Source: an uncultured Polyangiaceae bacterium
GTDB lineage: Bacteria > Myxococcota_A > Polyangia > Polyangiales > Polyangiaceae
DNA length: 64,000 bases
Reading direction: 5' to 3'
NCBI GenBank assembly: GCA_964506835.1
Contig: CAZDNG010000020.1
Coordinates: 14,847-78,846, forward strand
In this document: piece by piece, positions 1-64,000 of the stretch
Numbering within the stretch: the first letter of the stretch is position 1
Layout: each line of letters begins with the position of its first letter
Program-made: the position numbers and the translations under genes
The notes under the pieces: generated by a model
The model's database searches: none
What the model was told of the DNA's origin: nothing
The model's input: the letters and a program-made list of their open reading frames with translations, nothing else

Positions 1-1056
1 TTCAATTTCACGACTCGCCACGACGCGATTCGAAACGCCATCGTACCGACCGCCGCGGTCGGCGCGATCGGCTACGCAGTCGCGCGCCGTCGCGGAACCC
101 TCCACGTCGGCGACGAGCGCGACACCCGCGCGCCGATCACACCCGCCGCTGGGATCGCGTTCGCCGTGATCGTGCTCGGTATCTACGGGGGCGCTACGGC
201 GCTCCTCGCGTCCGAAGTCAGGCAGCTCAATCTCACCTTCACGGCGATCGTCGAAACACTGAAGAACGTGCCGCCGTACGGGTACGTGTTCGGCATCGTC
301 TTTTTCGTGTCGCATCTGACCATCCGCACTCCGATGCCGGAGAGCCACCGAAGAGCGGGCCACGCGTTGAACGCGCTCCTCCTGTCGTCGGTGACGTGCT
401 CGATGATCTACGACACGTCGTTCGTGCAGTACTCGGCGTTCTACTACAACGACCCGAGCATCCCGATCGTGCTGCTCTGCGTCTACGTGGCGACGGAGCG
501 GTCGGGCCTTTCGTGGGCGACGCCGGTGGCGCTCATTCTCTCGGTCCTGCCGACGTTCGGGACGAAGCTCGATCGTGCGCTTACCGCGGACGTCGTGGTC
601 CGCTCCGGGCAATGGGCGGGCCTCCGAGTGAACTACCGCGGCGTCGAGGTGCTCCGCGCCGCGTTGCGCGCGCAAGAACTCGCAGGCGCCACGGGGACCG
701 TCCTCGTCTTGCCGGAAGATCTCGAAATCGCGGGCGTGGTGCAGCGTCCCCGGCCACCGGTCCTCGGCGCGATCCTCTTCGTCGATCAATATCCGAAACG
801 GCTCCTGGCCCACGACCTCGACGCCATCGATCGGCACCCGCCCGACGTGATCCTGATCCACCCCCGTCGTCTCGAGGATTGGCAGGGCCTGTACCACACG
901 TGGACCGTCGACAGCGCCGCAGAGCGGATGCTCGGCCACGTGCTCGGCAAGATGATCCCCAAGGACTACGTGCTCGATAGCACGTACCCGACGATCTACT
1001 TCTTCGACCAGGGCCAGCTCGACGTGTACGTCAGGAAGCACCGAGGCGGCTCGTGA
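1..1056 (+). CDS. polytopic membrane protein (5' end outside window), paralogue of 1053..3014
   Basis: Frame 1 is open from nt 1, so the 166 start in the ORF track is internal. The N-terminal part is hydrophobic. The C-terminal ~150 aa (VLVLPEDLEI..RPRPP..GAI.FVDQY..IHPRR..W) aligns by eye with the C-terminus of the next gene. GTGA stop/start overlap at 1053-1056. Confidence 0.65.
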   Translation, partial: FNFTTRHDAIRNAIVPTAAVGAIGYAVARRRGTLHVGDERDTRAPITPAAGIAFAVIVLGIYGGATALLASEVRQLNLTFTAIVETLKNVPPYGYVFGIVFFVSHLTIRTPMPESHRRAGHALNALLLSSVTCSMIYDTSFVQYSAFYYNDPSIPIVLLCVYVATERSGLSWATPVALILSVLPTFGTKLDRALTADVVVRSGQWAGLRVNYRGVEVLRAALRAQELAGATGTVLVLPEDLEIAGVVQRPRPPVLGAILFVDQYPKRLLAHDLDAIDRHPPDVILIHPRRLEDWQGLYHTWTVDSAAERMLGHVLGKMIPKDYVLDSTYPTIYFFDQGQLDVYVRKHRGGS

Positions 1057-3014
1057 CCGACGCGAAGGAACGGCGCATCGTCTGGGCGCTCCTCGCGCTG
1101 ACCGGCGTCGTCTATCTGGCGTTCAACGCGGCGTTCTTGCCGCGTCTCACGAACGTCAACTTCGGGGACGTCGAGTTCACGGGCTGGAGCGGCGCCATGG
1201 GCGCGCGCGTCCTCCGCGGCGAGCGCCCGTTCATCGATTTCGTCCTTCCGATCCCGCCCGGAAGCTTCGTGCTCCTCGCCGGGCTGCAATGGCTCGTCGG
1301 CAAATTCATGCTCCTCGAGGAGCTCTGGCTCGACGCGATCTTGCAGTTGATGATGGCGCTCCTCGGCTACTTCATCGCTCGGCGCTTCACGACGCGCAAA
1401 ACCGCGCTGCTCACCGCGCTCGCGACGCTGATCACCCTCATCGAGCTCAACAAGGAGTGCGCGTACGATCACACGGCCGAGCTCGTCGCGTGGGCGAGCA
1501 TCGCCGCGGGCACGGCAGCGCTGTTCCCGCGAGGCCGAGCGCGGAGCGATCGCGCGTGGCTCCTCTGCGGCGCGCTCGCCGGCTTCACGTTCGCGTTCAA
1601 GCAATCGACGGGGCTCGGCATCGCCGTGGGTTGGGCCGCAGGGCTCGCTTATCTCGTGCTCGCCGAGCTCGGCTCGGGGCGGCGCGCCGAGGCAAGTGCC
1701 TATCGACTCCCGGCAATTCGCTATTTCCAGGGGCTCGCGATCGGCGGAGCCGGAGTCTGGTTCGTCCTGGTCGCGGTGGGCAGCACGTTGCGCGCCTTTT
1801 TTCAGGCCACCTTCCTGGACGCTTCCGGGTTGAAGGGGGGTCCGGGTCTCCTCGCGCAAAACCTGATCGCGTACTTGTTCGCGGATCCGGCGTATCCCGC
1901 CTCGCTCGGCACCGTGCTCGCCGTCGTCTTGGTCGGCTTCGCCATGGTGAAGCGGCGTGGAACGATTCACCTGGGCGACGAACCGAAGCGCGCCGAACCG
2001 ATCGCCACGTGGGAAATCGTGACCATCGGAGTGGCCACCGTGGCGACGTTCGCCGGCGGCGCGGTGCGGCTCATGAAGGGCCCCCCCGGTTATTCGCCGA
2101 TCTACATTCCGCTCTTCGACACGTTCAAGCAGATCCCGCTCTTCGGGCCGGCCCTCGTGGCGCTCTTCTTCGTCGTCCACTTGATCGCAATTCCGAAATC
2201 GGACGGAGACGACGCGCCGTCGGTCGATGCCGCGCGAGCCGGGCATGCTTTGAACGCGGTCTTCATCGCCGCCTTCGCGTGCACGTTGCTCCACAATACG
2301 TCCGCGCCCGAGTTCCGACCCACCTACGACAACAACCCGATCGTCGCGCTCGGGTTCGCGGTCATCTTCGTCGTTCTCGACCGCGCGCGGCTGCGCTGGT
2401 TGAGCGCCCTCCTGCTCGTCTTGGTATTCGGCAGCTTGTTCGGAAATAAGTATTTCCGGGCGATGACCGCGACCACGAAGGTCACCTCGTCGAGCTACCT
2501 CGCCGGCATGCGCGTGAACGATCGCGGCCTCGAGGTGGTGCGCGCCGCGGCCCACGTTCGCTCGCTCGCCGGACCGAACGATACCGTGCTCGTGCTCCCG
2601 GAGGATCTCGAGATCGAGTCGATCATCGGCCGACCGAGGCCGCCGTTGACCGGCGCCATCGTGTTCGTCGACCAGTACACGCGCCGCGTGGTCGTCGCCG
2701 ACATGGCGCGGCTCGACGAGCATTTGCCGAAGGTCATCGTCATTCACCCGCGGCGCGCCAGCGAATGGCAGCGGTTTTTCCGGATCTGGTCGGGGAGCAG
2801 CGGCGCCGAGCGGATGATCTGGCACGTCCTCGACGACGTGCTGCCCGCTCACTACCGGCGCGAATCGAGCTATGCGACGAGCTTCCTCTGGCAACCCGGC
2901 GTGCTCGACGTCTGGGTGCGGCGCGATCCGGGAGACTCGGCGGCGCCGGAAGAAGACACCGCAGGCGTTCGACAAGACGTCGGAGACACGGAGACCGCGT
3001 CGGGGACCCGATGA
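1053..3014 (+). CDS. large polytopic membrane protein with a conserved C-terminal soluble domain; possibly a GT-C/ArnT-like glycosyltransferase (function uncertain)
   Basis: 653-aa ORF with many hydrophobic helices and realistic amino-acid composition. The antisense ORF 996..3059 is Arg/Glu/Asp-rich junk. It shares its C-terminal domain with the upstream gene. ATGA overlap with the next gene at 3011-3014. Confidence 0.7.
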   Translation: MTDAKERRIVWALLALTGVVYLAFNAAFLPRLTNVNFGDVEFTGWSGAMGARVLRGERPFIDFVLPIPPGSFVLLAGLQWLVGKFMLLEELWLDAILQLMMALLGYFIARRFTTRKTALLTALATLITLIELNKECAYDHTAELVAWASIAAGTAALFPRGRARSDRAWLLCGALAGFTFAFKQSTGLGIAVGWAAGLAYLVLAELGSGRRAEASAYRLPAIRYFQGLAIGGAGVWFVLVAVGSTLRAFFQATFLDASGLKGGPGLLAQNLIAYLFADPAYPASLGTVLAVVLVGFAMVKRRGTIHLGDEPKRAEPIATWEIVTIGVATVATFAGGAVRLMKGPPGYSPIYIPLFDTFKQIPLFGPALVALFFVVHLIAIPKSDGDDAPSVDAARAGHALNAVFIAAFACTLLHNTSAPEFRPTYDNNPIVALGFAVIFVVLDRARLRWLSALLLVLVFGSLFGNKYFRAMTATTKVTSSSYLAGMRVNDRGLEVVRAAAHVRSLAGPNDTVLVLPEDLEIESIIGRPRPPLTGAIVFVDQYTRRVVVADMARLDEHLPKVIVIHPRRASEWQRFFRIWSGSSGAERMIWHVLDDVLPAHYRRESSYATSFLWQPGVLDVWVRRDPGDSAAPEEDTAGVRQDVGDTETASGTR

Positions 3015-4957
3015 CGGAAACCGGAAGCGAACGCGAACCCGCGCGGGCCGACGAGGCACCCCCCGACCGCGTCGCTCGCGCGTGGGTCGCGGTGCTCGTT
3101 CTGGCCGCCGCGCTCCACGCCAGCCTGCTCCGCTACTTCACGCCGAGCGGGCTCGTCTTCTCGGGGAAGCCAATCCACGAATACGACTACGCGCTCCACG
3201 TGTATCAAGTCGATCGCGCGGTTCGTGCGTTCGACTCCGCGGGTCATTTCTGGAGCTACGATCCGTTCGTGCTCGCCGGACAGCCGGCGGGCGTCGTCGA
3301 AGACGTCACCAGTAAGAGCCTCGAGTTTTTCGTCGTCGCGGCGCATCGGCTCGGGCTCGACCCCTGGAAGGCATTCAACGGCTACGTCTTTTCGATCCAC
3401 TTGGCGATGCCCTTCATCGGCTTCCTGTCGGCGCGACTCTTCGGTCTCTCGCGCCTGGCCTCGTCGCTCACGGTGCTCTTCTGGGTCGTCCTCTGGTACT
3501 TCGACTCGTTCCTTCACTGGTGCTGGTACGTCGGCATGGTCTCCTGGGGCGCGTCGAGCTGCCTCATCGTGCTCGTCGTCGCGCTGATGTACCGCGCGCT
3601 CCGCGACGGGCGCGCGTCGTTCTACGTCGCGCTCGGCGCCACGGCGGCGGTGGTGACGCTCGTTCATCCGTTCGCGCCGGTGTCTCTGGTGCTCCCGCTC
3701 GGCGCGCTCTACGCGCGTTCGTTCTCGCGGCTCGAGTGGCGTGAGCACGCGATGCTCCTCGGCGGTACGGTCGCCGCCGCCGCTACGACGCTGACCTGGA
3801 TCGGTCCCGCGATTCGCTTCCGGCACGACATCGGCCAGGTCGACGCATTCCTCTGGCCGACCGTGCCGTACGTGTTTCTCGACTGGATGGACCTGTTGAA
3901 GGACGTCTTGATGACCGGTCAGCCCGTTCGCACGGTGTTCCGCGTCCTCGCGCTCGCACTGGCGGCAGTCGGCGTCGCCCGGTGGCGTCGCGACCACGAC
4001 GATCGCGCACTCCCGCTCGGCGTCCTCGTCTTCGGTTCGTTCGCGCTCGCGTACGGGAGCGGCTACTCCGCGATCCTCCGGCAGACCCAGCCCTATCGAA
4101 ACATCGGGCCGGCGACTCTGGCCGCCGCGCTGGTCGCTGCCGTGGTCGTCGCGGATGCGCTGGAAACGGTTCGACTCCGCGAGCTATCGAGAAATGCTCA
4201 GGTCGCTCTCGCGGTCGCCGCGGCGCTGATCGTGCCGTCGCTCGCGCGAACGGCGCTTCAATTTCTGCCGACGTGGGTTCCGTCGCGCGAACCGTCGCGA
4301 AGCGCGCGACGACCCGGCGCTACTCCCGGCGAGACGAACGACGAGCTTCCGCCGGTCGTCATGGGACACGAAGGACCGAGGCCCGAATACGCCGAGATCG
4401 CGTCCCTGCTCGAGCAATCGCTCGGTCAATCCGGTCGCGTCGTGGTCCTCGACTGGGTGCTCGGCGAATACCTCGCGACGTTCACCCAGGTTCCGATCCT
4501 CGGCGGCATTCCCCAGCGAAACGTGCCCCAGGTCGACGCGCACCCACTCCGCCACTCCTTCGTTCCGCGGGGTCCCGGTGACGATCCGCTCGGGCGCTAT
4601 TTCGACGAGTACGCTGTGTCGGGCGTGGTCGCGTCAGGACCGCTCGGTCCTATCGATGCGCGTAGCGATTTACTCGTCCCTCTCACGGCGATCGGCGATC
4701 TTCGCGTCTACCGGGCTCGGCACACGCCGACCTATTTCGCCAAAGGGTCGGGCTTTGTGGGACATCAGGCGCTCAACCACGTTTCCGTGACCGGCGCGAG
4801 CCCTGGCGAAGTCGTCCTCAAATTTCATTACCTCGAAAGCCTCCGGTGCCGGCCCGACTGCGACGTGACGCGGAGTGCGAGCACCGACGACAGCGCGGGC
4901 TTCGTCCGCGTCCCGAGCGCTCCGCCTGCATTCGAAATATTCAACGCCTACGACTGA
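3011..4957 (+). CDS. polytopic membrane protein with a C-terminal soluble domain (unknown function)
   Basis: ATG at 3011 (MTETGSEREP...) overlaps the upstream stop as ATGA. The 2765 start in the track lies inside the previous gene. Multiple TM helices are followed by a ~250-aa non-hydrophobic tail. Confidence 0.65.
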   Translation: MTETGSEREPARADEAPPDRVARAWVAVLVLAAALHASLLRYFTPSGLVFSGKPIHEYDYALHVYQVDRAVRAFDSAGHFWSYDPFVLAGQPAGVVEDVTSKSLEFFVVAAHRLGLDPWKAFNGYVFSIHLAMPFIGFLSARLFGLSRLASSLTVLFWVVLWYFDSFLHWCWYVGMVSWGASSCLIVLVVALMYRALRDGRASFYVALGATAAVVTLVHPFAPVSLVLPLGALYARSFSRLEWREHAMLLGGTVAAAATTLTWIGPAIRFRHDIGQVDAFLWPTVPYVFLDWMDLLKDVLMTGQPVRTVFRVLALALAAVGVARWRRDHDDRALPLGVLVFGSFALAYGSGYSAILRQTQPYRNIGPATLAAALVAAVVVADALETVRLRELSRNAQVALAVAAALIVPSLARTALQFLPTWVPSREPSRSARRPGATPGETNDELPPVVMGHEGPRPEYAEIASLLEQSLGQSGRVVVLDWVLGEYLATFTQVPILGGIPQRNVPQVDAHPLRHSFVPRGPGDDPLGRYFDEYAVSGVVASGPLGPIDARSDLLVPLTAIGDLRVYRARHTPTYFAKGSGFVGHQALNHVSVTGASPGEVVLKFHYLESLRCRPDCDVTRSASTDDSAGFVRVPSAPPAFEIFNAYD

Positions 4958-5283
4958 CGCGGTGCGGCCGGAGAATCAGTTGCAGGATACGTGCGTCTCA
5001 TTTAGGGTAGCCCTGGCGCTACTTCCCCTCGATGAGTTGGGCCTTTAGAGAACGTCCGCTTCGTCAGCTCAGGGGCTCGACCGGAGGCACTGCGTGGCCT
5101 CGAGACCCGAGCCTTCCAGGCGGCGTTGCGAAAGCCGAGAGCGCACACCCAGTCGCCGGGTTCTTTGCGGAACCCATCGGCCGCCGTGTGTTTCACGGTC
5201 CTCGACTTGGCTCGCCAGCCCGACCCTTCGAATTGCGCTGCCTGGAGCCGTTTCCAGCAGCGTTTTAAGAGACGAGACAGCCC

Positions 5284-6777
5284 ATGGCAGGTTCAATGAG
5301 TCCGACGGAAAAGCTTCGACCCGGCGTAAGTGGCATGAGCCTCTACGTGCCCACGTTGCGCGTACCGCTCGAAGCGTGGTGCGAGTGGACCGGTAACCAG
5401 TGGCCGAAGGTACAGGCCGTGGTCGGAAATAGTTTTCGCGTCACGGCCCCGGACGAGAACGTCTACACATTGGCCGCGACGGCGGTCCTCCGCCTCATCC
5501 GTCAATACGGCATCGACCCCACGCGCGTCGGCTCGCTGGCTCTCGGAACCGAGACCAGCACGGACAACTCGGCCGGCTCGGTCATCTTGCGTGGCATGGT
5601 CGACCGCGCCCTCGAATCACTCGGCATGCCGCGCCTCTCGCGCTCGTGCGAAGTGCCCGAGGTGAAACACGCTTGTCTCGGCGGCGTGTACGCCATGAAG
5701 GCGGCGACGCGGTACCTCGCCCTCGACGGCGCCGACAAGGTCGCGATCGTGGTCTGCGCAGACATCGCCGAGTACGAGCGCGGCAGCACCGGCGAACAGA
5801 CGCAAGGCGCCGGTGCCATAGCGTTACTGCTCGAGCCCCGCGCTCGCCTCTTCGAGCTCGACCTCGCGCACGCGGGCAGCGCCTCCGACTATCGCGGTCC
5901 GGATTTCCGGAAGCCGCACGCGCGCCACCTCGTCGAGTCGTACGCGACCCGCACCAAGCGCCAGCACGATTTCCCGGTGTTCAGCGGCAAGTACTCGACG
6001 ATCGCGTACCTCGAAGAGACGATGCGCGCGTTCGAGGACATGTCATCGCGCTTCGGCATTCCGAGCCTCGAGCTGTTGCGCGGCGCCGAAGCGCTGTTCT
6101 TCCATCGCCCGTACCACCACATGCCGGCGCAAGCTGCGGCCTTCTTGTATTTGCGCGCCCTGCTCGAAGCTCCCGCCGAAGGCACGACGGTCCTCGCGCT
6201 CTGCCGCGAAGCGGGCGTGTCGCGTGAAGCGCTGGATGCCGAGTCGCGATCGCGGCCCGATCTGTACTCTCGCGTGCTCGAAGGCAAGGCCGACGTGGAT
6301 CCGTTCCCGGTCACCAGCCAGGTCATCGGCTTGTTGCGCAAGAGCGGCGAGTTCAAGAAGTTCCTCGAGACCAAGATGAGCCTCGGTTCGCGGGGTGCCG
6401 CCGAGCTCGGCAACCTCTACACGGCCGCGCTCCCCGCGTGGATGGCCGCAGGGTTCGAAGAGGCGCTCACGCGCAACATCGATCTGAGCGAGAAGCGGCT
6501 CCTCGCGCTCGGATACGGCAGCGGCGACGCGGCCGAGGCGGTTCCGATTCGGATGGTGCCGAACTGGACCGAGGCCGCAAAGAACATCGGCTTCGCCGCG
6601 TCGCTGAAGGGCGCGCACGACATCACGCGCGACCAATACGAGTCCCTGCACGACACCGCGTCCGCCCTCGACTTGCCGGCAATGCCCGGCAACCGCTTCC
6701 GCATCGCCAGCGTCGGCCAGCGCTACGAACCGAACTTTCAGGATCTAGGCGTCGAGTACTACGAATACGTGAGCTGA
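5284..6777 (+). CDS. mvaS: hydroxymethylglutaryl-CoA synthase family protein
   Basis: HMGS-type motifs were read in the translation: active-site Cys context EVKHACLGGVYA, FFHRPYHHMP (His) and LGYGSGDAAE (Asn/Gly-rich loop). N-terminal LYVP..L..W pattern. At 497 aa it is longer than typical bacterial MvaS. Confidence 0.75.
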   Translation: MAGSMSPTEKLRPGVSGMSLYVPTLRVPLEAWCEWTGNQWPKVQAVVGNSFRVTAPDENVYTLAATAVLRLIRQYGIDPTRVGSLALGTETSTDNSAGSVILRGMVDRALESLGMPRLSRSCEVPEVKHACLGGVYAMKAATRYLALDGADKVAIVVCADIAEYERGSTGEQTQGAGAIALLLEPRARLFELDLAHAGSASDYRGPDFRKPHARHLVESYATRTKRQHDFPVFSGKYSTIAYLEETMRAFEDMSSRFGIPSLELLRGAEALFFHRPYHHMPAQAAAFLYLRALLEAPAEGTTVLALCREAGVSREALDAESRSRPDLYSRVLEGKADVDPFPVTSQVIGLLRKSGEFKKFLETKMSLGSRGAAELGNLYTAALPAWMAAGFEEALTRNIDLSEKRLLALGYGSGDAAEAVPIRMVPNWTEAAKNIGFAASLKGAHDITRDQYESLHDTASALDLPAMPGNRFRIASVGQRYEPNFQDLGVEYYEYVS

Positions 6778-6798
6778 GCCCCATCGTGCTCGCGTCCG

Positions 6799-6824
6799 CG
6801 ACAGGCCCGATTTCGGGCCTGTCG
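6799..6824. terminator. hairpin between convergent genes (candidate bidirectional terminator)
   Basis: cgacaggcccg-attt-cgggcctgtcg forms an 11-bp perfect stem with a 4-nt loop. It lies between the stop of 5284..6777 (+) and the stop of 6829..8823 (-). There is no clear U-tract. Confidence 0.45.
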
Positions 6825-6828
6825 ACGA

Positions 6829-8823
6829 TCAAAACTCACACTGATTCGTGACGGTGCTGCACGTCGAGCCAGGAGCGGCGAAGGGGCAGATGTCACCGAA
6901 GAAGTTCTCGCACGGGTCGCCACACGCGCTGACGGTGTCCGTGTAGCAGAGCCCGCTCTCGCAAGTCGTGTCGTCGGCGCAGCGGCACGCAAAGTCGTCG
7001 ATGATGCCGTTGCCGTTGTCGTCCAGGCCGTTGCAGCACTCCGTCGGGTACGCCTCGCTCGCGTGGCAGTCGCTGTCGGCGCAATCGATCTTGCCGTCGC
7101 AATCGTTGTCGATGCCGTCCGTGCAGTTCGCGACGCCGAACTCGGCGACCGGAGGCGCGCCGTTGTTGCAGTTCAGGCAATTCGGCGCGCTCGCGCAATC
7201 GGGGTCCGCGCAATCGGCGAAATGGTCGCCGTCGTTGTCCTTGCCGTCGTTGCAGATCTCCTTGGGGTTCTGATCGATGGTGACGTTCAGGACGTACGTC
7301 CCCTGGTCGGGGCCGCGGTTCGCATCGACCGCGAACCCATCGACGTAGACGAAATAGTTGCCCGTGGGGAGCGTATCGAACGCGAGCTTCGAGGCGTGGT
7401 CGACGCCGCCGCTGTCGTCGTCGCAGCCGAGCTCGCGCCCGGCGGTGCACGAACCGACGCGGACGTAGAGGGTCGTGTCGAAGTTGGACCCGATCGTGTC
7501 GAGCGACACTTCGGACGGCGCCGTCAACGCGAGCCGGAACACCGCTTCACCGGCCGCGCCGCCGCAGGTTCCCGTGGTTTCGCCGACGTTCCCCGTGGTG
7601 TCGCCGGTGTACGAGCCGCTGGCCGTGATCAGACGCGCGGTGAGGCAGTTCGACTGCTTCTTCGCGCACGTCGGGTTGTTCGCGCAGTCGGGATCTTGGC
7701 AGTCGATCTTGCCGTCGTGATCGTCGTCGATGCCGTTGTTGCAAATCTCGGCGACCGGCTTGCAGTTCGGCGAAAAACGGCAATCGCTGTCCGCGCAGTC
7801 GATGGCGCCGTCGCAGTCGTCGTCGACGCCGTTCGAGCAGTTCTCAGGGGCGCACTTCGCGCAATCGGGAGACGACGCGCAATCCGTGTCGGCGCAATCG
7901 ATCGCGCCGTCGCAATCGTCGTCGCGGCCGTTCGAGCAATTTTCGGCGGTCGGCGGGGTCGTGCACACACACGCGGCCGTACCCTTGCAGTCGGGGTCGG
8001 CGCAATCGACGAGGAGATCGCAATCGTCGTCCACGCCGTTCGTGCAATTTTCGGGAGTGCTCTGGCAAATGCACCCGGCGTCCATGACGCAGGCGGGATC
8101 CGCGCAATCGGTGAGCCCGTTGCAGTCGTCGTCGATGCCGTTCTGGCAGTTGCCGAACTCCGACGCGGCGCAGCCGCACGGCCCGGTGCCGATGCAATCC
8201 GGGTCGTTGCAATCGACGAGCCCGTCACAGTCGGCGTCGATCCCCTCGCCGCAGAGCTCGGTCGGCGACTTGGGGACGCAGGCGCAAGGCACCACTCCAG
8301 CGCACGCCGGGTCGAGGCAATCGGTGAGACCGTTGCAGTCGTTGTCGGCGCCGTCTCCGCACACCTCGGGCAAGCCCGGATGGGCGTTCGGATTTTCGTC
8401 GTTGCAGTCGTCCCCACCGCACGCCGCGTCGATGTGCCCATCGCCGTCGGCGTCGCGAAGCAGCGTGACGCAGCCACCGGGCACGCATTTGCCGACGTGG
8501 CATGCGTCGTTGGTCGTGCAATCGGCGTCCGCGCCGCACGCACCGGCTACACCCGCGCTTCCTCCGCTGCCGCCCGCGCCGGCGAATCCGCCGGTTCCGC
8601 CGCCGGAAACATCACCGAATCCGCCGAAGCCTGCGAACCCGCCGTTGCCGCCTGCCCCCTCGCCTCCGCTTCCCGAAGCGCCGGCCGCACCCCCCGTGTT
8701 CGTGACGGCGCCTGTACCGAACCCGCCGAAATCGTCGTCGAGCACACCGGACCTGCTGCACGCCGCGGCCAGGAACAGGACCAGACACTGCCACCCTCGA
8801 ATCGAGTTCACTGCACTCCTCAC
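6829..8823 (-). CDS. secreted lipoprotein with ~10 MopE-type Cys/Asp-rich putative metal-binding repeats flanking a PPC (pre-peptidase C-terminal)-like beta-sandwich
   Basis: Signal/lipobox LVLFLAAAC. Gly-rich linker. Repeats of C-x-[ND]-G-x-D-[ND]-D-C-[DN]-G-x-x-D-C-x-D-x-[DA]-C. The central segment (TTLYVRVGSC..GCDDDSG..GNYFVYVDGF) is typical of PPC domains. Confidence 0.8.
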   Translation of the reverse strand: MRSAVNSIRGWQCLVLFLAAACSRSGVLDDDFGGFGTGAVTNTGGAAGASGSGGEGAGGNGGFAGFGGFGDVSGGGTGGFAGAGGSGGSAGVAGACGADADCTTNDACHVGKCVPGGCVTLLRDADGDGHIDAACGGDDCNDENPNAHPGLPEVCGDGADNDCNGLTDCLDPACAGVVPCACVPKSPTELCGEGIDADCDGLVDCNDPDCIGTGPCGCAASEFGNCQNGIDDDCNGLTDCADPACVMDAGCICQSTPENCTNGVDDDCDLLVDCADPDCKGTAACVCTTPPTAENCSNGRDDDCDGAIDCADTDCASSPDCAKCAPENCSNGVDDDCDGAIDCADSDCRFSPNCKPVAEICNNGIDDDHDGKIDCQDPDCANNPTCAKKQSNCLTARLITASGSYTGDTTGNVGETTGTCGGAAGEAVFRLALTAPSEVSLDTIGSNFDTTLYVRVGSCTAGRELGCDDDSGGVDHASKLAFDTLPTGNYFVYVDGFAVDANRGPDQGTYVLNVTIDQNPKEICNDGKDNDGDHFADCADPDCASAPNCLNCNNGAPPVAEFGVANCTDGIDNDCDGKIDCADSDCHASEAYPTECCNGLDDNGNGIIDDFACRCADDTTCESGLCYTDTVSACGDPCENFFGDICPFAAPGSTCSTVTNQCEF

Positions 8824-8832
8824 GGGTCGACC

Positions 8833-10101
8833 TTACTGCGCTTGCTGGGTACGGCAACCGTAGACGACGTCGAGGGTAGCATCTGCCATTCCGCGAACCG
8901 TCTGGCAGGTGCTCGGGCAGAGCTCGATGTGCGACGCGCCGCCGTCGCCGGCGGACACGTACCATTCGAGGTTCTGTGCGGTCGGGTCACAGACCGCCAA
9001 GGACTGAACCCTCGTTAGATTCGTTCCGGCGAGCTCGACGTTGACTCGTCGATTTTTCAGCGCCGACGCGTCGACGTCGATCTCGCACGGCAGGGCGCTC
9101 GTTCGAATCTCCTCGAGCGTGGCGAGAATGTCCGAGTGTGTGGGATCGGTCGGAACGGCGTGTGCGGACCCCGTGCCGCCTGCGAAGGCGATCTGGTCCA
9201 TATCGGGTTTATCGCCGATCGCGAGGACGTACGTCGCCACGCTCGGAATGCCAGCGACGCCGGTAGCGGCGGCGATGATCGCGCCGAGCTGAGGCTGGTC
9301 GCACACCGGCGGTGAACCCGTATTGTCGATGCCGGCGCTCACCAGAAGGACGACCGGCCTCGGGTTCGCGTCGGCGTTGCGGGTTGCCCATGCTTGCGCG
9401 CCTTGAATCGCGCCCGACAGCGCGATGTCGATCGGGCTCTCGGGGAGCGACGCTCCTGGGCTCTGCGCGACGAGCTGCGCGATCGCATCGGGTCCGTGCG
9501 CAGCGATCGACGCGAACAGTGCGTCGTGATTGACGGGCGGGGCGATCGCCACGTCCGGCACGACGTACGATGCGGCCGTGCACGCCGCGGTCGTCCACGT
9601 CGACGATGGCGTGCTCAGATTCGGGGTCAGCGCGAAGTACTGAATCCCGACGTCCACGTTCAGGAGCGTCTGGCTCTCGTCGATGAAGCCCTCGAGCGTG
9701 CTCACGACGGTCGACCACTCCGACTCGATCGACTTCGACTGATCGACGATCAAGTAAATCCCGAGCGGCTGCGGCCTCTCGGGGTATCGATCGGTCTCGC
9801 ACGTGCTGTAGTGATCGACCGCGGCGGCTTCGGACGGAGGGGGATCGGCGTCACGCATCCCCGTGGGGGGTGGCGGCGGATGCTGCCGCGTGCCGGTGTC
9901 TTCCTTTTCGGGTGCCCCGCCCGCGCTGGCATCGCTGATCGATGAAGCCTTCGTGGAACGGGGGACCAGGTACACATCGCGATCGTGGCACCCCGGCGAG
10001 GCGCCGAGCACGACCAGCGAGAGAGAGGCACGGCCGAAGCCGCGAGCTATTCCTCGGAAACCCAGCGACGCGCGGCGCGAGCCTGGGGCGACGACGGCCA
10101 C
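8833..10101 (-). CDS. von Willebrand factor A (vWA) domain protein, secreted or lipoprotein
   Basis: MIDAS-like VDQSKS followed by a vWA-like alternating pattern, then a Cys-containing C-terminal domain. Signal-like segment SLSLVVLGASPGC. The start is uncertain. GTG at 10101 gives a 55-nt overlap with the upstream gene, the track start (GTG 10179) a 133-nt overlap, and a CTG at ~10062 is also possible. Confidence 0.65.
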   Translation of the reverse strand: MAVVAPGSRRASLGFRGIARGFGRASLSLVVLGASPGCHDRDVYLVPRSTKASSISDASAGGAPEKEDTGTRQHPPPPPTGMRDADPPPSEAAAVDHYSTCETDRYPERPQPLGIYLIVDQSKSIESEWSTVVSTLEGFIDESQTLLNVDVGIQYFALTPNLSTPSSTWTTAACTAASYVVPDVAIAPPVNHDALFASIAAHGPDAIAQLVAQSPGASLPESPIDIALSGAIQGAQAWATRNADANPRPVVLLVSAGIDNTGSPPVCDQPQLGAIIAAATGVAGIPSVATYVLAIGDKPDMDQIAFAGGTGSAHAVPTDPTHSDILATLEEIRTSALPCEIDVDASALKNRRVNVELAGTNLTRVQSLAVCDPTAQNLEWYVSAGDGGASHIELCPSTCQTVRGMADATLDVVYGCRTQQAQ

Positions 10102-11372
10102 TTCCCCATCAGCTCCTCGGCCAGCTGTCGCGCCATCGCGACGTCGCCGCTTTGCCGATACGCCCGCACGTCGATCCACAGCGCTTCCGGTGCAAGCGTA
10201 CCTTGTCCGAACCGCTCCCGCCGCCGCTTTGTAGCTTCGAGCGCCAACGTCGAGTGCCCGAGACCGAGCTCCATCCTCGCGAGCGCGACCCAGGCCGCCT
10301 CCGCAGTCGGCCCTTCTCCCTCGGCGGCTTGGCGATATCGCTCACGCGCACCGGCATAGTCGCCCGCTCGACGCGCCGCCTCGGCTTCCGCAAGCCAATC
10401 GACGGGAGCCGACTGAGCGGGCTGGTTCTTGACGGGCGAAGCCGGAGCATCTGCGACGCGCTCACGCGGCGCGTCGTCGGCAGCGGCGACCTCGTTGCTC
10501 GCCGATTGAGTCGAAGGGCGAGCTGCAGAGACCGCCGACGTCGACGCCGCACGCGGCACTTCCGTCGCGCGAGGCGCCGCGCTCGGCAGAACCGGATGCT
10601 CGTCGCGCGACGCCGCGGGCGCCGAGAGCGCGTCGAACCCGACGACCTCGGGGGCGCCCACCAAAGCGCGCATCTCGTGTGCTCGTGTCACCTCGACTGC
10701 GCCGCGCGCAACGCCGAGCTTCGAATACAGGAGGCGCTCACCGGCGGTCAGCACTTGCACGCCTTCGGCGAGCCCGACCTCGACTCGGCCTTGCGACACC
10801 TCGACGAGGAGCGTGTCGGTCGACTCCGTTACCGCGAACACCGTTCCGTGGACGGTCACGTCACCGTCGCGCGTACGAACGACGAGCTCACCGCCCCCGA
10901 GATCCTTGGCGTGGACCGTGACCGTTCCGGCGCCGAGCGAGATCACGGTGCGGCACGGCGACGCCTCGGCGAGACTCACCTCGGCGTCGCGACCGCTCAC
11001 GGCGAGGGCCGTGGCGCCGAGATCGAGCTGGGGCCCCGCGGCGCCGGCGACGAAGCCGGCGTTCGCCGCGGGTCGTCGCGACGCGCACGCCGGCTCTGCG
11101 ACGTTGCTCGCCGGAGTGACCAGTGCGGCGGTCGGTTCCGCGCGGTCCCGATGACGATGCGCGACCATGAGCGTGGCCACGGCCGCCGCTGCGAGGAGGG
11201 GTCCGACGAACAGAGCAGCGCGCCGGGCGCGGCGCGCACTCCGCACCACGGCGGGGCCTTCCGCCACGAGCCGTCGAATGATTCGCTCGCGCGCCTCATC
11301 GTCGAGCTCCCCGCCGTCCGAAAGCGACGTCAGCTCTCCGACGCGGCGGCGGAATCCCTCATCCAACATCAT
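10047..11372 (-). CDS. anti-sigma factor: N-terminal cytoplasmic segment, one TM helix, FecR-like domain, C-terminal TPR-like repeats
   Basis: ATG-ATG at 11372/11369 (MMLDEGFRRR) overlaps the sigma gene's 3' end. TM helix ALFVGPLLAAAAVATLMVA. FecR-like beta region (VVRTRDGDVTVHGTVFAVTE..VEVSQGRVEV). Tail with TPR-like helices (AGDYAGARERYRQAAEG..). Confidence 0.7.
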   Translation of the reverse strand: MMLDEGFRRRVGELTSLSDGGELDDEARERIIRRLVAEGPAVVRSARRARRAALFVGPLLAAAAVATLMVAHRHRDRAEPTAALVTPASNVAEPACASRRPAANAGFVAGAAGPQLDLGATALAVSGRDAEVSLAEASPCRTVISLGAGTVTVHAKDLGGGELVVRTRDGDVTVHGTVFAVTESTDTLLVEVSQGRVEVGLAEGVQVLTAGERLLYSKLGVARGAVEVTRAHEMRALVGAPEVVGFDALSAPAASRDEHPVLPSAAPRATEVPRAASTSAVSAARPSTQSASNEVAAADDAPRERVADAPASPVKNQPAQSAPVDWLAEAEAARRAGDYAGARERYRQAAEGEGPTAEAAWVALARMELGLGHSTLALEATKRRRERFGQGTLAPEALWIDVRAYRQSGDVAMARQLAEELMGKWPSSPQARAARRWVSEE

Positions 11373-12096
11373 TGCCCTCCAGGAGGTCGCACAGGTACGG
11401 GTCGCTTTCTGCGATCGCCTTGAGTTCTTTCTGCCCGTAGTGGATACGAGACCGCGTGGCTGGGATGGAAGCGCCGACCATCTTCGAGATCGTTTCGACG
11501 TCTCGACCCTCCACCGCCCATAGAACGAACGCAATCCGCTTATCTACGGAGATTCGCGCGAGCGCTGCGTCGAGGCGACGCAATTGCTCTCCCGCGACAG
11601 CGTTGTCGTGCGGGCGATCGGGGCCGGCCGGCGCTTCTTCGGGCATCGGCGAGCGCAGTCTCGACCACGCGGTGGGTCGCATTGCTCTACGCGCCACGCG
11701 CACGGTAATGCCGCCAACGAACGTGGAGAGCGTGCTGTCTCCGCGGAAGTTCGGGAGCGCCCGGCACATCTCGAGGAAGACGTTTTGAACGAGGTCTTCC
11801 ATGTCGCCGCGCGGCCCGAGGAGCCTGCGCAGGAGTCGTTCGACACGGGGCAGCTGCTGGCGCGCGATGGCTTCGAGGTCTCGCGGTTCGCCCGCCCGCG
11901 CACGATCGAGGGCCTGCGGCGCCGAGCCCGTTCCCGGGCGCGCCGTGTCCAAGAGAAGTGCGCCAGCTTGGTCCACTTCTGGGTGAGTCGCCTGAGCCAC
12001 CCTCGGCGATGAAGCCAAGGGATCACTTCGCCCTTTGGCGGCACGCGAAGGGTCGTCGACAACGACCTGAAGTTCTTCCGTTTTTCGCGCGCTCAT
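11359..12096 (-). CDS. ECF-type RNA polymerase sigma-70 family factor
   Basis: Region 2 (EDLVQNVFLEMCRALPNFRG) and region 4 HTH (RIAFVLWAVEGRDVETISKMVGASIPATRSRIHYGQKEL). ATG at 12096 forms an ATGA overlap with the upstream stop at 12093-12095. The longer track ORF (to 12294) runs into the upstream gene. Confidence 0.8.
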   Translation of the reverse strand: MSARKTEELQVVVDDPSRAAKGRSDPLASSPRVAQATHPEVDQAGALLLDTARPGTGSAPQALDRARAGEPRDLEAIARQQLPRVERLLRRLLGPRGDMEDLVQNVFLEMCRALPNFRGDSTLSTFVGGITVRVARRAMRPTAWSRLRSPMPEEAPAGPDRPHDNAVAGEQLRRLDAALARISVDKRIAFVLWAVEGRDVETISKMVGASIPATRSRIHYGQKELKAIAESDPYLCDLLEGNDVG

Positions 12097-13103
12097 AGGC
12101 CAGAACTCCACGCGAATCCGGCGCGAGCACGAATCTCGACGCTGCCTTCGGCGAGGGCGGGAACGGTCGCGGATGGCCCGGGTGGTGACGTGTAGAAACT
12201 CGAAGGCGATGGCAACCAGGCGAGGCCAGCACCGACTCCGAGTGACACGCCGGCCCACAACCGATAGCGAAGCTCGGCACCGAAGCCGAACCACGGCGTA
12301 GCCCGGTTATCCTCGGCAACGAGGTCGGCGCGGTGATCGATCGCCTTCACGTCGATGAACGCCACGCCGCCTTCCGCATACCCGAGCGCCTCCGCGCGGC
12401 CATAGCGTTGACCGAGCGCGACACGCAGCGAAAGTTCGTTGCGCTCGTATTCGAGTCGCCCGTGATCGTCGGGCCCATTCGGAAGCACTAGCACTTGGTC
12501 ACGCTGGAGAGGGACGAGCCCGGAAACATGAAGGCCGATGCCGAGCCAGAGGGACGATGCCCGAGGTGAGACGTCCAAGTCTACGCCGGCGGCGGGCCGG
12601 ACGAGACCCACGTCGCCGTTGATACTCACGGTCTCGAGCACTTCGAGACCAATGACCCACCGGGTCGTGAGTGGGGGGGGCACCGTGGGCACTAGCGCCG
12701 CCGCGCGGGCGGAGGGCGCGTCGCGAACGATCTCGAGAAGTTCGGCGGCGGCAAGCGCCACCGCATAGGGGGCGGCGGCCGCCGGTGCGTCGAGTCGGCG
12801 AGACCCGACCGTGCCGTCCCCGGGACGCAGAACGCTGACGACGGCTCGGTCCGCGTCGAGAACCACCACCAAGGCCTCGGGCCACGACGTCCGCGCTTCA
12901 CCGACCAGGGCGTCGAGGTCCCGCGAATTGTGCGACTGACGCCGGACGACGGGCAGCTCGGTCTGAGTCGAGAAATACCGCGCGGCAGCTTCGGAGCTGG
13001 GCGATGCCGTGACGAGAGCCACGGTCTCGGCCTGGGCGGGGTCCGTGTGCAGAAACGCGGCGCCGAACGCCGCGACCACGGCCGCCGTGACGAAGGGGCG
13101 CAC
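12093..13103 (-). CDS. secreted protein with a beta-barrel-like C-terminal half (outer-membrane protein candidate)
   Basis: Signal peptide MRPFVTAAVVAAFGAAFLHTDPAQA. The C-terminal half has alternating hydrophobic/aromatic beta-strand patterns (WFGFGAELRYRLWAGVSLGVGAGLAW). It is the first gene of the ECF operon. Confidence 0.6.
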   Translation of the reverse strand: MRPFVTAAVVAAFGAAFLHTDPAQAETVALVTASPSSEAAARYFSTQTELPVVRRQSHNSRDLDALVGEARTSWPEALVVVLDADRAVVSVLRPGDGTVGSRRLDAPAAAAPYAVALAAAELLEIVRDAPSARAAALVPTVPPPLTTRWVIGLEVLETVSINGDVGLVRPAAGVDLDVSPRASSLWLGIGLHVSGLVPLQRDQVLVLPNGPDDHGRLEYERNELSLRVALGQRYGRAEALGYAEGGVAFIDVKAIDHRADLVAEDNRATPWFGFGAELRYRLWAGVSLGVGAGLAWLPSPSSFYTSPPGPSATVPALAEGSVEIRARAGFAWSSGL

Positions 13104-13275
13104 CCCTCCATCCTAGAATGCCCGGTTACGTTTCGCGAACCCACTCGATGCGAACTTCCCCTTTCGAAGGGAGAAATGAGCCCGTTCGTCGGTAGAGCCT
13201 TCGGGTATCATTCCGAGTGCGGCCCCGTCGAACGAGGCGTGGGGCCGGACCCGCCCCTGCTCACCCCCCTGTCCG

Positions 13276-13806
13276 ATGTCGAGGCTTCCCACCCGCAGCC
13301 TGTCCGCGCTCCGCGACGAGCTCCAGCTCCGCGGTCAGCGCCGTTCCATGGTGTTCCCCTCCGCGACGCCTAGCGTCATCGAGGCCGTCAGTATCGTCGA
13401 AGAGTACGGGGCCCTTACCGAGGCGATGTTCCTCGTCATGGCCGTCGAGCGCCGCATGCTCAACGTCCAGCGCCAGCTCCTCCGCGGCGCGCTCGACGTC
13501 TTGTCGAACGGCCGCGTCCGCACCGCTCACATGGAGGCGATGCTCGACGCTGCGTCCAGGCGACTTGCCGAAGACGGCTGGGAGAAGCGCTGTCAACGCG
13601 TCCTCGAATCATTGCGTCGCGACGCGATTCACGGCGAAAGCACCTTGGTACTCGCCGCGGCGGTCGCGGCCGCCGAAAGGAAGATCACCCCCGCCGAGCG
13701 GTCGGTGCTCGAACGATTCGCGCGCGAGCTGGGGGTTGCCGAGACGCGTCTCGACGAAGTGCTGCACGAGCTCACCGAAGACGAAGAGCCGCCGCCCGCC
13801 GGATAA
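13276..13806 (+). CDS. hypothetical protein, possibly TerB-like (tellurite-resistance TerB fold)
   Basis: 176-aa helical protein with two repeats of a pattern (E..FLVMAVE.. / LVLAAAVAAAERKITPAERSVLERFARELG) reminiscent of TerB/DjlA N-domains. Acidic tail. Hairpin downstream. Confidence 0.5.
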   Translation: MSRLPTRSLSALRDELQLRGQRRSMVFPSATPSVIEAVSIVEEYGALTEAMFLVMAVERRMLNVQRQLLRGALDVLSNGRVRTAHMEAMLDAASRRLAEDGWEKRCQRVLESLRRDAIHGESTLVLAAAVAAAERKITPAERSVLERFARELGVAETRLDEVLHELTEDEEPPPAG

Positions 13807-13820
13807 CGCGCAACACAAAA

Positions 13821-13849
13821 CCCGCGGGCAACCAAAGGTTGCCCGCGGG
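13821..13849. terminator. perfect 13-bp stem hairpin (candidate terminator)
   Basis: cccgcgggcaacc-aaa-ggttgcccgcggg, 15 nt after the stop of 13276..13806. The T-tract is weak (gtt). Confidence 0.5.
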
Positions 13850-14090
13850 TTCGAGAATCGCGCGGCGCGCGCCCCAGGGCACGCAGTGAGGAGGAGAAAA
13901 ACCGCTGGGGCGTTGGCCCACGACTTAGGGCCAGACCGAGGTTGGGGTGGGGACGGCCCGCGCTCTACGGAATTAGTAAGTCCATTCTGAGGGCCTCGCC
14001 ACCCCCGAATGACGATCCCTCAGCGCGACAACTCGCCGCAGGAGCACGCCCGCCGGACGCTCAGGCCGGTGAGCACCGGTGAGCGTTCAC

Positions 14091-14363
14091 TCACGAATGC
14101 TTGGCGACGAAGTCGGGAGGCAACTGCGACCCCTCGCCATAGAAGTACTTGTCGCATTCTGCCATCCAGATCTTCTGGCCCTGCTCGCTGGTCAGATCGA
14201 GACGGAATTCGTTCACGAGCATCTTCGAATGCTCGATCCACATGCGCCAAGCTTCCTTCGACACGTTGTCGAAGATTTTCTGTCCCATCTCGCCCTTGAA
14301 CGGGGGGCGGTCGAGCCCGGGCATCTCTTTACCGAACTTCACACACTGAACCAGGCGCGACAT
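14091..14363 (-). CDS. yggX: Fe(2+)-trafficking / oxidative-damage protection protein YggX
   Basis: 90 aa. MSRLVQCVKFGKEMPGLDRPPFKGEMGQKIFDNVSKEAWRMWIEHSKMLVNEFRL matches the YggX pattern I know from E. coli (..C....EA.GLD...YPGELGKRIY..ISKEAW..W...QTMLINE..L). Confidence 0.85.
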   Translation of the reverse strand: MSRLVQCVKFGKEMPGLDRPPFKGEMGQKIFDNVSKEAWRMWIEHSKMLVNEFRLDLTSEQGQKIWMAECDKYFYGEGSQLPPDFVAKHS

Positions 14364-14473
14364 TCGACGTCTCTTAGCGTGAGCGGCGGCCGCCGGCCAG
14401 GGGGGTTTTGGCAGGCGCGACCGCGCATGGAGGGGCGTCCTCGGTACCGCAGGCTTCGGTGTAAGGTCGGGCC

Positions 14474-15034
14474 ATGAATCGCGGTTTCCCGAGCTCGATT
14501 TGGATCGCTCCGGTCGTCATTTACGGTCTCGCCTTCGCCTCCCCCGCAGCGGCGCAGGCCACCATTCGCCATCCGGGTGATCATCCGAACTACTCCTTCG
14601 AGGCCGAGCCGCATCTCGCGCTGAACCCGTACCTGGACGACGCCGGGGTCGGCCCCGGCTTCCGCGGAACCGTGCAGATTCTCGACAACGGCTTCATCCC
14701 GTCGATCAACGACTCGATCGGCATCGGGTTCGGCCTCGACTTGCTCTTTTACGGGAACCCCTGCAACCACTGTGGCACCGCGACGGAGGTCGTGGTGCCG
14801 GTCGTCCTTCAGTGGAACTTCTGGCTGGCACGCCAATGGTCGGTCTTCGGTGAGCCCGGGTTCGATTTTCATTTCCATACGGGCCCGGCGCACCATCACT
14901 TCGACTTCGATCCGTTCGCGTTCTACGCGGGCGGTCGCTTCCACTTCAACGACAGCGTCGCCCTTACCCTGCGACTCGGCGCGCCGTTCTTCGACGACCA
15001 GCCGTTCTCGATCGGCGTGTCGTTCTTACTGTGA
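14474..15034 (+). CDS. small secreted protein, beta-rich (unknown function)
   Basis: Signal peptide ..VVIYGLAFASPAAAQA. Gly/aromatic-rich 160-aa mature part ending in FLL. Its 3' end overlaps the convergent gene by 9 nt. Confidence 0.55.
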   Translation: MNRGFPSSIWIAPVVIYGLAFASPAAAQATIRHPGDHPNYSFEAEPHLALNPYLDDAGVGPGFRGTVQILDNGFIPSINDSIGIGFGLDLLFYGNPCNHCGTATEVVVPVVLQWNFWLARQWSVFGEPGFDFHFHTGPAHHHFDFDPFAFYAGGRFHFNDSVALTLRLGAPFFDDQPFSIGVSFLL

Positions 15035-16795
15035 CGAGCGCTTGTTGCCGCGGCCCGCGATGTTGCCGAGCGCAGTGAGGTCGGCACGGCTGACCTCGCC
15101 GAGCACGACGAGGCAGACCGCGTAGATCGCGGCAACGAGCGCGCAAAAAACCAAGGTGACGATTTTTCCGCCCGCGGGGAGCGAGCGCGCGGCGAAAATG
15201 GCGACCGCCATCGCGACGACGACGCGGAGCGCGGTCGTCTTCGACACCACGGTGCCGGTCGTTCGATAGACCAGCACCGCGGCACACGCCGTGGACAGCA
15301 CGAGCCCCGACGACGTCGAGAGCGCCGTTCGCCAGAGGATCTGTTCGCCGAACGGCACTCCGCGCGCCCACGCGAAGCACGACGTGACGACGAGCACGAA
15401 CGCGACGAAGATCACGATCGCGCCCGCGCGCTCCCTGCCGAGGCTGGAGAGCACCGCGGTGAACACGCCGAGAATCGCGAACGCGCCGAATCCGAGCGTC
15501 AAAATCTGCATCGACCGAGTGCCGAGCTCGGCCGCTTCCACGGAATAAACCAGACGAATGAGCGGCCCCGACAAGCCCGAGGTGACGCTCACCATGGCGC
15601 CGGCCACGAGTAGCGCGACGCGCACGCCGGTCGACACGTAGCGCGCCACCGCCGCGCGATCGCCGGCTTGGTGCGCGGCGGCGAGCATCGGGAACAGGAT
15701 GAACGTGACGCTGATGAGCAACTGATACGGCAAGAACGAATAAAGCTGCGTCGCGCGATAAGCACCGACGAGCGGATCGGCCGCCGACGAAGGCAACCCG
15801 ATCCCCTGTGCCGCCTCGCCGGCGAAGCGCCGTAGCAACGTCAAATCCGCTTGAAGGAGCAGATTGAGGAGCACCTGACCGGCGAGGAGCGGCGCGAGAA
15901 AGGCGAGGTGCTTTTTCACCGAAGGGCCGCCCGCGCCGCGCTTTCCGAAACCGACGACGAACGCCGATGCGACGAAGATGCCGCCCGCGACGACGACGAA
16001 TCCGGTGACCGCGCCTTCCACGCCGCGGCCGGAGCGCGCGAGAAAGGCGCCCCCGGCGATGAGCGCCGCCGTCCGGAACGTCGCGAACACGACGTCGAAC
16101 GACGCCTGCGCGACGAATCGCCGGCGGCCGTTGAGCACGCCGATGAGCGGCGAATAGACGCCGTAAAAAAGGAGCACGAGGCTGACGACGCGAAGCGACG
16201 CGACGATGTGCGGCGCGTGCATGAAATCCGCAATCGACGGGGCCGCGGCGAAGAACGCGGCCGACGACAGGACGGCGAGCGCCGCGTGCAGCGCGAACAC
16301 GCGACGGACGGCGGCCGGTTGCTCCTCTGGCGTCGCGCGCGCCACCGCGTGGCTCACCCCCTGAATCGACGCGGTGACGATCGGGTTGTACGTGATGCTC
16401 GCCGCCGAGAGCACGCTCGACAGCGCGCCGTACCCGTCGAGCCCGAGCACCCGCGGCAGCGCCACTTGCTGCACGAGCCCCTGAAGAATGAAGTAGACCT
16501 TCGCGAAGGTGATGGCGAGACCGCCGCGACCGGCGGTGCGCGCGGCTTCGTCGGCCGAAGCATTTTCCGGCGCGACGGGGTCCGGGTCTCCCGCGGCGAA
16601 CGGGTCACCGCCTCGTATCGCGGACGAATCGTCGCTGGGCGTCGCGTCGGGCAAACTGCGCCCCCTATCGCACCGGGGGGGCGGAGGGGTCAACTGCCGG
16701 TTGCGGAGTGCAAGTTCGAATGTGGAAAACCGCGGCCCCGCCGATTGAAGCTTTCCAGGACCGCCGGCAAGGTAACGACGGCCGTCGTCAGGCAC
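15026..16795 (-). CDS. Wzx/MATE-like oligosaccharide or lipid flippase (polysaccharide biosynthesis protein family)
   Basis: About 12-14 TM helices. N-terminal pattern ITFAKVYFILQGLVQQVALPRVLGLDGYGALS is typical of this family. The true start may be TTG at 16693, which forms a TTGA overlap with the MMPL gene stop. The track start at 16795 overlaps that gene by 105 nt. Confidence 0.7.
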   Translation of the reverse strand: MPDDGRRYLAGGPGKLQSAGPRFSTFELALRNRQLTPPPPRCDRGRSLPDATPSDDSSAIRGGDPFAAGDPDPVAPENASADEAARTAGRGGLAITFAKVYFILQGLVQQVALPRVLGLDGYGALSSVLSAASITYNPIVTASIQGVSHAVARATPEEQPAAVRRVFALHAALAVLSSAAFFAAAPSIADFMHAPHIVASLRVVSLVLLFYGVYSPLIGVLNGRRRFVAQASFDVVFATFRTAALIAGGAFLARSGRGVEGAVTGFVVVAGGIFVASAFVVGFGKRGAGGPSVKKHLAFLAPLLAGQVLLNLLLQADLTLLRRFAGEAAQGIGLPSSAADPLVGAYRATQLYSFLPYQLLISVTFILFPMLAAAHQAGDRAAVARYVSTGVRVALLVAGAMVSVTSGLSGPLIRLVYSVEAAELGTRSMQILTLGFGAFAILGVFTAVLSSLGRERAGAIVIFVAFVLVVTSCFAWARGVPFGEQILWRTALSTSSGLVLSTACAAVLVYRTTGTVVSKTTALRVVVAMAVAIFAARSLPAGGKIVTLVFCALVAAIYAVCLVVLGEVSRADLTALGNIAGRGNKRSSQ

Positions 16796-19203
16796 GCGAC
16801 CTCGCCGAGCACCGCAACGACACCGAACAGAAACAGCGCGCGGTTCTCGGCGAGGAGCAGCGACGAATACCCGATGATCGTCGTCATCGAACAGAGCCCG
16901 ACGGCGCCGCCGGTCGAACGAATCGCGCGCGCGACGTCCTTCTTGCCGTCCTGGATGTAGCGCGCCATCACGTTCACGGCGTAGTCGATGCCGATCCCGA
17001 ACGTGATCGGGAAGGCGATGAAGTTCGCGAAATTGATGCGCACGCCGAGCGCGACGGTAGACGCCGCGAGCCAGAGCACGCCGATCACCAGGGACCCGAG
17101 CACGAGCATCGTCGTCGAACTGAACCCGAACACGAAGATGACCGTCGACGCCGCGCCCACGAACGCGATCAAGCTCGCGAGCGGCCCATCGAGCCGGATG
17201 CCATGAAGAATATCGGCGGACAGCGGCAGTGAGCCCGCCACGCGCGCCGGATGGTGCCCGGTCACGGTCGCGACGTCGCGGAGCGCCGTCACGAATTTCT
17301 CGATCGCCGGCCCTTCCCAGAGCGCGTGCGACGGCTTGGGGAACACGAGCACGGCGCGATCGATGCGACCGTCGCGCTCACGCATGCCGGCGGTGAAGGT
17401 CGGCGGCAGATCGGCGGCGGTGATCGGACGGGCGTCTTTTTGTCCGAGGAATCGATCCAGGGTCTTTCGCTGCTCGGCGGTGATCTCGGCGCGGATGCGC
17501 GGCGTGATGACGCGACGAATCGCCTTCGCTTCGTCGAGCTTCGCCTCTTGATCGTGCGGGAGCACGTCGTCCTCCGAGCGAATCGTGGAGATGAGCCCCG
17601 AAAGCGGCTCTTCCTTCGCCGCTTTTCGCAGCCGATCGACGACCGCCCGCGTTTCGCCCGGACCGTCGGTGAGCACCACGATCGGCGTGAGGTACGTGCC
17701 GAGCAAGGTGTCCATCTTGCGACCCCAGTATCCCTCGCCGGAGACCCACGTGTCGGCGCGACGGAGCTTCGAGAAATCGTACTCGAGCGACGACGACGAA
17801 ATCTGCCGCACGTGCCAGATCGCGAATCCGGTAACGATCACGCTGAGGGCGATGATCGGCGCGGGGATCCGCGTCACGACGCGCGCGACGACACCTGCCG
17901 GCGTTCGCGAGCCGCCGGCGCGACGAGCCAGGAGGGGAACGCCGCGGTCGACCCAGCCGAGCAGCGGCGGCATGAGCACCTGCGCGGTGAGCCACGACAT
18001 CACCATGCCGATGCCGCCGATCATGCCGAATTGGCGGAAGCCCTGAAACTCCGTGATCGACAGCGCCGCGTACGACGCTCCGGCGGCGAGGGCCGCGGCG
18101 AGAGTGCCGGCGCGCGCGCCCCACGCCGCGGTGACCAACGACTCTTCGACACTCTTCTGTGCGCGACGCTCTTCGACGTAGCGCGCAAGCAAGATGATGC
18201 CGAAGTTCACGCCGTTCCCGACGATGATCGAGCCGAGAAACGCCGTATTCGAGTTGAGCTCGGTGATCCTGAACGGCGGGAGCGACGCGACGGCGAACGA
18301 ATAGAGCGCGGCGAGCACGAGCGGCGGCACGAGCACGAGCACGCTCCGCCACCAGCGGTAGTAGACGATGATGACGCACGCGACGGCTAGAATGACGATG
18401 ATGGACGACAGCGACAGATCGGAGATGAGCGCGCTCGTCTCTTCGACGGCGATCGCGACGTCGCCGGTGTAGCCGACGTGCATGCCCGGCGCGTAGTGAG
18501 CCGTCCCGCCGAGCGACGCCACGTCGTCCTTCACCCGCCGCATCAATTCGCCGGAGTGTGTGTGTCCATTCTCGTTTTGGCCGACTTCGACGAGCAGCAT
18601 CGTGAGATGCAGCTCGGGGCTCGAGAAGCGATCACCCCTCGCCTTCGCTTCTCGAACGCCGAGGCGGTCTTCGTATTTTTTCTGGATATCGCCGAAGTCG
18701 AGCGATGGCACCGGCTCGTCGTCGTCGATCGCGAGGTCCATCCCCTTGGTGACCTCGTAGTCGCGGCGCCGTTCGATGCGATGGCGGATCTCGACGAGAT
18801 CGTCGACGTCGACGTAGAGCGCCGCGTTCTTCTCGAGGAACTCACGCTCCGCGGCGTCGCCGGTGCGCACGCGGCGCACGAGCTCCGCCGGATAAGCGCG
18901 AAGCTTCGCGGCGAGGTCGTCGATGAACCGCTCACCGGCGGGAAGGTTCTTCGCGTCGCCAGTGTCGACGATCACGCCGAGGAACTGGAGCGCCGGACTA
19001 CGTGCGCGGAGCTCGTCGACGGCGAGCGCGCTCGGGGCCTTGCGCGGCAGGAGCGCTTCGATGTCGCTGTTCAGGTGGCGATAGAGCCCGACCGTGCGAT
19101 ACGCGGCGGGAATGGCGAGCACGAGCGCGCAGATCCAAATCGCGCGCCCGTGGCGCAGGGTCCACTCCACGAACCGGCGCGTACGCGGTCCGGGCCCCGT
19201 CAT
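16690..19203 (-). CDS. MMPL/RND-superfamily membrane transporter (lipid-exporter type)
   Basis: ATG at 19203 (MTGPGPRTRRFVEW) forms an ATGA overlap with the upstream stop. It has two 5-6-TM bundles, each preceded by a large periplasmic domain, which is the MMPL layout. The track ORF extends to 19620 inside the upstream gene. Confidence 0.75.
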   Translation of the reverse strand: MTGPGPRTRRFVEWTLRHGRAIWICALVLAIPAAYRTVGLYRHLNSDIEALLPRKAPSALAVDELRARSPALQFLGVIVDTGDAKNLPAGERFIDDLAAKLRAYPAELVRRVRTGDAAEREFLEKNAALYVDVDDLVEIRHRIERRRDYEVTKGMDLAIDDDEPVPSLDFGDIQKKYEDRLGVREAKARGDRFSSPELHLTMLLVEVGQNENGHTHSGELMRRVKDDVASLGGTAHYAPGMHVGYTGDVAIAVEETSALISDLSLSSIIVILAVACVIIVYYRWWRSVLVLVPPLVLAALYSFAVASLPPFRITELNSNTAFLGSIIVGNGVNFGIILLARYVEERRAQKSVEESLVTAAWGARAGTLAAALAAGASYAALSITEFQGFRQFGMIGGIGMVMSWLTAQVLMPPLLGWVDRGVPLLARRAGGSRTPAGVVARVVTRIPAPIIALSVIVTGFAIWHVRQISSSSLEYDFSKLRRADTWVSGEGYWGRKMDTLLGTYLTPIVVLTDGPGETRAVVDRLRKAAKEEPLSGLISTIRSEDDVLPHDQEAKLDEAKAIRRVITPRIRAEITAEQRKTLDRFLGQKDARPITAADLPPTFTAGMRERDGRIDRAVLVFPKPSHALWEGPAIEKFVTALRDVATVTGHHPARVAGSLPLSADILHGIRLDGPLASLIAFVGAASTVIFVFGFSSTTMLVLGSLVIGVLWLAASTVALGVRINFANFIAFPITFGIGIDYAVNVMARYIQDGKKDVARAIRSTGGAVGLCSMTTIIGYSSLLLAENRALFLFGVVAVLGEVACLTTAVVTLPAVLESFNRRGRGFPHSNLHSATGS

Positions 19204-20189
19204 GGCGCGAGCCCCGCTCGCTCGGACGGATCGAAGGCAATGAATCGTGACAAGGTTCGGAACACGGTGAACGCGACGAGCGCGTAACCGATACCGACCA
19301 CGACGTCGATGATCCAGTGATGGTCGAGGTACACCGCGGCCCCGACCATCCAGGCGAAAAACAGCGCGGCGACCACGCGGAGCGGCCACACCAGGAAGCG
19401 CGCGCGCCGGAGCTTGGCGAAGCCCCGGAACCCCTCGAGCGCGATGAGCAGCGGATAAGCGACGTGCAGCGACGGCACGGCGCCGTAGACGTCGTTCGAA
19501 CGACCGTAGAAGCCACCGAAATACTTGAACCCGAGCCACGCATCGACGCGCGCGAGGTTCGGCCCTTCGCTGGCGTGCGCGCTCAGGTCGGCGGTGCAGC
19601 CGTGAGCGTGGAAGTACCACGGCGGTGCCGCCGGATAGAGGTGATAGGTCACGAAAGCAGCCACGTTCAGTGCGAGAAACGCTCCGGTGAACCGACGCAT
19701 CGCCGTGTAGTCGTGGAAATACAGGAAAACCGCGAACAAGAACGACGCACCGATGAAGGTTCCATAGGGAACGGCAAAGAAGACGTCGAGCGGCAGACTC
19801 GGATGAGCTTGAAATACATCGTGCAAGGTGACCCGCTCACCGTGCAACGTCGTGCCGAACCAGCGCATTTCGACGGCTCGAAGGTCGCAAATGTGCACTC
19901 GTTCGGGGGTTAGGCCCCAGTTTTTTACGAATCGCATCGAGTCGTAGAGAAGGCCCACGAGCCCGACCGGTAAAATCCCGAGATAGAGCCGTTTTCCCGA
20001 GATCCCGAGATACGGCAGGACGCCGCCCAGAAACAGAACGACGAGGAACTCCCAGCGATATTCGCCGCGGATGAGACAGTAGACGGGCCACGCGACGAAC
20101 GGCGCTGCGGGCAGGAGGGTCCACTTCGGCCAGAGCGCGCGCATTCGCGCCCATTGCCGGGCGAGCGGGCCCTCCGCTCGGGCCGTCAT
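19200..20189 (-). CDS. PAP2_C / AUR1-like (inositol-phosphorylceramide or sphingomyelin synthase-like) membrane phosphotransferase
   Basis: ATG at 20189 forms an ATGA overlap with the aminotransferase stop. Six or more TM helices. Catalytic motifs AVPSLHVAYP and YLDHHWIIDVVVG give the His / His-x3-Asp triad of PAP2-type head-group transferases. Confidence 0.7.
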   Translation of the reverse strand: MTARAEGPLARQWARMRALWPKWTLLPAAPFVAWPVYCLIRGEYRWEFLVVLFLGGVLPYLGISGKRLYLGILPVGLVGLLYDSMRFVKNWGLTPERVHICDLRAVEMRWFGTTLHGERVTLHDVFQAHPSLPLDVFFAVPYGTFIGASFLFAVFLYFHDYTAMRRFTGAFLALNVAAFVTYHLYPAAPPWYFHAHGCTADLSAHASEGPNLARVDAWLGFKYFGGFYGRSNDVYGAVPSLHVAYPLLIALEGFRGFAKLRRARFLVWPLRVVAALFFAWMVGAAVYLDHHWIIDVVVGIGYALVAFTVFRTLSRFIAFDPSERAGLAP

Positions 20190-21559
20190 GCGGGATCCCA
20201 GAGCCGCTTCTCGGAGACGAAGTCGAACACTTCGCGGAGCACGGCGACGCCGTTTCGCGCCGTTTCGAGGTCGATGGTGAGCGCAGGCTGGAGCCGGAAA
20301 TGGGGCGAATACGCCATGGTGAGCAGCCCTCGCTTCACGCATTCGTCGAAGATGCGGGTCGTCACGCCCTTCGATAGCGGCTCTTTCGTCTTCTTGTCCT
20401 TCACGAGCTCGACCGACAGAAACAAGCCGCGACCGCCGACGTGACCGACGAACGGGTACGCATCGACGAACGGCTCGAGCTCGCGCAGCATCGCCGCACC
20501 GACGGTGCGCGAATTCTCGACGAGCCCTTCTTCGTCGAGGATCCGGAGCGCGGCGGCGCCCGCGGCCGCGCCCAGCGCGTTGCCGCCGTAGCTCGACGAA
20601 GACCCCGACGGCACCGACCACGGACGCGCGGTGGAAATCACGTCCGTCGTCAGGACCCCGGAAAGGGGGAAACCACCCCCGAACGCTTTGCCGATCGTCA
20701 CGATGTCAGGAACGACGCCCGCGTGATCCATGCCCCAGTATTTTCCGGTGCGACCAAACCCCGTGAGCATCTCATCGGCGATGAAGAGAGCGTCATGGTC
20801 CTTCGCGATCGACTGCACCGCGGGCAAAAAGTCGTCGGGCGGAACGACGTTGCCGGCCGTGCCTTGCATCGGTTCGACGATGACGGCCGCGACGGCGCCG
20901 GCTGAAGCGACCTTGAGCTGCTTTTTGCCGAGCTCGACGCAACCGAGGCCACACTTCGGATACGTCGACCCGATGGGACAGCGATAGCAGTCGGCGTACG
21001 GAATGAGATGCGCGCCGGGCACCATCGGACCGAGGTGCTGCTTGGACGTCGAGCCCATCAGCGAGAGGGTGCCCATCGTTTTGCCGTGAAAGCCGCCCCA
21101 GAAGCTCACGAACTCGTACTTGCCGGTGTGCGACTTCGCGAGCCGGAGCGCGCTCTCCACCGCCTCGGCGCCGCTCGAATAGAGTTGAAGACGGTGTACG
21201 CTCCCCTTTCCGGGCGCATGCGCCGCGACGCGCTCGGACAGCTCGACACGCGCCGGACTCGTGAGCGAACCGACGCTGATCTTGGCGACCTGCTCGGTGA
21301 TCGCACGCGCGATCCCCGGGTGGGAATGGCCGAAGGCGTTCACGCCGATACCGCCGATGAAATCGAGGAGGGTGTTGCCATCGACGTCGGTGACGGCGCT
21401 GCCCGCGGCGCTCTCCGCGACGACCCCGGCCATGGTCGCGTACCCCTGAAGGCCCGGAGCGATGTGCGCGTCTTCGCGACGGCGAAGCTCCTGGCTCTTC
21501 GGCCCAGGAACGATGGTCTTCAGGTGGACCTTCTGGCCCTTCGGGTGCGTCGGCGTCAT
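20186..21559 (-). CDS. class III pyridoxal-phosphate-dependent aminotransferase (GabT-like)
   Basis: PGPKSQEL..DVDGNTLLDFIGGIGVNAFGHSHP, IVEPMQGTAGNV, FIADEMLTGFGRTG, and the PLP-Lys context VTIGKAFGGGFPLSG. ATG at 21559 forms an ATGA overlap with the GtrA stop. Confidence 0.85.
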   Translation of the reverse strand: MTPTHPKGQKVHLKTIVPGPKSQELRRREDAHIAPGLQGYATMAGVVAESAAGSAVTDVDGNTLLDFIGGIGVNAFGHSHPGIARAITEQVAKISVGSLTSPARVELSERVAAHAPGKGSVHRLQLYSSGAEAVESALRLAKSHTGKYEFVSFWGGFHGKTMGTLSLMGSTSKQHLGPMVPGAHLIPYADCYRCPIGSTYPKCGLGCVELGKKQLKVASAGAVAAVIVEPMQGTAGNVVPPDDFLPAVQSIAKDHDALFIADEMLTGFGRTGKYWGMDHAGVVPDIVTIGKAFGGGFPLSGVLTTDVISTARPWSVPSGSSSSYGGNALGAAAGAAALRILDEEGLVENSRTVGAAMLRELEPFVDAYPFVGHVGGRGLFLSVELVKDKKTKEPLSKGVTTRIFDECVKRGLLTMAYSPHFRLQPALTIDLETARNGVAVLREVFDFVSEKRLWDPA

Positions 21560-21978
21560 GGGTGCTTCGGGGCCGAGCCGAACACGTACGAGCGATGCAT
21601 GGGGAAATTCCACGCAACGCTGACGATGATCGCGACGACGAGGCGCACCGCTAGATACGGTGCGCGCAGCAAGGAAGTTCCAAGATATTCGCCGATGGCG
21701 TTCAGCCCGGCGCTCGCACCGGAAACGCCGGCGTAGCGAAGGGCCTGCCGTCCGACGGCTTCGTCCGCCCGCGCAAACGTGAAGTGACGGTTCATCATGA
21801 AATTCACCACGGCCCCGAAGGTCGCCCCGCACAACGTGGCAAGCGTCGGGCTGCGGTGAAAGTACTCGACGAGGAGTATCATCGTCCCGAAATCTGCGAC
21901 GGTGGCGACAACCGACGCGAACTGATGGCGCACGAACGCCATGCGGCCGGCCGCGCGCGCACCCGGGGCAGACGTCAA
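21556..21978 (-). CDS. GtrA-family membrane protein
   Basis: About 130 aa with four TM helices and the GtrA-like pattern FVRHQFASVVATVADFG....NFMMNRHFTF...NFPMHRSYVF. TTG at 21978 gives a TTGA overlap with the upstream stop (alternative ATG at 21942). Confidence 0.7.
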   Translation of the reverse strand: MTSAPGARAAGRMAFVRHQFASVVATVADFGTMILLVEYFHRSPTLATLCGATFGAVVNFMMNRHFTFARADEAVGRQALRYAGVSGASAGLNAIGEYLGTSLLRAPYLAVRLVVAIIVSVAWNFPMHRSYVFGSAPKHP

Positions 21979-22820
21979 CGGACGACCGTGCCGAGACCAC
22001 TAGCGTCGGGCTCGGACGGAGGCCGTCCGGCGGCCACGCGGGCGCGCTCCGCGTCCCTCGATTGCTCGCGGAGCGCGGCGAGCTGCGCGATGCGATGGAG
22101 GCGTTGCACGGCGGAAATGTTCGCGACCACGGCCACGACGAGGAGCGCGACGACGACGGGGACGTCGGCCACGATGGAGACCTGTACGAAACGCGGCGCC
22201 GCGGCGGCGAAGGGTGCGAGCGCGACGCCCGCCGTGAGATAGACCGCGCGCTCCTGCCGTCGCATCGCGCCGCGCGGGGCATCGACACGAAGCGCCTCGG
22301 CCTTCGCCGTCGCGTAGCTCACCATGAAAGAGCCGAGGAGGGTGAACAGCACGAGCCCGAGGAACAGCGCGTTCGTCCGGTAGAAAATCGCGAGGCCGCC
22401 CAAAAAGAAGAACTCGTTGTATCGATCGACGGCCGCGTCGAACGTTTCGCCGGCGTCCGATGCCGTGTTCGACTCGCGAGCGACGAAGCCATCGAGCGCG
22501 TCGCCGAGCGCCGAGGCGGTAGACAGCGCCGCGCCGATGCCGAAGTGGCCACCGATGAGCGCGACGCCCGCGCCAGCGCCGAGCACCAGGGACAACAGCG
22601 TGATCGAATTCGCGGTCACCCCGAGCCGCACGAGGGCCTTGGCGACCGGCGACAGTGCCCAGTAAGCCATTTCCATCGCGGTGTGCCCGAGCAGCACCGA
22701 CGAGCCCGCGGCATCGACGCGCGCGAACCTAACGGCACCCTGAAGCGCGACGCGAACCGCGTATGCCGCCCCGAGCGCGAGCAAGGCGACGACGAGCGCT
22801 GTGGAAGCGGCGAGATCCAA
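21975..22820 (-). CDS. CDP-alcohol phosphatidyltransferase family protein
   Basis: Exact family signature DG-x2-AR-x8-G-x3-D-x3-D in DALDGFVARESNTASDAGETFDAAVDRY. Multi-TM. TTG start 9 nt after the upstream stop, with a GGGGG stretch in between. Confidence 0.85.
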   Translation of the reverse strand: MDLAASTALVVALLALGAAYAVRVALQGAVRFARVDAAGSSVLLGHTAMEMAYWALSPVAKALVRLGVTANSITLLSLVLGAGAGVALIGGHFGIGAALSTASALGDALDGFVARESNTASDAGETFDAAVDRYNEFFFLGGLAIFYRTNALFLGLVLFTLLGSFMVSYATAKAEALRVDAPRGAMRRQERAVYLTAGVALAPFAAAAPRFVQVSIVADVPVVVALLVVAVVANISAVQRLHRIAQLAALREQSRDAERARVAAGRPPSEPDASGLGTVVR

Positions 22821-22829
22821 TGGCCCCCG

Positions 22830-23954
22830 TCATCCCGCCGGAAGCGCGAGCTCCCTCGTGCCCTGACGCAGGGGTTCGTGCAGTGGAAGCTCGCGTGAGC
22901 CCTGGCGCGCCGACTCGTACGCCGTCTCGATGAGCTCCACACACTTGAAGCTCTCGATCGCGTCGCGACCGACGTACTCGCGTCGATCGATCGCGTCGAC
23001 GAAGCGAGCGAACACCGATCGGAACCACTCGACGTGGCTCGCGTCCATCCAATTCGACGGGATGCGTTCGCGTTGAAAATCCCAGGTCGTGCGCCCGTCG
23101 GCGTCCTTCTTCGCGACCGACACTTCGACGTCGTCGTCTTCAACGCGGATCGCGCCTTGGTCGCCGTGGATCGTGTAGATCACCTTGCGCACGCCCGCGT
23201 TCCACGTGAGGTGCGCATTCACGATGCCGCGCGGGAACGTGATCGTGCACGACAGATCGTCTTCGGTGTCGAAAGCGCCGAGCGTCGAGGCCTTCGCCGT
23301 GATCGACGTCGGGAAACCGCCGAGCCAATCGAAGGCGAGGTAGAACGTGTGGCTGCCGTGATCCATCGCGATGCCGCCGCCGGAGTAGCGACGCTCGCGG
23401 CGCCAATCCGGCCGCCACTCGGCGACGCCTTTGGCGTGCGTGTTGCGGAAAGTCTGAAGCGTCACGAGCTTCACCTTGCCGATCGATCCTTCGTCGAGCA
23501 CGCGACGCACCGCCCGCACCACGGGGGCGTGCTTGTAGTTGTGCGACGGGAAGAGCACCCGACGCGCACGCCGCGCGTGATCGAGCATCGACACCGCGTC
23601 CTTCGCCGTCGTCGCCATCGGCTTTTCACAGAAGACGTGAAGACCGTGGTCGAGCGCCGTATGCGCGAGGGCCGCGTGCTCCGACGGTGGAGTCGAGATG
23701 TCGACGAAGTCGAGCTCTCGCTCGGCGTCGAGCATTCGGCGGTAGTCGTCGTAAGCGCGAAGATGAGGATAAGCGGTTTTTGCCTTCGCTAAGCGTGGAG
23801 CGCAGGAATCTGCGACGGCAACGATCTCGATCGGCAAGCCCGCCGCTCTCGACGCTGCGTACGCCGGCAAATGCCCATGTTCTGCGATGAAGCCGTACCC
23901 AATGACTGCTCCCTTGAGCATTGTCGGCGCCTCCAATGCGCTCCCGTTCTTCAT
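22830..23954 (-). CDS. Gfo/Idh/MocA-family NAD(P)-dependent oxidoreductase (inositol or sugar dehydrogenase-like)
   Basis: N-terminal Rossmann motif GAVIGYGFIAEHGHLPAY, the EKP motif (VFCEKPMATT), and a C-terminal alpha/beta domain. An alternative start is MLKGAV at 23921. Confidence 0.8.
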   Translation of the reverse strand: MKNGSALEAPTMLKGAVIGYGFIAEHGHLPAYAASRAAGLPIEIVAVADSCAPRLAKAKTAYPHLRAYDDYRRMLDAERELDFVDISTPPSEHAALAHTALDHGLHVFCEKPMATTAKDAVSMLDHARRARRVLFPSHNYKHAPVVRAVRRVLDEGSIGKVKLVTLQTFRNTHAKGVAEWRPDWRRERRYSGGGIAMDHGSHTFYLAFDWLGGFPTSITAKASTLGAFDTEDDLSCTITFPRGIVNAHLTWNAGVRKVIYTIHGDQGAIRVEDDDVEVSVAKKDADGRTTWDFQRERIPSNWMDASHVEWFRSVFARFVDAIDRREYVGRDAIESFKCVELIETAYESARQGSRELPLHEPLRQGTRELALPAG

Positions 23955-24141
23955 TCAGCCGTACTGGATCAGTGCTCGATTTACCGGCTGTTCATGGTTC
24001 CAGAAGGCTCGTCCTGTCAATGGGGGCGGTCGGATTGTCGGTCGAAGTATGTCTTGTTTACGTGCGTAGAAACGTTCGCAGGACAGTCGTCCCGCGCTTC
24101 CGGCTTCGCGGTCGTCGGCGTTAAGATCACGTGCACACGAG

Positions 24142-24702
24142 ATGGCCCCCACGGTTTTTCTGCTTCCTGGCCTCGGCAACTCAGGGCGCGACCATTGGCA
24201 GACCAATTGGGAAATCCGTTACGGCTACCACCGCGTAGAGCAAGATGACTGGGACCGCCCGAAGCGCGCCGCGTGGATCGCGCGTCTCGAAGCCGAGCTG
24301 TCGGCGGTGCGCACCGGCGTCGTTCTCGTCGCGCATAGTCTGGGTTGCGCCCTCGTGACCCACTGGGCACGCGAATACGGCGCGGGACGCGTCGTCGGCG
24401 CGCTGCTCGTCGCGCCCGCCGACGTGGACTCCGCGCGACGAACGCCCGACGAAGTGCGGGACTTTTCGCCGCTACCGATGAGGCCCCTGCCCTTCCCGTC
24501 GATCGTCGTCGCGAGCACCACCGATTCGTACGTGGAACACGACCGCGCCGCGCAGTTCGCGACTCGATGGGGCGCTGGATTTCGCAGCATCGGCGCTGCG
24601 GGCCACATCAACGCCGACTCACGCCTCGGCGATTGGAACGACGGACATCGGTTTTTCACCGAGCTCCTGGTCGAGCTAGGCGCCCCAACAAAAAATATTT
24701 AG
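24142..24702 (+). CDS. RBBP9/YdeN-family alpha/beta serine hydrolase
   Basis: 186 aa. LPGLGNSG..HWQ, nucleophile elbow VLVAHSLGC, and a C-terminal GH.N motif (AAGHINADS). Confidence 0.75.
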   Translation: MAPTVFLLPGLGNSGRDHWQTNWEIRYGYHRVEQDDWDRPKRAAWIARLEAELSAVRTGVVLVAHSLGCALVTHWAREYGAGRVVGALLVAPADVDSARRTPDEVRDFSPLPMRPLPFPSIVVASTTDSYVEHDRAAQFATRWGAGFRSIGAAGHINADSRLGDWNDGHRFFTELLVELGAPTKNI

Positions 24703-24751
24703 CACGTGCGCGACGGCTTCCAGGCGCCGCGGATTTCTTCAATGTTCGAGC

Positions 24752-26209
24752 TCAATCCGGCGCGCTCGCGTCCGGACGCGAGCCGCGTTGAAGATGCTCT
24801 CCGGCGATCGCGAGGTATCTCGCGCGCGCCTCGGCGTGATCGACGATGGGGCGCGGGTAATTTTTACCCAACGCGACCCCGGCCTGGACGAGGTCGTTCG
24901 TCGATGCCTCCCACGGACGATGGATCCACCGCGCAGGCAGGTTCGCGAGCTCGGGGATCCAGCGTCGAACGTACGCGCCGTCAGGGTCGAATTTTTCACC
25001 CTGCGAGACCGGATTGAAGACGCGAAAGTACGGCTGCGCGTCGCACCCGGAACCGGCGCTCCATTGCCAGCCGAGGTTGTTCGGCGCCCAATCGCCGTCG
25101 GTCAAGTAGCGAAGATAGTGGGCTTCGCCGCGCTGGTAGTGAATGAGCAGGTGCTTCGTGAGAAAGCTCGCCGCGATCATGCGCGCGCGGTTGTGCACGA
25201 ACCCTTCGCCGAGGAGCTGGCGCGCGGCGGCGTCGACGACGGGATAACCCGTCGTGCCCGAAGCCCACGCTTCCCATTCCGCGGGCTCGAAGCGCCACGG
25301 AAAATCGACGAAGCCGGCGCGAAACGGCTCGCGCAACACCTCCGGTCGATCCCAGAGCGTCGAGAACGCGAACTCGCGCCACACGAGCTCGTTTTGAAAC
25401 GTCGCGAGCGATTCGCGAGCTCGAGGATGGCGTTGCGCATGACGACGCGCCTCGTTCCAGACGACGCGCGGCGAGAGAACGCCGAATTTCAAATCCTGCG
25501 AAAGACGACTCGTCCCCGGCCAATCCATGCGCTCACGCCCTTCGTGGTAAGAGGCCGCCGCGGACGAAAAAAAAGTCTGCAGTCGCTCGCGGGCCGCCGC
25601 TTCGCCGCCGCGGACCAGGCGCGGATTTTCGTCGATGCCGAGCTCGCGGAGGGTCGGGATCGCGACGCTGTTCGCTTCGACGTCGAGCGGCAGCGACGGA
25701 AGCCGCGACGGCGCCGCGAGCGACTCGCCGATGTCGTCGCTCTTGGCGAAGAACGCGCGAGAAAATGGCGTAAACACCGAGTACGGCGCGCCGTTCTGAG
25801 TGCGGAGCGAGCCCGGCGCGAGCAAGGTCTCGCCTTCGAACAACTCGAACGGAATCGAGAGCGCGCCCTGAACCCGGCGATCGCGCTCGCGCCCGAAAGG
25901 CTCGGTCCAGCGATGCGCGACCACGCGATCGGCGCGCCATCGCGCCGCGAGCTTCGGGACGACGTCGGTGCTCTTGCCGCTCACGACCACGAGCCGCGAG
26001 CCTTTGTGCTCGATATTTTTCTGGAGCGATTCGAGCGACTCGAGCAAAAACTGGATCCGATGCGGAAACCGTCGTGCGCGTTCGGGCGCGAAAAAATAGG
26101 GATCGAGCACGAAGAGCGGCACCACTTCCCCACCCTTCATCGCCTCGTTGAGCGGCGCGTGATCTCGCAGGCGCAGGTCCTTGCCGCGAAACCAGACGAT
26201 CGTCCTCAC
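24752..26209 (-). CDS. phrB: deoxyribodipyrimidine photolyase (class I CPD photolyase / cryptochrome family)
   Basis: IVWFRGKDLRLRDHAPL, GTSRLSQDLKFGVLSPR, TGYPVVDAAARQL..GFVHNRARMIAASFL, WQWSAGSGCDAQPYFRVFNPVSQGEKFDPDG. Confidence 0.9.
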   Translation of the reverse strand: MRTIVWFRGKDLRLRDHAPLNEAMKGGEVVPLFVLDPYFFAPERARRFPHRIQFLLESLESLQKNIEHKGSRLVVVSGKSTDVVPKLAARWRADRVVAHRWTEPFGRERDRRVQGALSIPFELFEGETLLAPGSLRTQNGAPYSVFTPFSRAFFAKSDDIGESLAAPSRLPSLPLDVEANSVAIPTLRELGIDENPRLVRGGEAAARERLQTFFSSAAASYHEGRERMDWPGTSRLSQDLKFGVLSPRVVWNEARRHAQRHPRARESLATFQNELVWREFAFSTLWDRPEVLREPFRAGFVDFPWRFEPAEWEAWASGTTGYPVVDAAARQLLGEGFVHNRARMIAASFLTKHLLIHYQRGEAHYLRYLTDGDWAPNNLGWQWSAGSGCDAQPYFRVFNPVSQGEKFDPDGAYVRRWIPELANLPARWIHRPWEASTNDLVQAGVALGKNYPRPIVDHAEARARYLAIAGEHLQRGSRPDASAPD

Positions 26210-26222
26210 GCCGCTCCTTGCA

Positions 26223-26885
26223 TCACCAGGGAAGCGTCTCGCCGTTCGCGTGAAGGAAGTGGCCGGTGGTCTCGAGGCGGAGCTCGTCGATGCGCTCGAG
26301 CAACGACGACGCCGCGACGTGCGCGTCGATGGAGCCCTGATTGCCGGTCATCGCGGTTCGGACATAGCCGGGATGCAACACCGCGACGGCGATGCCGCGC
26401 GGCTTCAAGTCGCGGGCGAGCGACGAGCCGGCCATGTTGAGCGCAGCCTTCGACATTCTGTAGCCGTACATCGAGCCCGACGTGTTGTCGGCGATCGAGC
26501 CCATGCGGCTCGTGATGAGCACGATTTTCCCACCCGCCGGCACGAGCGGCAAGAGGCGTTCCGTCACGCGCAGCGGCCCAATCGCATTCGCCTCGAACTG
26601 GCTACGGATCGAGTCGTAGTCGATGGAGCCGAGCGCGTCGTACCCGAGCATCCCGGCGTTGTTGATGATGACGTCGAGCGTCGTCCCCTCGAGAGCCCGC
26701 CCGAGCGCGTCGACCTTGGCCGCGTCCGAAACGTCCACGCCCGATTCGACTCGCACCCCGAGCCGCACCAACGACGGCGATGGAGTGCGACACACCGCGA
26801 CGACCGAGTCACCGCGAGCATCCAGCGCTCGGCACAATTCGAGTCCAATCCCGCGGTTTGCGCCCGTAACGAGCACTATCGCCAT
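26223..26885 (-). CDS. short-chain dehydrogenase/reductase (SDR)
   Basis: VLVTGANRGIGLE (TGxxxGxG), NNAG, and the catalytic YRMSKAALN (YxxxK). Confidence 0.85.
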   Translation of the reverse strand: MAIVLVTGANRGIGLELCRALDARGDSVVAVCRTPSPSLVRLGVRVESGVDVSDAAKVDALGRALEGTTLDVIINNAGMLGYDALGSIDYDSIRSQFEANAIGPLRVTERLLPLVPAGGKIVLITSRMGSIADNTSGSMYGYRMSKAALNMAGSSLARDLKPRGIAVAVLHPGYVRTAMTGNQGSIDAHVAASSLLERIDELRLETTGHFLHANGETLPW

Positions 26886-26947
26886 GTCTTCACCGGTAGC
26901 ACAGCTCGAGCGCCGCCTTCACCGGTCCGGCGGACGGCCTTCTTTTT

Positions 26948-27505
26948 CTAACCCTCGCCCGCGTGGATCGTCGCGCGAAGCTTCCGGACGGCGCGCCGCA
27001 CCGATTCATCCGTCGCGAAACGATCCACCTCGTCGAATGAGACCCACCGCGCGCCTTCGACCTCGTCGTTCGGCGCGAGGGTGCGCGACGTCGCGACGAA
27101 GCGAAATCGCGCATCGAAGTGCTCGTGCGCCGGTTCGCCCGGACGCGCCGGGATCGTGTGAACGTCCACGTCGAAGAACGCCGCGGCGCAGTCGGGTTCT
27201 TCCACCGGGACGCCGATCTCTTCCGCGACCTCGCGACGAGCAGCGGCGCACAGCGACCCGTCGCCCGGCTCGACGTGACCGCCGGGCTGCACCCAGATCC
27301 GCAGCTTCTTGTGGAAGATCAGTGCCAGCGCGTCCCGCTCCGGCGAAAGGACGAACGCGCTCGCGGTGAAATGTCCGGGCTCGTGGCTCCGCCGGTCGAA
27401 CGGCGCGTCCGAATCGAGAAGAGCGAGCATCCGCGCGCGGTGGTCCTCTTCGCGTGGGTCCGCCGCGACGTGGCGACGTAACAACGCGCGCACCTCGTTT
27501 CGCAT
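26948..27505 (-). CDS. NUDIX hydrolase
   Basis: Nudix box GGHVEPGDGSLCAAARREVAEEIGV. Confidence 0.8.
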   Translation of the reverse strand: MRNEVRALLRRHVAADPREEDHRARMLALLDSDAPFDRRSHEPGHFTASAFVLSPERDALALIFHKKLRIWVQPGGHVEPGDGSLCAAARREVAEEIGVPVEEPDCAAAFFDVDVHTIPARPGEPAHEHFDARFRFVATSRTLAPNDEVEGARWVSFDEVDRFATDESVRRAVRKLRATIHAGEG

Positions 27506-27573
27506 GCGGGTCCCCCGTTACCCACGGCGGCGAGCGGCCGCAATGGCCGCCCCATTCTCCTGTGTGAGTCGCG

Positions 27574-28752
27574 CTAAAAGCGGAGGCCGAGCACCACGCG
27601 AACGAACGGCCCGGAGCGTCCGAGCGAGCCGAGACTCTGATCGACCGTCGTGATGCGCCCCGACGGCTGCGTCGGGGTCGGCGTGAGCTCCATCGACGAC
27701 GCGAGCACGGCGCCACCTTCGACGGTGACTCCGAGGACGAGTCGGCGAAGTGCGCTCTGCTTCGTCTCGAACGTACCCGTGGGCGTATGCACCGTGATGC
27801 CGCCGCCGAGCGTCACGAACGGGATCGTGCTGTTGCTCTCGAGCTCCGACGGCCCTCCGCTCGGATTGAGCTTCGCGTGCACGAGCGAAAAACCACCGGT
27901 CACGCGCGCCTCCGGCTCGAGAAACGAAAGGAGCGCGTAGCGCACGCTCGCGCCGGCGTGAAACGCGTTCGTATCGAGCGACGTCGAGGTGATCGCCCCG
28001 CCGAACAGCGCGCCCGACGATTGCGAATTCGTGCTGAATCCGAGCTCCGGCACGACCGAAATCGGTCCGCTGGCGTAGACCGCGTATCCGACGTCGACCG
28101 CGAGTGAATGCGCGACGTCGGAGTCCGAGAACAAATCGAACCCCTTCTGCGTGTACCAGGTCGAGTCGACGCCGAAATCGACGTTGAACCGACCTTCAAT
28201 TGGGGGGGCACCCGCAGCGACGGGGACGTCGGCGGTCGGGCCGGGTGCGGCGGTGGCGACTACGACCACTGGAGTGGTCGCGACGGGGGGGACGGGAGAG
28301 CTCGAGCTAGAGGAGGGGCTAGAGCTAGAGCTAGAGCCAGAGGCAGAGGCAGAGGGGACGGGCGCCACCGTGGGGACGGGAGAAGTAGAGGTCGAGGGGG
28401 CGGGAGCGGGCGCGGTAGGGGGAGCTGGAGCAGGGGCAGCGACGGGAGCGGGGGCGGGAGCGGGCGCGGCAGCCGTCGGGGGGGGCGATGCCGTCGCGGG
28501 CGGGGCGGCTTCGCTCACGCCGCTTTCGAAGAGGGCCGCGACGCACGCGACCCACGACGCGAAGCGGACGAGACGCACACGGCTCGTGCGTCTCTCGAAA
28601 TCGACCCGGCGTTCGAGACGGCGTTCGCGTTCGATGCAACGTTGGCGTTCGAGGTGCGTCGACGGACTCACCGCGGGCTCCTGGCTGAGGCGGATCACGC
28701 GGTGCTCGCGGTTCCTGCCGTTTCCGCGATGCTCCTGATTCGGCCGATTCAT
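27574..28752 (-). CDS. outer-membrane beta-barrel candidate with a Pro/Ala/Ser-rich linker
   Basis: Only the 3' 1.2 kb of track ORF 27574..30273 looks coding. ATG at 28752 forms an ATGA overlap with the upstream stop. An alternative GTG at 28578 gives a canonical signal peptide (RLVRFASWVACVAALFESGVSEA). The C-terminal ~230 aa have alternating beta-strand patterns and end in a terminal Phe (VVLGLRF). Confidence 0.6.
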   Translation of the reverse strand: MNRPNQEHRGNGRNREHRVIRLSQEPAVSPSTHLERQRCIERERRLERRVDFERRTSRVRLVRFASWVACVAALFESGVSEAAPPATASPPPTAAAPAPAPAPVAAPAPAPPTAPAPAPSTSTSPVPTVAPVPSASASGSSSSSSPSSSSSSPVPPVATTPVVVVATAAPGPTADVPVAAGAPPIEGRFNVDFGVDSTWYTQKGFDLFSDSDVAHSLAVDVGYAVYASGPISVVPELGFSTNSQSSGALFGGAITSTSLDTNAFHAGASVRYALLSFLEPEARVTGGFSLVHAKLNPSGGPSELESNSTIPFVTLGGGITVHTPTGTFETKQSALRRLVLGVTVEGGAVLASSMELTPTPTQPSGRITTVDQSLGSLGRSGPFVRVVLGLRF

Positions 28753-30338
28753 GGAGACGCCTCCCCGGTGACACCCTGAAATAAGTAGCCGCGCATCGCG
28801 TACGCGGCGCCGAGGTTCGTCGGATCGCGTGCGTCGAGCACGGTCGCGTAACCCATCGCGTCGGGGTGCGTGACGACGACCCGCGGCGTCGACGCGGAAG
28901 GAACCGGAACCAGGGTCACGATGGGCGCATCGACGTGAACCTGGTTCGGCCTGAAACCGTCGAGATCGAGATACGCCACTTCCTGGCCGCCCTGGGGGGC
29001 GAGCCACAGTTTCTTCGCCAGCGGATCGCTGATGGCCGACGCGAGCGAGGGCCCGCTGATCGGGGTCACCGTGCGATCGCCGAGATCGACGACACTCAAG
29101 CCCGTCCCCGAGTGCACGAATAGGGCGAGATTGCCGTCGAGCGACGTCACGGATGCGAACGGCTGCTCGATGGTGAGCGTGTCCACGTTGAGCCGGCCGC
29201 GCTCTTCGATGCCGACGAGGTCGAGAAACGTGACGACCGTCGTCCCGGTCGAATAGAGGAGCGCGCGCGGCGCGACGGTCGGATCGGAGGGCTTCGGTCC
29301 CTGATAGAGGAGAATGTTCGTCTCCGACGTCGGGAGCGGCACTTCCGTCGTATTGCTCGAATCGGCGTCCACGATGACGGCCTCCGAGGTGCCCGGCGAG
29401 AGCGCCAAGAGACGCGTCGCCGTGCCGTCGGCGTAGAGGGCGATGTCGGTCGGTCCAGTTCCCGCCGGAAGCTGATTCAAGGACGGCGTGAAATCGTTCA
29501 GGGCGCCGCCGTCGGCTACCGGGTTCGCTTCCGGCGTTGCCCCGGAGAGCGTCACGACGAACACGTCGTCGGAGCCGCTCGCGCGAAGATACATTTTCGG
29601 CTCGGTCGTCGAGAAGACGACTTGCGACAGGGTGATCCCCGCTGTGAGCTGCACGCTGTAGCGAGCCCGCTCGAGATGCGAGAGGTCGAATATCTCCAGC
29701 GAAGAGGCGAAGAGCGCCACCGCGAGTCGACGCGAACCCGTCGAGATCGGCACGTCGGCGGACGAAAAGGCGACGGCGTGCGGCGTGTCGCCGAAGCTCC
29801 GGAGCGTCTCCGAATAGGCCTGCTGCCCCTCGAGGTCGATGAGGGCGACTTCGTTCGGATTGAAGAGCACTGTGTTCGCGGCTTGCCCCGCGTTCGAGTC
29901 GAAGAACAGGAATACGTAGCGACCATCCGGCGACTGAGTCATCGCATTGAAGCTCGGGTCGTAGCGGTAGGTCGCCACGACTCCCGACGCCCCGAGTACG
30001 GTGAGTCCGGGCTGGGCCGGCGTGACGCCCGCGCCGTCGGCTTGCCCCGCCGAGAGCACGAGGAGCTGATCGGCGTGGCCGTTGCGAGGTTCGGTATGGA
30101 CCGGATGAGTCACCAGCGAAACGACCTGGGTCGTATGTGGCGCCGTGGCGCCGGAGACGTCGAGCAACCGCGCCTCGTTGCGCGCGCCGTCGACCAGGAC
30201 GAGCCGGTCGTCGATGGCCGCGGGCGGCAAGAGAAGCGGCGCGTTGTAGTAGCTCGCGGGGCGGCTTCCGCACCCGAACGCCGCGAGCGCCGACAGCGCC
30301 GAGATGACGGCGAGCGATTTCCCCATGAACCCTCTCAT
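28749..30338 (-). CDS. lipoprotein, beta-propeller-like repeats (unknown function)
   Basis: Lipobox ALSALAAFGC. Repeated ~45-aa strand-rich units (..LVLVDG..ARLLDV.. / ..VALIDLEG.. / ..LSVVDLGD..). ATGA overlaps at both ends (30335-30338 and 28749-28752). Confidence 0.6.
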   Translation of the reverse strand: MRGFMGKSLAVISALSALAAFGCGSRPASYYNAPLLLPPAAIDDRLVLVDGARNEARLLDVSGATAPHTTQVVSLVTHPVHTEPRNGHADQLLVLSAGQADGAGVTPAQPGLTVLGASGVVATYRYDPSFNAMTQSPDGRYVFLFFDSNAGQAANTVLFNPNEVALIDLEGQQAYSETLRSFGDTPHAVAFSSADVPISTGSRRLAVALFASSLEIFDLSHLERARYSVQLTAGITLSQVVFSTTEPKMYLRASGSDDVFVVTLSGATPEANPVADGGALNDFTPSLNQLPAGTGPTDIALYADGTATRLLALSPGTSEAVIVDADSSNTTEVPLPTSETNILLYQGPKPSDPTVAPRALLYSTGTTVVTFLDLVGIEERGRLNVDTLTIEQPFASVTSLDGNLALFVHSGTGLSVVDLGDRTVTPISGPSLASAISDPLAKKLWLAPQGGQEVAYLDLDGFRPNQVHVDAPIVTLVPVPSASTPRVVVTHPDAMGYATVLDARDPTNLGAAYAMRGYLFQGVTGEASP

Positions 30339-32110
30339 TGTCGAATCCGGCTATTCAGCTCGAACCCGGTGACCGACTGAATGGCCCCCGTCGTCCAGTC
30401 GATGAACGAGATGCGACCATCGGTGTGGTCTTGTCCGACGAAAACCCGATTCGTGGCCGGAACCGGTCCGACCGAGACAGGTGGACTGCCGAGCTCGAGG
30501 GTCGCGATGAGCAGACTCCGGAGATCGACGTCGTCGACTTGATGAAGACCGAGGGCGTTGAAGAGAATGAAGAGGTGGCTGCCGTCGGGCACGGCCGCGA
30601 AAGGACCGAGCGGCGCCGCGGTGACTTCGAGCTTCGGAAAGCCTGCGGCGATCGCGACGACGCTGTAGCCGTATTGCCGATCCAGCTTCGTTCCGAGATC
30701 GATTCCCGTTTCGTTCGGATCGCCGTCGAGCTTCTGATGCACGACCAACGCCGTCTGATCGTCGGGTGAGATGGCGATGGCCTCGACGGATTTCTCGAGC
30801 TGAATGGTCCGCGGCGGCGCGCTCGTCGTGAGATCGAGGATGGTGAGGCGCTCGTAGGTCGGCACCGCCGTCGTGTAGAGCAGCGCGTAGTGGCCGCCGG
30901 GCGACAAGGTCACCGAGCCGATGATTTCATTCGGGACCACCGTGGTGGTCACCTGCGACGGATCGCCGCCGAACGCGCCGGGGATCGGAATGCGGAGCAC
31001 GGCGCTCCGATCGCGCACCACGGCCATGGCGTAGGCGCTCGACGGCGCGAGATCGAGATCGGTCACGATGGCGTTGGCCGGCGCGGGCGGCGGCGGCGTG
31101 CCCGCGTCGCCCGGGCGAGCACCTCCGTCAGGCGCTCGCGATGGGCCCGCGTCCCCAGGCGCACCCGCGTCGCCGGGAGGGGGCAATGGGATCTTCGAGA
31201 GATCCAAGGTCGCGATCGTCCCCGTCGACAGATCGACGAGGCGGAGCTCGCTCCCGTTCTCTTCGCGGGCGAGCGCGTATTTGCCGTCGCCGGTGACCGA
31301 CACGTCGAGCGCGCTCTGATCCGTCGGCGCGGCGCCGAGCGCGATGGTTTGCGCGATGCTCGCGCCGTTCTTCTCGATGTCCGCGAAGTCGAGCACCGAC
31401 ACGCCGGCTTGAGTGACGACGAAGCCCTTGGCGCCATCGTCCGAGAAGAACACCGCGGAGGGACGAAACCCGACCGTCATCGGCGTCGAGGTGTCACCCG
31501 CCGCGTCGAGCGAAACGACGGTCAAATCCTGGAACGAGCCGGGTTGGTCGGTCGGGCTCGCGAGCGTCTCGTCGAAGTACGCGACGGCGTGCTTGCCGTC
31601 CGGCGCGACGGCGATCGCGTTCGACCCCTGCTGCACCTTCACGCTCGAGGTCGTCGAAACGCCGTTGACGGTCCGGATGATCGTCGCGTCGTTCGAACCG
31701 ACGTTCAGGACGACCGCGCTATCGGTCCCCGCTAGAGTCTGGAGATAGCGCGGTTGATCGCCGGCCTCGACGGTTTGAATCGCCAAGGTCGCTGCGTCGA
31801 TGACGGCTACGGTGTCGCCGTCGGGGTTCGCGACGTACACGTAGTGCTGGCCGGCCTGCGGAAGTTGGAAGCTCGCCTTCGTCTCGGTCTCGGGCGGCAG
31901 CACGACGCCGGCGTCCGCAGAGGGAGACCCTATCGAGAAAGTGCCGCCGGCGCCCGACGCGGCCCCGAAGCCCCCCTGATCGTTGCCCGAAGGCAGCTCG
32001 GGCGCACTCGAGAGCGAACCCCCGTTGCCTGACGAAGAAAGACTGCCGCAGGCGGCGACGGTCCCCACACCGACGACTGCGCACAAACAAGTGTGCCACC
32101 CCAATTTCAT
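30335..32110 (-). CDS. lipoprotein, YNCE/YVTN-like beta-propeller repeats (unknown function)
   Basis: ATG at 32110 (MKLGWHTCLCAVVGVGTVAAC, lipobox). Gly/Ser linker. Repeats such as HYVYVANPDGDTVAVIDAATL and KYALAREENGSELRLVDLSTG. Confidence 0.6.
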   Translation of the reverse strand: MKLGWHTCLCAVVGVGTVAACGSLSSSGNGGSLSSAPELPSGNDQGGFGAASGAGGTFSIGSPSADAGVVLPPETETKASFQLPQAGQHYVYVANPDGDTVAVIDAATLAIQTVEAGDQPRYLQTLAGTDSAVVLNVGSNDATIIRTVNGVSTTSSVKVQQGSNAIAVAPDGKHAVAYFDETLASPTDQPGSFQDLTVVSLDAAGDTSTPMTVGFRPSAVFFSDDGAKGFVVTQAGVSVLDFADIEKNGASIAQTIALGAAPTDQSALDVSVTGDGKYALAREENGSELRLVDLSTGTIATLDLSKIPLPPPGDAGAPGDAGPSRAPDGGARPGDAGTPPPPAPANAIVTDLDLAPSSAYAMAVVRDRSAVLRIPIPGAFGGDPSQVTTTVVPNEIIGSVTLSPGGHYALLYTTAVPTYERLTILDLTTSAPPRTIQLEKSVEAIAISPDDQTALVVHQKLDGDPNETGIDLGTKLDRQYGYSVVAIAAGFPKLEVTAAPLGPFAAVPDGSHLFILFNALGLHQVDDVDLRSLLIATLELGSPPVSVGPVPATNRVFVGQDHTDGRISFIDWTTGAIQSVTGFELNSRIRQ

Positions 32111-32324
32111 GGACGGCACATTGAGCAGGAAGCGCGCCAATACCTGGCACGACGTCCGCGAGGGTTCGAAAATCCCTCGAATCAACGCTGAGTTGTCCGT
32201 CCAGCTGCACCTCGAACCGGACGCCGCTCAGGCGTGGTCCACGACAGGCGCGTCAGGTCGCGGCACAACTCGTTCGTCGAATGACGGTGCCCGAACGCCC
32301 CGGGCGCCGCTCGCCCGCCCGCGC

Positions 32325-33200
32325 TCAGAACGTCATGGCCCGAAGCGCGTCGCGCAGCGGGCGTCCTGCGGCGACGCCGAATCGCTCCTCGTATTTCGAC
32401 GAGTCGAGGCTCAGATCGCGCGCCCGGGGCTCGGGCGCAGGAACGTCGTGGCGACTCACGGAGCGAACGTCGTGCGCCGTCACGCCGAGCGCGTCGGCGA
32501 GGAGCAGGCCCATGTCGAACCGCGACCATCGTTCTCGACCACCCGCATGGACGATTCCAGTGAGCTCGCTCTCGGCGGAGCGAAGGAGCGCCGTGGCGGC
32601 ATCCTCGAGCCAGAGCGGCGTGCGGAATTCGTCGTGAAAGAGGTGGAGCGGCTTTCCCTCTCGGAGCGCCTGCACTTGCGACGCGAACGTCGTGGGTCGA
32701 GGCGTCGCGGGCATTCCGTAGAGGAGCGGCAAGCGCACGACGAGCGCGGCGGTTTCTCCGAGCGCCGCGCGTTCGCCGTCGAGCTTCGAACGACCGTACG
32801 CCGACAGCGGTCGCGGCTCGGACGATTCGGAATAGGGCGCGGCTTCGCCGTCGAACACCATGTCCGTCGACACGAACACGAAGCGGCCGCCCACGCTCTC
32901 GGTGGCGCGCGCGAGGCACGCCGTGCCGAGGACGTTGATGCTCTGCGCGTGGGCTTCGTTCGCGTGCGCGCCGGCCACGCTGGAAATCGCGGCCGCGTGA
33001 ACGACGAGGCGCGGCCGGCATTCGCGAACGAGCGCGGTGACGGCGCTCGCGTCCGCGAGCTCGACGCGCACCGACTCGCCGAACGACGGGATCGGACCCG
33101 ACGGCGAGGCGACGCCGAGCACTCGAGCGCCGTCAGCGACGAGCTTCCGAAACAGCACACCCCCGAGTTGGCCGCCGACGCCGGTCACGAGCACGGTCAT
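32325..33200 (-). CDS. NAD(P)-dependent sugar-nucleotide reductase/epimerase (dTDP-4-dehydrorhamnose reductase RmlD-like)
   Basis: MTVLVTGVGGQLG (GxxGxxG), catalytic YGRSK (YxxxK), about 290 aa. The track ORF 32325..34271 is an in-frame upstream extension across the next gene. Confidence 0.7.
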   Translation of the reverse strand: MTVLVTGVGGQLGGVLFRKLVADGARVLGVASPSGPIPSFGESVRVELADASAVTALVRECRPRLVVHAAAISSVAGAHANEAHAQSINVLGTACLARATESVGGRFVFVSTDMVFDGEAAPYSESSEPRPLSAYGRSKLDGERAALGETAALVVRLPLLYGMPATPRPTTFASQVQALREGKPLHLFHDEFRTPLWLEDAATALLRSAESELTGIVHAGGRERWSRFDMGLLLADALGVTAHDVRSVSRHDVPAPEPRARDLSLDSSKYEERFGVAAGRPLRDALRAMTF

Positions 33201-33271
33201 GGCCCGGGCCATTTCACCACGAGCGCCCCGTCGCTGTCGATTGACGAACGGAGCGGGCCCACTCTGTCCCG

Positions 33272-34648
33272 TCACGGCTTCGTGCGGGCGTCGAGAAAGG
33301 TAACGGCGCTCGACAGGTCGGACACTTCGTTGAACGTCGCGGGAAGCGCGAGCAACGTCGTGAGATCGATCCGGGCGACCCATCGAAAATCCTTGCTCAC
33401 CGTGATGCCGAACGGCGGAGATGCCGTGGTTCCGGGAGACACCGCGGCGCCGTGCGAACTCACGACGTTGGTCCATACGCCGCCGTCGGGGAGCGCCGGC
33501 AAGAGACCGAAGGCGTAGTCCGGGGCGCCCGCATCGAGGACGCTCGCGTCGCGGACCCCGCCGTCTCGGTCGCCGCGCGGCGCGAGGGTCGACAAGCGCG
33601 CGACGGCGACGTCGGACGCCGCTTCGCCTTCCCAGAAACCGAGGTGCGTCGCGGAAGCCACGGCGACGTCGGTGAGCCCATCGCCGACCAACGTCGATTC
33701 CGGCGCGGTCACGGTGTGCGTGGTCTCGTCGAATCTTGCTTTCGAAAAATCGAGGATCGACTGGTATTGCCGGCCCTTCGACGGCACGACGACCAGCCCG
33801 GTGGTCGGATCGACGGCCGCGCCGGAGGGCGACGTCCCCACGGGAGCGTCGGGATTGCCGGCCGTGGCGTTCTGGTAGGTGTAGAGGGCGCCGTTTCCGA
33901 GATCGACGACGTTGAGGCCGTCGGTCATCGGCGTGCCGTCGGCGGCGTGGGTCGTCGAGCAGGTCGAGGGCGTGTGTCCCGCGGCGTCGAGGCTCGACGC
34001 GCAATCGTAGAACGGCGCGAAGAGTCGCTCGTGAACCGGGTCGAGCGCGAAGTTCTCCGACGGCGGTGCGGCGATGACGCGCGAGACCGTTCGCATCGCG
34101 AGATCGACGATCGCGAACCCGTTCCACACCGCGAGGATCGCGCGGTCGTTCGCGGCATCGACGACGACGGCGGTGACGTAGCCGCCGTCGCCGGAAAAAC
34201 CGGATTGCCCGTACGACGCATCGAGCCGGGTCTTGCCGATCAGCGTGTCGGTGACCGGATCGATGAACCATATCGAAGGGTTCTGAGTCGATGCGGCCAC
34301 GACGATGGTCGCATTTCCTGCGGTGGTCGTCGCGTACTCGAGGGCGCCCCCGGCTGCCCCGAGATCGATATCGGTGACGAGCGCCGGCGCGCCGCGGACG
34401 CCGTCGCCCGCGGCGTTCGCGTCGACGACGGCGATCACCGAGTGACCCGCAGCGTTCGCCTGGTACTCCGGCAAGTAGAGCTTGTCGGTGCCGCCGACGG
34501 AGACGATCGCGAACGCGCCGGTCCCGCCGCTGTCGGCGATCGACGCGGGCGGAACCGGTTTACGAGTCGCGTTCGCCGCAGGCGAAGCGTCGCACGCTTC
34601 GAGCAGTCCGAAACACGCGAGCCCTGCGACGAACCGCGCGAGCCTCAG
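33272..34648 (-). CDS. lipoprotein, beta-propeller-like (unknown function); start codon unresolved
   Basis: Strand-rich sequence with repeats (HSVIAVVDANA.., RAILAVWNGFAIVDL.., GLNVVDLGNG..). A good lipoprotein signal RLARFVAGLACFGLLEAC begins at a CTG (34648) that forms a CTGA overlap with the upstream stop. I found no ATG/GTG/TTG in frame between 34846 and the signal peptide. Confidence 0.55.
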   Translation of the reverse strand: MRLARFVAGLACFGLLEACDASPAANATRKPVPPASIADSGGTGAFAIVSVGGTDKLYLPEYQANAAGHSVIAVVDANAAGDGVRGAPALVTDIDLGAAGGALEYATTTAGNATIVVAASTQNPSIWFIDPVTDTLIGKTRLDASYGQSGFSGDGGYVTAVVVDAANDRAILAVWNGFAIVDLAMRTVSRVIAAPPSENFALDPVHERLFAPFYDCASSLDAAGHTPSTCSTTHAADGTPMTDGLNVVDLGNGALYTYQNATAGNPDAPVGTSPSGAAVDPTTGLVVVPSKGRQYQSILDFSKARFDETTHTVTAPESTLVGDGLTDVAVASATHLGFWEGEAASDVAVARLSTLAPRGDRDGGVRDASVLDAGAPDYAFGLLPALPDGGVWTNVVSSHGAAVSPGTTASPPFGITVSKDFRWVARIDLTTLLALPATFNEVSDLSSAVTFLDARTKP

Positions 34649-35874
34649 GGGAAGCGACCCTCCTCGAACAGATCCGCGAAGTCGTGGTCGGCGGCGACGG
34701 TCGCGAGATACGGGAGCCCGAAGATCCGTTCGACCGATTTGATCAGCGACCGGTGCGTGTACGAAACGGCGCCCACGTAGTTCTTCTTCACGCCGGGCCC
34801 GATCGCCAAGAACGGGATCTTCAAGGTCGCCGAGCCTTCGTCCCACACGACGAAGATGACGCCCTCGTGGCCGTTCACGTAGTCGATGAGCGGCGGGAGA
34901 TTCGCGCCGAGCCAATCGTCACCGGAGCGGATGGTGTTCGAGTTCGGGCAACCCGCCGCGCCGTGCATGTCGTTGCAGAGGTTCGGCGTGATGAAGTCGT
35001 AGCTCGCGACGGTGTCGTTCTTCACGTCGTCGGCGAGGGCGGTGATCGCCTTGTGATGCGCTGCGCAGAACGCGTTCGTGGACGACGGGGGCGAGCCCGA
35101 GACGTCCTGAAAGAAGATGAAGGGGTCGTGCTTCGGCGCGTAGAACCCATCGGCGAAGATCGGGCAATCGCCGGTCGTGGCGTCGAGCCCCTCCTGGTAC
35201 GACATCCAGCTCACTGGAGTGGTCGCCGCGCCCATCTGCGTCACGAGATGCTCGGTCGTGGCGGTGCTATTCGCGGCGCTCGGGTTGTCGTCGGTCGTGA
35301 ACGTGAGGTTCGAACCGGCTTCCATCAGCACGTAGTGCGGCTCGCTCGGAATCGCGAGCGCCAGCACGTCGTTGAAGTTCGACGTGCTCGCGTACGCCTT
35401 GAGCAACGTATCGTTGATGTACGGCGCGTCGGCGGTGTCGCCGATGATCTGCGATTGGTCGTGATTTTCCATCGCGATCACGAACACGTGCTTGATGTGG
35501 AGGCCGCCGTCGCCGGTCGACCCCGCGTCGATCGCCGGCGCGCCCGCGCCGCCTTCGGTCGCTCCTTGGCCACCGGTGCCGCTCGCGCCGCCGCTGGTCG
35601 ATGCGCCGCCCGTGCCGCTCGCGGTTCCGCCGCTGGCGTTCGCACCTCCGCTCGCGGTTCCACCGCTTCCCGGCCCGCCGCCGGTCGCGTTCGCCCCACC
35701 GGTACTCGTAGCGCCACCGCTCGCGCTGCTCCCGCCCGTTGCTGCGCCGCCACCCGAGCCCCCGTCGGTGCTCGACGTGGGGTTCGAGTCGCTACTGCAT
35801 GCCGCGACGGAACCCACGAGACCCATCGCCACCAAAACTCCGACTCGTCGCATCTCGTTCATGCTCCCGTTCAC
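34645..35874 (-). CDS. phosphoesterase-family (PLC/AcpA-like) lipoprotein
   Basis: Lipobox VGSVAAC, then an ~80-aa Gly/Ala/Ser/Thr linker, then HVFVIAMENHDQSQIIG and later DMHG / VWDEG blocks typical of the phosphoesterase (PF04185-type) family. Likely starts are ATG 35862 or 35853. Confidence 0.65.
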   Translation of the reverse strand: MNGSMNEMRRVGVLVAMGLVGSVAACSSDSNPTSSTDGGSGGGAATGGSSASGGATSTGGANATGGGPGSGGTASGGANASGGTASGTGGASTSGGASGTGGQGATEGGAGAPAIDAGSTGDGGLHIKHVFVIAMENHDQSQIIGDTADAPYINDTLLKAYASTSNFNDVLALAIPSEPHYVLMEAGSNLTFTTDDNPSAANSTATTEHLVTQMGAATTPVSWMSYQEGLDATTGDCPIFADGFYAPKHDPFIFFQDVSGSPPSSTNAFCAAHHKAITALADDVKNDTVASYDFITPNLCNDMHGAAGCPNSNTIRSGDDWLGANLPPLIDYVNGHEGVIFVVWDEGSATLKIPFLAIGPGVKKNYVGAVSYTHRSLIKSVERIFGLPYLATVAADHDFADLFEEGRFP

Positions 35875-36103
35875 GCGGATCGCTTCCGCATTTTAGTTGC
35901 CGAGCTGGACCCTCGCGCATCGCGAACGTCGCGTCAAAGGCTTCAATCGCAACGAAATTGTCACGAAGCTCACGACACGGAGCTCGGACGCAGCACGACG
36001 TGATCGTTGAAGGGACGTTCGACGACGTGCTCGACGTCGAAGCCTCCGCGGCGGGCGAGCGCGCGGAACGCGGCGGCGGCAACCGCCGCATCACGGCCAT
36101 TGC

Positions 36104-36142
36104 ATGGGCACCCATATAGATCTAGGTTGCATGGGTGCCCAT
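36104..36142. promoter_or_regulatory. pair of 12-bp near-palindromes (candidate MarR operator)
   Basis: ATGGGCACCCAT (36104-36115) and its reverse complement ATGGGTGCCCAT (36131-36142), 15 nt apart. The second overlaps the GTG start (36135) of the MarR gene. Confidence 0.45.
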
Positions 36143-36695
36143 ACGAAAAACCTTCACCCCGCTCCGTTCGAGTCCCCGGGAGGTCACCGCCATTCTCGAC
36201 GACCTTCGCCGGATCGTTCAGGTGCTTCGCGAGGCGTCACGCGACGCGGAGCGAAACCTCGGCGTCACCGGCGCGCAGCTGTTCGTGCTGAAAGCCCTCC
36301 TCGACACGCCTCGGCTCTCGCTGAACGAGCTGGCGGAGAGAACACATACGCACCAGAGCACCGTCTCGGTGGTCGCGAAACGATTGGTCGACCGGAGCCT
36401 CGTCACGCGGTCGGTGTCGCCTCACGACGGGCGTCGTATCGAGCTCTCGCTCACGGTGAGCGGACGGAGACTCCTCGCGCGCTCGCCCCTCGCCGCCCAA
36501 GATCGGCTGATCGAAGGCGTCGAAGCGCTGGACCCCGCCGAGCGCCGTGGACTCGCCGTCGCGCTCCGGCGCCTTACGGAAGCCATGCGCGTCGGCGACG
36601 AAGCCCCGGTCATGTTCTTCGAAGAAGAACCGCGGGACACCTCGCCCCATGCACGCGGAGAACCGACCCTCGTTCCGAAGAAGCGAAATCCATGA
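36135..36695 (+). CDS. MarR-family transcriptional regulator
   Basis: Winged-helix pattern GVTGAQLFVLKALLDTPRLSLNELAERTHTHQSTVSVVAKRLVDRSLVTR..DGRRIELSLT. Confidence 0.8.
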   Translation: MPIRKTFTPLRSSPREVTAILDDLRRIVQVLREASRDAERNLGVTGAQLFVLKALLDTPRLSLNELAERTHTHQSTVSVVAKRLVDRSLVTRSVSPHDGRRIELSLTVSGRRLLARSPLAAQDRLIEGVEALDPAERRGLAVALRRLTEAMRVGDEAPVMFFEEEPRDTSPHARGEPTLVPKKRNP

Positions 36696-38554
36696 GCCCT
36701 CGGATTCCGGATTCCACCCGGCGAGTGCCGCTCGCGCCGTCGCTCGGTCCCACCCTCGAAAGCGCGCACATCTCGCCACCCGCAGCGACCCTCGATCGTC
36801 GCGTCGTGATCGTCGCGGCGCTCGCGATGCTCGTCGCCGTTGGCGCCGGGTTCGTCGCGCAGGCGCTCACGCGGCTCATCGGGCTGGTGACGAACCTTTG
36901 TTTCTACGGACGTTTCTCCACGGCGTTCACCTCGCCTGCGGAAAATCACCTGGGGTGGTGGGTGGTCCTCTTGCCCGCCGCAGGCGGCATCGTGGTCGGC
37001 GTCATGGCGCGGTTCGGCTCCCAGGCGATTCGCGGTCACGGCATCCCCGAAGCGATGGAGCAAGTGCTCACCAATCAAAGCCGCATCCCGGCTCGCCTCA
37101 CCTTTTTGAAGCCGCTCTCGGCGGCGATCTCGATCGGCACGGGCGGCCCGTTCGGCGCAGAGGGTCCGATCATCGCGACGGGTGGAGCTCTGGGTTCCCT
37201 GCTCGGTCAGGTGCTCGCGACGACGGCCCTCGAACGAAAGACGCTGCTCGCCGCGGGGGCCGCGGCAGGAATGGCGGCGACGTTCGGAAGCCCGCTCTCT
37301 GCCGTCCTTCTGGCCGTCGAATTGTTGCTGTTCGAGTACCACCCTCGTTCGCTCATCCCGGTCGCGCTCGCGTCGACGATCGCGGCCGGCGTGCGACTCG
37401 AGTTCGTCGGGGGCGCGCCCGTGTTCCCGATGCCCGACTTGTCTGCGCCGCCGGGCGCCGCACTCCTTGCCTACATCTTCATCGGCGCGCTGATCGGCGT
37501 GGTGTCGGTCGGGGTGACTCGAGCGGTGTACGCCGTGGAAGATCGCTTCGAGCGGCTGCCGATCCACTGGATGTGGTGGCCTGCGCTCGGAGGGCTCCCC
37601 GTCGGGCTCATCGGGTACTTTGCGCCTCACACGCTCGGCGTCGGCTACGACAACATCGAGCACATCGTGTCGGGCTCTCTGGCGCTCCAGACCGTCGTCG
37701 TGCTGTGTGCGCTGAAGTTCGTGTCGTGGGTCATCGCGCTCGGAAGCGGAACCTCCGGCGGCACGCTCGCGCCACTCTTCACGGTCGGAGGCGGGCTCGG
37801 TGCGTTGCTCGGAACGTGGGCCAATGCCTGCTACCCAGCGATTGGCGTCGACGTTCGGATCGCCGCGCTCGTCGGCATGGCCGCTCTCTTCGCAGGAGCA
37901 TCGCGGGCGCTGCTCGCGTCCGTGGTGTTCGCGTTCGAGGCCACTCACGCGCCCTTCGGGGTCCTTCCGCTACTCGGGGGCTGCACGGCGGCGTTCCTGG
38001 TGTCGCATCTCCTGATGGAAAACACGATCATGACCGAGAAGATCGCGCGCCGCGGCGTTCGCGTGATCGGCGAATACGGCGCCGATTTTCTCGAAAGCGT
38101 CCTCGTTCGCGAACGCGGCGTCCGACCCATCGTCAGCGTGAACGCGGACGACGACGTGCCGGCGGTCCGCCAATGGCTCATCTCCGACGCCTCCGACGCT
38201 CGTCATCAGGGCTTTCCGGTCGTCGACGCCGCGGGCGACCTCGTCGGCGTGATCACGCGACGAGAGCTACTCGACGATTCCGTCGCGGCGGACCACGTCC
38301 GCGATCTCCTGCGACGCGCCCCCGTCGTGGTCACCGATGATGCCACGCTCCGCGATGCCGCCGATCGCATGGCGCGCGAAGGCATCGGGCGATTGCCGGT
38401 CGTTTCACGGAAAAATCCGCACGTCGCGATCGGCATCATCACCCGAAGCGATCTGGTGAACGTGCACGCGGACCGTCTGCGAGAGCATGATCGGGAGAAA
38501 ACCCGACGCCGGTCGAATGGCGCCACGCACGAGCACGGGCGGCAGCGCGCTTAA
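36692..38554 (+). CDS. ClC-family chloride channel / H+-Cl- antiporter with a C-terminal CBS pair
   Basis: ATG at 36692 forms an ATGA overlap with the MarR stop. ClC signatures RGHGIPEAME, GTGGPFGAEGP and GGTLAPLF. Two CBS-like modules at the C-terminus (GFPVVDAAGDLVGVITRREL; GRLPVVSRKNPHVAIGIITRSDL). Confidence 0.85.
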   Translation: MSPRIPDSTRRVPLAPSLGPTLESAHISPPAATLDRRVVIVAALAMLVAVGAGFVAQALTRLIGLVTNLCFYGRFSTAFTSPAENHLGWWVVLLPAAGGIVVGVMARFGSQAIRGHGIPEAMEQVLTNQSRIPARLTFLKPLSAAISIGTGGPFGAEGPIIATGGALGSLLGQVLATTALERKTLLAAGAAAGMAATFGSPLSAVLLAVELLLFEYHPRSLIPVALASTIAAGVRLEFVGGAPVFPMPDLSAPPGAALLAYIFIGALIGVVSVGVTRAVYAVEDRFERLPIHWMWWPALGGLPVGLIGYFAPHTLGVGYDNIEHIVSGSLALQTVVVLCALKFVSWVIALGSGTSGGTLAPLFTVGGGLGALLGTWANACYPAIGVDVRIAALVGMAALFAGASRALLASVVFAFEATHAPFGVLPLLGGCTAAFLVSHLLMENTIMTEKIARRGVRVIGEYGADFLESVLVRERGVRPIVSVNADDDVPAVRQWLISDASDARHQGFPVVDAAGDLVGVITRRELLDDSVAADHVRDLLRRAPVVVTDDATLRDAADRMAREGIGRLPVVSRKNPHVAIGIITRSDLVNVHADRLREHDREKTRRRSNGATHEHGRQRA

Positions 38555-39543
38555 AGCCGTATGGTCAGACGAAGCGTCAGCGACGCTGCGATCGTGCTCG
38601 TCCGAAACACGACGTCCGGCGTTCCGTTGACGCTCATCGTGAAGTCGTCCTGGGTGAGCGGCGCTTCGCCGGCGAGGAAAATGTCCCAGCCGAACTTGGG
38701 TGTGAAATCGCCGCGCAGATCGGCGCCGACGCCGATTGCAAACCACGGACGGTACTCGGAGCGGTTGAACGGATACGACGTCGCAGCGCCGTGCAAGGAC
38801 CCGAGGGTCGTCACGGCGCACAGGCTGAACTCGCCGTTGTGACGTCGCTTGAGCGGCGCGTAGCACCCGCGAATGCCGCCACCCGCGAGTGAGATGGCAA
38901 TGCTGCCTCCGGGGGGGCCATCGACGTTCTGCGGTTGCACCCAGAACCCCGACGCGCCAAACGTCCAGCGCGTGACGCGGAGCTCGGCTTCACCGACGAG
39001 TTCGAGCGCGAAGTGCTGAGGACGCGAATCGTCGATGCCCGCGCCGCCGGTGATCCACGCCGTGGTTCCCACGAGCGAATCCGACGGCACGGACGGAGGA
39101 GCGACCGGCGGCGAAACCGGCGTGTCCGCGTCCATCAAGTCCGACAGCGCCGAGACGACCTTCGTCACGAGGCCGTCGCAGAGCGGCCCCGGCGCCGAGA
39201 AGTCGCGCGCGCCCGATTTGCGACCGCTCGCGGTCACCGTCGCCGCGTAACGGATGTTCGAGCTGAGCGAGACCGTGAGATGCAGCGGGGCGAGCGCGCT
39301 CGTATCGGCGTGCGTTCCGTCCGAGCGAAGGCGCCGCAGCGAGTCGGCGATCACGCCTTCGCCGGGACACCGCTCGGAGCCGATCGAGTGCACGACGTCG
39401 AGCGAAGTCCCCTCGACTTTCTCCATCGCGCTACCGACGCGAGTGTGCGAGAGCACCGCGAGAACGCCGAGCGTTCCGAACCCGCAACGCCGTGCCCGAG
39501 CGCTCCGAACCATCTCGGGCGCTCGAATAGCAGCGAGAGCCAC
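38551..39543 (-). CDS. secreted protein with a beta-barrel-like C-terminal half (unknown function)
   Basis: Probable start MVRSARARRCGFGTLGVLAVLSHTRVGSA (39513). The C-terminal part is strand-rich (WFAIGVGADLRGDFTPKFGWDIFLAGEA...LTLRLTIRL). Its 3' end overlaps the ClC stop by 4 nt. Confidence 0.5.
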   Translation of the reverse strand: MALAAIRAPEMVRSARARRCGFGTLGVLAVLSHTRVGSAMEKVEGTSLDVVHSIGSERCPGEGVIADSLRRLRSDGTHADTSALAPLHLTVSLSSNIRYAATVTASGRKSGARDFSAPGPLCDGLVTKVVSALSDLMDADTPVSPPVAPPSVPSDSLVGTTAWITGGAGIDDSRPQHFALELVGEAELRVTRWTFGASGFWVQPQNVDGPPGGSIAISLAGGGIRGCYAPLKRRHNGEFSLCAVTTLGSLHGAATSYPFNRSEYRPWFAIGVGADLRGDFTPKFGWDIFLAGEAPLTQDDFTMSVNGTPDVVFRTSTIAASLTLRLTIRL

Positions 39544-39617
39544 GTGCCAGGGAAGAAAATAGCGCGCGAGGACCGCGCGGGGGCATTTGCCCCGCGCGAT
39601 CGTCGCGTGAACCGGAC

Positions 39618-40325
39618 TCAGTCGCGCGACGTCGAGGCGTCACCGGGATTGGAGCCGCCGGGCCCCGCATCGCCCTGCGTGCCACGCCCGCCGCTTCCGC
39701 GACCGCCGGTACCACCGCCGCGGCCGCCGGTGCCGCCAGTCGTCCCGCCGGTGTTCACCGGGAACGGCGTTCCGTCGCAATGAGTCGGGGTCGTATTCCC
39801 GGCGAATCTGCTCACCATCGGGTTCGAGGTATCGAGGCAACCGAGCCCGAACGACGACAAATCGAGACCACAGTCGTTGTTGGTGCAGCACCCCGCGTAG
39901 TTGCCGAACATGCTCATCGTACTCGGGCAGCGCGTGTCCGGCGCGGGAGGCGCGGCGCACGCGCCGTTCATGATCGGCGACGCGGTGCCACACGTTCCTG
40001 CCGCCGGATCGACGCAGCACGCCGTCGCGCCAAAACCGGGGATGATCGCCGGCGGCGCGGTGCACATCGTCGAACCGCACGGAACGGGCGCGGCCGCCGT
40101 AGCGCCGCCCGAACCGATCGCGCCGCCGGCACTGAAACCGCCGGAGCCCACCGGTACGATGCCGCCCGAGCCGCCGACCGGCACGATGCCGTCTCCGCCC
40201 GAGCCCGCGGCACCGCCGGTCCCATTATCGCCGCTCGTCCCGTCGTTGCTGTTGCTGCAACCACCCAGCGCGCTTGCGCTCACCAACCCGACTGCAACCG
40301 CGAGCCATCCTATTTGGCGATTCAT
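39618..40325 (-). CDS. Gly- and Cys-rich lipoprotein (unknown function)
   Basis: ATG at 40325 preceded by aagagg. Lipobox SASALGGC. Gly-rich linker, a Cys-rich core (about 14 Cys) and a GGTGGRGG tail. Confidence 0.6.
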   Translation of the reverse strand: MNRQIGWLAVAVGLVSASALGGCSNSNDGTSGDNGTGGAAGSGGDGIVPVGGSGGIVPVGSGGFSAGGAIGSGGATAAAPVPCGSTMCTAPPAIIPGFGATACCVDPAAGTCGTASPIMNGACAAPPAPDTRCPSTMSMFGNYAGCCTNNDCGLDLSSFGLGCLDTSNPMVSRFAGNTTPTHCDGTPFPVNTGGTTGGTGGRGGGTGGRGSGGRGTQGDAGPGGSNPGDASTSRD

Positions 40326-40654
40326 CTTGCTGACCTCTTTCTCGTTCCGTTTCATACACGGCCGGCCCGCACGATCTCGAAAGAAAGCGCATTCGACGCC
40401 GTAACCGGATCTTTGCAAAAAGGGCGGATTATTGCCCGCTTCGCCTCCATCTCGACAGGTCGAGAGCCGCGCAGTCGCCCGGCGACTGTTATTGGCAGCG
40501 CCGCGTGCGGTTTCTGATCGAAATCGACGGAGGTTTCTATTTGGCGAACGCGGCAAGTACCCGAGCGCGATCGATATTCGCTAGTCGCGAAAAAGTTCGT
40601 CAAGCTCAGAAAGGCGATCGCGGCGGACCAATAACCAATACCCGTCCGCGCATC

Positions 40655-41506
40655 ATGACAACGTCGACCTCCTCCGAAATCCGAGAGAAAACGTCGGACG
40701 CGTCGGCCTTGTCGGGCGGCCGCGACGGCGCGATGCCACCTGAGTGCGACATCGCGCGCTTCGTCGTCGGTGACCCGCGGATGTTACAGGTGTTCGAGCT
40801 CGCGCGGCGTCTCGGCGAGGTCGACACGTCGGTACTCATTCAAGGCGAGACGGGCGTCGGAAAAGAGGTCGTTGCCGAGCACATTCACCGGTCGAGCCAG
40901 AGAGCATCCGGGCCGTTCGTTCGCCTCAATTGCGCGGCGTTACCGGCGCCGCTCCTCGAGAACGAGCTCTTCGGTTCGGTGCGCGGTGCGTTCACGGGCG
41001 CCGAACGGAACCGAATCGGATACTTCGAGAGCGCACATGGCGGCACCCTCTTTCTCGACGAGATCGGCGAGCTGCCCCTCGTCGCTCAAGTGAAGCTCCT
41101 CAACGTTCTCGAAAATCGCGAGGTGCGGCGTCTCGGAACGACGGGAGGTCGCCGCATCGACGTGCGCGTCGTGTCGGCGACTCATCGCGATCTTCAAGCC
41201 GCCATCGAGCACGGAACGTTCCGCGCCGACTTTTTTTACCGGCTGTCCGCGTTCACGCTCACGGTGCCGCCGCTCCGCGAGCGCCCGCTCGACGTCCGTT
41301 TGCTCGCCGAGAAATTCTTGCGTGATTGCGCAAGGCGCGAGGGTCGACCCGTTCCGGTGCTCGACGCGTCGACCTTGAGTGCCCTCGTCCGCCACGCGTG
41401 GCCAGGCAACGTGCGCGAGCTCAAGAACGTGATCGAACACGCCATCGTCGTGGGCGACGAGAATCGAATCTTCCCCGAGGACCTGCCCGCGTCGCTCGGC
41501 GTGTGA
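40655..41506 (+). CDS. sigma-54-dependent activator reduced to the AAA+ core (no sensory domain, no C-terminal HTH)
   Basis: Walker A GETGVGKE, the sigma-54 contact loop GAFTGA intact (VRGAFTGAER), Walker B TLFLDEIGE, and R-finger/sensor II (PGNVRELKNVIEHA). The protein ends 20 aa after that block. Confidence 0.8.
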   Translation: MTTSTSSEIREKTSDASALSGGRDGAMPPECDIARFVVGDPRMLQVFELARRLGEVDTSVLIQGETGVGKEVVAEHIHRSSQRASGPFVRLNCAALPAPLLENELFGSVRGAFTGAERNRIGYFESAHGGTLFLDEIGELPLVAQVKLLNVLENREVRRLGTTGGRRIDVRVVSATHRDLQAAIEHGTFRADFFYRLSAFTLTVPPLRERPLDVRLLAEKFLRDCARREGRPVPVLDASTLSALVRHAWPGNVRELKNVIEHAIVVGDENRIFPEDLPASLGV

Positions 41507-41529
41507 AAAGCGGCGGGCCTGCGCGTCGT

Positions 41530-41760
41530 TCAAGGATGGAGAAACGGGGCGGGGCGTGACGGGGGTGCGTTCCGACAATCCGTCAACGCCACCGCCCCCT
41601 GTAAAAGGCGAAATACCTCGCCTTTCACCAGAACCATCCAAAACCGTGCCTTCCGACAGAACGAACAATTGCAGCGATCTGTTCCTTCGGAAAGGTCTAC
41701 GTCGCATTCGAACCGAATCGCGCCGCAACGGCAGCTTCCGCGACGTCTTTTTCGATGAGC
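41530..41760 (-). pseudogene. GFA (glutathione-dependent formaldehyde-activating / CENP-V) domain remnant
   Basis: [48 protein letters not shown] is the N-terminal Zn-Cys half of a GFA domain. There is no in-frame ATG/GTG near it. The likely GTG start preceded by gaaggag is in another frame. The second Cys cluster is missing because the ORF stops 23 nt from the convergent gene. Confidence 0.4.
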
Positions 41761-42115
41761 ACCTCTCCTTCGGCGCCGCGGTGACCGCGCCCGGCGCCGG
41801 GGGGAAACGTTGCGGCGGCCGTCGTCTTCGACGCCCGCGACGACGACCTCGAGGCTGAGCGATTTCTCGACCCCAATGAACGGCGCCGACGTCTCGACGC
41901 TTTGCGGGTCGGAGCTCTTGCTGCCGCAGGCTACGACCAATGGCGCTCGTCGTTTGCTCGGGCACCCATGCCGTCAGGCGCGTCAATGAACATGAAAGTC
42001 GTTTTCAACAAGAGTCGTTAGCCGTGGCGGACGCGAGGTCCCTCATCGGGCCGTGACCTCGCGCACCCGCGCGCTCCGGTGGACCATTCCTCGGCCTTTC
42101 AACGGAGAGAGCCAG

Positions 42116-42763
42116 TCATGCGTCGCGTGATGACCGGGGCGCGAGTTGCAACAAGTACGCGTTCAACATCTCGGAGACGGCGTCGGCCCAGACATCGACC
42201 TGTGCGCGTGCGGGCGCTCGCTCCGAAACCTCTTTGCCGAGCGCGGTCACCGTCATGAAGAGAAGTTCCGCAGCGAGAGCGCGCTGTCGCCGGTTCGCGC
42301 GCGGCGCGGCGGCGGCAACGAACGCCGTGACGATCCGGCGACTGCGTTTTCGCCCCGCGCGAGACTCCGGCGCGTCGCGGTAGACCGGAGCCGCGGCGTC
42401 GAGCGCGAGGCGAAGCGGTGCCTCTTCACATTCGGAGTGGAAGAAGGCTCGAATCGTGTCGCGCAAGCGCTGCGCGACCGGAAGCGCGGTGTTCCCGAGG
42501 ATCGCGTCGATCGTCGCGCCCGTTTGCTCCCACTCATCGAGCTGGAGCCGGAACAGGATCGCCTGCTTGTTCGGGAAATATTGATAGAGCGAACCGACGC
42601 TCACGCCGGCTTCTTCCGCGACACGAATCGTGGTGAAGCGCGCGGCACCCTCGCGCCGGAGAACGCGAATCGCGGCCTCGAGAATGTCGGCGACGAGCTG
42701 CGTCGAACGCGCCTGGACCGGCAATTTTCGGGGAGCAGTGACCGGGGATGGACGCTTCGGCAT
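42116..42763 (-). CDS. TetR/AcrR-family transcriptional regulator
   Basis: N-terminal HTH RFTTIRVAEEAGVSVGSLYQYFPNKQAIL. Confidence 0.85.
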   Translation of the reverse strand: MPKRPSPVTAPRKLPVQARSTQLVADILEAAIRVLRREGAARFTTIRVAEEAGVSVGSLYQYFPNKQAILFRLQLDEWEQTGATIDAILGNTALPVAQRLRDTIRAFFHSECEEAPLRLALDAAAPVYRDAPESRAGRKRSRRIVTAFVAAAAPRANRRQRALAAELLFMTVTALGKEVSERAPARAQVDVWADAVSEMLNAYLLQLAPRSSRDA

Positions 42764-42792
42764 AGGGCGTTTCCAAACGCGAATTGCGAATG

Positions 42793-42806
42793 CGAATATT
42801 AATTCG
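42793..42806. promoter_or_regulatory. AT-rich inverted repeat in a divergent intergenic region (candidate TetR operator)
   Basis: CGAAT-atta-ATTCG, preceded by GCGAAT direct repeats (gcgaattgcgaatgcgaat). This is the only AT-rich patch between 42763 and 42858. Confidence 0.35.
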
Positions 42807-42857
42807 TATTTTGTTCTTCATCAATCGACGCCTCGGAAGAACACCCCGGAAGAACCC

Positions 42858-43547
42858 ATGAACGAACCGAAGAATCCGCACCTCGACACCTTGACCACCG
42901 CGCCCGTCGCCGCGCTCGTGACGCGCCTCTTCGCCGAAGCAGACGCCAGTAACGAAAAACTCCGTCAGATGTTCGGCGCCCTGTCGCCCGAAGAGCGAGC
43001 CGCGCGCATGTCGAACCCCAACTCCGACTATCGCGAGTTCTACGGCCGCGCGAAAGAGCTCTACATGGCCGTGTCGCCCGAAACGGCGCGGCTCTTGTAC
43101 ATGCTCGCGCGAGCGACGCGGGCGCGCGCCATCGTCGAGTTCGGCACATCGTTCGGCGTCTCCACGATTCACCTCGCCGCCGCCCTCCGCGACAACGGCG
43201 GGGGTCGCTTGATCGGAAGCGAGCTCGAGTCGACCAAGGCCGCCCGAGCGCGCAAGAACCTCGACGACGCCGGGCTCGCCGATCTGGTCGACATTCGCGA
43301 AGGCGACGCGCTCGAAACCCTCGCGCGCGATCTCCCCGAGTCCATCGACGTGGTGCTCCTCGACGGGCACAAGGCGCTCTATCCCCGAATTTTGGACCTC
43401 GTCGCGCCGCGCCTCCGCCCAGGAGCGTGCCTCGTCGCCGACAACGCCGACGCGAGCCCCGACTACATCGCCCGCGTCCGCTCCCCGAACGGTGGTTACG
43501 TCTCGGTTCCGTTCGCCGAGGACGTCGAGCTGTCGATCAAGGTGTGA
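42858..43547 (+). CDS. class I SAM-dependent O-methyltransferase (caffeoyl-CoA OMT-like)
   Basis: ATG at 42858 (MNEPKNPHL). IVEFGTSFGVSTIHLAAAL (SAM motif I), VLLDGHKALY, and ACLVADNA at the end of the fold. Confidence 0.7.
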   Translation: MNEPKNPHLDTLTTAPVAALVTRLFAEADASNEKLRQMFGALSPEERAARMSNPNSDYREFYGRAKELYMAVSPETARLLYMLARATRARAIVEFGTSFGVSTIHLAAALRDNGGGRLIGSELESTKAARARKNLDDAGLADLVDIREGDALETLARDLPESIDVVLLDGHKALYPRILDLVAPRLRPGACLVADNADASPDYIARVRSPNGGYVSVPFAEDVELSIKV

Positions 43548-43606
43548 GCTCGCGGGCCGGAAAGACCACGGCAACCTGGACACGAATCGATCGGCGCGAA
43601 CGGGTC

Positions 43607-43635
43607 TTGACGATTCGGTTAGCATACGCTAACTA
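43607..43635 (+). promoter_or_regulatory. candidate promoter with an embedded palindrome (TetR autoregulation site)
   Basis: TTGACG (43607-43612), a 17-nt spacer, then TAACTA. The perfect 6-4-6 palindrome GTTAGC-atac-GCTAAC (43618-43633) sits in the spacer, 8 nt upstream of the GTG start at 43642, so the mRNA may be leaderless or nearly so. Confidence 0.4.
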
Positions 43636-43641
43636 TACCCC

Positions 43642-44229
43642 GTGACCACCCTGCCCTTTTACGTCGAGCCGACCGACCCGCCGTCGAAGCAGGAGTTGCT
43701 CAAGGCGGCGCTGAAGCTCTTCGCGCGCGACGGCGTTCGAGAGTCGAGCATCCGGGCGGTGGCCGAGGAAGCCGGGTTCACCAACCCCGTGCTCTTCAAG
43801 TACTTCGACGGAAAAGACGCGCTGGCGCTGCACCTCTTCGAGCGCTGCTACCTCCGAATGGTCCGTGAGGCGACGGTTGCGCTCGCTGGGGGCGGCACGT
43901 TTCGCGAGCGGCTGAGGCGGCTCGTCGTCGGCATTCTCGCCCTGCTCGACGAGTCGCCCGACGCCGTCCTGTTCGTGAACGAGGAGCTTCGCCACTACTG
44001 GCGGCGATTATCGCCGGCGACGCGGCGCCACTCGCTCATCGGCCTCACGATGCGATTCTTCGAAGACGGCGAAGTGACGAAGGCGATCGAGCCGACGCTG
44101 CTCGTCGCGGCCTTCTGGGGCCTCTTCGGGCAGTTCGCCCGCATGCACGCCTTCGGGGAGTGGAAGGGGCCGGCCGTGGATGCCGCCCCTCAGCTCGAGG
44201 CGCTGATTTTCAAGATGCTCGGGTCGTGA
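43642..44229 (+). CDS. TetR/AcrR-family transcriptional regulator
   Basis: HTH VRESSIRAVAEEAGFTNPVLFKYFDGKDAL. Confidence 0.85.
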   Translation: MTTLPFYVEPTDPPSKQELLKAALKLFARDGVRESSIRAVAEEAGFTNPVLFKYFDGKDALALHLFERCYLRMVREATVALAGGGTFRERLRRLVVGILALLDESPDAVLFVNEELRHYWRRLSPATRRHSLIGLTMRFFEDGEVTKAIEPTLLVAAFWGLFGQFARMHAFGEWKGPAVDAAPQLEALIFKMLGS

Positions 44230-44256
44230 CCCTTTTTTTGTCCCAGGAGTTAGCAA

Positions 44257-45165
44257 ATGCTCACCCAATCATCCAATGTGTTCGATGTATTCGTCCTAGG
44301 AGCTTCGGGTTTCGTGGGGGCCGCTACGATCGACGCGGCGCTCGAGGCCGGTCTGTCGGTCGGCGCGTGGGCTCGCACCGAAGCGCAAGCACAACTGCTC
44401 CGGCGACGGGGCGTGCAGGTGACGGCCCCGCCGGAGATCCCGGTCGCCAAGGTGGTCATCGATCTCGTTCAGCCGAAGCTTCCCGCTCGGTTGAGTCACG
44501 CGGCACTTGCCCGCGCTGCCGAGTACCGCGTCGGCGTCACGCACTCGGTGCTTTCGGCGTTGCCGCGCGGCGCCCTGCTCTTCTCCGTCAGCGGCACCGA
44601 CGACTTGGAAGGCGACGTGATTGGCCACCGCTCGCCGTTCGCCCTGAAGCCCAAGGGCTTCGCCTGCATCGGCGCGCGCGTGCGCGGCGAGGTGGTCGCG
44701 TCCGGGACGCCGTTCGCGTCGCTGCATCTGGGCACGGTCTACGGACCGGGGAAGGCATTCGCGGCGATGGTGTTTCCGCAGCTCGCGAAGGGGCGGCTGC
44801 CCATCATCGGCAACGGCGCGAATCGGCTTCCGTTGATTCACGTCGAGGACGCGGCGCGCGCGATGATTCACCTTGCTGCACTCGACGAATCGCAGCTTCG
44901 CGCGCACCCGTGGATCGTCACCGACGGCACGGCCACCACGCAGCGCGCGCTGCTCGAGCTGGGAGCGAAATTGCTCGGAGGGCCTGCGCCACGCGCGGTG
45001 CCACGCTGGCTCGCCTCGCTCGTTGCCGGTTCGGTCGCGGCGTCGTCGTTCTCGCGTGACGTCCCCACGGACGCCTCGGCCTTGTTCTCGACGGGATTCA
45101 CGCTCCGCTACCCAACGATCGAGACCGGGCTACCGGCGAGCATCGCGCGCTGGGAGGCCGCGTGA
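44257..45165 (+). CDS. NAD(P)-binding epimerase/dehydratase-family (atypical SDR) protein
   Basis: VFVLGASGFVGAA Rossmann motif, about 300 aa. Confidence 0.7.
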   Translation: MLTQSSNVFDVFVLGASGFVGAATIDAALEAGLSVGAWARTEAQAQLLRRRGVQVTAPPEIPVAKVVIDLVQPKLPARLSHAALARAAEYRVGVTHSVLSALPRGALLFSVSGTDDLEGDVIGHRSPFALKPKGFACIGARVRGEVVASGTPFASLHLGTVYGPGKAFAAMVFPQLAKGRLPIIGNGANRLPLIHVEDAARAMIHLAALDESQLRAHPWIVTDGTATTQRALLELGAKLLGGPAPRAVPRWLASLVAGSVAASSFSRDVPTDASALFSTGFTLRYPTIETGLPASIARWEAA

Positions 45166-45686
45166 AACGGGCACTCGTGACGGCGCTCGCGGTCGGCGCG
45201 TTCATCGTCGAGAACGGCTTCGACTTCGTCGGCTCGGTCCCGTATTTCCGTCGGCTCACCGGTGGCCTCGGCATTCTCGACATGCTGCCCTTGCCCGACC
45301 CAGCGCGGGCCCACCGCGCGCTCGCGCTGCTCGGTCACGACGGCCGCCACCAATACGCGATCCTGCTCGGCACGTTCGACGTGCTCTTCCCGCTCACGCT
45401 GGCGCTCTTCTTTCGCGCATGGCTCGGCGGACGCTGGCGCTTCTTGCCGTGGGTGACGCTGGGGCTCGACTACGCCGAAAATATCGCCTGCGGGGTGCTC
45501 GTCGCGACGTTTCCGAACGAGAACGCGACCGTCGCGTCGCTCGCCGGTGTGCTCACCGCCGCGAAGTTCGTCGGCTATGCGGCGTGTCTGCTCGCCGTGC
45601 TGTCGCTAGCGGTGCGCTCGCTGATCCGAGCGATTACTTCCAGGTCACGCGAATTGCAACGACCTGATTCGCATCCATCCAGGTGA
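45162..45686 (+). CDS. membrane protein (unknown function)
   Basis: GTGA overlap with the upstream stop. Four predicted TM helices. Confidence 0.55.
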   Translation: MKRALVTALAVGAFIVENGFDFVGSVPYFRRLTGGLGILDMLPLPDPARAHRALALLGHDGRHQYAILLGTFDVLFPLTLALFFRAWLGGRWRFLPWVTLGLDYAENIACGVLVATFPNENATVASLAGVLTAAKFVGYAACLLAVLSLAVRSLIRAITSRSRELQRPDSHPSR

Positions 45687-45782
45687 CGAGCAGCGTTTTG
45701 CCCGGGGCGTCGAATTCCGGATGCGGCGCGATGCAGTACCGGAGGGTGCTGACCGCCCTTTTCGAACGCCCGCGCGAATCCC

Positions 45783-46289
45783 TCAACGCATGAGGATCGG
45801 AGCGTAACGATCGAAGAAGGCGTAGACCCCGGTTTTCGAGAGCTCGAAACGGCTCCCGAATCGCTCGCGAAGAAGGTCGATGCTCGCGATCGACTCGCCG
45901 CGATTCATGGCCGTGAACTTCTCTGGCACAAGGCCCGGGGCAACGTTCATGAAGAATTGATGCGCCAGCGCACGCAAATGAAGCCGCACGTGACGGACGT
46001 CTGCGTCGTTCACTCGGAGGACCCTCTTCGCATCGCGCTCGAGCTCGGCGCAAAAGTGTTCGACGGCGTAGTACTCGCCTTGTTGGGGCCCGTAGTTTTC
46101 GCCGACGAGCGCAGCAGCGACGGCGCCGAGGGCGCCGTGATGGCGGAGCCCCGCGCCGAAGCCCGCCTTCAGCGCCGGCCCGACCCCGGTGTCGCAGAGC
46201 ACGACCTCGCGCGGAAAGAAAAAGAACGTCCAATTCGAGAGTCCCCCGCGCGTCGTGAGGCCGGTCATCGCGAACGGCGGAACGAACAT
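45783..46289 (-). CDS. hypothetical protein
   Basis: 168-aa ORF with balanced composition. The overlapping 330-aa ORF 45634..46626 is Arg-rich and looks non-coding. Confidence 0.5.
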   Translation of the reverse strand: MFVPPFAMTGLTTRGGLSNWTFFFFPREVVLCDTGVGPALKAGFGAGLRHHGALGAVAAALVGENYGPQQGEYYAVEHFCAELERDAKRVLRVNDADVRHVRLHLRALAHQFFMNVAPGLVPEKFTAMNRGESIASIDLLRERFGSRFELSKTGVYAFFDRYAPILMR

Positions 46290-46326
46290 CGGCGCATTCT
46301 AGTACGCGCCGTCGGCGTATTGGTGA

Positions 46327-46527
46327 GTGGGCCTCGCCGAACGTGAGAACCGAATCGCGCTGGTCTTCAGTCTGTCGACGACGGCGATGCTCGTCGCGGG
46401 GCCGCTCGTCTTTTACAGCACGGTATTGGCCGTGATTCTCTGGACGGTGCTCTACGCACGCCGCGCGCGACCGCGCATCGTAGCCATCCTGGCCGAGGCC
46501 CTTCCCGACCGTCGACCCTTGCCGTGA
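46327..46527 (+). CDS. possible small two-TM membrane protein
   Basis: 66 aa, GTG start, two hydrophobic helices. Weak call. Confidence 0.3.
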   Translation: MGLAERENRIALVFSLSTTAMLVAGPLVFYSTVLAVILWTVLYARRARPRIVAILAEALPDRRPLP

Positions 46528-46738
46528 CCGGCGGGTAGCAATTCGAGCGAGGAGTTCGCGACGTTCCACCGGTTCTAAGTGAATCACGGACACGCGTGGC
46601 CTCGATGCGACGACATCCGGGGCCATGTTCGGCGAACGTGACGGCGCGATCGTCTTTCACCTCGCGATCTCTCCTCGTCGCGCCCCGCTCGATGCTAAGC
46701 GAAAGGACGGCGCGGGAGAGCAGGGTCCGATGCAGAGC

Positions 46739-48175
46739 ATGGGGATACCAAACCGTGGGCTTCGCGCTTGGTCCGCCGCGCAGGGTTCGCGTCGCTTCGC
46801 GGTCGTCGTCGTTGCGCTCGCGGCCATGGGCTGCGGTGAAACACGCTCCGGTGCGTCGGACGCCGGCGCGCTCGCGTCGGGAGGCTTGGCCGGCGCTTCC
46901 GGTGCGGGCAGCGCCTTCGGAGGCGGGGGTCGTTCCGAGAACGGGGGCGCACCGAACGTTTCCAAGCCGTCGGAGACCGGTGGATCCGGCGAGCATCAGG
47001 ATGCCGCCGCGCAAGACTCGGGACACCCGAACGGATCTCGGGACGCGTCGCTCGCGGACGCCGGGCCGCGCGACTCCGGAAGTGGCTACGACGGAGGCGC
47101 GTCGCCGAACGACGCGGCGACGGTTCCGTGCGCGCTAGACGATCTCGCCGACGGCGGCGCTCCCCAACAAAGCGACGGGCGAATCACGTATTTCGAACCC
47201 TCTTCTCTCTGCGACGAGCGCGGGATCGGCGGATTCACCGTAGGACCGGACGGCGACGTCTGGTTCACGGCCACTTTGGCGAGCGGGGCACTACCCAAGA
47301 GCTCGGTACCAGGTTCGTTCGTCGGGCGCTTGAGTCCAACGGGGCGCATCAGTCGATTCGCCGTGCCGGCGAACGACCCGGCGACTCCGCTCGGCCCCAT
47401 CGTGAACGGCTCCGACGGCAACCTCTGGTTCCTCGACGGCTCGCGTATCGCACGCATCACGCCGTCCGGCGAGCTCCGTCAATTCGACTTGCCGGACCCT
47501 CCCGGGTCGCTGGTGGAGGGCGGGGATGGCAACCTCTGGTTCACGGTAAGCGCCAACTCGAGCGTCGGGCGGCTCACGACCGCCGGCGGGGTCGCCGAGT
47601 TTCCGGTTCCATCGGCGATCACACTCACCGCGACGTGCACCGATCCGAACGGAGGCATCGCATTGGCCGCCATCGGCAAAGCGACCGACGGCGGCTACTT
47701 CTCCGAAGTCGATCGCGTCGGTGCGGACGGGGCCATCCGGCACGCCAGCGACGCCGCACCCTCGGCGCTCTCGGTGGATCCTTCGGGCACGCTCTGGATG
47801 GCCCTCGACGAGCTTGGCGATGCTCACTCCACGATCCGAAGATTGAACTCCGGGGTTGCCCCGACGGATTTCTCGATCGCCGCCCACGTCCTCGGCCTCA
47901 CTGCGAAACCCGGACACATCGCTTTCACGGGCCTTGCGGTAGGCTCGCAAGAATACCTGGGCGCCGTGGGCACGCTCGACGTCGTGACGGGCTCCGTGGA
48001 CACGCACGAGCTCACCGGCCCTCCGCCGTTCGCAGGGTTGGAGTTCGTGTTCGAGCCGACTTCGCCGTCGTGGGCGCCGGACGGCAGCGTCTGGTTCGTC
48101 GTGACCGTGAACTCACGCCTCCTCCCGACTGGGCCCACTCAGGGGCTCTACATCGGTCGGCTCTCGCCTCAGTAG
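46739..48175 (+). CDS. lipoprotein with a Vgb (streptogramin-lyase)-like / NHL-like beta-propeller
   Basis: ATG at 46739. Lipobox ALAAMGC. Gly-rich linker. Repeats GPDGDVWFT, GSDGNLWFL..ARITPSGELRQFDLP and GGDGNLWFT..VGRLTTAGGVAEFPVP. Confidence 0.65.
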   Translation: MGIPNRGLRAWSAAQGSRRFAVVVVALAAMGCGETRSGASDAGALASGGLAGASGAGSAFGGGGRSENGGAPNVSKPSETGGSGEHQDAAAQDSGHPNGSRDASLADAGPRDSGSGYDGGASPNDAATVPCALDDLADGGAPQQSDGRITYFEPSSLCDERGIGGFTVGPDGDVWFTATLASGALPKSSVPGSFVGRLSPTGRISRFAVPANDPATPLGPIVNGSDGNLWFLDGSRIARITPSGELRQFDLPDPPGSLVEGGDGNLWFTVSANSSVGRLTTAGGVAEFPVPSAITLTATCTDPNGGIALAAIGKATDGGYFSEVDRVGADGAIRHASDAAPSALSVDPSGTLWMALDELGDAHSTIRRLNSGVAPTDFSIAAHVLGLTAKPGHIAFTGLAVGSQEYLGAVGTLDVVTGSVDTHELTGPPPFAGLEFVFEPTSPSWAPDGSVWFVVTVNSRLLPTGPTQGLYIGRLSPQ

Positions 48176-48314
48176 CGTTGCTGTCGACCGGCGCGGTCGA
48201 GCTCTACTCGCGTGGCCGGAGGCTCCGAGTCATGAAGATGCATCCTTGGACCGAGCGAACCGCAATTGATACGCTAGCGTAGGCCCGGACCAACACCTGA
48301 GCCGAGAGGACACC

Positions 48315-49859
48315 TTGGTCTACGACGTGATCATCGCGGGGGCCGGCCCAGTAGGCCTGTTCCTGGCCTGCGAGCTGCGACTCGCGAAGTGCTCCGTGCT
48401 GGTGCTCGAACAATTGGAGGATCCGCATTCGCCTCTGAAACGGGTCCCGTTTGGAATGCGAGGACTCTGGGGTCCAAGCATCGAAGCGTTCTATCGGCGC
48501 GGCCTCCTCGAGCGAATCGCGTCGCAACCTCGTGCCGACGGTGATGCTCCTGGTCAGCCGAGACCTGGATCCATGGCGTCCGGATCACCGCGCCGCGGTC
48601 CGGCCGGGCACTTCGCGGGCATCCAATTTGACTACAGCAACATCGATGCGTCGCGCTGGACGTACCGACTACCGGGCCCGGCCGACGCCCTATTGGGTCG
48701 CGAAATGGAGCATCTCGAGCGCGTCCTCGCTACTCACGCCCTCTCCGTCGGAGTCGAGATCCAGCGCGGCCACGGCGTCGAAGCCTTCGCGGCTTCGAAC
48801 GATGAAGTCACCGTCAGCACCGGCGAGCAGCGCCTTCGCGCGCGCTTTCTCGTGGGTTGCGACGGCGGCCGCAGCACGGTTCGCAAGCAGGGGGGCTTCG
48901 AGTTCGTTGGGACCGAGCCGGAGTTCACGGGATATTCGGTCCAAGTCGAAATCGCCGACCCTGAGAAACTCCCTCTCGGCCGTCACTACACGCCGACAGG
49001 CATGTACACTCAGTGGCAGCCAGGAGTGGTCGCGATTGCCGACTTCGACCGCGGCGCATTTCATCGCACCCAGCCCGTCACCTGCGAGCACGTGCAAGCG
49101 GTCTTACGACGCGTGTCCTGCACCGACGTGACCCTCAACGCGTTGAACCTCGCCACGACCTGGACCGACCGCGCGCAGCAAGCAACGACCTACCGCAAGG
49201 GAAGAGTGCTGCTGGCGGGCGACGCCGCTCACATTCATTCACCGCTAGGCGGGCAAGGCTTGAACCTTGGACTCGGAGACGCAATGAACCTCGGGTGGAA
49301 GCTCGCAGCAACCGTCCGCGGCGATGCCCCCGATGGCTTGCTCGAGAGCTACACCACGGAGCGGCATCCGGTCGGCGTGCGCATCCTCGATTGGACGCGG
49401 GCCCAGGTCGCGCTGATGCAACCTAACCGGCACGCGCGCGCGCTCGAATCCATCCTCCGCGACCTCATCGATACGCGCGACGGCGCGACCTACTTCGCCG
49501 AACGTCTCTGGGGTGTGTCGCTCCGCTACGACCTCGGAGATGGACACCCGCTGGTCGGCCGCAGCTGCCCCGACTTCGAGCTGGAGGACGGAACGCGACT
49601 TGGCGCCCTGCTCCGAGATGGAAACGGTTTGCTGTTGGACTTCGGCCGGCGGGCGTCGCTCGAAGCGCTCGATGGCGTTTGGGGCGACCAGGTTAGGTAC
49701 GTGGCTAGCGACGCCAAGGATCGCCTGGGCCTCAGCGCATTGCTGGTGCGTCCCGACGGGTTCGTTGCGTGGGCGAGCGATACGACTCCCCGACCCGAGG
49801 AAGTCACCCGAGCCGCGGCGAGATGGTTCGCGACCCGCGAACATCGCGCCGGTACCTGA
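48315..49859 (+). CDS. FAD-dependent aromatic-ring monooxygenase (Rox/RdmE/PgaE-like class A flavoprotein)
   Basis: DVIIAGAGPVGL (GxGxxG), the GD motif LLAGDAAHIHSPLGGQGLNLGLGDAMNLGWKLA, and a thioredoxin-like C-terminal extension. TTG start. Confidence 0.8.
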   Translation: MVYDVIIAGAGPVGLFLACELRLAKCSVLVLEQLEDPHSPLKRVPFGMRGLWGPSIEAFYRRGLLERIASQPRADGDAPGQPRPGSMASGSPRRGPAGHFAGIQFDYSNIDASRWTYRLPGPADALLGREMEHLERVLATHALSVGVEIQRGHGVEAFAASNDEVTVSTGEQRLRARFLVGCDGGRSTVRKQGGFEFVGTEPEFTGYSVQVEIADPEKLPLGRHYTPTGMYTQWQPGVVAIADFDRGAFHRTQPVTCEHVQAVLRRVSCTDVTLNALNLATTWTDRAQQATTYRKGRVLLAGDAAHIHSPLGGQGLNLGLGDAMNLGWKLAATVRGDAPDGLLESYTTERHPVGVRILDWTRAQVALMQPNRHARALESILRDLIDTRDGATYFAERLWGVSLRYDLGDGHPLVGRSCPDFELEDGTRLGALLRDGNGLLLDFGRRASLEALDGVWGDQVRYVASDAKDRLGLSALLVRPDGFVAWASDTTPRPEEVTRAAARWFATREHRAGT

Positions 49860-49933
49860 CTAGAAGCCGTTACGGGTTTGTCCCTGCAGGTAAGACACTT
49901 GGGGGTTCGTCGGGGGCCGCCGGGAAGCCGCGC

Positions 49934-50691
49934 TTACTTGGCAGCGCGCCCCTCGACTGGTTCAGGATACTTCGTCCCTCCCACGACTTCGTCCATGTTG
50001 ATATCGCTCCAATTGAAATGCTCGACTTCCCTCGTCTTGCGCCCCAGAAATTCGCTGCCGCAGTAGAGCCCCTTCACGGGTCGGAATCTCAGACTATCGT
50101 GCGCGAGCTTCGAGAACCTTCCGACGATGGGGTTCGAAGCGCCCGCCTGTAGGCATTCGAAACCCAGAGCCGGGGAAAACAGCACCTTGAGTTCCATTGT
50201 CGCTGAACTGAAAGAAGTGCCAAGGTCTTTCATGGGACCCAAAGGAAAAGTGCGTCGCGACGAGCACCGTGCCCCCAACCTTCAGCAATTTTGCGATCTC
50301 GGTGGCGACGACCCACGGCATGGCGAAGTGTTCGAACACTGCGACTGAATAGATGACGTCGAAGTGTTGAGCGTCGAAATACTGGGACAACTTGTGAGCG
50401 TCGCCGACGACATCCACGTTCGCCCCTGGATGAAAATCAAAACCGACGTATTCAGCCTTCGAAAATCGTTCACGAGCATTCGATTTGCCGGTTACCTCGC
50501 GGCTCCCAATCTCGAGAATCCTTAGCTCCCTCGTGATTTCCAACATCGACCAGGTGTTGAAAATAGTCGAACTCCGGAGTCGGGACATTGGGGTCCAGGT
50601 ACCCACGATCCGCAAACGATCCGAATAGCCCCATGAACGTTCGGTAGCCCGCCAGAAGAGCCTTCTTGCCGACTCCGGTTGTTTTGCTCAA
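49934..50691 (-). pseudogene. class I SAM-dependent methyltransferase with two frameshifts
   Basis: Three consecutive ORFs in different frames (50691-50470, 50615-50094, 50278-49934) read through as one protein: ..FDYFQHLVD / LEITRELRILEIGS..VGFDFHPGANVDVVGDAH..VLVATHFSFGSHERPWHFFQFSDNG / LKVLFSPALGFECL... The junctions are near 50540 and 50200. Confidence 0.6.
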
Positions 50692-50873
50692 CGGTTCGTC
50701 TTTCTTTTGTGACGCTTCGAGTTCGGCCGCAAAGCGCTCGGCGAGCTGGAATTTACCGGCATTTCCACCACTCCTCCGCGATCAGAAACGCGAGGGTAAC
50801 GCTCTACCATGCGGAGTTCAAGAAGACGCGTCGTCGTTCGCGGTCTGACACCGCGGAGCGCCCCTGCATCGCG

Positions 50874-51189
50874 CGCCGAGGAAACGCTCCAGCGGCGGGG
50901 CCAACGCTCGTCGGGAACGCGGGCGAGGGCTCGCCGCGGGCCGAGATGAGGGAATTTCGCGCGCGAGAGTGACGCAGATCATGCGAGCACTGACGAAGCT
51001 GCGGCGACGACGAAGCATCTCTGGCCTGGGAAGGCGAAGGCTGGAACGCTCCGCGGAATCGCGACCGAGATCGTTCTCACGACCGACGACGGAATGCCGA
51101 CAGCGTGCGCGCTGAACTTCGACCACGTAGCGCTCCCTCGACGCGACCGGCTTGGCTCCGTCATCACGAACCTTCCCTCGTTGCATTAG
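50874..51189 (+). pseudogene. PemK/MazF-family toxin remnant
   Basis: The C-terminal half RGIATEIVLTTDDGMPTACALNFDHVALPRRDRLGSVITNL (51052-51174) fits the MazF pattern RG.PTEV.L...DG.P..C......I..... The N-terminal half is recognisable only weakly and lies in another frame (RRG..PTLVGNAGEGSPR). No antitoxin ORF was seen. Confidence 0.45.
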
Positions 51190-51307
51190 GGCGAAACCGA
51201 GCGGGCTACTCATCGCGTGCGGTTTGACGCAGCCGTCGCCAGAGGACGTCTGCGGGTCTTGTTGCCTTCAGCGGCAGGTGCCGAACAGAACCGTGTGGTT
51301 CCGTGCC

Positions 51308-51522
51308 GTTGGTTCCCGAGGCTGGACTCGCCCGGCCAAGGCTTCACGCGAACGAAGCTCCCGTGGCCGCAGGCTCCGAGTCCAGGCGACTTGGCTCGAC
51401 TTGGTCGAGCAGTTGGCTCCAGAGGCTGGACTCGCCCAGTCAAGGCTTCACGCGAGCTCTGCTCGCGTGGCCGCAGGCTCCGAGTCCAGGCGAACTCGCG
51501 CGAGTGCTTCGCACCTCGCGCA
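51308..51522. repeat. two tandem units (104 nt and 111 nt), each beginning with a copy of the tRNA-Asn 3' end
   Basis: Unit B (51412-51522) begins with 23 nt identical to 51523-51545, which is the last 21 nt of the tRNA plus 2 nt. Unit A (51308-51411) matches 21 of those 23. Both units also share ..aaggcttcacgcga.. and ..gtggccgcaggctccgagtccaggcga.. blocks. Confidence 0.8.
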
Positions 51523-51524
51523 GT

Positions 51525-51600
51525 TGGCTCCAGAGGCTGGACTCGAACCAGCGACCCGGCGGTTAACAGCCGCCTGCTCTACCAACTGAGCTACTCTGGA
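51525..51600 (-). tRNA. tRNA-Asn: tRNA-Asn (anticodon GTT), CCA encoded
   Basis: The reverse complement folds as a cloverleaf: acceptor TCCAGAG/CTCTGGA, D arm GCTC-AGTTGGTA-GAGC, anticodon arm GGCGG-CTGTTAA-CCGCC, variable loop GGGTC, T arm GCTGG-TTCGAGT-CCAGC, discriminator G, CCA. Confidence 0.95.
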
Positions 51601-51724
51601 ATCGGGGCGGGAGACTAGCCGCGCGGTTCGCGACGTCAAGCACGACGAACGGCGGCGTGAAGGGCGGCTCGGGAGGGAGCGGGGAGCGTCGGTTCGGGGC
51701 GGGAATGGCGCCGAAACGGCTCGA

Positions 51725-52921
51725 TCAGAGGCCGGATGCGTACGCGACGTCGCCGCTCGCGGTGAAGTAGAGGCGGGTACAGGCGGCGTTGGGTTTCGCG
51801 TCGGGGAACGCGCCGATGGTGACGGCGGTGTCGAAGGGGATCCCGGGGACGTCGCGCGACGCGGCCTTTTCGGCGGGTGTGGCGGTGTCGAGGAAGTACA
51901 GCGTGAGCTCGTCCGAGGAGATACCGGTCGGCAACTGGTAACCCGTGGACCCGCTCGAGAAGAGGGTCGCGCTGAGGTATTGCGAGTCGCCCCAGCTGCC
52001 GCTCGTCTTGGTCGCGGTCTTGACGCTCGCGTATCCGAAAATGTCGGTGTGGTAGTAGAGCGTCGCTCCGTTCTCGGAAACGACCGGCGCGCTGTCGAGC
52101 TCGCCGGCCTGGATCGCGAAGACGTTGAACGTCGCGAACGGCGCTTCGTCCGCGACGGCAACCGAGGCGTCGAGATCGCCCGCGTCGACGGCGGGTGCGC
52201 CCGCGTCGGAGGCGGCCACGGAGCCATCGAGGTTCGCCGTCGTCCCGGGCGGCGGTGGTACGACGCGAACTCGACCACTACCGACGAATGGATCTGCGAG
52301 CGTGTGCCGCGCGATCTGCGCGAAGCCGACGTGGGTGTCGCGAGCGCCGATCAAGACGAGCCCATCGGCGCTGAGCGCGAACCCCTGCGACGGATCGAGG
52401 TTCGCGAACGGGTCGATCACTCGGGGAGTGCCGAAGGCGGCCGCGGCCGATGCGCGGTCGGCGTAGTAATAAGCCGTCCCGCCGCCGGTGGTTCGCGAGA
52501 ACACGACCGTGGTTTCGCTCGGCGTGATCGCGAGCAAGCGCGCGCCGGGCCCGAACCCGAGCGGCACCGAGGACGACGACCATTTGCCGGTCGGTGAACA
52601 CGCGGCCTTCGCGGGCTTGAGCGCGTCGTAGTCGACGTCGACGGCTTTGACGTCGGGGAGCGTGCTTGCGTCCGACGGCGCATCCATGGAGGCGTCAGTC
52701 GACGCTTCCGTCGTGCCGCCACCGTCGGTCGGCGACGTGCCGCCGGCACCGCCGCTGCCCGCGTTGCCCGAGTCGTGACCGGCGTCTTTTTCGGGGTGAG
52801 AACCGCCGGCCGCGTCCGGCTCATCGAGGAACGGCGGCGACGAACCGCCGCCGCAACCGAGCACGATCAGGGCGCCCCAACCAGAAAGCAGAAGCGAAGC
52901 AAGAGGGCGAGCCATGATCAT
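51725..52921 (-). CDS. lipoprotein, TolB/PD40-like beta-propeller candidate
   Basis: Lipobox ALIVLGC. Gly-rich linker. Strand-rich repeats (..ITPSETTVVFS.. / ..LSADGLVLIGA.. / ..VSENGATLYYH.. / ..ISSDELTLYFL..). ATGA overlap with the upstream giant gene at 52918-52921. Confidence 0.6.
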   Translation of the reverse strand: MIMARPLASLLLSGWGALIVLGCGGGSSPPFLDEPDAAGGSHPEKDAGHDSGNAGSGGAGGTSPTDGGGTTEASTDASMDAPSDASTLPDVKAVDVDYDALKPAKAACSPTGKWSSSSVPLGFGPGARLLAITPSETTVVFSRTTGGGTAYYYADRASAAAAFGTPRVIDPFANLDPSQGFALSADGLVLIGARDTHVGFAQIARHTLADPFVGSGRVRVVPPPPGTTANLDGSVAASDAGAPAVDAGDLDASVAVADEAPFATFNVFAIQAGELDSAPVVSENGATLYYHTDIFGYASVKTATKTSGSWGDSQYLSATLFSSGSTGYQLPTGISSDELTLYFLDTATPAEKAASRDVPGIPFDTAVTIGAFPDAKPNAACTRLYFTASGDVAYASGL

Positions 52922-55900
52922 TCCGAGGGTACGCAGCTATAGGAGACTTTCCAATTCGAAAGCGACGGCGTGGAAAGCTGATCGGCCGCCGGTGAGAGCC
53001 GTATCGTGAGGTACAGATACGGTGAGTTCACGAGCGACTGGCCCGCCGCGCTGAGCGGTGTGAACACGTCGAGATCTTGCGGGCCGGTCCACGTCGAATC
53101 GAAGCGACCGATCGACACGACTCCGGACGTGGTGACCGCCGTCGGCACGACGGGGAGCTTGGCGAACCCCGTCGAGGTCTGGCCCGGTTGCACGTAAAAC
53201 TCGACGTACGAGGTCGACGGCGCGACCCCGGTCCAGAACACGAAGTCCCATTGCGACGTCGTGCCCGCAGGACAAACCGCCTGATAGAGCCGCGTGAAAT
53301 TGCCCGGAACGAAGTAGGTTTGTTGGTACGTGGGCGTCGGGGGCGGCACGTAGCACTGCTGCGCGACGCAGCTCGTGCCGCCGCAGCAATCGCCGTCGAC
53401 CTGGCAGAACGCGCCGACCGGCGCGCAGCTCGTCGGTGAGGGCAAGCCCGCGCAATGGCGAGTGACGACACTCGTGAGCGGCAGATCGATGCGACACGTC
53501 GCGGTGGGTGACGTGCCGGTGCCGCCGCAGCAGTCGTCGTCGGCGATGCACGAGCCGCCGCTCGCCGTACAGGGGTCGAGCGTCCAGAAACCGCGCTCGT
53601 TGACGTAGCCCGTCGCCGGCGTCGATGAGTAATGCTGATCCGGTAAGAAGTACGCAGGGTGACTCCGATCGACGCCCGCGCTCGGCGTGTCGTCGATGGC
53701 GGCGACCCAGAGCATGCTCTGCACGCTCGAGGGAACGAGCATCGGCGAGAAGCTCGAGGGGTTCGAGTAATCTTGTTGATCGGTGAGGTTCAGGGTGTTG
53801 CCGTAGGGGCGCGTGCTCGTGAACACCACCCATCGATAACCACCCGCGGAGACCGGGAGCATCGTCGGTTGGAACGACTTGTTCGCGTCGAGCGTGCGCT
53901 CGCCGACATTCAGGTTCGCGAGCGGCACGGCCGTGGGCGTCGTGGCGGTGGTGTCGATCGACGTGAGCCAACCCGGTGTTTCGTAGTAGTCGGTCGGGCC
54001 CATGAAGCCGTAGTGGGTCCAGCTGTTGATGCAGCAATACGACCCGGGCGGCGTGTTGCTCACGACGAGGCTGTGTGAGTCGCCCTCGAACGTCGGCCAA
54101 CGCATCACGTTGCCGGAGGGAAACGTGCTGGTGATCAGTCGTCGGTTCTTGAAGACCTGGTTCGGCTGATCATAGTCGAACATGCCGATGCCCTTGCGCC
54201 AGCCCGCGCCGTCCGATTCGTCGCCGCTGATGTACGCGAGCTTCGTCGAGTCCGGCGAGAAGGCCGGCACCATCATGGTCGCGCCTTCGAGTCCCCAGTT
54301 GCCCTTGGAGTTGGCGGTGACGTCGGTGGCCGCAGTCGTGCTCGCGGTCATCGAGAAGACGTTGTAGTTGTACCCGTTCGAGTCGTCGCCACCGTCGCGG
54401 GTGACGCCGGCGTACGAGTTGTACGGGCTCGGGAAGAGGTTCGCCGTCGGAATGTCGACGAACGCGCCGCTCGAGTTGCACGAGGTCGGCGGACTCCACT
54501 GAATGTCGATCGACGCATTGGTCGCGGTTTGCTGGTAGTCGACCTTGATGTCGTATCTCTGTCCGCCGTTGAGCCAGATCGCGCCGGTGTCGGTCGATAT
54601 GCTCGAGACGTTCGAGACCACGCGCGTCGTGCCGACGTAAATGCGCGCGTAGTCGTCGTGGATCGCCCGGAATTCGTAGGTCCCGGTGCACGGCGCGAGT
54701 ACCTGACCCGTCCAGCGCGCGCTCCACGACGTCGTCGTCGGGTTCCACGCGGAGTTCGAGCCGAACGTGCCGCTCATCGGCGGGGCTGCGCCCCAGTTGA
54801 AGTCGATCGTCGGGTCGATGCGCGTGAATGCCTTCACCGTGCCGTTCGCGACCTGCGAGCCCACGGCGGAGAGCGTCCGGTTGAAGTTCTTCCCGCCGCC
54901 GTAGTAGGTCGCGGTGAGACCGTTCGTCGGCGCGACGTACGAGGTCGGCGGGTAGAGGTGCTCCATCGGCACGAACTCTTTCGCGAGAAGCACGGTCGCC
55001 CCGCTCTTCACCGACCAATAGAAGAGGAGCATCGCCGTGCTCGACGTCTCTACGTGCGTCATCTTCAGCGGGTATTTCTGCCCGGCGGTGAGGTTCAGCG
55101 TCGTGGCACACGTGAGCGGAGACGCGACCGTGTGCGCGGTCGCCGTGTCGCAGACGACGGTGTTGTTCACCTCGACGTGCCCGGTGTCGTCGTTCGCGAT
55201 GTAGAACGTGTACGTGCCGGTGTACGGGGCCTCGAGCTGGCCGGTCCAGACGTCGCTGAAATTGTCCACTCCGAGGGTCGGATCCGGTCCGTAGGAGCCC
55301 CAGTTCACGCCCGCGGTGGGCTCGATGCGCGAGATCGCCGAGCCGGTGAACGTCGTGTTGTTGTAGTAGCTCGCGAGGAGACCGTACTGCTGGGTGTTCG
55401 AATAGAGCTGCTCGGCAGGGACGACGGTGGTCGGGGTCAGCGTGCCACCCCACTGCATCTTGATGGATTGCGTGCCCGTCGTGTGCACGTCGGTCAGCGT
55501 GATGTTGTAGTACTGGCCGGCGACGAGATTGGCCGTCCCGGTATAAGCCGTCGCCGTCGTGGAGCCCGCCCACGCCGATTGATCGATCACCGTGGTGCCG
55601 CCGAGAACGAGCTTGAAAGCGTCCGTGCTCGTGATGGTGAAGGTGACCGTTTCCGTGAACAGCGCTTGGAGCTGTCCGGTCCACTTCACGGAGTAGTTCG
55701 TAGAAGGAGTCGGCCCGCCGGGGCTGCTGCTGCCCCAGGCGAAGTTGATGAATGGATCGGTGCGAACCCAGGGCGTCCCGGCGAACGCGGTGCCGGAATA
55801 GTACTGGCCGTAGAGACCGAGGCCGGTTCCGGCGGATTGGTAGGTCACGGGAATGCTGACGTTGTGGCTCCCGTCGATACCCACCACGGTCTGCGCGGTG

Positions 55901-57969
55901 TTGCCCCAGAAATTGCTCGCGTAGAGCAGGAATTGGCCGTCGGGCGACAACGGCGCCCAGGCGAAGCCACGCCAGTCGTTGGTGCCCACCTGGTACTGCG
56001 CATCGCTCGGCACGTCGAAGAGGTTCGTGAACGTGCCGCTCGCGGAGATGCTCGAGATGCCGCCGTTGGTGCTGTACGAGCGCTTCGACGTCGCGAACAT
56101 CGCGCCGTTCGCGGACATCGAGTGGCACACGGGGCAGCCGTTGGTGAACACGGCGGTCGCGCTCGCGGCGCCGCTCGGGTCGACCGAGCGGATCGTCGCT
56201 GCTTGCGGCGAGCGAAGGTATTCCGTGTACACGATGCGCCCGCGGAGTGGCGCGGTGGAAAACTTGATGGGCCGCACGACGGAGCTCATGAGTGCGCCGG
56301 CGACGTAGCGCTGAACGACGTAGGCACCGGTCGAGCCCTTCGCGGTTTGCTCGAACGCGGACCAGACGGCGGCCGGGATTGTCGCTTGGGGCGTCGTTCC
56401 TTCGGCGATGACCTCGTCCCAGGAGAAGGACGGCGTGCCCGTCGCGGGATAGCGAAGCCCGACCTTCACGGCCGTCGCGGCGACCCCGCCGTTGCTCCAT
56501 TGAATGAGCGGCGGCGCGGTACCCACCGGGAACACGGTGTTCGCGTACGGATAGAGCACGGTCAGCGTGGAATCGGCCGACGTGGTGCTGCTCGTGAACG
56601 TGGATGCGGTGATGCCGGCAGGCGCGTTCCGCGTGTCGACGACTGCGACCACCACGTTGACGGGAGCCGTGTTGAAGAGAGTTCCGGCAATGCCCTTCAC
56701 GTTGAGCGTGCCGGCAACCGGGGACACGACCTGGAACAGGCCGGTGTTGTCGATCGTCGCCGTCGACAGCTTGTCGAGCGTCCAGGCCGCCGTCACGTTC
56801 GTCCCGCAGTGCGCCGCGGGGAGCGCGTTCGCGGTGTACGTGACCGTCGCGGGAGAAACCGTGATCGGCGGCGCCGACGACGAGGGCGGTCCGAGGTTCG
56901 TCGAGGGGATGATCTGATTGGTGAAGGTGCTCGACGACCACGCGAGGTGCACCTCGTCGCCGCCGGTCGCCTGGAAATATTCGACCCTGAAGTCGTACTT
57001 CTGCCCGGCGACGAGGTGTATCGACGCGGACGTCGTCGGGGTCACCCCTTGCGTGACCCACTTGTCGATGATGAGCGTACCGCTGAGCCACATGCGGCTG
57101 CCGTCGTCGGAGCTCAAGGTGAACTTGTAGTTGTCCGTCGTGGTCGGGATGATGACGCCGGTCCAACGCACGGAAAAGTTCGTCGTGCCGAGGCCGCCCA
57201 CGCCGGGCGCGCCGCTCGACCAGTTGAAGTCGATGTTCGGATCGTTACGCGTGCCCGCGGGAGTTTGCGTCGTCGGAATGCTGGTGGGCTTGCCCGACGA
57301 GGTGTAGTTCTCCGCGTTGAAATACTCGCCGAGCGGATACGTCACCGGATTGATGTCCGTCACGGTGACCGTCTGCGTCGCCGGGATGACCTGAAGCCCC
57401 ACGCAGGCGTTCGTCGTACCCGTTCCGGTACCGGTGGCCTTCACGATGCGCTGGTGCGGTTGAAGGACGAGACCGCCGTCGGCGCTCTCGCCGATGCCGC
57501 CGTCGGGAAGCTTCAACCCAACTGCCGTGTCGATATAGTTGTAGCAATAGGGGTTGCACGGATCGTCGAGACACGCCGATGACTTCCCGAGCGCTTCGGG
57601 GCGAAGCGACTCGAGCAGATTGTTGGTGTCGCGCGTGACCACGCCGTCGACGGAGCAGCTTCCCCAAACCCCGCCGGTGCACTGCATCGTGCCGACGCTG
57701 CAATCTACCGTGCCTTCACTCTTGCGGATCGCTTCACCGCAATCTTGCGTCTCGCCTTCCGTGCTGCACGAGCAACCGGGCCCAGGAATCCTGCACGATC
57801 CCGCTATCGGCGTCGGCGTGAATCCGCCCGAGGGAAGCGGCGGAAGATCACCGTTGTTCTGCGAACATCCACTGACGAACGACAATACGACGAGAGCAAG
57901 GACCTCGAGGGATCGCCAACGCCTCGACCCATGCGAGGGGCGCTCGAGCTTCTGCGCAAAGAAGACCAT
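52918..57969 (-). CDS. 1683-aa lipoprotein with four PA14 modules, propeller-like segments, a CXXCH motif and Cys-rich C-terminal modules
   Basis: ATG at 57969. Lipobox VLSFVSGC. PA14/GLEYA-type modules lie at about aa 213-350, 717-842, 863-986 and 1017-1159, each with Y[FY]....F.G......DP.I.F.W, NFS..W.G...., and Y.F....DD......G. The alternative frames 54170..57166 and 54529..57582 are Arg/Gly/Asp-rich shadows. Confidence 0.85.
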   Translation of the reverse strand: MVFFAQKLERPSHGSRRWRSLEVLALVVLSFVSGCSQNNGDLPPLPSGGFTPTPIAGSCRIPGPGCSCSTEGETQDCGEAIRKSEGTVDCSVGTMQCTGGVWGSCSVDGVVTRDTNNLLESLRPEALGKSSACLDDPCNPYCYNYIDTAVGLKLPDGGIGESADGGLVLQPHQRIVKATGTGTGTTNACVGLQVIPATQTVTVTDINPVTYPLGEYFNAENYTSSGKPTSIPTTQTPAGTRNDPNIDFNWSSGAPGVGGLGTTNFSVRWTGVIIPTTTDNYKFTLSSDDGSRMWLSGTLIIDKWVTQGVTPTTSASIHLVAGQKYDFRVEYFQATGGDEVHLAWSSSTFTNQIIPSTNLGPPSSSAPPITVSPATVTYTANALPAAHCGTNVTAAWTLDKLSTATIDNTGLFQVVSPVAGTLNVKGIAGTLFNTAPVNVVVAVVDTRNAPAGITASTFTSSTTSADSTLTVLYPYANTVFPVGTAPPLIQWSNGGVAATAVKVGLRYPATGTPSFSWDEVIAEGTTPQATIPAAVWSAFEQTAKGSTGAYVVQRYVAGALMSSVVRPIKFSTAPLRGRIVYTEYLRSPQAATIRSVDPSGAASATAVFTNGCPVCHSMSANGAMFATSKRSYSTNGGISSISASGTFTNLFDVPSDAQYQVGTNDWRGFAWAPLSPDGQFLLYASNFWGNTAQTVVGIDGSHNVSIPVTYQSAGTGLGLYGQYYSGTAFAGTPWVRTDPFINFAWGSSSPGGPTPSTNYSVKWTGQLQALFTETVTFTITSTDAFKLVLGGTTVIDQSAWAGSTTATAYTGTANLVAGQYYNITLTDVHTTGTQSIKMQWGGTLTPTTVVPAEQLYSNTQQYGLLASYYNNTTFTGSAISRIEPTAGVNWGSYGPDPTLGVDNFSDVWTGQLEAPYTGTYTFYIANDDTGHVEVNNTVVCDTATAHTVASPLTCATTLNLTAGQKYPLKMTHVETSSTAMLLFYWSVKSGATVLLAKEFVPMEHLYPPTSYVAPTNGLTATYYGGGKNFNRTLSAVGSQVANGTVKAFTRIDPTIDFNWGAAPPMSGTFGSNSAWNPTTTSWSARWTGQVLAPCTGTYEFRAIHDDYARIYVGTTRVVSNVSSISTDTGAIWLNGGQRYDIKVDYQQTATNASIDIQWSPPTSCNSSGAFVDIPTANLFPSPYNSYAGVTRDGGDDSNGYNYNVFSMTASTTAATDVTANSKGNWGLEGATMMVPAFSPDSTKLAYISGDESDGAGWRKGIGMFDYDQPNQVFKNRRLITSTFPSGNVMRWPTFEGDSHSLVVSNTPPGSYCCINSWTHYGFMGPTDYYETPGWLTSIDTTATTPTAVPLANLNVGERTLDANKSFQPTMLPVSAGGYRWVVFTSTRPYGNTLNLTDQQDYSNPSSFSPMLVPSSVQSMLWVAAIDDTPSAGVDRSHPAYFLPDQHYSSTPATGYVNERGFWTLDPCTASGGSCIADDDCCGGTGTSPTATCRIDLPLTSVVTRHCAGLPSPTSCAPVGAFCQVDGDCCGGTSCVAQQCYVPPPTPTYQQTYFVPGNFTRLYQAVCPAGTTSQWDFVFWTGVAPSTSYVEFYVQPGQTSTGFAKLPVVPTAVTTSGVVSIGRFDSTWTGPQDLDVFTPLSAAGQSLVNSPYLYLTIRLSPAADQLSTPSLSNWKVSYSCVPSE

Positions 57970-58072
57970 CCTTCCATCGTGATTCAGTGTGCCCCGCTAT
58001 GCAATCACTGCCGGAGCTTGGCGTACTCACCTCGCAAAGTCTGCGAGGGCGAGTCCGTGGTAGGAAGTGGGC

Positions 58073-59485
58073 ATGTCGGGCGAGCTTCTTCGAGACGGTC
58101 GCTACGAGATCGTCGGCACCCTCGGCGAGGGAGCGCAGGGAACGACGTTCGACGGCGTCGATCGCTCGAACGGTCAACCGGTGGCGATCAAGCGCTTCAG
58201 CGTGAAGGGCGCCAAATCGTGGAAGGACGTCGACCTCGCCGAGCGCGAAGCGAACGTTCTTGCTTCGCTGTCGCACCCCGCCCTACCTCGTCACGTCGAC
58301 CACTTCGAGGAAGCGGGCGCGCTCTACCTCGTGATGGAGAAGATAGAAGGAGAGACGCTCGCTTCGATAGCGAAGCGCGGTGCACGATTCTCGACTGCCG
58401 ACGTCGTTCGCTTCCTCGGAGATGCAGCCACACTGCTCGACTACCTCCATGGACGCTCGCCGCCGGTCATTCATCGCGACATCAATCCGAAAAACGTCCT
58501 TCAGCGACCGGACGGGTCGTTCGCGTTCGTCGACTTCGGCGCGGTGCGCGATCGCCTGAAGCCCGAGGGCGGAAGCACCGTGGTCGGCACGTTCGGCTAC
58601 ATGGCGACCGAGCAATTCCAGGGACGCGCCTTGCCAGCTTCCGACGTCTACTCTGTCGGCGCGACGGCGCTCCGCATGCTCACCGGCGTGGAGCCCGAGA
58701 ACCTGCCGCACCGCGGGCTCGCGATCGACGTGCGCGCCGCGCTGGGACCGAGCATCGAACCCGAGCTCCGCCGGGTGCTCGAGAAGATGCTCGATCCCGA
58801 CCCCGACCGCCGCGCCTCGAGCATTCGCCCGTTACTCGCGTCGCTCGCGAGCGCGCGGGCGAGCCGCCCGGCCCCTTCCAGCCGGAATGAAACGAGGCCG
58901 AACGCCGGCGATCGCGCCGGGCAGAGTCGCCGCCACGACAACCCCTGGGGCGGTAACCCGGTGGACTGGGAACAGTTCGCCCGGGACGTCACGGCGAGGG
59001 CGTGGGAACCGTACGCGCACTACGAACAATCGCGACATGCTCGACGCCGCGCCGAGCGCGACGCCAGGCGCGAGCAGAAGCGTGCACGACGGAGGCGCCG
59101 ACGCGGTCCGCTCCGGGGTCCGCCGCTACTATTCGCGCTACTCGGCCTCAATGTGGCCATGCTCGTGGTCGCGGTGGCGGTCGGTTTCGCCGTGCCGCTC
59201 GCGCTCACCGTGCTGTCGATCTTGTTCGGACCCGCGCTCCGATCGGCCGCCCTCCGCGTGCGCGAGGCGGCTGGCCGCGCTCACGAATCGATGCGCGACG
59301 CGCGGCGCTACTTGATTGAGGGACCCCGCGCGTCGTCCGAACCGCCTCGGCCTTCAGGAGTGCGCGTCGACGCCTCGGACGTGACGGGCGCGGCGCGGCA
59401 ACGCGTCGAGACCGACGACGACGTGATCGACACGACGGGCACGGACGTCGATTCGACGACGCGCGGCCACGCGGATCGTCAATAG
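58073..59485 (+). CDS. Hanks-type Ser/Thr protein kinase with a C-terminal membrane anchor
   Basis: GEGAQGTTF (G-loop), VAIKRF (Lys), HRDINPKNVL, DFG, and GTFGYMATEQ. Arg-rich linker followed by a TM segment LLFALLGLNVAMLVVAVAVGFAVPLALTVLSILFG. ATG at 58073 is preceded by aggaag. Confidence 0.85.
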   Translation: MSGELLRDGRYEIVGTLGEGAQGTTFDGVDRSNGQPVAIKRFSVKGAKSWKDVDLAEREANVLASLSHPALPRHVDHFEEAGALYLVMEKIEGETLASIAKRGARFSTADVVRFLGDAATLLDYLHGRSPPVIHRDINPKNVLQRPDGSFAFVDFGAVRDRLKPEGGSTVVGTFGYMATEQFQGRALPASDVYSVGATALRMLTGVEPENLPHRGLAIDVRAALGPSIEPELRRVLEKMLDPDPDRRASSIRPLLASLASARASRPAPSSRNETRPNAGDRAGQSRRHDNPWGGNPVDWEQFARDVTARAWEPYAHYEQSRHARRRAERDARREQKRARRRRRRGPLRGPPLLFALLGLNVAMLVVAVAVGFAVPLALTVLSILFGPALRSAALRVREAAGRAHESMRDARRYLIEGPRASSEPPRPSGVRVDASDVTGAARQRVETDDDVIDTTGTDVDSTTRGHADRQ

Positions 59486-59513
59486 CGGCCGCGCCTCGCC
59501 GAATGATCCGGCC

Positions 59514-59537
59514 GCGCGCGAGTCGGCGCTCGCGCGC
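59514..59537. terminator. GC-rich hairpin between convergent genes
   Basis: gcgcgcgag-tcggcg-ctcgcgcgc (9-bp stem), between the stops at 59485 (+) and 59541 (-). Confidence 0.35.
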
Positions 59538-59540
59538 CCT

Positions 59541-61112
59541 TCAGTGCGCTTCGGCAGCGGCCTTCGCGTTTTTCAGATCGGGCTTCGGCATCAACAAGAC
59601 GAGGGGCATCGCAAGGAAGACGAGCACGGCCGTTGCGGAGAACGTGTCGGCGAATGCCATGACCATCGCCTGGATGTCTACGGTGTGATCGAGGAGGCTC
59701 ATGGCCTTTTGGCGAGCCTCTTCGAACGGGAACCCTTTCGCCAGGAAGCTCTGAGTGAAGGCCGAGATGCGGTCCATGGTGAGCGAGTCACTCGGCACGA
59801 TCTTTTCGATGAGCACGTTCCGGTGGAACTGCTGCCGCTGGCTCAAGAGGGTCGAGAGAAGAGCCACGCCCACGCTGCCGCCGAGCTGCCGAGTGAGACT
59901 GTAGAAGCCGCTCGCCGCCGCGACGTCCTTTTTCGGTACGCCGCCGAGCGTGAGCAAGCTGAGCGGCAGGAACATGAACACGGTCCCGAACGAACGAATG
60001 ATGAGCGGCCAGAAAAAATTCGATTCGCCGGTCTGCGGCGTGAGCTTGTTCAGCTGTAAGAGCGCGACCGCGAGAATGAGCGAGCCTCCGACGAGCATCA
60101 GCCGCGCCTCGACTTTTCGAAGGATGCGCGCGCCGAGCGGCATGGCGACGGTCGACGCGAGCGCGCCAGGCAAGAGCAAGAGCCCGGTGTCTTGCGACGT
60201 GTATCCGAGCATGGTCTGCGCAAATAGCGGCACCGCGAAGAGCGCGCCGAACAGCGCCATCCCGACGACGACCGAAAGCACGCTTCCCACCCAGAGAGAT
60301 CGATAGCGGAGCACCCGAAGATCGACCACCGGCCGCTCGGTGACGAGCTCGCGCCACACGAACGCCCCGAGCCCGACGACGGCGGAGATCGAGAGTGTGA
60401 CGATGAACGACGACTCGAACCAATCGTCGGTCTGACCCTCCTCGAGGACGGTCTGCAGCGACCCGAGGCCCCCCGCGAGGAGAAAGATCGCGAGCCAATC
60501 GACGCGCGACGCGGTCCGATTTTCGGGATCCTTGGGGAGCGCCGCCATCGTCATCAACACGGCGAAGATGCCGACCGGCAGATTGACGAAGAAGATCCAG
60601 CGCCAGTCGACGTTGGTGACGAGATAGCCGCCGAGGGTCGGGCCGATCGTCGGACCGGCGATGACGATCGCGCCGAACAAGGCCTGCGCCTTCGGCTGCT
60701 CTTCCTTGGGGAACGTCTCGAAGAGGATCGCTTGCGCCTTGGCGAGCAGACCGCCGCCGGCGAGTCCCTGGATCACCCGCGCGATGACCAGCATGGGGAA
60801 CGTCGTCGCCGTTCCGCAGAGCATCGACGCGATCGTGAATCCGATGAGCGAGAAGATGAAGTAGTTCTTCTTGCCGTAGCGCTGACCGAGCCACGCCGAG
60901 AGCGGCAAGATGATGACGTTCGCGATGGAGTAGCTCGAGACGACCCAGCTCACCTGCGTCAACGTCGCCCCGAGCGAGCTCTGGATGTCGGCCAGCGCGA
61001 CGTTCACGATGCTGGTGTCGATCACCTCGAGGAGCGCGCCGAGCGACACGGCGACGGCGATCGCCCATTTGTTGGCGGGCCCCGCGTAGGCCGGAGCCGC
61101 TGAGACGGTCAC
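59541..61112 (-). CDS. emrB: DHA2-family MFS multidrug efflux transporter (EmrB/QacA type, 14 TMS)
   Basis: 523 aa, about 14 helices, N-terminal VAVSLGALLEVIDTSIVNVALADIQSSLGA and the MFS motif LSAWLGQRYGKK. Confidence 0.8.
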   Translation of the reverse strand: MTVSAAPAYAGPANKWAIAVAVSLGALLEVIDTSIVNVALADIQSSLGATLTQVSWVVSSYSIANVIILPLSAWLGQRYGKKNYFIFSLIGFTIASMLCGTATTFPMLVIARVIQGLAGGGLLAKAQAILFETFPKEEQPKAQALFGAIVIAGPTIGPTLGGYLVTNVDWRWIFFVNLPVGIFAVLMTMAALPKDPENRTASRVDWLAIFLLAGGLGSLQTVLEEGQTDDWFESSFIVTLSISAVVGLGAFVWRELVTERPVVDLRVLRYRSLWVGSVLSVVVGMALFGALFAVPLFAQTMLGYTSQDTGLLLLPGALASTVAMPLGARILRKVEARLMLVGGSLILAVALLQLNKLTPQTGESNFFWPLIIRSFGTVFMFLPLSLLTLGGVPKKDVAAASGFYSLTRQLGGSVGVALLSTLLSQRQQFHRNVLIEKIVPSDSLTMDRISAFTQSFLAKGFPFEEARQKAMSLLDHTVDIQAMVMAFADTFSATAVLVFLAMPLVLLMPKPDLKNAKAAAEAH

Positions 61113-61124
61113 GGTGAAGCTCCT

Positions 61125-62348
61125 TTACCGAGTGTCGATCGTGGCGTCGGCGCTCATGCCCGGCCGAAGCACGATCCCGGCGGGAACGTCGCGAACCCGA
61201 ATTCGAACCGGCACGCGCTGCACGATCTTCGTGTAGTTGCCGGTCGCGTTGTCGGGCGGCAAGAGCGAGAACTTCGCGCCGGTCGCGCCGGAAATGCTCT
61301 CGACGTCGCCTTGGAGCTCGACGCCCGAGTACGCGTCGACCGTGAAGTGCGCCGGCTGCCCGACGCGCATCTTGCCGAGCTGCGTCTCCTTGAAGTTCGC
61401 CGTGACCCAGACGTGGGGCGTCACGAGCTGCACGATGGATTGGCCGGCGCCGACGATCTGCCCTTCGTTGATCGTGCGCTTCGAGAGGACGCCGTCCTTG
61501 GGCGCGAGGATCCGCGTGTACGACAGATCGATCGCGGCGAGGTCGCGGGCGGCGCGATCCTCCTCGACCGTCGCGTGCGCCGCTTGCGCCTTGGCCTGGG
61601 CCTGGCGAACGACGGGCTCGACGTTCTCGGATTGCTTCGCTTTCGCCGAAGCTTCCACGACGCGGCTCTTGGCCTGGGTGGCCGAGTCGCGGACGCTCGC
61701 GGCGTGGGCGCGCGCAGCGTCCACGTTCGACTCCGCGAGCGCGAACGCCGTGTCGGACTTGTCGAACTCGGCCTTCGAGATCGACGCGCTGGCAAACAAC
61801 GAGGTCGCTCGATCATGGTCGAGCTTGGCCTGCGCGAGGCTCGCCTGCGCGGAACGCACCTCGGCGTCGGCTTCGTTGATCTGCGCCGCGTACGTTCGCG
61901 CGCCGACCGCGGCCGTTTGAAGACCGGCTTCGGTGATCCGCTTGTCGCCCACCGCGTCGGTCTCGGCGACCTGAACGTCGGCGTCGGCCGCCGCAGCGGA
62001 CGCTTCCGCCGACGCGAGCGTGGCCTCGGCCTGCGCCATCCGCGCTTTGGCCGGAGTGGGGTCGAGCTCGGCGAGGAGATCGCCGGCCTTGACCTGCTGG
62101 TTGTCGACGAAATGAATCGCCAGGATGGTCCCGGTCGCCAGCGACGGAACCGCAATCACGTCCCCATCCGTCTGCGCGTCGTCCGTGCTTTCGAGCCCCC
62201 GATGCGTGACGTACCAGCCGAACCCCACCGTCGCCGCAGCGACCGCGGCCGCTCCAAGCACCAAATTTCTTCGGGACTTAGCTTTCTCTTGGGGGGCAAC
62301 CTCCGGGGTTGCAGTTCGTTCGAGTGCAGGTTCTGCAGCGCTGGTCAT
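61125..62348 (-). CDS. emrA: HlyD-family membrane fusion protein (EmrA type)
   Basis: ATG at 62348. TM anchor, lipoyl-like hairpin halves (VPSLATGTILAIHFVDNQQVKAGDLLAELD ... ILAPKDGVLSKRTINEGQIV), a long Ala-rich coiled coil and a beta-barrel tail. It ends 12 nt upstream of the emrB start (intergenic 61113-61124). Confidence 0.8.
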   Translation of the reverse strand: MTSAAEPALERTATPEVAPQEKAKSRRNLVLGAAAVAAATVGFGWYVTHRGLESTDDAQTDGDVIAVPSLATGTILAIHFVDNQQVKAGDLLAELDPTPAKARMAQAEATLASAEASAAAADADVQVAETDAVGDKRITEAGLQTAAVGARTYAAQINEADAEVRSAQASLAQAKLDHDRATSLFASASISKAEFDKSDTAFALAESNVDAARAHAASVRDSATQAKSRVVEASAKAKQSENVEPVVRQAQAKAQAAHATVEEDRAARDLAAIDLSYTRILAPKDGVLSKRTINEGQIVGAGQSIVQLVTPHVWVTANFKETQLGKMRVGQPAHFTVDAYSGVELQGDVESISGATGAKFSLLPPDNATGNYTKIVQRVPVRIRVRDVPAGIVLRPGMSADATIDTR

Positions 62349-62410
62349 CACGGCTCCTGAATGCGACGCGTCGTCGCGAGACGCGCTCAGTATTGGCTCA
62401 CGGACTTGTA

Positions 62411-62431
62411 ATGGCAACTGCTCGTTGCCAT
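62411..62431. promoter_or_regulatory. inverted repeat in the divergent emrA/TetR intergenic region (candidate operator)
   Basis: ATGGCAAC-tgctc-GTTGCCAT (8-bp perfect arms), between 62348 and 62489. Confidence 0.4.
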
Positions 62432-62488
62432 AATCGACCAGGGGCTGGACGAACTTAAGCCGTTCCGTTCGGGCTTCACCGATTGCCA

Positions 62489-63184
62489 ATGACCACTCCC
62501 GAGAGCTCCCGAGAAACTCGCCGAACGGAAGGACGCCGCGTCCACGGGCGAAGTGCTCGGATCGTTTCGCGAGTTCTCACGACGACGGCCGAAGAGCTCG
62601 GGCGAATCGGTTACGCAGCGTTGCGAGTCGAAGACGTCGCGGCGCTTTCCGGCGTCAACAAGACGACGATTTACCGACGTTGGCCTACAAAGGTCGATCT
62701 GATCGTCGCCGCCATCGAAGAGTTCTCGCGGCCGCCCGACGTGCCGGAGAGCAGTTCGCTACGCGAGGACTTGCTCTGGCTCCTGCATGGCCTGGTCGCG
62801 CGCTCCACCTCGCCGATCGGGCGAGGCGTCATCCGCATGATCCAGCTCGAGCGCTCGCACCCCGACGTCGATCTCGTCGTGCAGCGCATGGGCACCGAAC
62901 ACCTCCGCGTCCGCCGCGAGGTCATCGAACGGGCCATTTCGCGCGGCGAATTGCCCGAGGGCACCAACGTCGACCTCATCGTGGAGCTGATTTTCTCGCC
63001 GGTCGCCAAGCGCATCCTCATTGCCGGCCAAACGACGCCGCCGGAATTCATGGAAGCCGCCGTCGACGTGGTGCTCGCGGGTGCGAAGAGCGGAGCCGCC
63101 GTATGGCCCCCGAAATCCCGGGTAGAGCTCGTGCGCGACCCCCTCCCCGCCGTTCGCGCCCGCAATCGACGCCTCGCCCGCTAA
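62489..63184 (+). CDS. TetR/AcrR-family transcriptional regulator (divergent from the efflux pump)
   Basis: HTH ALRVEDVAALSGVNKTTIYRRWPTKVDL. ATG at 62489 (a TTG at 62483 is also in frame). Confidence 0.85.
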   Translation: MTTPESSRETRRTEGRRVHGRSARIVSRVLTTTAEELGRIGYAALRVEDVAALSGVNKTTIYRRWPTKVDLIVAAIEEFSRPPDVPESSSLREDLLWLLHGLVARSTSPIGRGVIRMIQLERSHPDVDLVVQRMGTEHLRVRREVIERAISRGELPEGTNVDLIVELIFSPVAKRILIAGQTTPPEFMEAAVDVVLAGAKSGAAVWPPKSRVELVRDPLPAVRARNRRLAR

Positions 63185-63197
63185 AGGGCCTCGCGAC

Positions 63198-63887
63198 TCA
63201 AGCCATGTCGAAGAGCAGCACTTCGCTCGTCGCGCCGCCGCCGATCTGAACGCTCCCGTCGAGGCTTGCGCCGTCGCCGGCTTCGAGCCGCTGCCCGTTC
63301 ACGTCGAGAGCGCCACGCACGACCTGCACGTACCCGTGTCGCCCGGTCCCGAGCTCGTGCCGCGCGCTTTGCCCTTCGCCGAAACACCCGGCGTACAGGG
63401 CGACGTCCTGGTGCAACGTCACCGAACCGTCGCGTCCGTCGCGCGACGCGACGAGTCGCAATTTCCCGTCCTTGTCTTCCTTCGTGAACGCCTTTTGCTC
63501 GTAGCTCGGCGTGTGTCCGGCCCGATCGGGCAGGATCCAGATCTGCAGGAAATGCACGGAATTCGCCTTCGACGGGTTGTATTCGCTGTGCCTGACGCCG
63601 GTGCCCGCCGACATGCGCTGCACGTCTCCGGGCCGGATGATCGACCCGGTTCCGAGGCTGTCCTTGTGCTCGAGCTCGCCCTCGATGACGTACGAGACGA
63701 TCTCCATATCGCGATGCGCGTGGGTGCCGAATCCGTTGCCCGGGCTCACGCGATCTTCGTTGATCACGCGGAGGGCGCGGTAACCCATGTGCTTCGGGTC
63801 GTAGTAATCCGCGAAGGAGAAGGTGTGAAAGGTCTTCAGCCATCCGTGATCGGCGAAACCGCGATCCTTGGCCCGTCGAATGTCCAT
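63198..63887 (-). CDS. pirin-family bicupin protein (YhhW/YhaK-like)
   Basis: RGFADHGWLKTFHTFSFADYYDP, GFGTHAHRDMEIVSYVIEGELEHKDS, MSAGTGVRHSEYN. Confidence 0.85.
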   Translation of the reverse strand: MDIRRAKDRGFADHGWLKTFHTFSFADYYDPKHMGYRALRVINEDRVSPGNGFGTHAHRDMEIVSYVIEGELEHKDSLGTGSIIRPGDVQRMSAGTGVRHSEYNPSKANSVHFLQIWILPDRAGHTPSYEQKAFTKEDKDGKLRLVASRDGRDGSVTLHQDVALYAGCFGEGQSARHELGTGRHGYVQVVRGALDVNGQRLEAGDGASLDGSVQIGGGATSEVLLFDMA

Positions 63888-64000
63888 CGGCCGAACATAA
63901 GGCTTCTCGTGTCGAATGCCACGGGTCCTCTGTTGCGGCTCGCCGCCCCGCGCCGGCTGGAGCTAAGTCGGACCCGTCATCGGGAGCACACCGGTTCGTC

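Follow-up and report, generated by a model that had tools for sequence, protein, structure and literature searches.

The seven-gene locus described here is a soil myxobacterial (Polyangiaceae) version of a known bacterial inositol-lipid gene cluster, extended by genes for a dehydrogenase and an aminotransferase that, together with a lipid synthase adapted to them, probably convert the inositol head group to amino-inositol. The evidence covers the gene families, the conservation of catalytic residues and of gene order, and the way in which the phosphatidylinositol-phosphate (PIP) synthase co-varies with the aminotransferase. Seven open reading frames run head to tail on the minus strand from 15026 to 23954 of the window (the whole 64-kb stretch of DNA analysed), exactly as the initial annotation had placed them, and its family labels agree with Pfam for all seven (in order, GFO_IDH_MocA, CDP-OH_P_transf, GtrA_DPMS_TM, Aminotran_3, PAP2_3, MMPL and Polysacc_synt_3/MatE). 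The genes, the catalytic motif of g2 and the flanking genes are as follows:

24142 to 24702, plus strand: divergent Ser_hydrolase gene bounding the block
22830 to 23954, minus strand: g1, Gfo/Idh/MocA NAD(P) dehydrogenase, soluble, 374 aa (363 aa from ATG 23921)
21975 to 22820, minus strand: g2, PIP synthase paralogue of the AT3-linked type, 281 aa
22425 to 22502, minus strand: catalytic CDP-alcohol motif of g2, residues 107-132, DALDGFVARESNTASDAGETFDAAVD
21556 to 21978, minus strand: g3, GtrA-family small membrane protein, 140 aa (128 aa from ATG 21942), covered by the Pfam domain over its full length
20186 to 21559, minus strand: g4, class-III PLP aminotransferase (AT3), soluble, 457 aa, of a cluster-specific subfamily
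19200 to 20189, minus strand: g5, AUR1-like PAP2_3 phosphotransferase, 329 aa
16690 to 19203, minus strand: g6, MMPL/HpnN-like RND transporter, 837 aa
15026 to 16693, minus strand: g7, MOP-superfamily flippase, 555 aa (542 aa from TTG 16654)
14474 to 15034, plus strand: convergent ORF bounding the block

The junctions described earlier include 9 nt separating g1 from g2; the ATGA overlaps at g3/g4, g4/g5 and g5/g6 are firm, whereas the TTGA overlaps at g2/g3 and g6/g7 depend on the choice of start and require TTG starts. The publicly available annotation of this contig uses the alternative starts, ATG 23921 for g1, ATG 21942 for g3 (a 32-nt gap to g2) and TTG 16654 for g7 (a 35-nt gap to g6); nevertheless, the g2/g3 overlap is plausible because the PIP synthase and GtrA genes overlap by 4 nt in relatives. 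No terminator-like or promoter-like excess was detected inside the seven-gene block.

By family membership, g2, g3 and g5 are the trio of PIP synthase, GtrA protein and AUR1-like phosphoinositol-ceramide synthase (IPCS) that shares one operon in Bacteroides thetaiotaomicron, BT_1522-BT_1526 (Heaver et al. 2022, PMC9246714; PMC8791184), where their counterparts are the BT_1523, BT_1524 and BT_1522 families, respectively. The gene set, which the initial annotation did not recognise, thus belongs to a characterised cluster, and its assignment to a lipid head-group operon is supported. The substrate, previously left open, can be identified as inositol phosphate because the trio matches the Bacteroides cluster and because relatives of the window carry inositol-phosphate synthase (MIPS) and a PgpA-type PIP phosphatase within the same operon (L081, L087, L090 and L092), completing the five-gene set of B. 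thetaiotaomicron. Compared with that cluster, the window lacks MIPS and PgpA, adds the Gfo/Idh/MocA dehydrogenase, the class-III aminotransferase and the MMPL/RND transporter, and its genes miss all the curated equivalog cut-offs. A tblastn search at E<=10 found no relative of MIPS or PgpA anywhere in the 64 kb, and a Pfam scan of 37 ORFs (all but about 11 small ones) revealed no serine palmitoyltransferase-like (Aminotran_1_2) gene or cytidylyltransferase; the absences noted earlier (inositol-phosphate synthase, serine palmitoyltransferase and cytidylyltransferase) accordingly stand within these limits. GtrA genes lie between the PIP synthase and AT3 or IPCS genes in most relatives, and knockout of BT_1524, the counterpart of g3, had no lipid phenotype (PMC9246714).

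The genes remain syntenic in many Myxococcota, as the check proposed earlier showed, and the canonical order in relatives is MIPS-Gfo-PIPS-GtrA-AT3-IPCS-PgpA-MMPL. According to tblastn, MIPS is present in about 22, and PgpA in about 35, of 80 loci. Gfo and AT3 occur together in 23 of the 80, Gfo never occurs alone, and 34 loci have neither (the basic cluster). Labilithrix luteola carries the basic cluster only. Seven loci, together with L039, retain AT3 and the acidic PIP synthase with no g1-type Gfo nearby; therefore, the dehydrogenase partner is not obligatory in cis.

The g2 protein contains the CDP-alcohol signature reported earlier, although its role needs correction: the initial annotation had the enzyme attach a phospho-alcohol to a lipid, whereas the donor would be CDP-diacylglycerol and the acceptor a soluble cyclitol phosphate, not a transfer in the Kennedy sense. 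In NCBIfam, g2 comes closest to the archaetidylinositol-P, BT1523 and PIP synthases without reaching any of their cut-offs, and its best PDB match is Mycobacterium tuberculosis PgsA1 (6h53), with which it shares the full signature and the inositol-phosphate-binding residues, namely, phosphate-site R94, S132, R152, R155 and R195 in M. tuberculosis (Mt) numbering (PMC6506517, PMC4634129). The two proteins differ by R83 to D, A86 to E, K135 to T and P153 to Q (PgsA1 to g2), and the product of g2 would pass to the AUR1-like enzyme, unlike that of PgsA1, which goes to mannosyltransferases.

Within its motif, g2 carries the lineage-specific residues D122, E125 (codon 22446-22448, minus strand) and A129, at Mt positions 83, 86 and 90, respectively. 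Glutamate at position 86, directly after the motif glycine, is present in 35 of 35 AT3-linked PIP synthases and in 0 of 24 canonical ones; cross-tabulated without regard to phylogeny, there are 35 cases of Glu with AT3 nearby, 2 of Glu without AT3, none of another residue with AT3 and 24 of another residue without AT3. In the presence of AT3, R/K at position 83, two before the glycine, gives way to D/E in most sequences, and S/T at position 90 gives way to A, so that the AT3-linked combination is D/E, E and A compared with K, A and S in the Bacteroidota type (Chryseosolibacter, L079). The pattern falls in three separate clades of the PIP synthase tree (neighbour-joining, without support values), and one locus (L030) encodes a PIP synthase of each type. 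Positions 86 and 90 align with Ala59 and Ser63 of MjPSS; in the substrate-bound structure of that enzyme, these two residues make up the acceptor (Ser1) site, where the reacting acceptor is held (PMC8633023), and an A90Y substitution impairs M. tuberculosis PgsA1 (PMC6506517). Alternatively, the residues at 83 and 86 might contact the donor instead of the acceptor, because T82 and G85 of PgsA1 border its cytidine cleft.

Both g1 and g4 retain their catalytic residues. In addition to GFO_IDH_MocA, g1 contains both C-terminal domains of the family (Pfam) and the motifs GYGFIA, EKP (at residues 110-112, confirming the earlier observation) and DHGSH; in the PDB it is closest to levoglucosan, scyllo-inositol and glucose-fructose dehydrogenases, and its predicted reaction is the oxidation of one of the ring hydroxyls of inositol-3-phosphate. 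The g4 protein matches Aminotran_3 with 312 bits, with every NCBIfam equivalog below cut-off, and is a predicted keto-inositol-phosphate aminotransferase. Residues K268, D239, E206 and R398 (Escherichia coli GabT numbering) are retained and invariant across 30 orthologues, and the replacements relative to GabT, R141 to K, E211 to T and Q242 to I/L, are likewise invariant in these 30. Dehydrogenase-aminotransferase pairs that aminate sugars or cyclitols include NtdC/NtdA (kanosamine-6-phosphate) and StrI/StsC or IolG/MosB (scyllo-inosamine), and the logic is the same as that envisaged for g1 and g4: a Gfo/Idh/MocA enzyme oxidises an inositol or (phospho)sugar to a ring ketone, which a PLP enzyme then aminates. 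However, g4 is a class-III enzyme, whereas the known inosose aminotransferases, like NtdA, StsC and MosB, are members of the DegT/DnrJ/EryC1 family, and the products of these pairs are soluble antibiotics or signals rather than lipid head groups. Amine formation by the pair, as proposed in the initial annotation, is probable.

It is unlikely that the locus is an ordinary cluster for PI or ceramide phosphoinositol, like those of Bacteroides and Myxococcus xanthus, in which the head group stays unchanged and Gfo and AT3 serve epimerisation, salvage or amino-acid metabolism. The canonical core trio and phosphate-binding residues, the occurrence of AT3 without Gfo in some clusters, the GABA-AT-type amino-acid enzymes and racemases that are the closest solved relatives of AT3, and the reported production of ceramide phosphoinositol by Myxococcus xanthus (PMC9246714) are all compatible with such a role. 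Against it, the GabT substrate residues R141 and E211 are lost in the AT3 subfamily, and the genomic context retrieved for seven AT3 orthologues (six from the AT3 match list and one via a g5 homologue) places every one of them in the cluster; moreover, the near-perfect correspondence between AT3 and the charge change at the PIP synthase acceptor site would be left without a reason.

Since the PIP synthase alone co-varies with the aminotransferase, the amine is most likely introduced before the lipid is assembled. The opposite order, in which ordinary PI or inositol-phosphoceramide is made first and its inositol is then oxidised and aminated by Gfo and AT3 on the cytoplasmic side of the inner membrane, seems distinctly improbable. 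The AT3 gene does lie between, and is translationally coupled to, the genes of the membrane proteins GtrA and IPCS, and the number of columns discriminating AT3-linked from other loci is 0 for IPCS and 1 each for MIPS and PgpA; no switch comparable to that of the PIP synthase was seen in MIPS, PgpA or the ceramide transferase. Constancy of IPCS and PgpA is expected under late tailoring because both would handle plain inositol, and it counts against early amination, under which both would handle the altered head group. Conversely, tailoring of the finished lipid does not account for co-variation at acceptor-site positions, for two PIP synthase types in a single locus, or for the translational coupling of MIPS to Gfo (MIPS directly precedes Gfo in relatives, and in L090 and L092 the two genes share 8 nt); furthermore, g1 and g4 resemble ordinary soluble proteins, with no predicted TM segments.

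The transfer from the CDP-alcohol enzyme to the AUR1-like phosphotransferase proposed earlier is supported, and the predicted reaction of g5 is transfer of the phospho-cyclitol head group of a glycerolipid onto ceramide. It scores 137.6 bits against the NCBIfam phosphoinositol dihydroceramide synthase (cut-off 480), and its family profile matches only fungal AUR1 in PDB (E 6e-23). The catalytic core of fungal AUR1 (PDB 9vj3, 9ivc), PAAPPWY, PSLH and HHxxxD, is common to g5, in which S240, H242, H290/H291 and D295 are invariant or at least 90% conserved; compared with AUR1, g5 has no Kei1 partner, is shorter and distant in sequence, and its donor and acceptor are putative. The NCBIfam matches of g6 to HpnN, HAE3 and BstA are far below the equivalog cut-offs; the best of its subfamily matches are the HpnN (hopanoid) and BstA (sterol) transporters, and it shares the MMPL domain architecture of HpnN/MmpL-type RND lipid exporters. 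Its putative cargo is judged solely from linkage to inositol-lipid genes. The g6 gene is conserved beside both basic and extended clusters, and its product probably carries the lipid out of the inner membrane in the direction of the outer membrane, in line with the earlier proposal.

By contrast, the place of g7 (12 predicted TM segments) in the module, assumed in the initial annotation, is not borne out. The gene is adjacent in L093-L095, but in the genome that holds L005 and L096 its orthologue keeps the same downstream neighbours about 210 kb from the inositol cluster, and no orthologue occurs in the extended clusters of other lineages. It is probably a conserved neighbour outside the inositol module that may be read through from the operon. 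This also weakens the notion that the PAP2_3 enzyme gives phospho-(amino)inositol to a glycan or envelope polymer flipped by GtrA and the MOP flippase, which we consider very unlikely. The GtrA and Polysacc_synt_3 families are mostly tied to polysaccharide modification (PMC9246714), and no sphingolipid synthesis gene was found in the window; however, the sole solved relatives of the PAP2_3 family are AUR1 IPC synthases, the conserved partner is an RND lipid exporter rather than a glycan exporter, and a Binatia locus joins PIPS-IPCS to fatty-acid hydroxylase and desaturase genes.

Each chemical step is our inference, as are the position of the amine on the ring, ceramide as the acceptor and the role in export; the literature searched yielded no description of amino-inositol as a membrane-lipid head group. 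In the proposed pathway, inositol-3-phosphate would come from a MIPS encoded elsewhere in the genome (within the operon in many relatives), g1 would oxidise one ring hydroxyl, and g4 would transaminate the ketone to amino-deoxy-inositol phosphate (inosamine phosphate). The dedicated PIP synthase paralogue g2, with its acidic acceptor site, would join inosamine phosphate to CDP-diacylglycerol, a PgpA-type phosphatase encoded outside the window would remove the ring phosphate, g5 would pass the phospho-inosamine head group to ceramide, and g6 would shift the lipid toward the outer membrane. Taken as one reading, an inositol-lipid operon with a head-group amination branch that covers oxidation, transamination, lipid assembly and export, this scheme has, in our judgement, roughly even prospects of being correct.

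Seven ORFs run head to tail on the minus strand and fill positions 15026-23954 of the window (G+C content of about 66%); their starts were trimmed to fit codon bias, giving the following gene set.

22830-23954, minus strand: g1, Gfo-type dehydrogenase (Gfo), 374 aa
21975-22820, minus strand: g2, predicted PIP synthase (PIPS), 281 aa, TTG start
21556-21978, minus strand: g3, GtrA-like protein (GtrA), 140 aa
20186-21559, minus strand: g4, class-III aminotransferase (AT3), 457 aa
19200-20189, minus strand: g5, AUR1-like predicted inositol-phosphoceramide synthase (IPCS), 329 aa
16690-19203, minus strand: g6, MMPL/RND transporter, 837 aa
15026-16693, minus strand: g7, MOP (Wzx/MATE-like) flippase, 555 aa

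The family labels that the initial annotation assigned to all seven genes are borne out by Pfam. From g1 to g7, the junctions are a 9-nt gap, TTGA, ATGA, ATGA, ATGA and TTGA; among the stop/start overlaps claimed there, the three ATGA overlaps are independent of start choice whereas the two TTGA overlaps hinge on it. Public gene calls on the same metagenome contig (ENA ERZ27245402, our locus L084) place the starts of g3, g7 and g1 at ATG 21942, TTG 16654 and ATG 23921, respectively. The operon is bordered by a divergent serine-hydrolase gene on one side and a convergent ORF on the other. Scanning for promoter-like and terminator-like sites within the operon revealed no excess over chance, and an Rfam scan of the window detected nothing in the operon, the only match at the gathering threshold being a tRNA (51528-51600, minus strand). 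Among public genomes, the nearest is that of L001, a Polyangiaceae MAG; amino-acid identity across g1-g6 is 92-97%.

The g1-g6 locus is, with high probability, an inositol-lipid operon. The top curated families for g2 are archaetidylinositol-phosphate synthase, the Bacteroides BT1523 PIP synthase and bacterial PIP synthase, with scores below all equivalog cut-offs (NF040950, 102.8 vs 180; NF052561, 95.3 vs 350; NF045883, 88.5 vs 170), and its best solved relative is PgsA1 of Mycobacterium tuberculosis (Mt; PDB 6h53). Residues 107-132 of g2, DALDGFVARESNTASDAGETFDAAVD, fit the class I CDP-alcohol phosphotransferase signature D1xxD2GxxAR(x8)GxxxD3xxxD4, and alignment to 6h53 equates RRQER and QRLH of g2 with Mt R152/R155 and R195, and DR with D93/R94. 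The R155/R195 pair, which is absolutely conserved in PIP synthases, and R94 bind the phosphate of inositol phosphate (PMC4634129, PMC6506517). All residues with this role, namely R94, S132, R152, R155 and R195 (PMC6506517, PMC4634129), are retained in g2-type enzymes, suggesting that the acceptor is still a phosphorylated cyclitol. As a predicted PIP synthase, g2 would catalyze the class reaction, CDP-DAG + inositol-3-phosphate to PIP.

The sole curated match of g5 is phosphoinositol dihydroceramide synthase (NF052609, profile positions 27-287 of 305), at 137.6 bits, below the equivalog cut-off of 480; Pfam PF14378 (PAP2_3) scores 67.3 bits. The catalytic His/His/Asp residues (C2 SxH, C3 HxxxD) are present in PSLH (239-242) and DHHWIID (289-295), at positions that are invariant or at least 90% conserved across 22 homologues, and a profile of the g5 family matched, among PDB structures, only the fungal AUR1 inositol-phosphorylceramide synthase (E 6e-23). 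Thus, g5 is a predicted IPC synthase, with ceramide as the putative acceptor; no SPT-like gene was detected among the scanned ORFs of the window.

A comparison with characterized inositol-lipid loci, which had been suggested previously for this DNA, yielded a match to the BT_1522-BT_1526 cluster of Bacteroides thetaiotaomicron, where BT_1526 is inositol-phosphate synthase (MIPS), BT_1525 is a PgpA-type PIP phosphatase (PgpA), BT_1524 is a GtrA-motif protein for which no lipid phenotype was seen, BT_1523 is PIP synthase and BT_1522 is PI-dihydroceramide synthase; ceramide phosphoinositol has been cited for Myxococcus xanthus (PMC9246714). Together with this gene set, the family and structure matches of g2 and g5 identify g2, g3 and g5 as the PIPS/GtrA/IPCS trio of Bacteroides. 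Of the Bacteroides-type gene set, the window contains PIPS, GtrA and IPCS; MIPS and PgpA occur nowhere in its 64 kb, but both are present in the orthologous operons of many relatives.

The g5 family has more than 1,500 matches, mostly in Polyangiaceae. A scan of species-representative genomes identified 584 relatives, and the best 80 of the 584 loci were used: the seven window proteins, along with MIPS and PgpA from two related loci (L081 and L083), were mapped onto them and annotated neighbourhoods were added, genes in related loci being called with a simple codon-bias script. The recurrent full operon, or extended cluster, is MIPS-Gfo-PIPS-GtrA-AT3-IPCS-PgpA-MMPL (for example, L081, L090, L092, L042 and L043), and the basic form, without Gfo and AT3, is MIPS-PIPS-GtrA-IPCS-PgpA-MMPL (Labilithrix luteola L029, L033, L036 and L037). 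A Chryseosolibacter locus (Bacteroidota, L079) carries a Bacteroides-like gene set. Among cultured strains, the extended cluster is found in Minicystis rosea DSM 24000 and Pendulispora albinea, and the basic cluster in Labilithrix luteola DSM 27648. In the window subclade (the window, L001, L002 and L093-L095) and in P. albinea (L088), the operon lacks MIPS and PgpA; a tblastn search of the entire 64-kb window with relatives' proteins for MIPS, PgpA, TetR and Aminotran_1_2 genes returned only noise. The synteny with MIPS and PgpA in relatives fixes the alcohol as inositol phosphate, so that the substrate, the identity of which the initial annotation left open, can be assigned. A gene for a DUF6918 protein (146 aa) followed by one for a two-domain rhodanese (~295 aa) lies directly upstream of MIPS in L030 (51-1366), L090 (1701-3037) and L092 (1805-3174), and the same pair occurs in L020, L043 and L013, in basic and extended clusters alike.

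The two transport genes differ in their relationship to the cluster. The g6 protein resembles HpnN, BstA and HAE3 transporters, and a g6-type MMPL/RND gene accompanies both basic and extended clusters; it is reasonable to infer that g6 is an inositol-lipid exporter. In one related locus (L039, 3641-6829, plus strand), MIPS is followed by genes for an MlaC-family lipid-binding protein and an OEP (outer-membrane efflux) protein, and then by PIPS-AT3-GtrA-IPCS, which hints at an alternative lipid-trafficking partner replacing MMPL.

The g7 flippase has close homologues in Polyangiaceae. In L093-L095, its orthologue lies behind the cluster after a gap of 35-80 nt, and the flanking genes are those of the window. 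No g7 homologue was found in the 80 loci mapped (best 80 of 584), and none of the other extended clusters contains the gene. In the genome that contains L005 and L096, the g7 orthologue (at ~254-272 kb) and the inositol cluster (at ~32-53 kb) are located ~210 kb apart on the same contig, and the former retains the downstream Iron_traffic, sigma-70/FecR and HMG-CoA synthase genes. We therefore reject g7 as a member of the module: it is adjacent to the cluster only in the window subclade, is detached from it in L096 while keeping its downstream neighbours, and is best viewed as part of a conserved flank. Accordingly, the view of the seven genes as one functional module does not stand, g7 not being co-inherited with the inositol genes; as for synteny across Myxococcota, the inositol-cluster genes do recur together, but g7 is absent from clusters outside the window subclade.

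The downstream flank (window 5335-6777, plus strand, and 10047-15034) consists of a 186-aa ORF, Iron_traffic, a sigma-70-type factor, FecR and an HMG-CoA-synthase-like gene. L093-L096 share this order, including the case in which the inositol cluster lies at another site, suggesting that the cluster is an insertion beside a stable chromosomal neighbourhood. Upstream of the operon, the window encodes a 522-aa protein whose match to phytase-like esterases is weak and below cut-off (30335-31903, minus strand) and a 280-aa Phosphoesterase-family protein (PF04185; 34645-35487, minus strand), either of which could act on inositol phosphates or phospholipids; the neighbouring ORFs at 27574-28269, 28749-30338 and 33272-34474 have no Pfam match. 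A 1,589-aa ORF with four PA14 domains and GLEYA-type matches (52918-57687, minus strand) probably encodes a secreted protein that binds carbohydrates or serves as an adhesin.

The genes that distinguish extended from basic clusters are closely linked to each other. Among the best 80 of the 584 loci, Gfo and AT3 occur together in 23 and Gfo without AT3 in none; AT3 without a g1-type Gfo is found in 11, neither gene in 34 basic clusters with a flank long enough to judge, and in 12 loci the upstream region is too short to judge. At least three of the 11 AT3-only loci (L017, L028 and L049) end at a contig edge, and in L004, likewise one of the 11, the Gfo gene itself is broken off at the contig end. 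Seven of the 11 represent a second architecture, in which a PIPS-GtrA-unknown-domain fusion is followed by AT3, MMPL and IPCS. For example, L073 (3568-5886, plus strand) encodes PIPS and GtrA fused in a 772-aa protein, the C-terminal ~390 residues of which form a single predicted TM helix and, after it, a beta-rich domain; the fusion is also present in L064, L067, L076 and L077. These extra 390 residues were considered as a substitute dehydrogenase and rejected, given that they contain no Pfam domain and show no similarity to g1. Gfo as a replacement for the missing MIPS was rejected as well because most extended clusters contain both genes, and the two overlap there. All seven AT3 orthologues for which the genomic context was looked up (six from the AT3 match list and one via a g5 homologue; 73-100% identity), including those of M. 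rosea and P. albinea, lie in the cluster.

Neither g1 nor g4 contains TM segments. The g1 protein shares with the inositol 2-dehydrogenase IolG the Rossmann and catalytic motifs GxGxxA (GYGFIA, 19-24), EKP (110-112) and DxxxH (DHGSH, 198-202), but does not reach the cut-off of the IolG equivalog (TIGR04380, 65.6 vs 355); its top NCBIfam match is levoglucosan dehydrogenase (92.5 vs a cut-off of 650), and its nearest solved relatives oxidize sugars and cyclitols at secondary ring hydroxyls. The g4 protein matches Pfam Aminotran_3 (312 bits, class-III fold) and retains the Schiff-base K268 and PLP-binding D239 of E. coli GabT (K291 and D262, respectively) as well as the Arg for alpha-carboxylate binding. 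It differs from GabT in having K160 and T234, invariant in 30 of the 30 cluster-linked orthologues, in place of the substrate residues R141 and E211; furthermore, when aligned to E. coli GabT, all 30 orthologues have I or L in place of Q242, and the cut-off for GABA aminotransferase is not reached (TIGR00700, 265.7 vs 506.65). With R141, E211 and Q242 replaced and the catalytic residues kept, g4 is an aminotransferase of a distinct subfamily rather than a GABA aminotransferase. Amination of the head group of the lipid made by this locus seems to us only marginally more probable than its absence.

A protein-by-protein search for alignment columns that separate AT3-linked from basic-cluster proteins identified five discriminating columns in PIPS, none in IPCS, one in MIPS (in a gappy region) and one in PgpA; as specificity-determining positions, those in IPCS, MIPS and PgpA were not meaningful. 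Two of the five PIPS columns lie within the catalytic motif, next to a position at which the charge is swapped: the AT3-linked motif is ...AS(D/E)xGE..DA..DR, whereas canonical PIPS, M. tuberculosis PgsA1 and the Chryseosolibacter enzyme have ...(R/K)xG(A/Q)..D(S/T)..DR, so that g2 contains D122 and E125 instead of the canonical R/K at Mt 83 and A/Q at Mt 86. Glu at Mt 86 is missing in all 24 canonical enzymes of these loci and in PgsA1, and most of the canonical enzymes have R/K at 83. Across 61 motif occurrences, AT3 is located within 4 kb downstream of 35 enzymes with this Glu and is lacking for two (L026 and L038), whereas enzymes without the Glu include none with AT3 and 24 without it (Fisher's test, 5e-15, without phylogenetic correction). 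In a neighbour-joining tree built without support values, Glu-type PIPS are found in three distinct clades. One locus, L030, carries both types, in the order PIPS(canonical)-MMPL-MIPS-Gfo-PIPS(Glu-type)-GtrA-AT3-IPCS, with the paralogues flanking MMPL-MIPS-Gfo:

L030, 1633-2376, plus strand: canonical PIPS, motif GA..DA
L030, 7311-8144, plus strand: AT3-linked PIPS, motif GE..DA

Its sister locus, L020, has the canonical PIPS only. In L026, a Candidatus Binatia MAG locus that is an exception to the Glu86-AT3 rule, Glu-type PIPS-IPCS (6663-10169, plus strand) lies directly behind fatty-acid hydroxylase and fatty-acid desaturase genes, with a second desaturase downstream and no AT3 or Gfo within 9 kb; the hydroxylase and desaturase are an indirect hint of a sphingolipid link.

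By motif numbering, Mt 86 and 90 (E125 and A129 of g2) correspond to Ala59 and Ser63 of MjPSS. Among CDP-alcohol phosphotransferases, MjPSS alone has an acceptor-bound structure, in which these two residues make up the site of the serine that reacts (PMC8633023); A90Y cripples PgsA1 (PMC6506517). A new carboxylate by the reacting hydroxyl is what would be expected for an acceptor with an ammonium group next to that hydroxyl. It is possible, however, that the Mt 83/86 region contacts the CDP donor rather than the acceptor, given that T82 and G85 of PgsA1 line the cytidine cleft (PMC6506517); a change of head group, moreover, is not matched by any change in IPCS or PgpA. If the switch affects the acceptor site, then, together with the translational coupling of MIPS and Gfo, it places oxidation and transamination before lipid assembly: inositol-3-phosphate, while still soluble, would be oxidized and then transaminated ahead of the PIPS step. 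That amination precedes PIP synthase is a proposal in which we have somewhat less confidence than in amination as such.

To our knowledge, the genetics of bacterial inositol lipids was not worked out until 2022, and then for Bacteroidota and Actinobacteria alone. In the literature searched, the coverage of which is incomplete, we found no paper describing an amino-inositol or inosamine lipid or the Gfo/AT3 gene set, and no relevant paper on myxobacterial inositol lipids. The claim of the initial annotation that the gene set matches no characterized pathway thus does not apply to the core, which is the known bacterial inositol-lipid cluster, but stands for the Gfo/AT3 branch, which, along with the acid-lined PIPS paralogue and the linked RND exporter, goes beyond the characterized systems. 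Tentatively, and with the chances somewhat against it, we propose that the soil bacteria Polyangiaceae, Minicystis and Pendulispora might produce an undescribed class of membrane lipid, phosphatidyl-inosamine and inosamine-phosphoceramide, for which the dedicated, acid-lined PIPS would use a soluble amino-deoxy-inositol phosphate and the RND pump would export the products. Cultured strains with extended and with basic clusters make the idea directly testable, and the PIPS pair of L030 provides natural material for a comparison of specificity.

The core inositol-lipid pathway is widespread in soil Myxococcota, where it is coupled to an RND exporter, and the putative amination branch, with its co-evolved synthase, was added in a large sub-lineage. 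Should an amino-inositol lipid prove to be the product, this would represent a new bacterial head group that changes membrane charge: a zwitterionic aminocyclitol would lower the negative charge of the outer membrane, as do aminoarabinose or phosphoethanolamine on lipid A. It would also be a clear case of CDP-alcohol phosphotransferases retuning their acceptor specificity by one or two residues.
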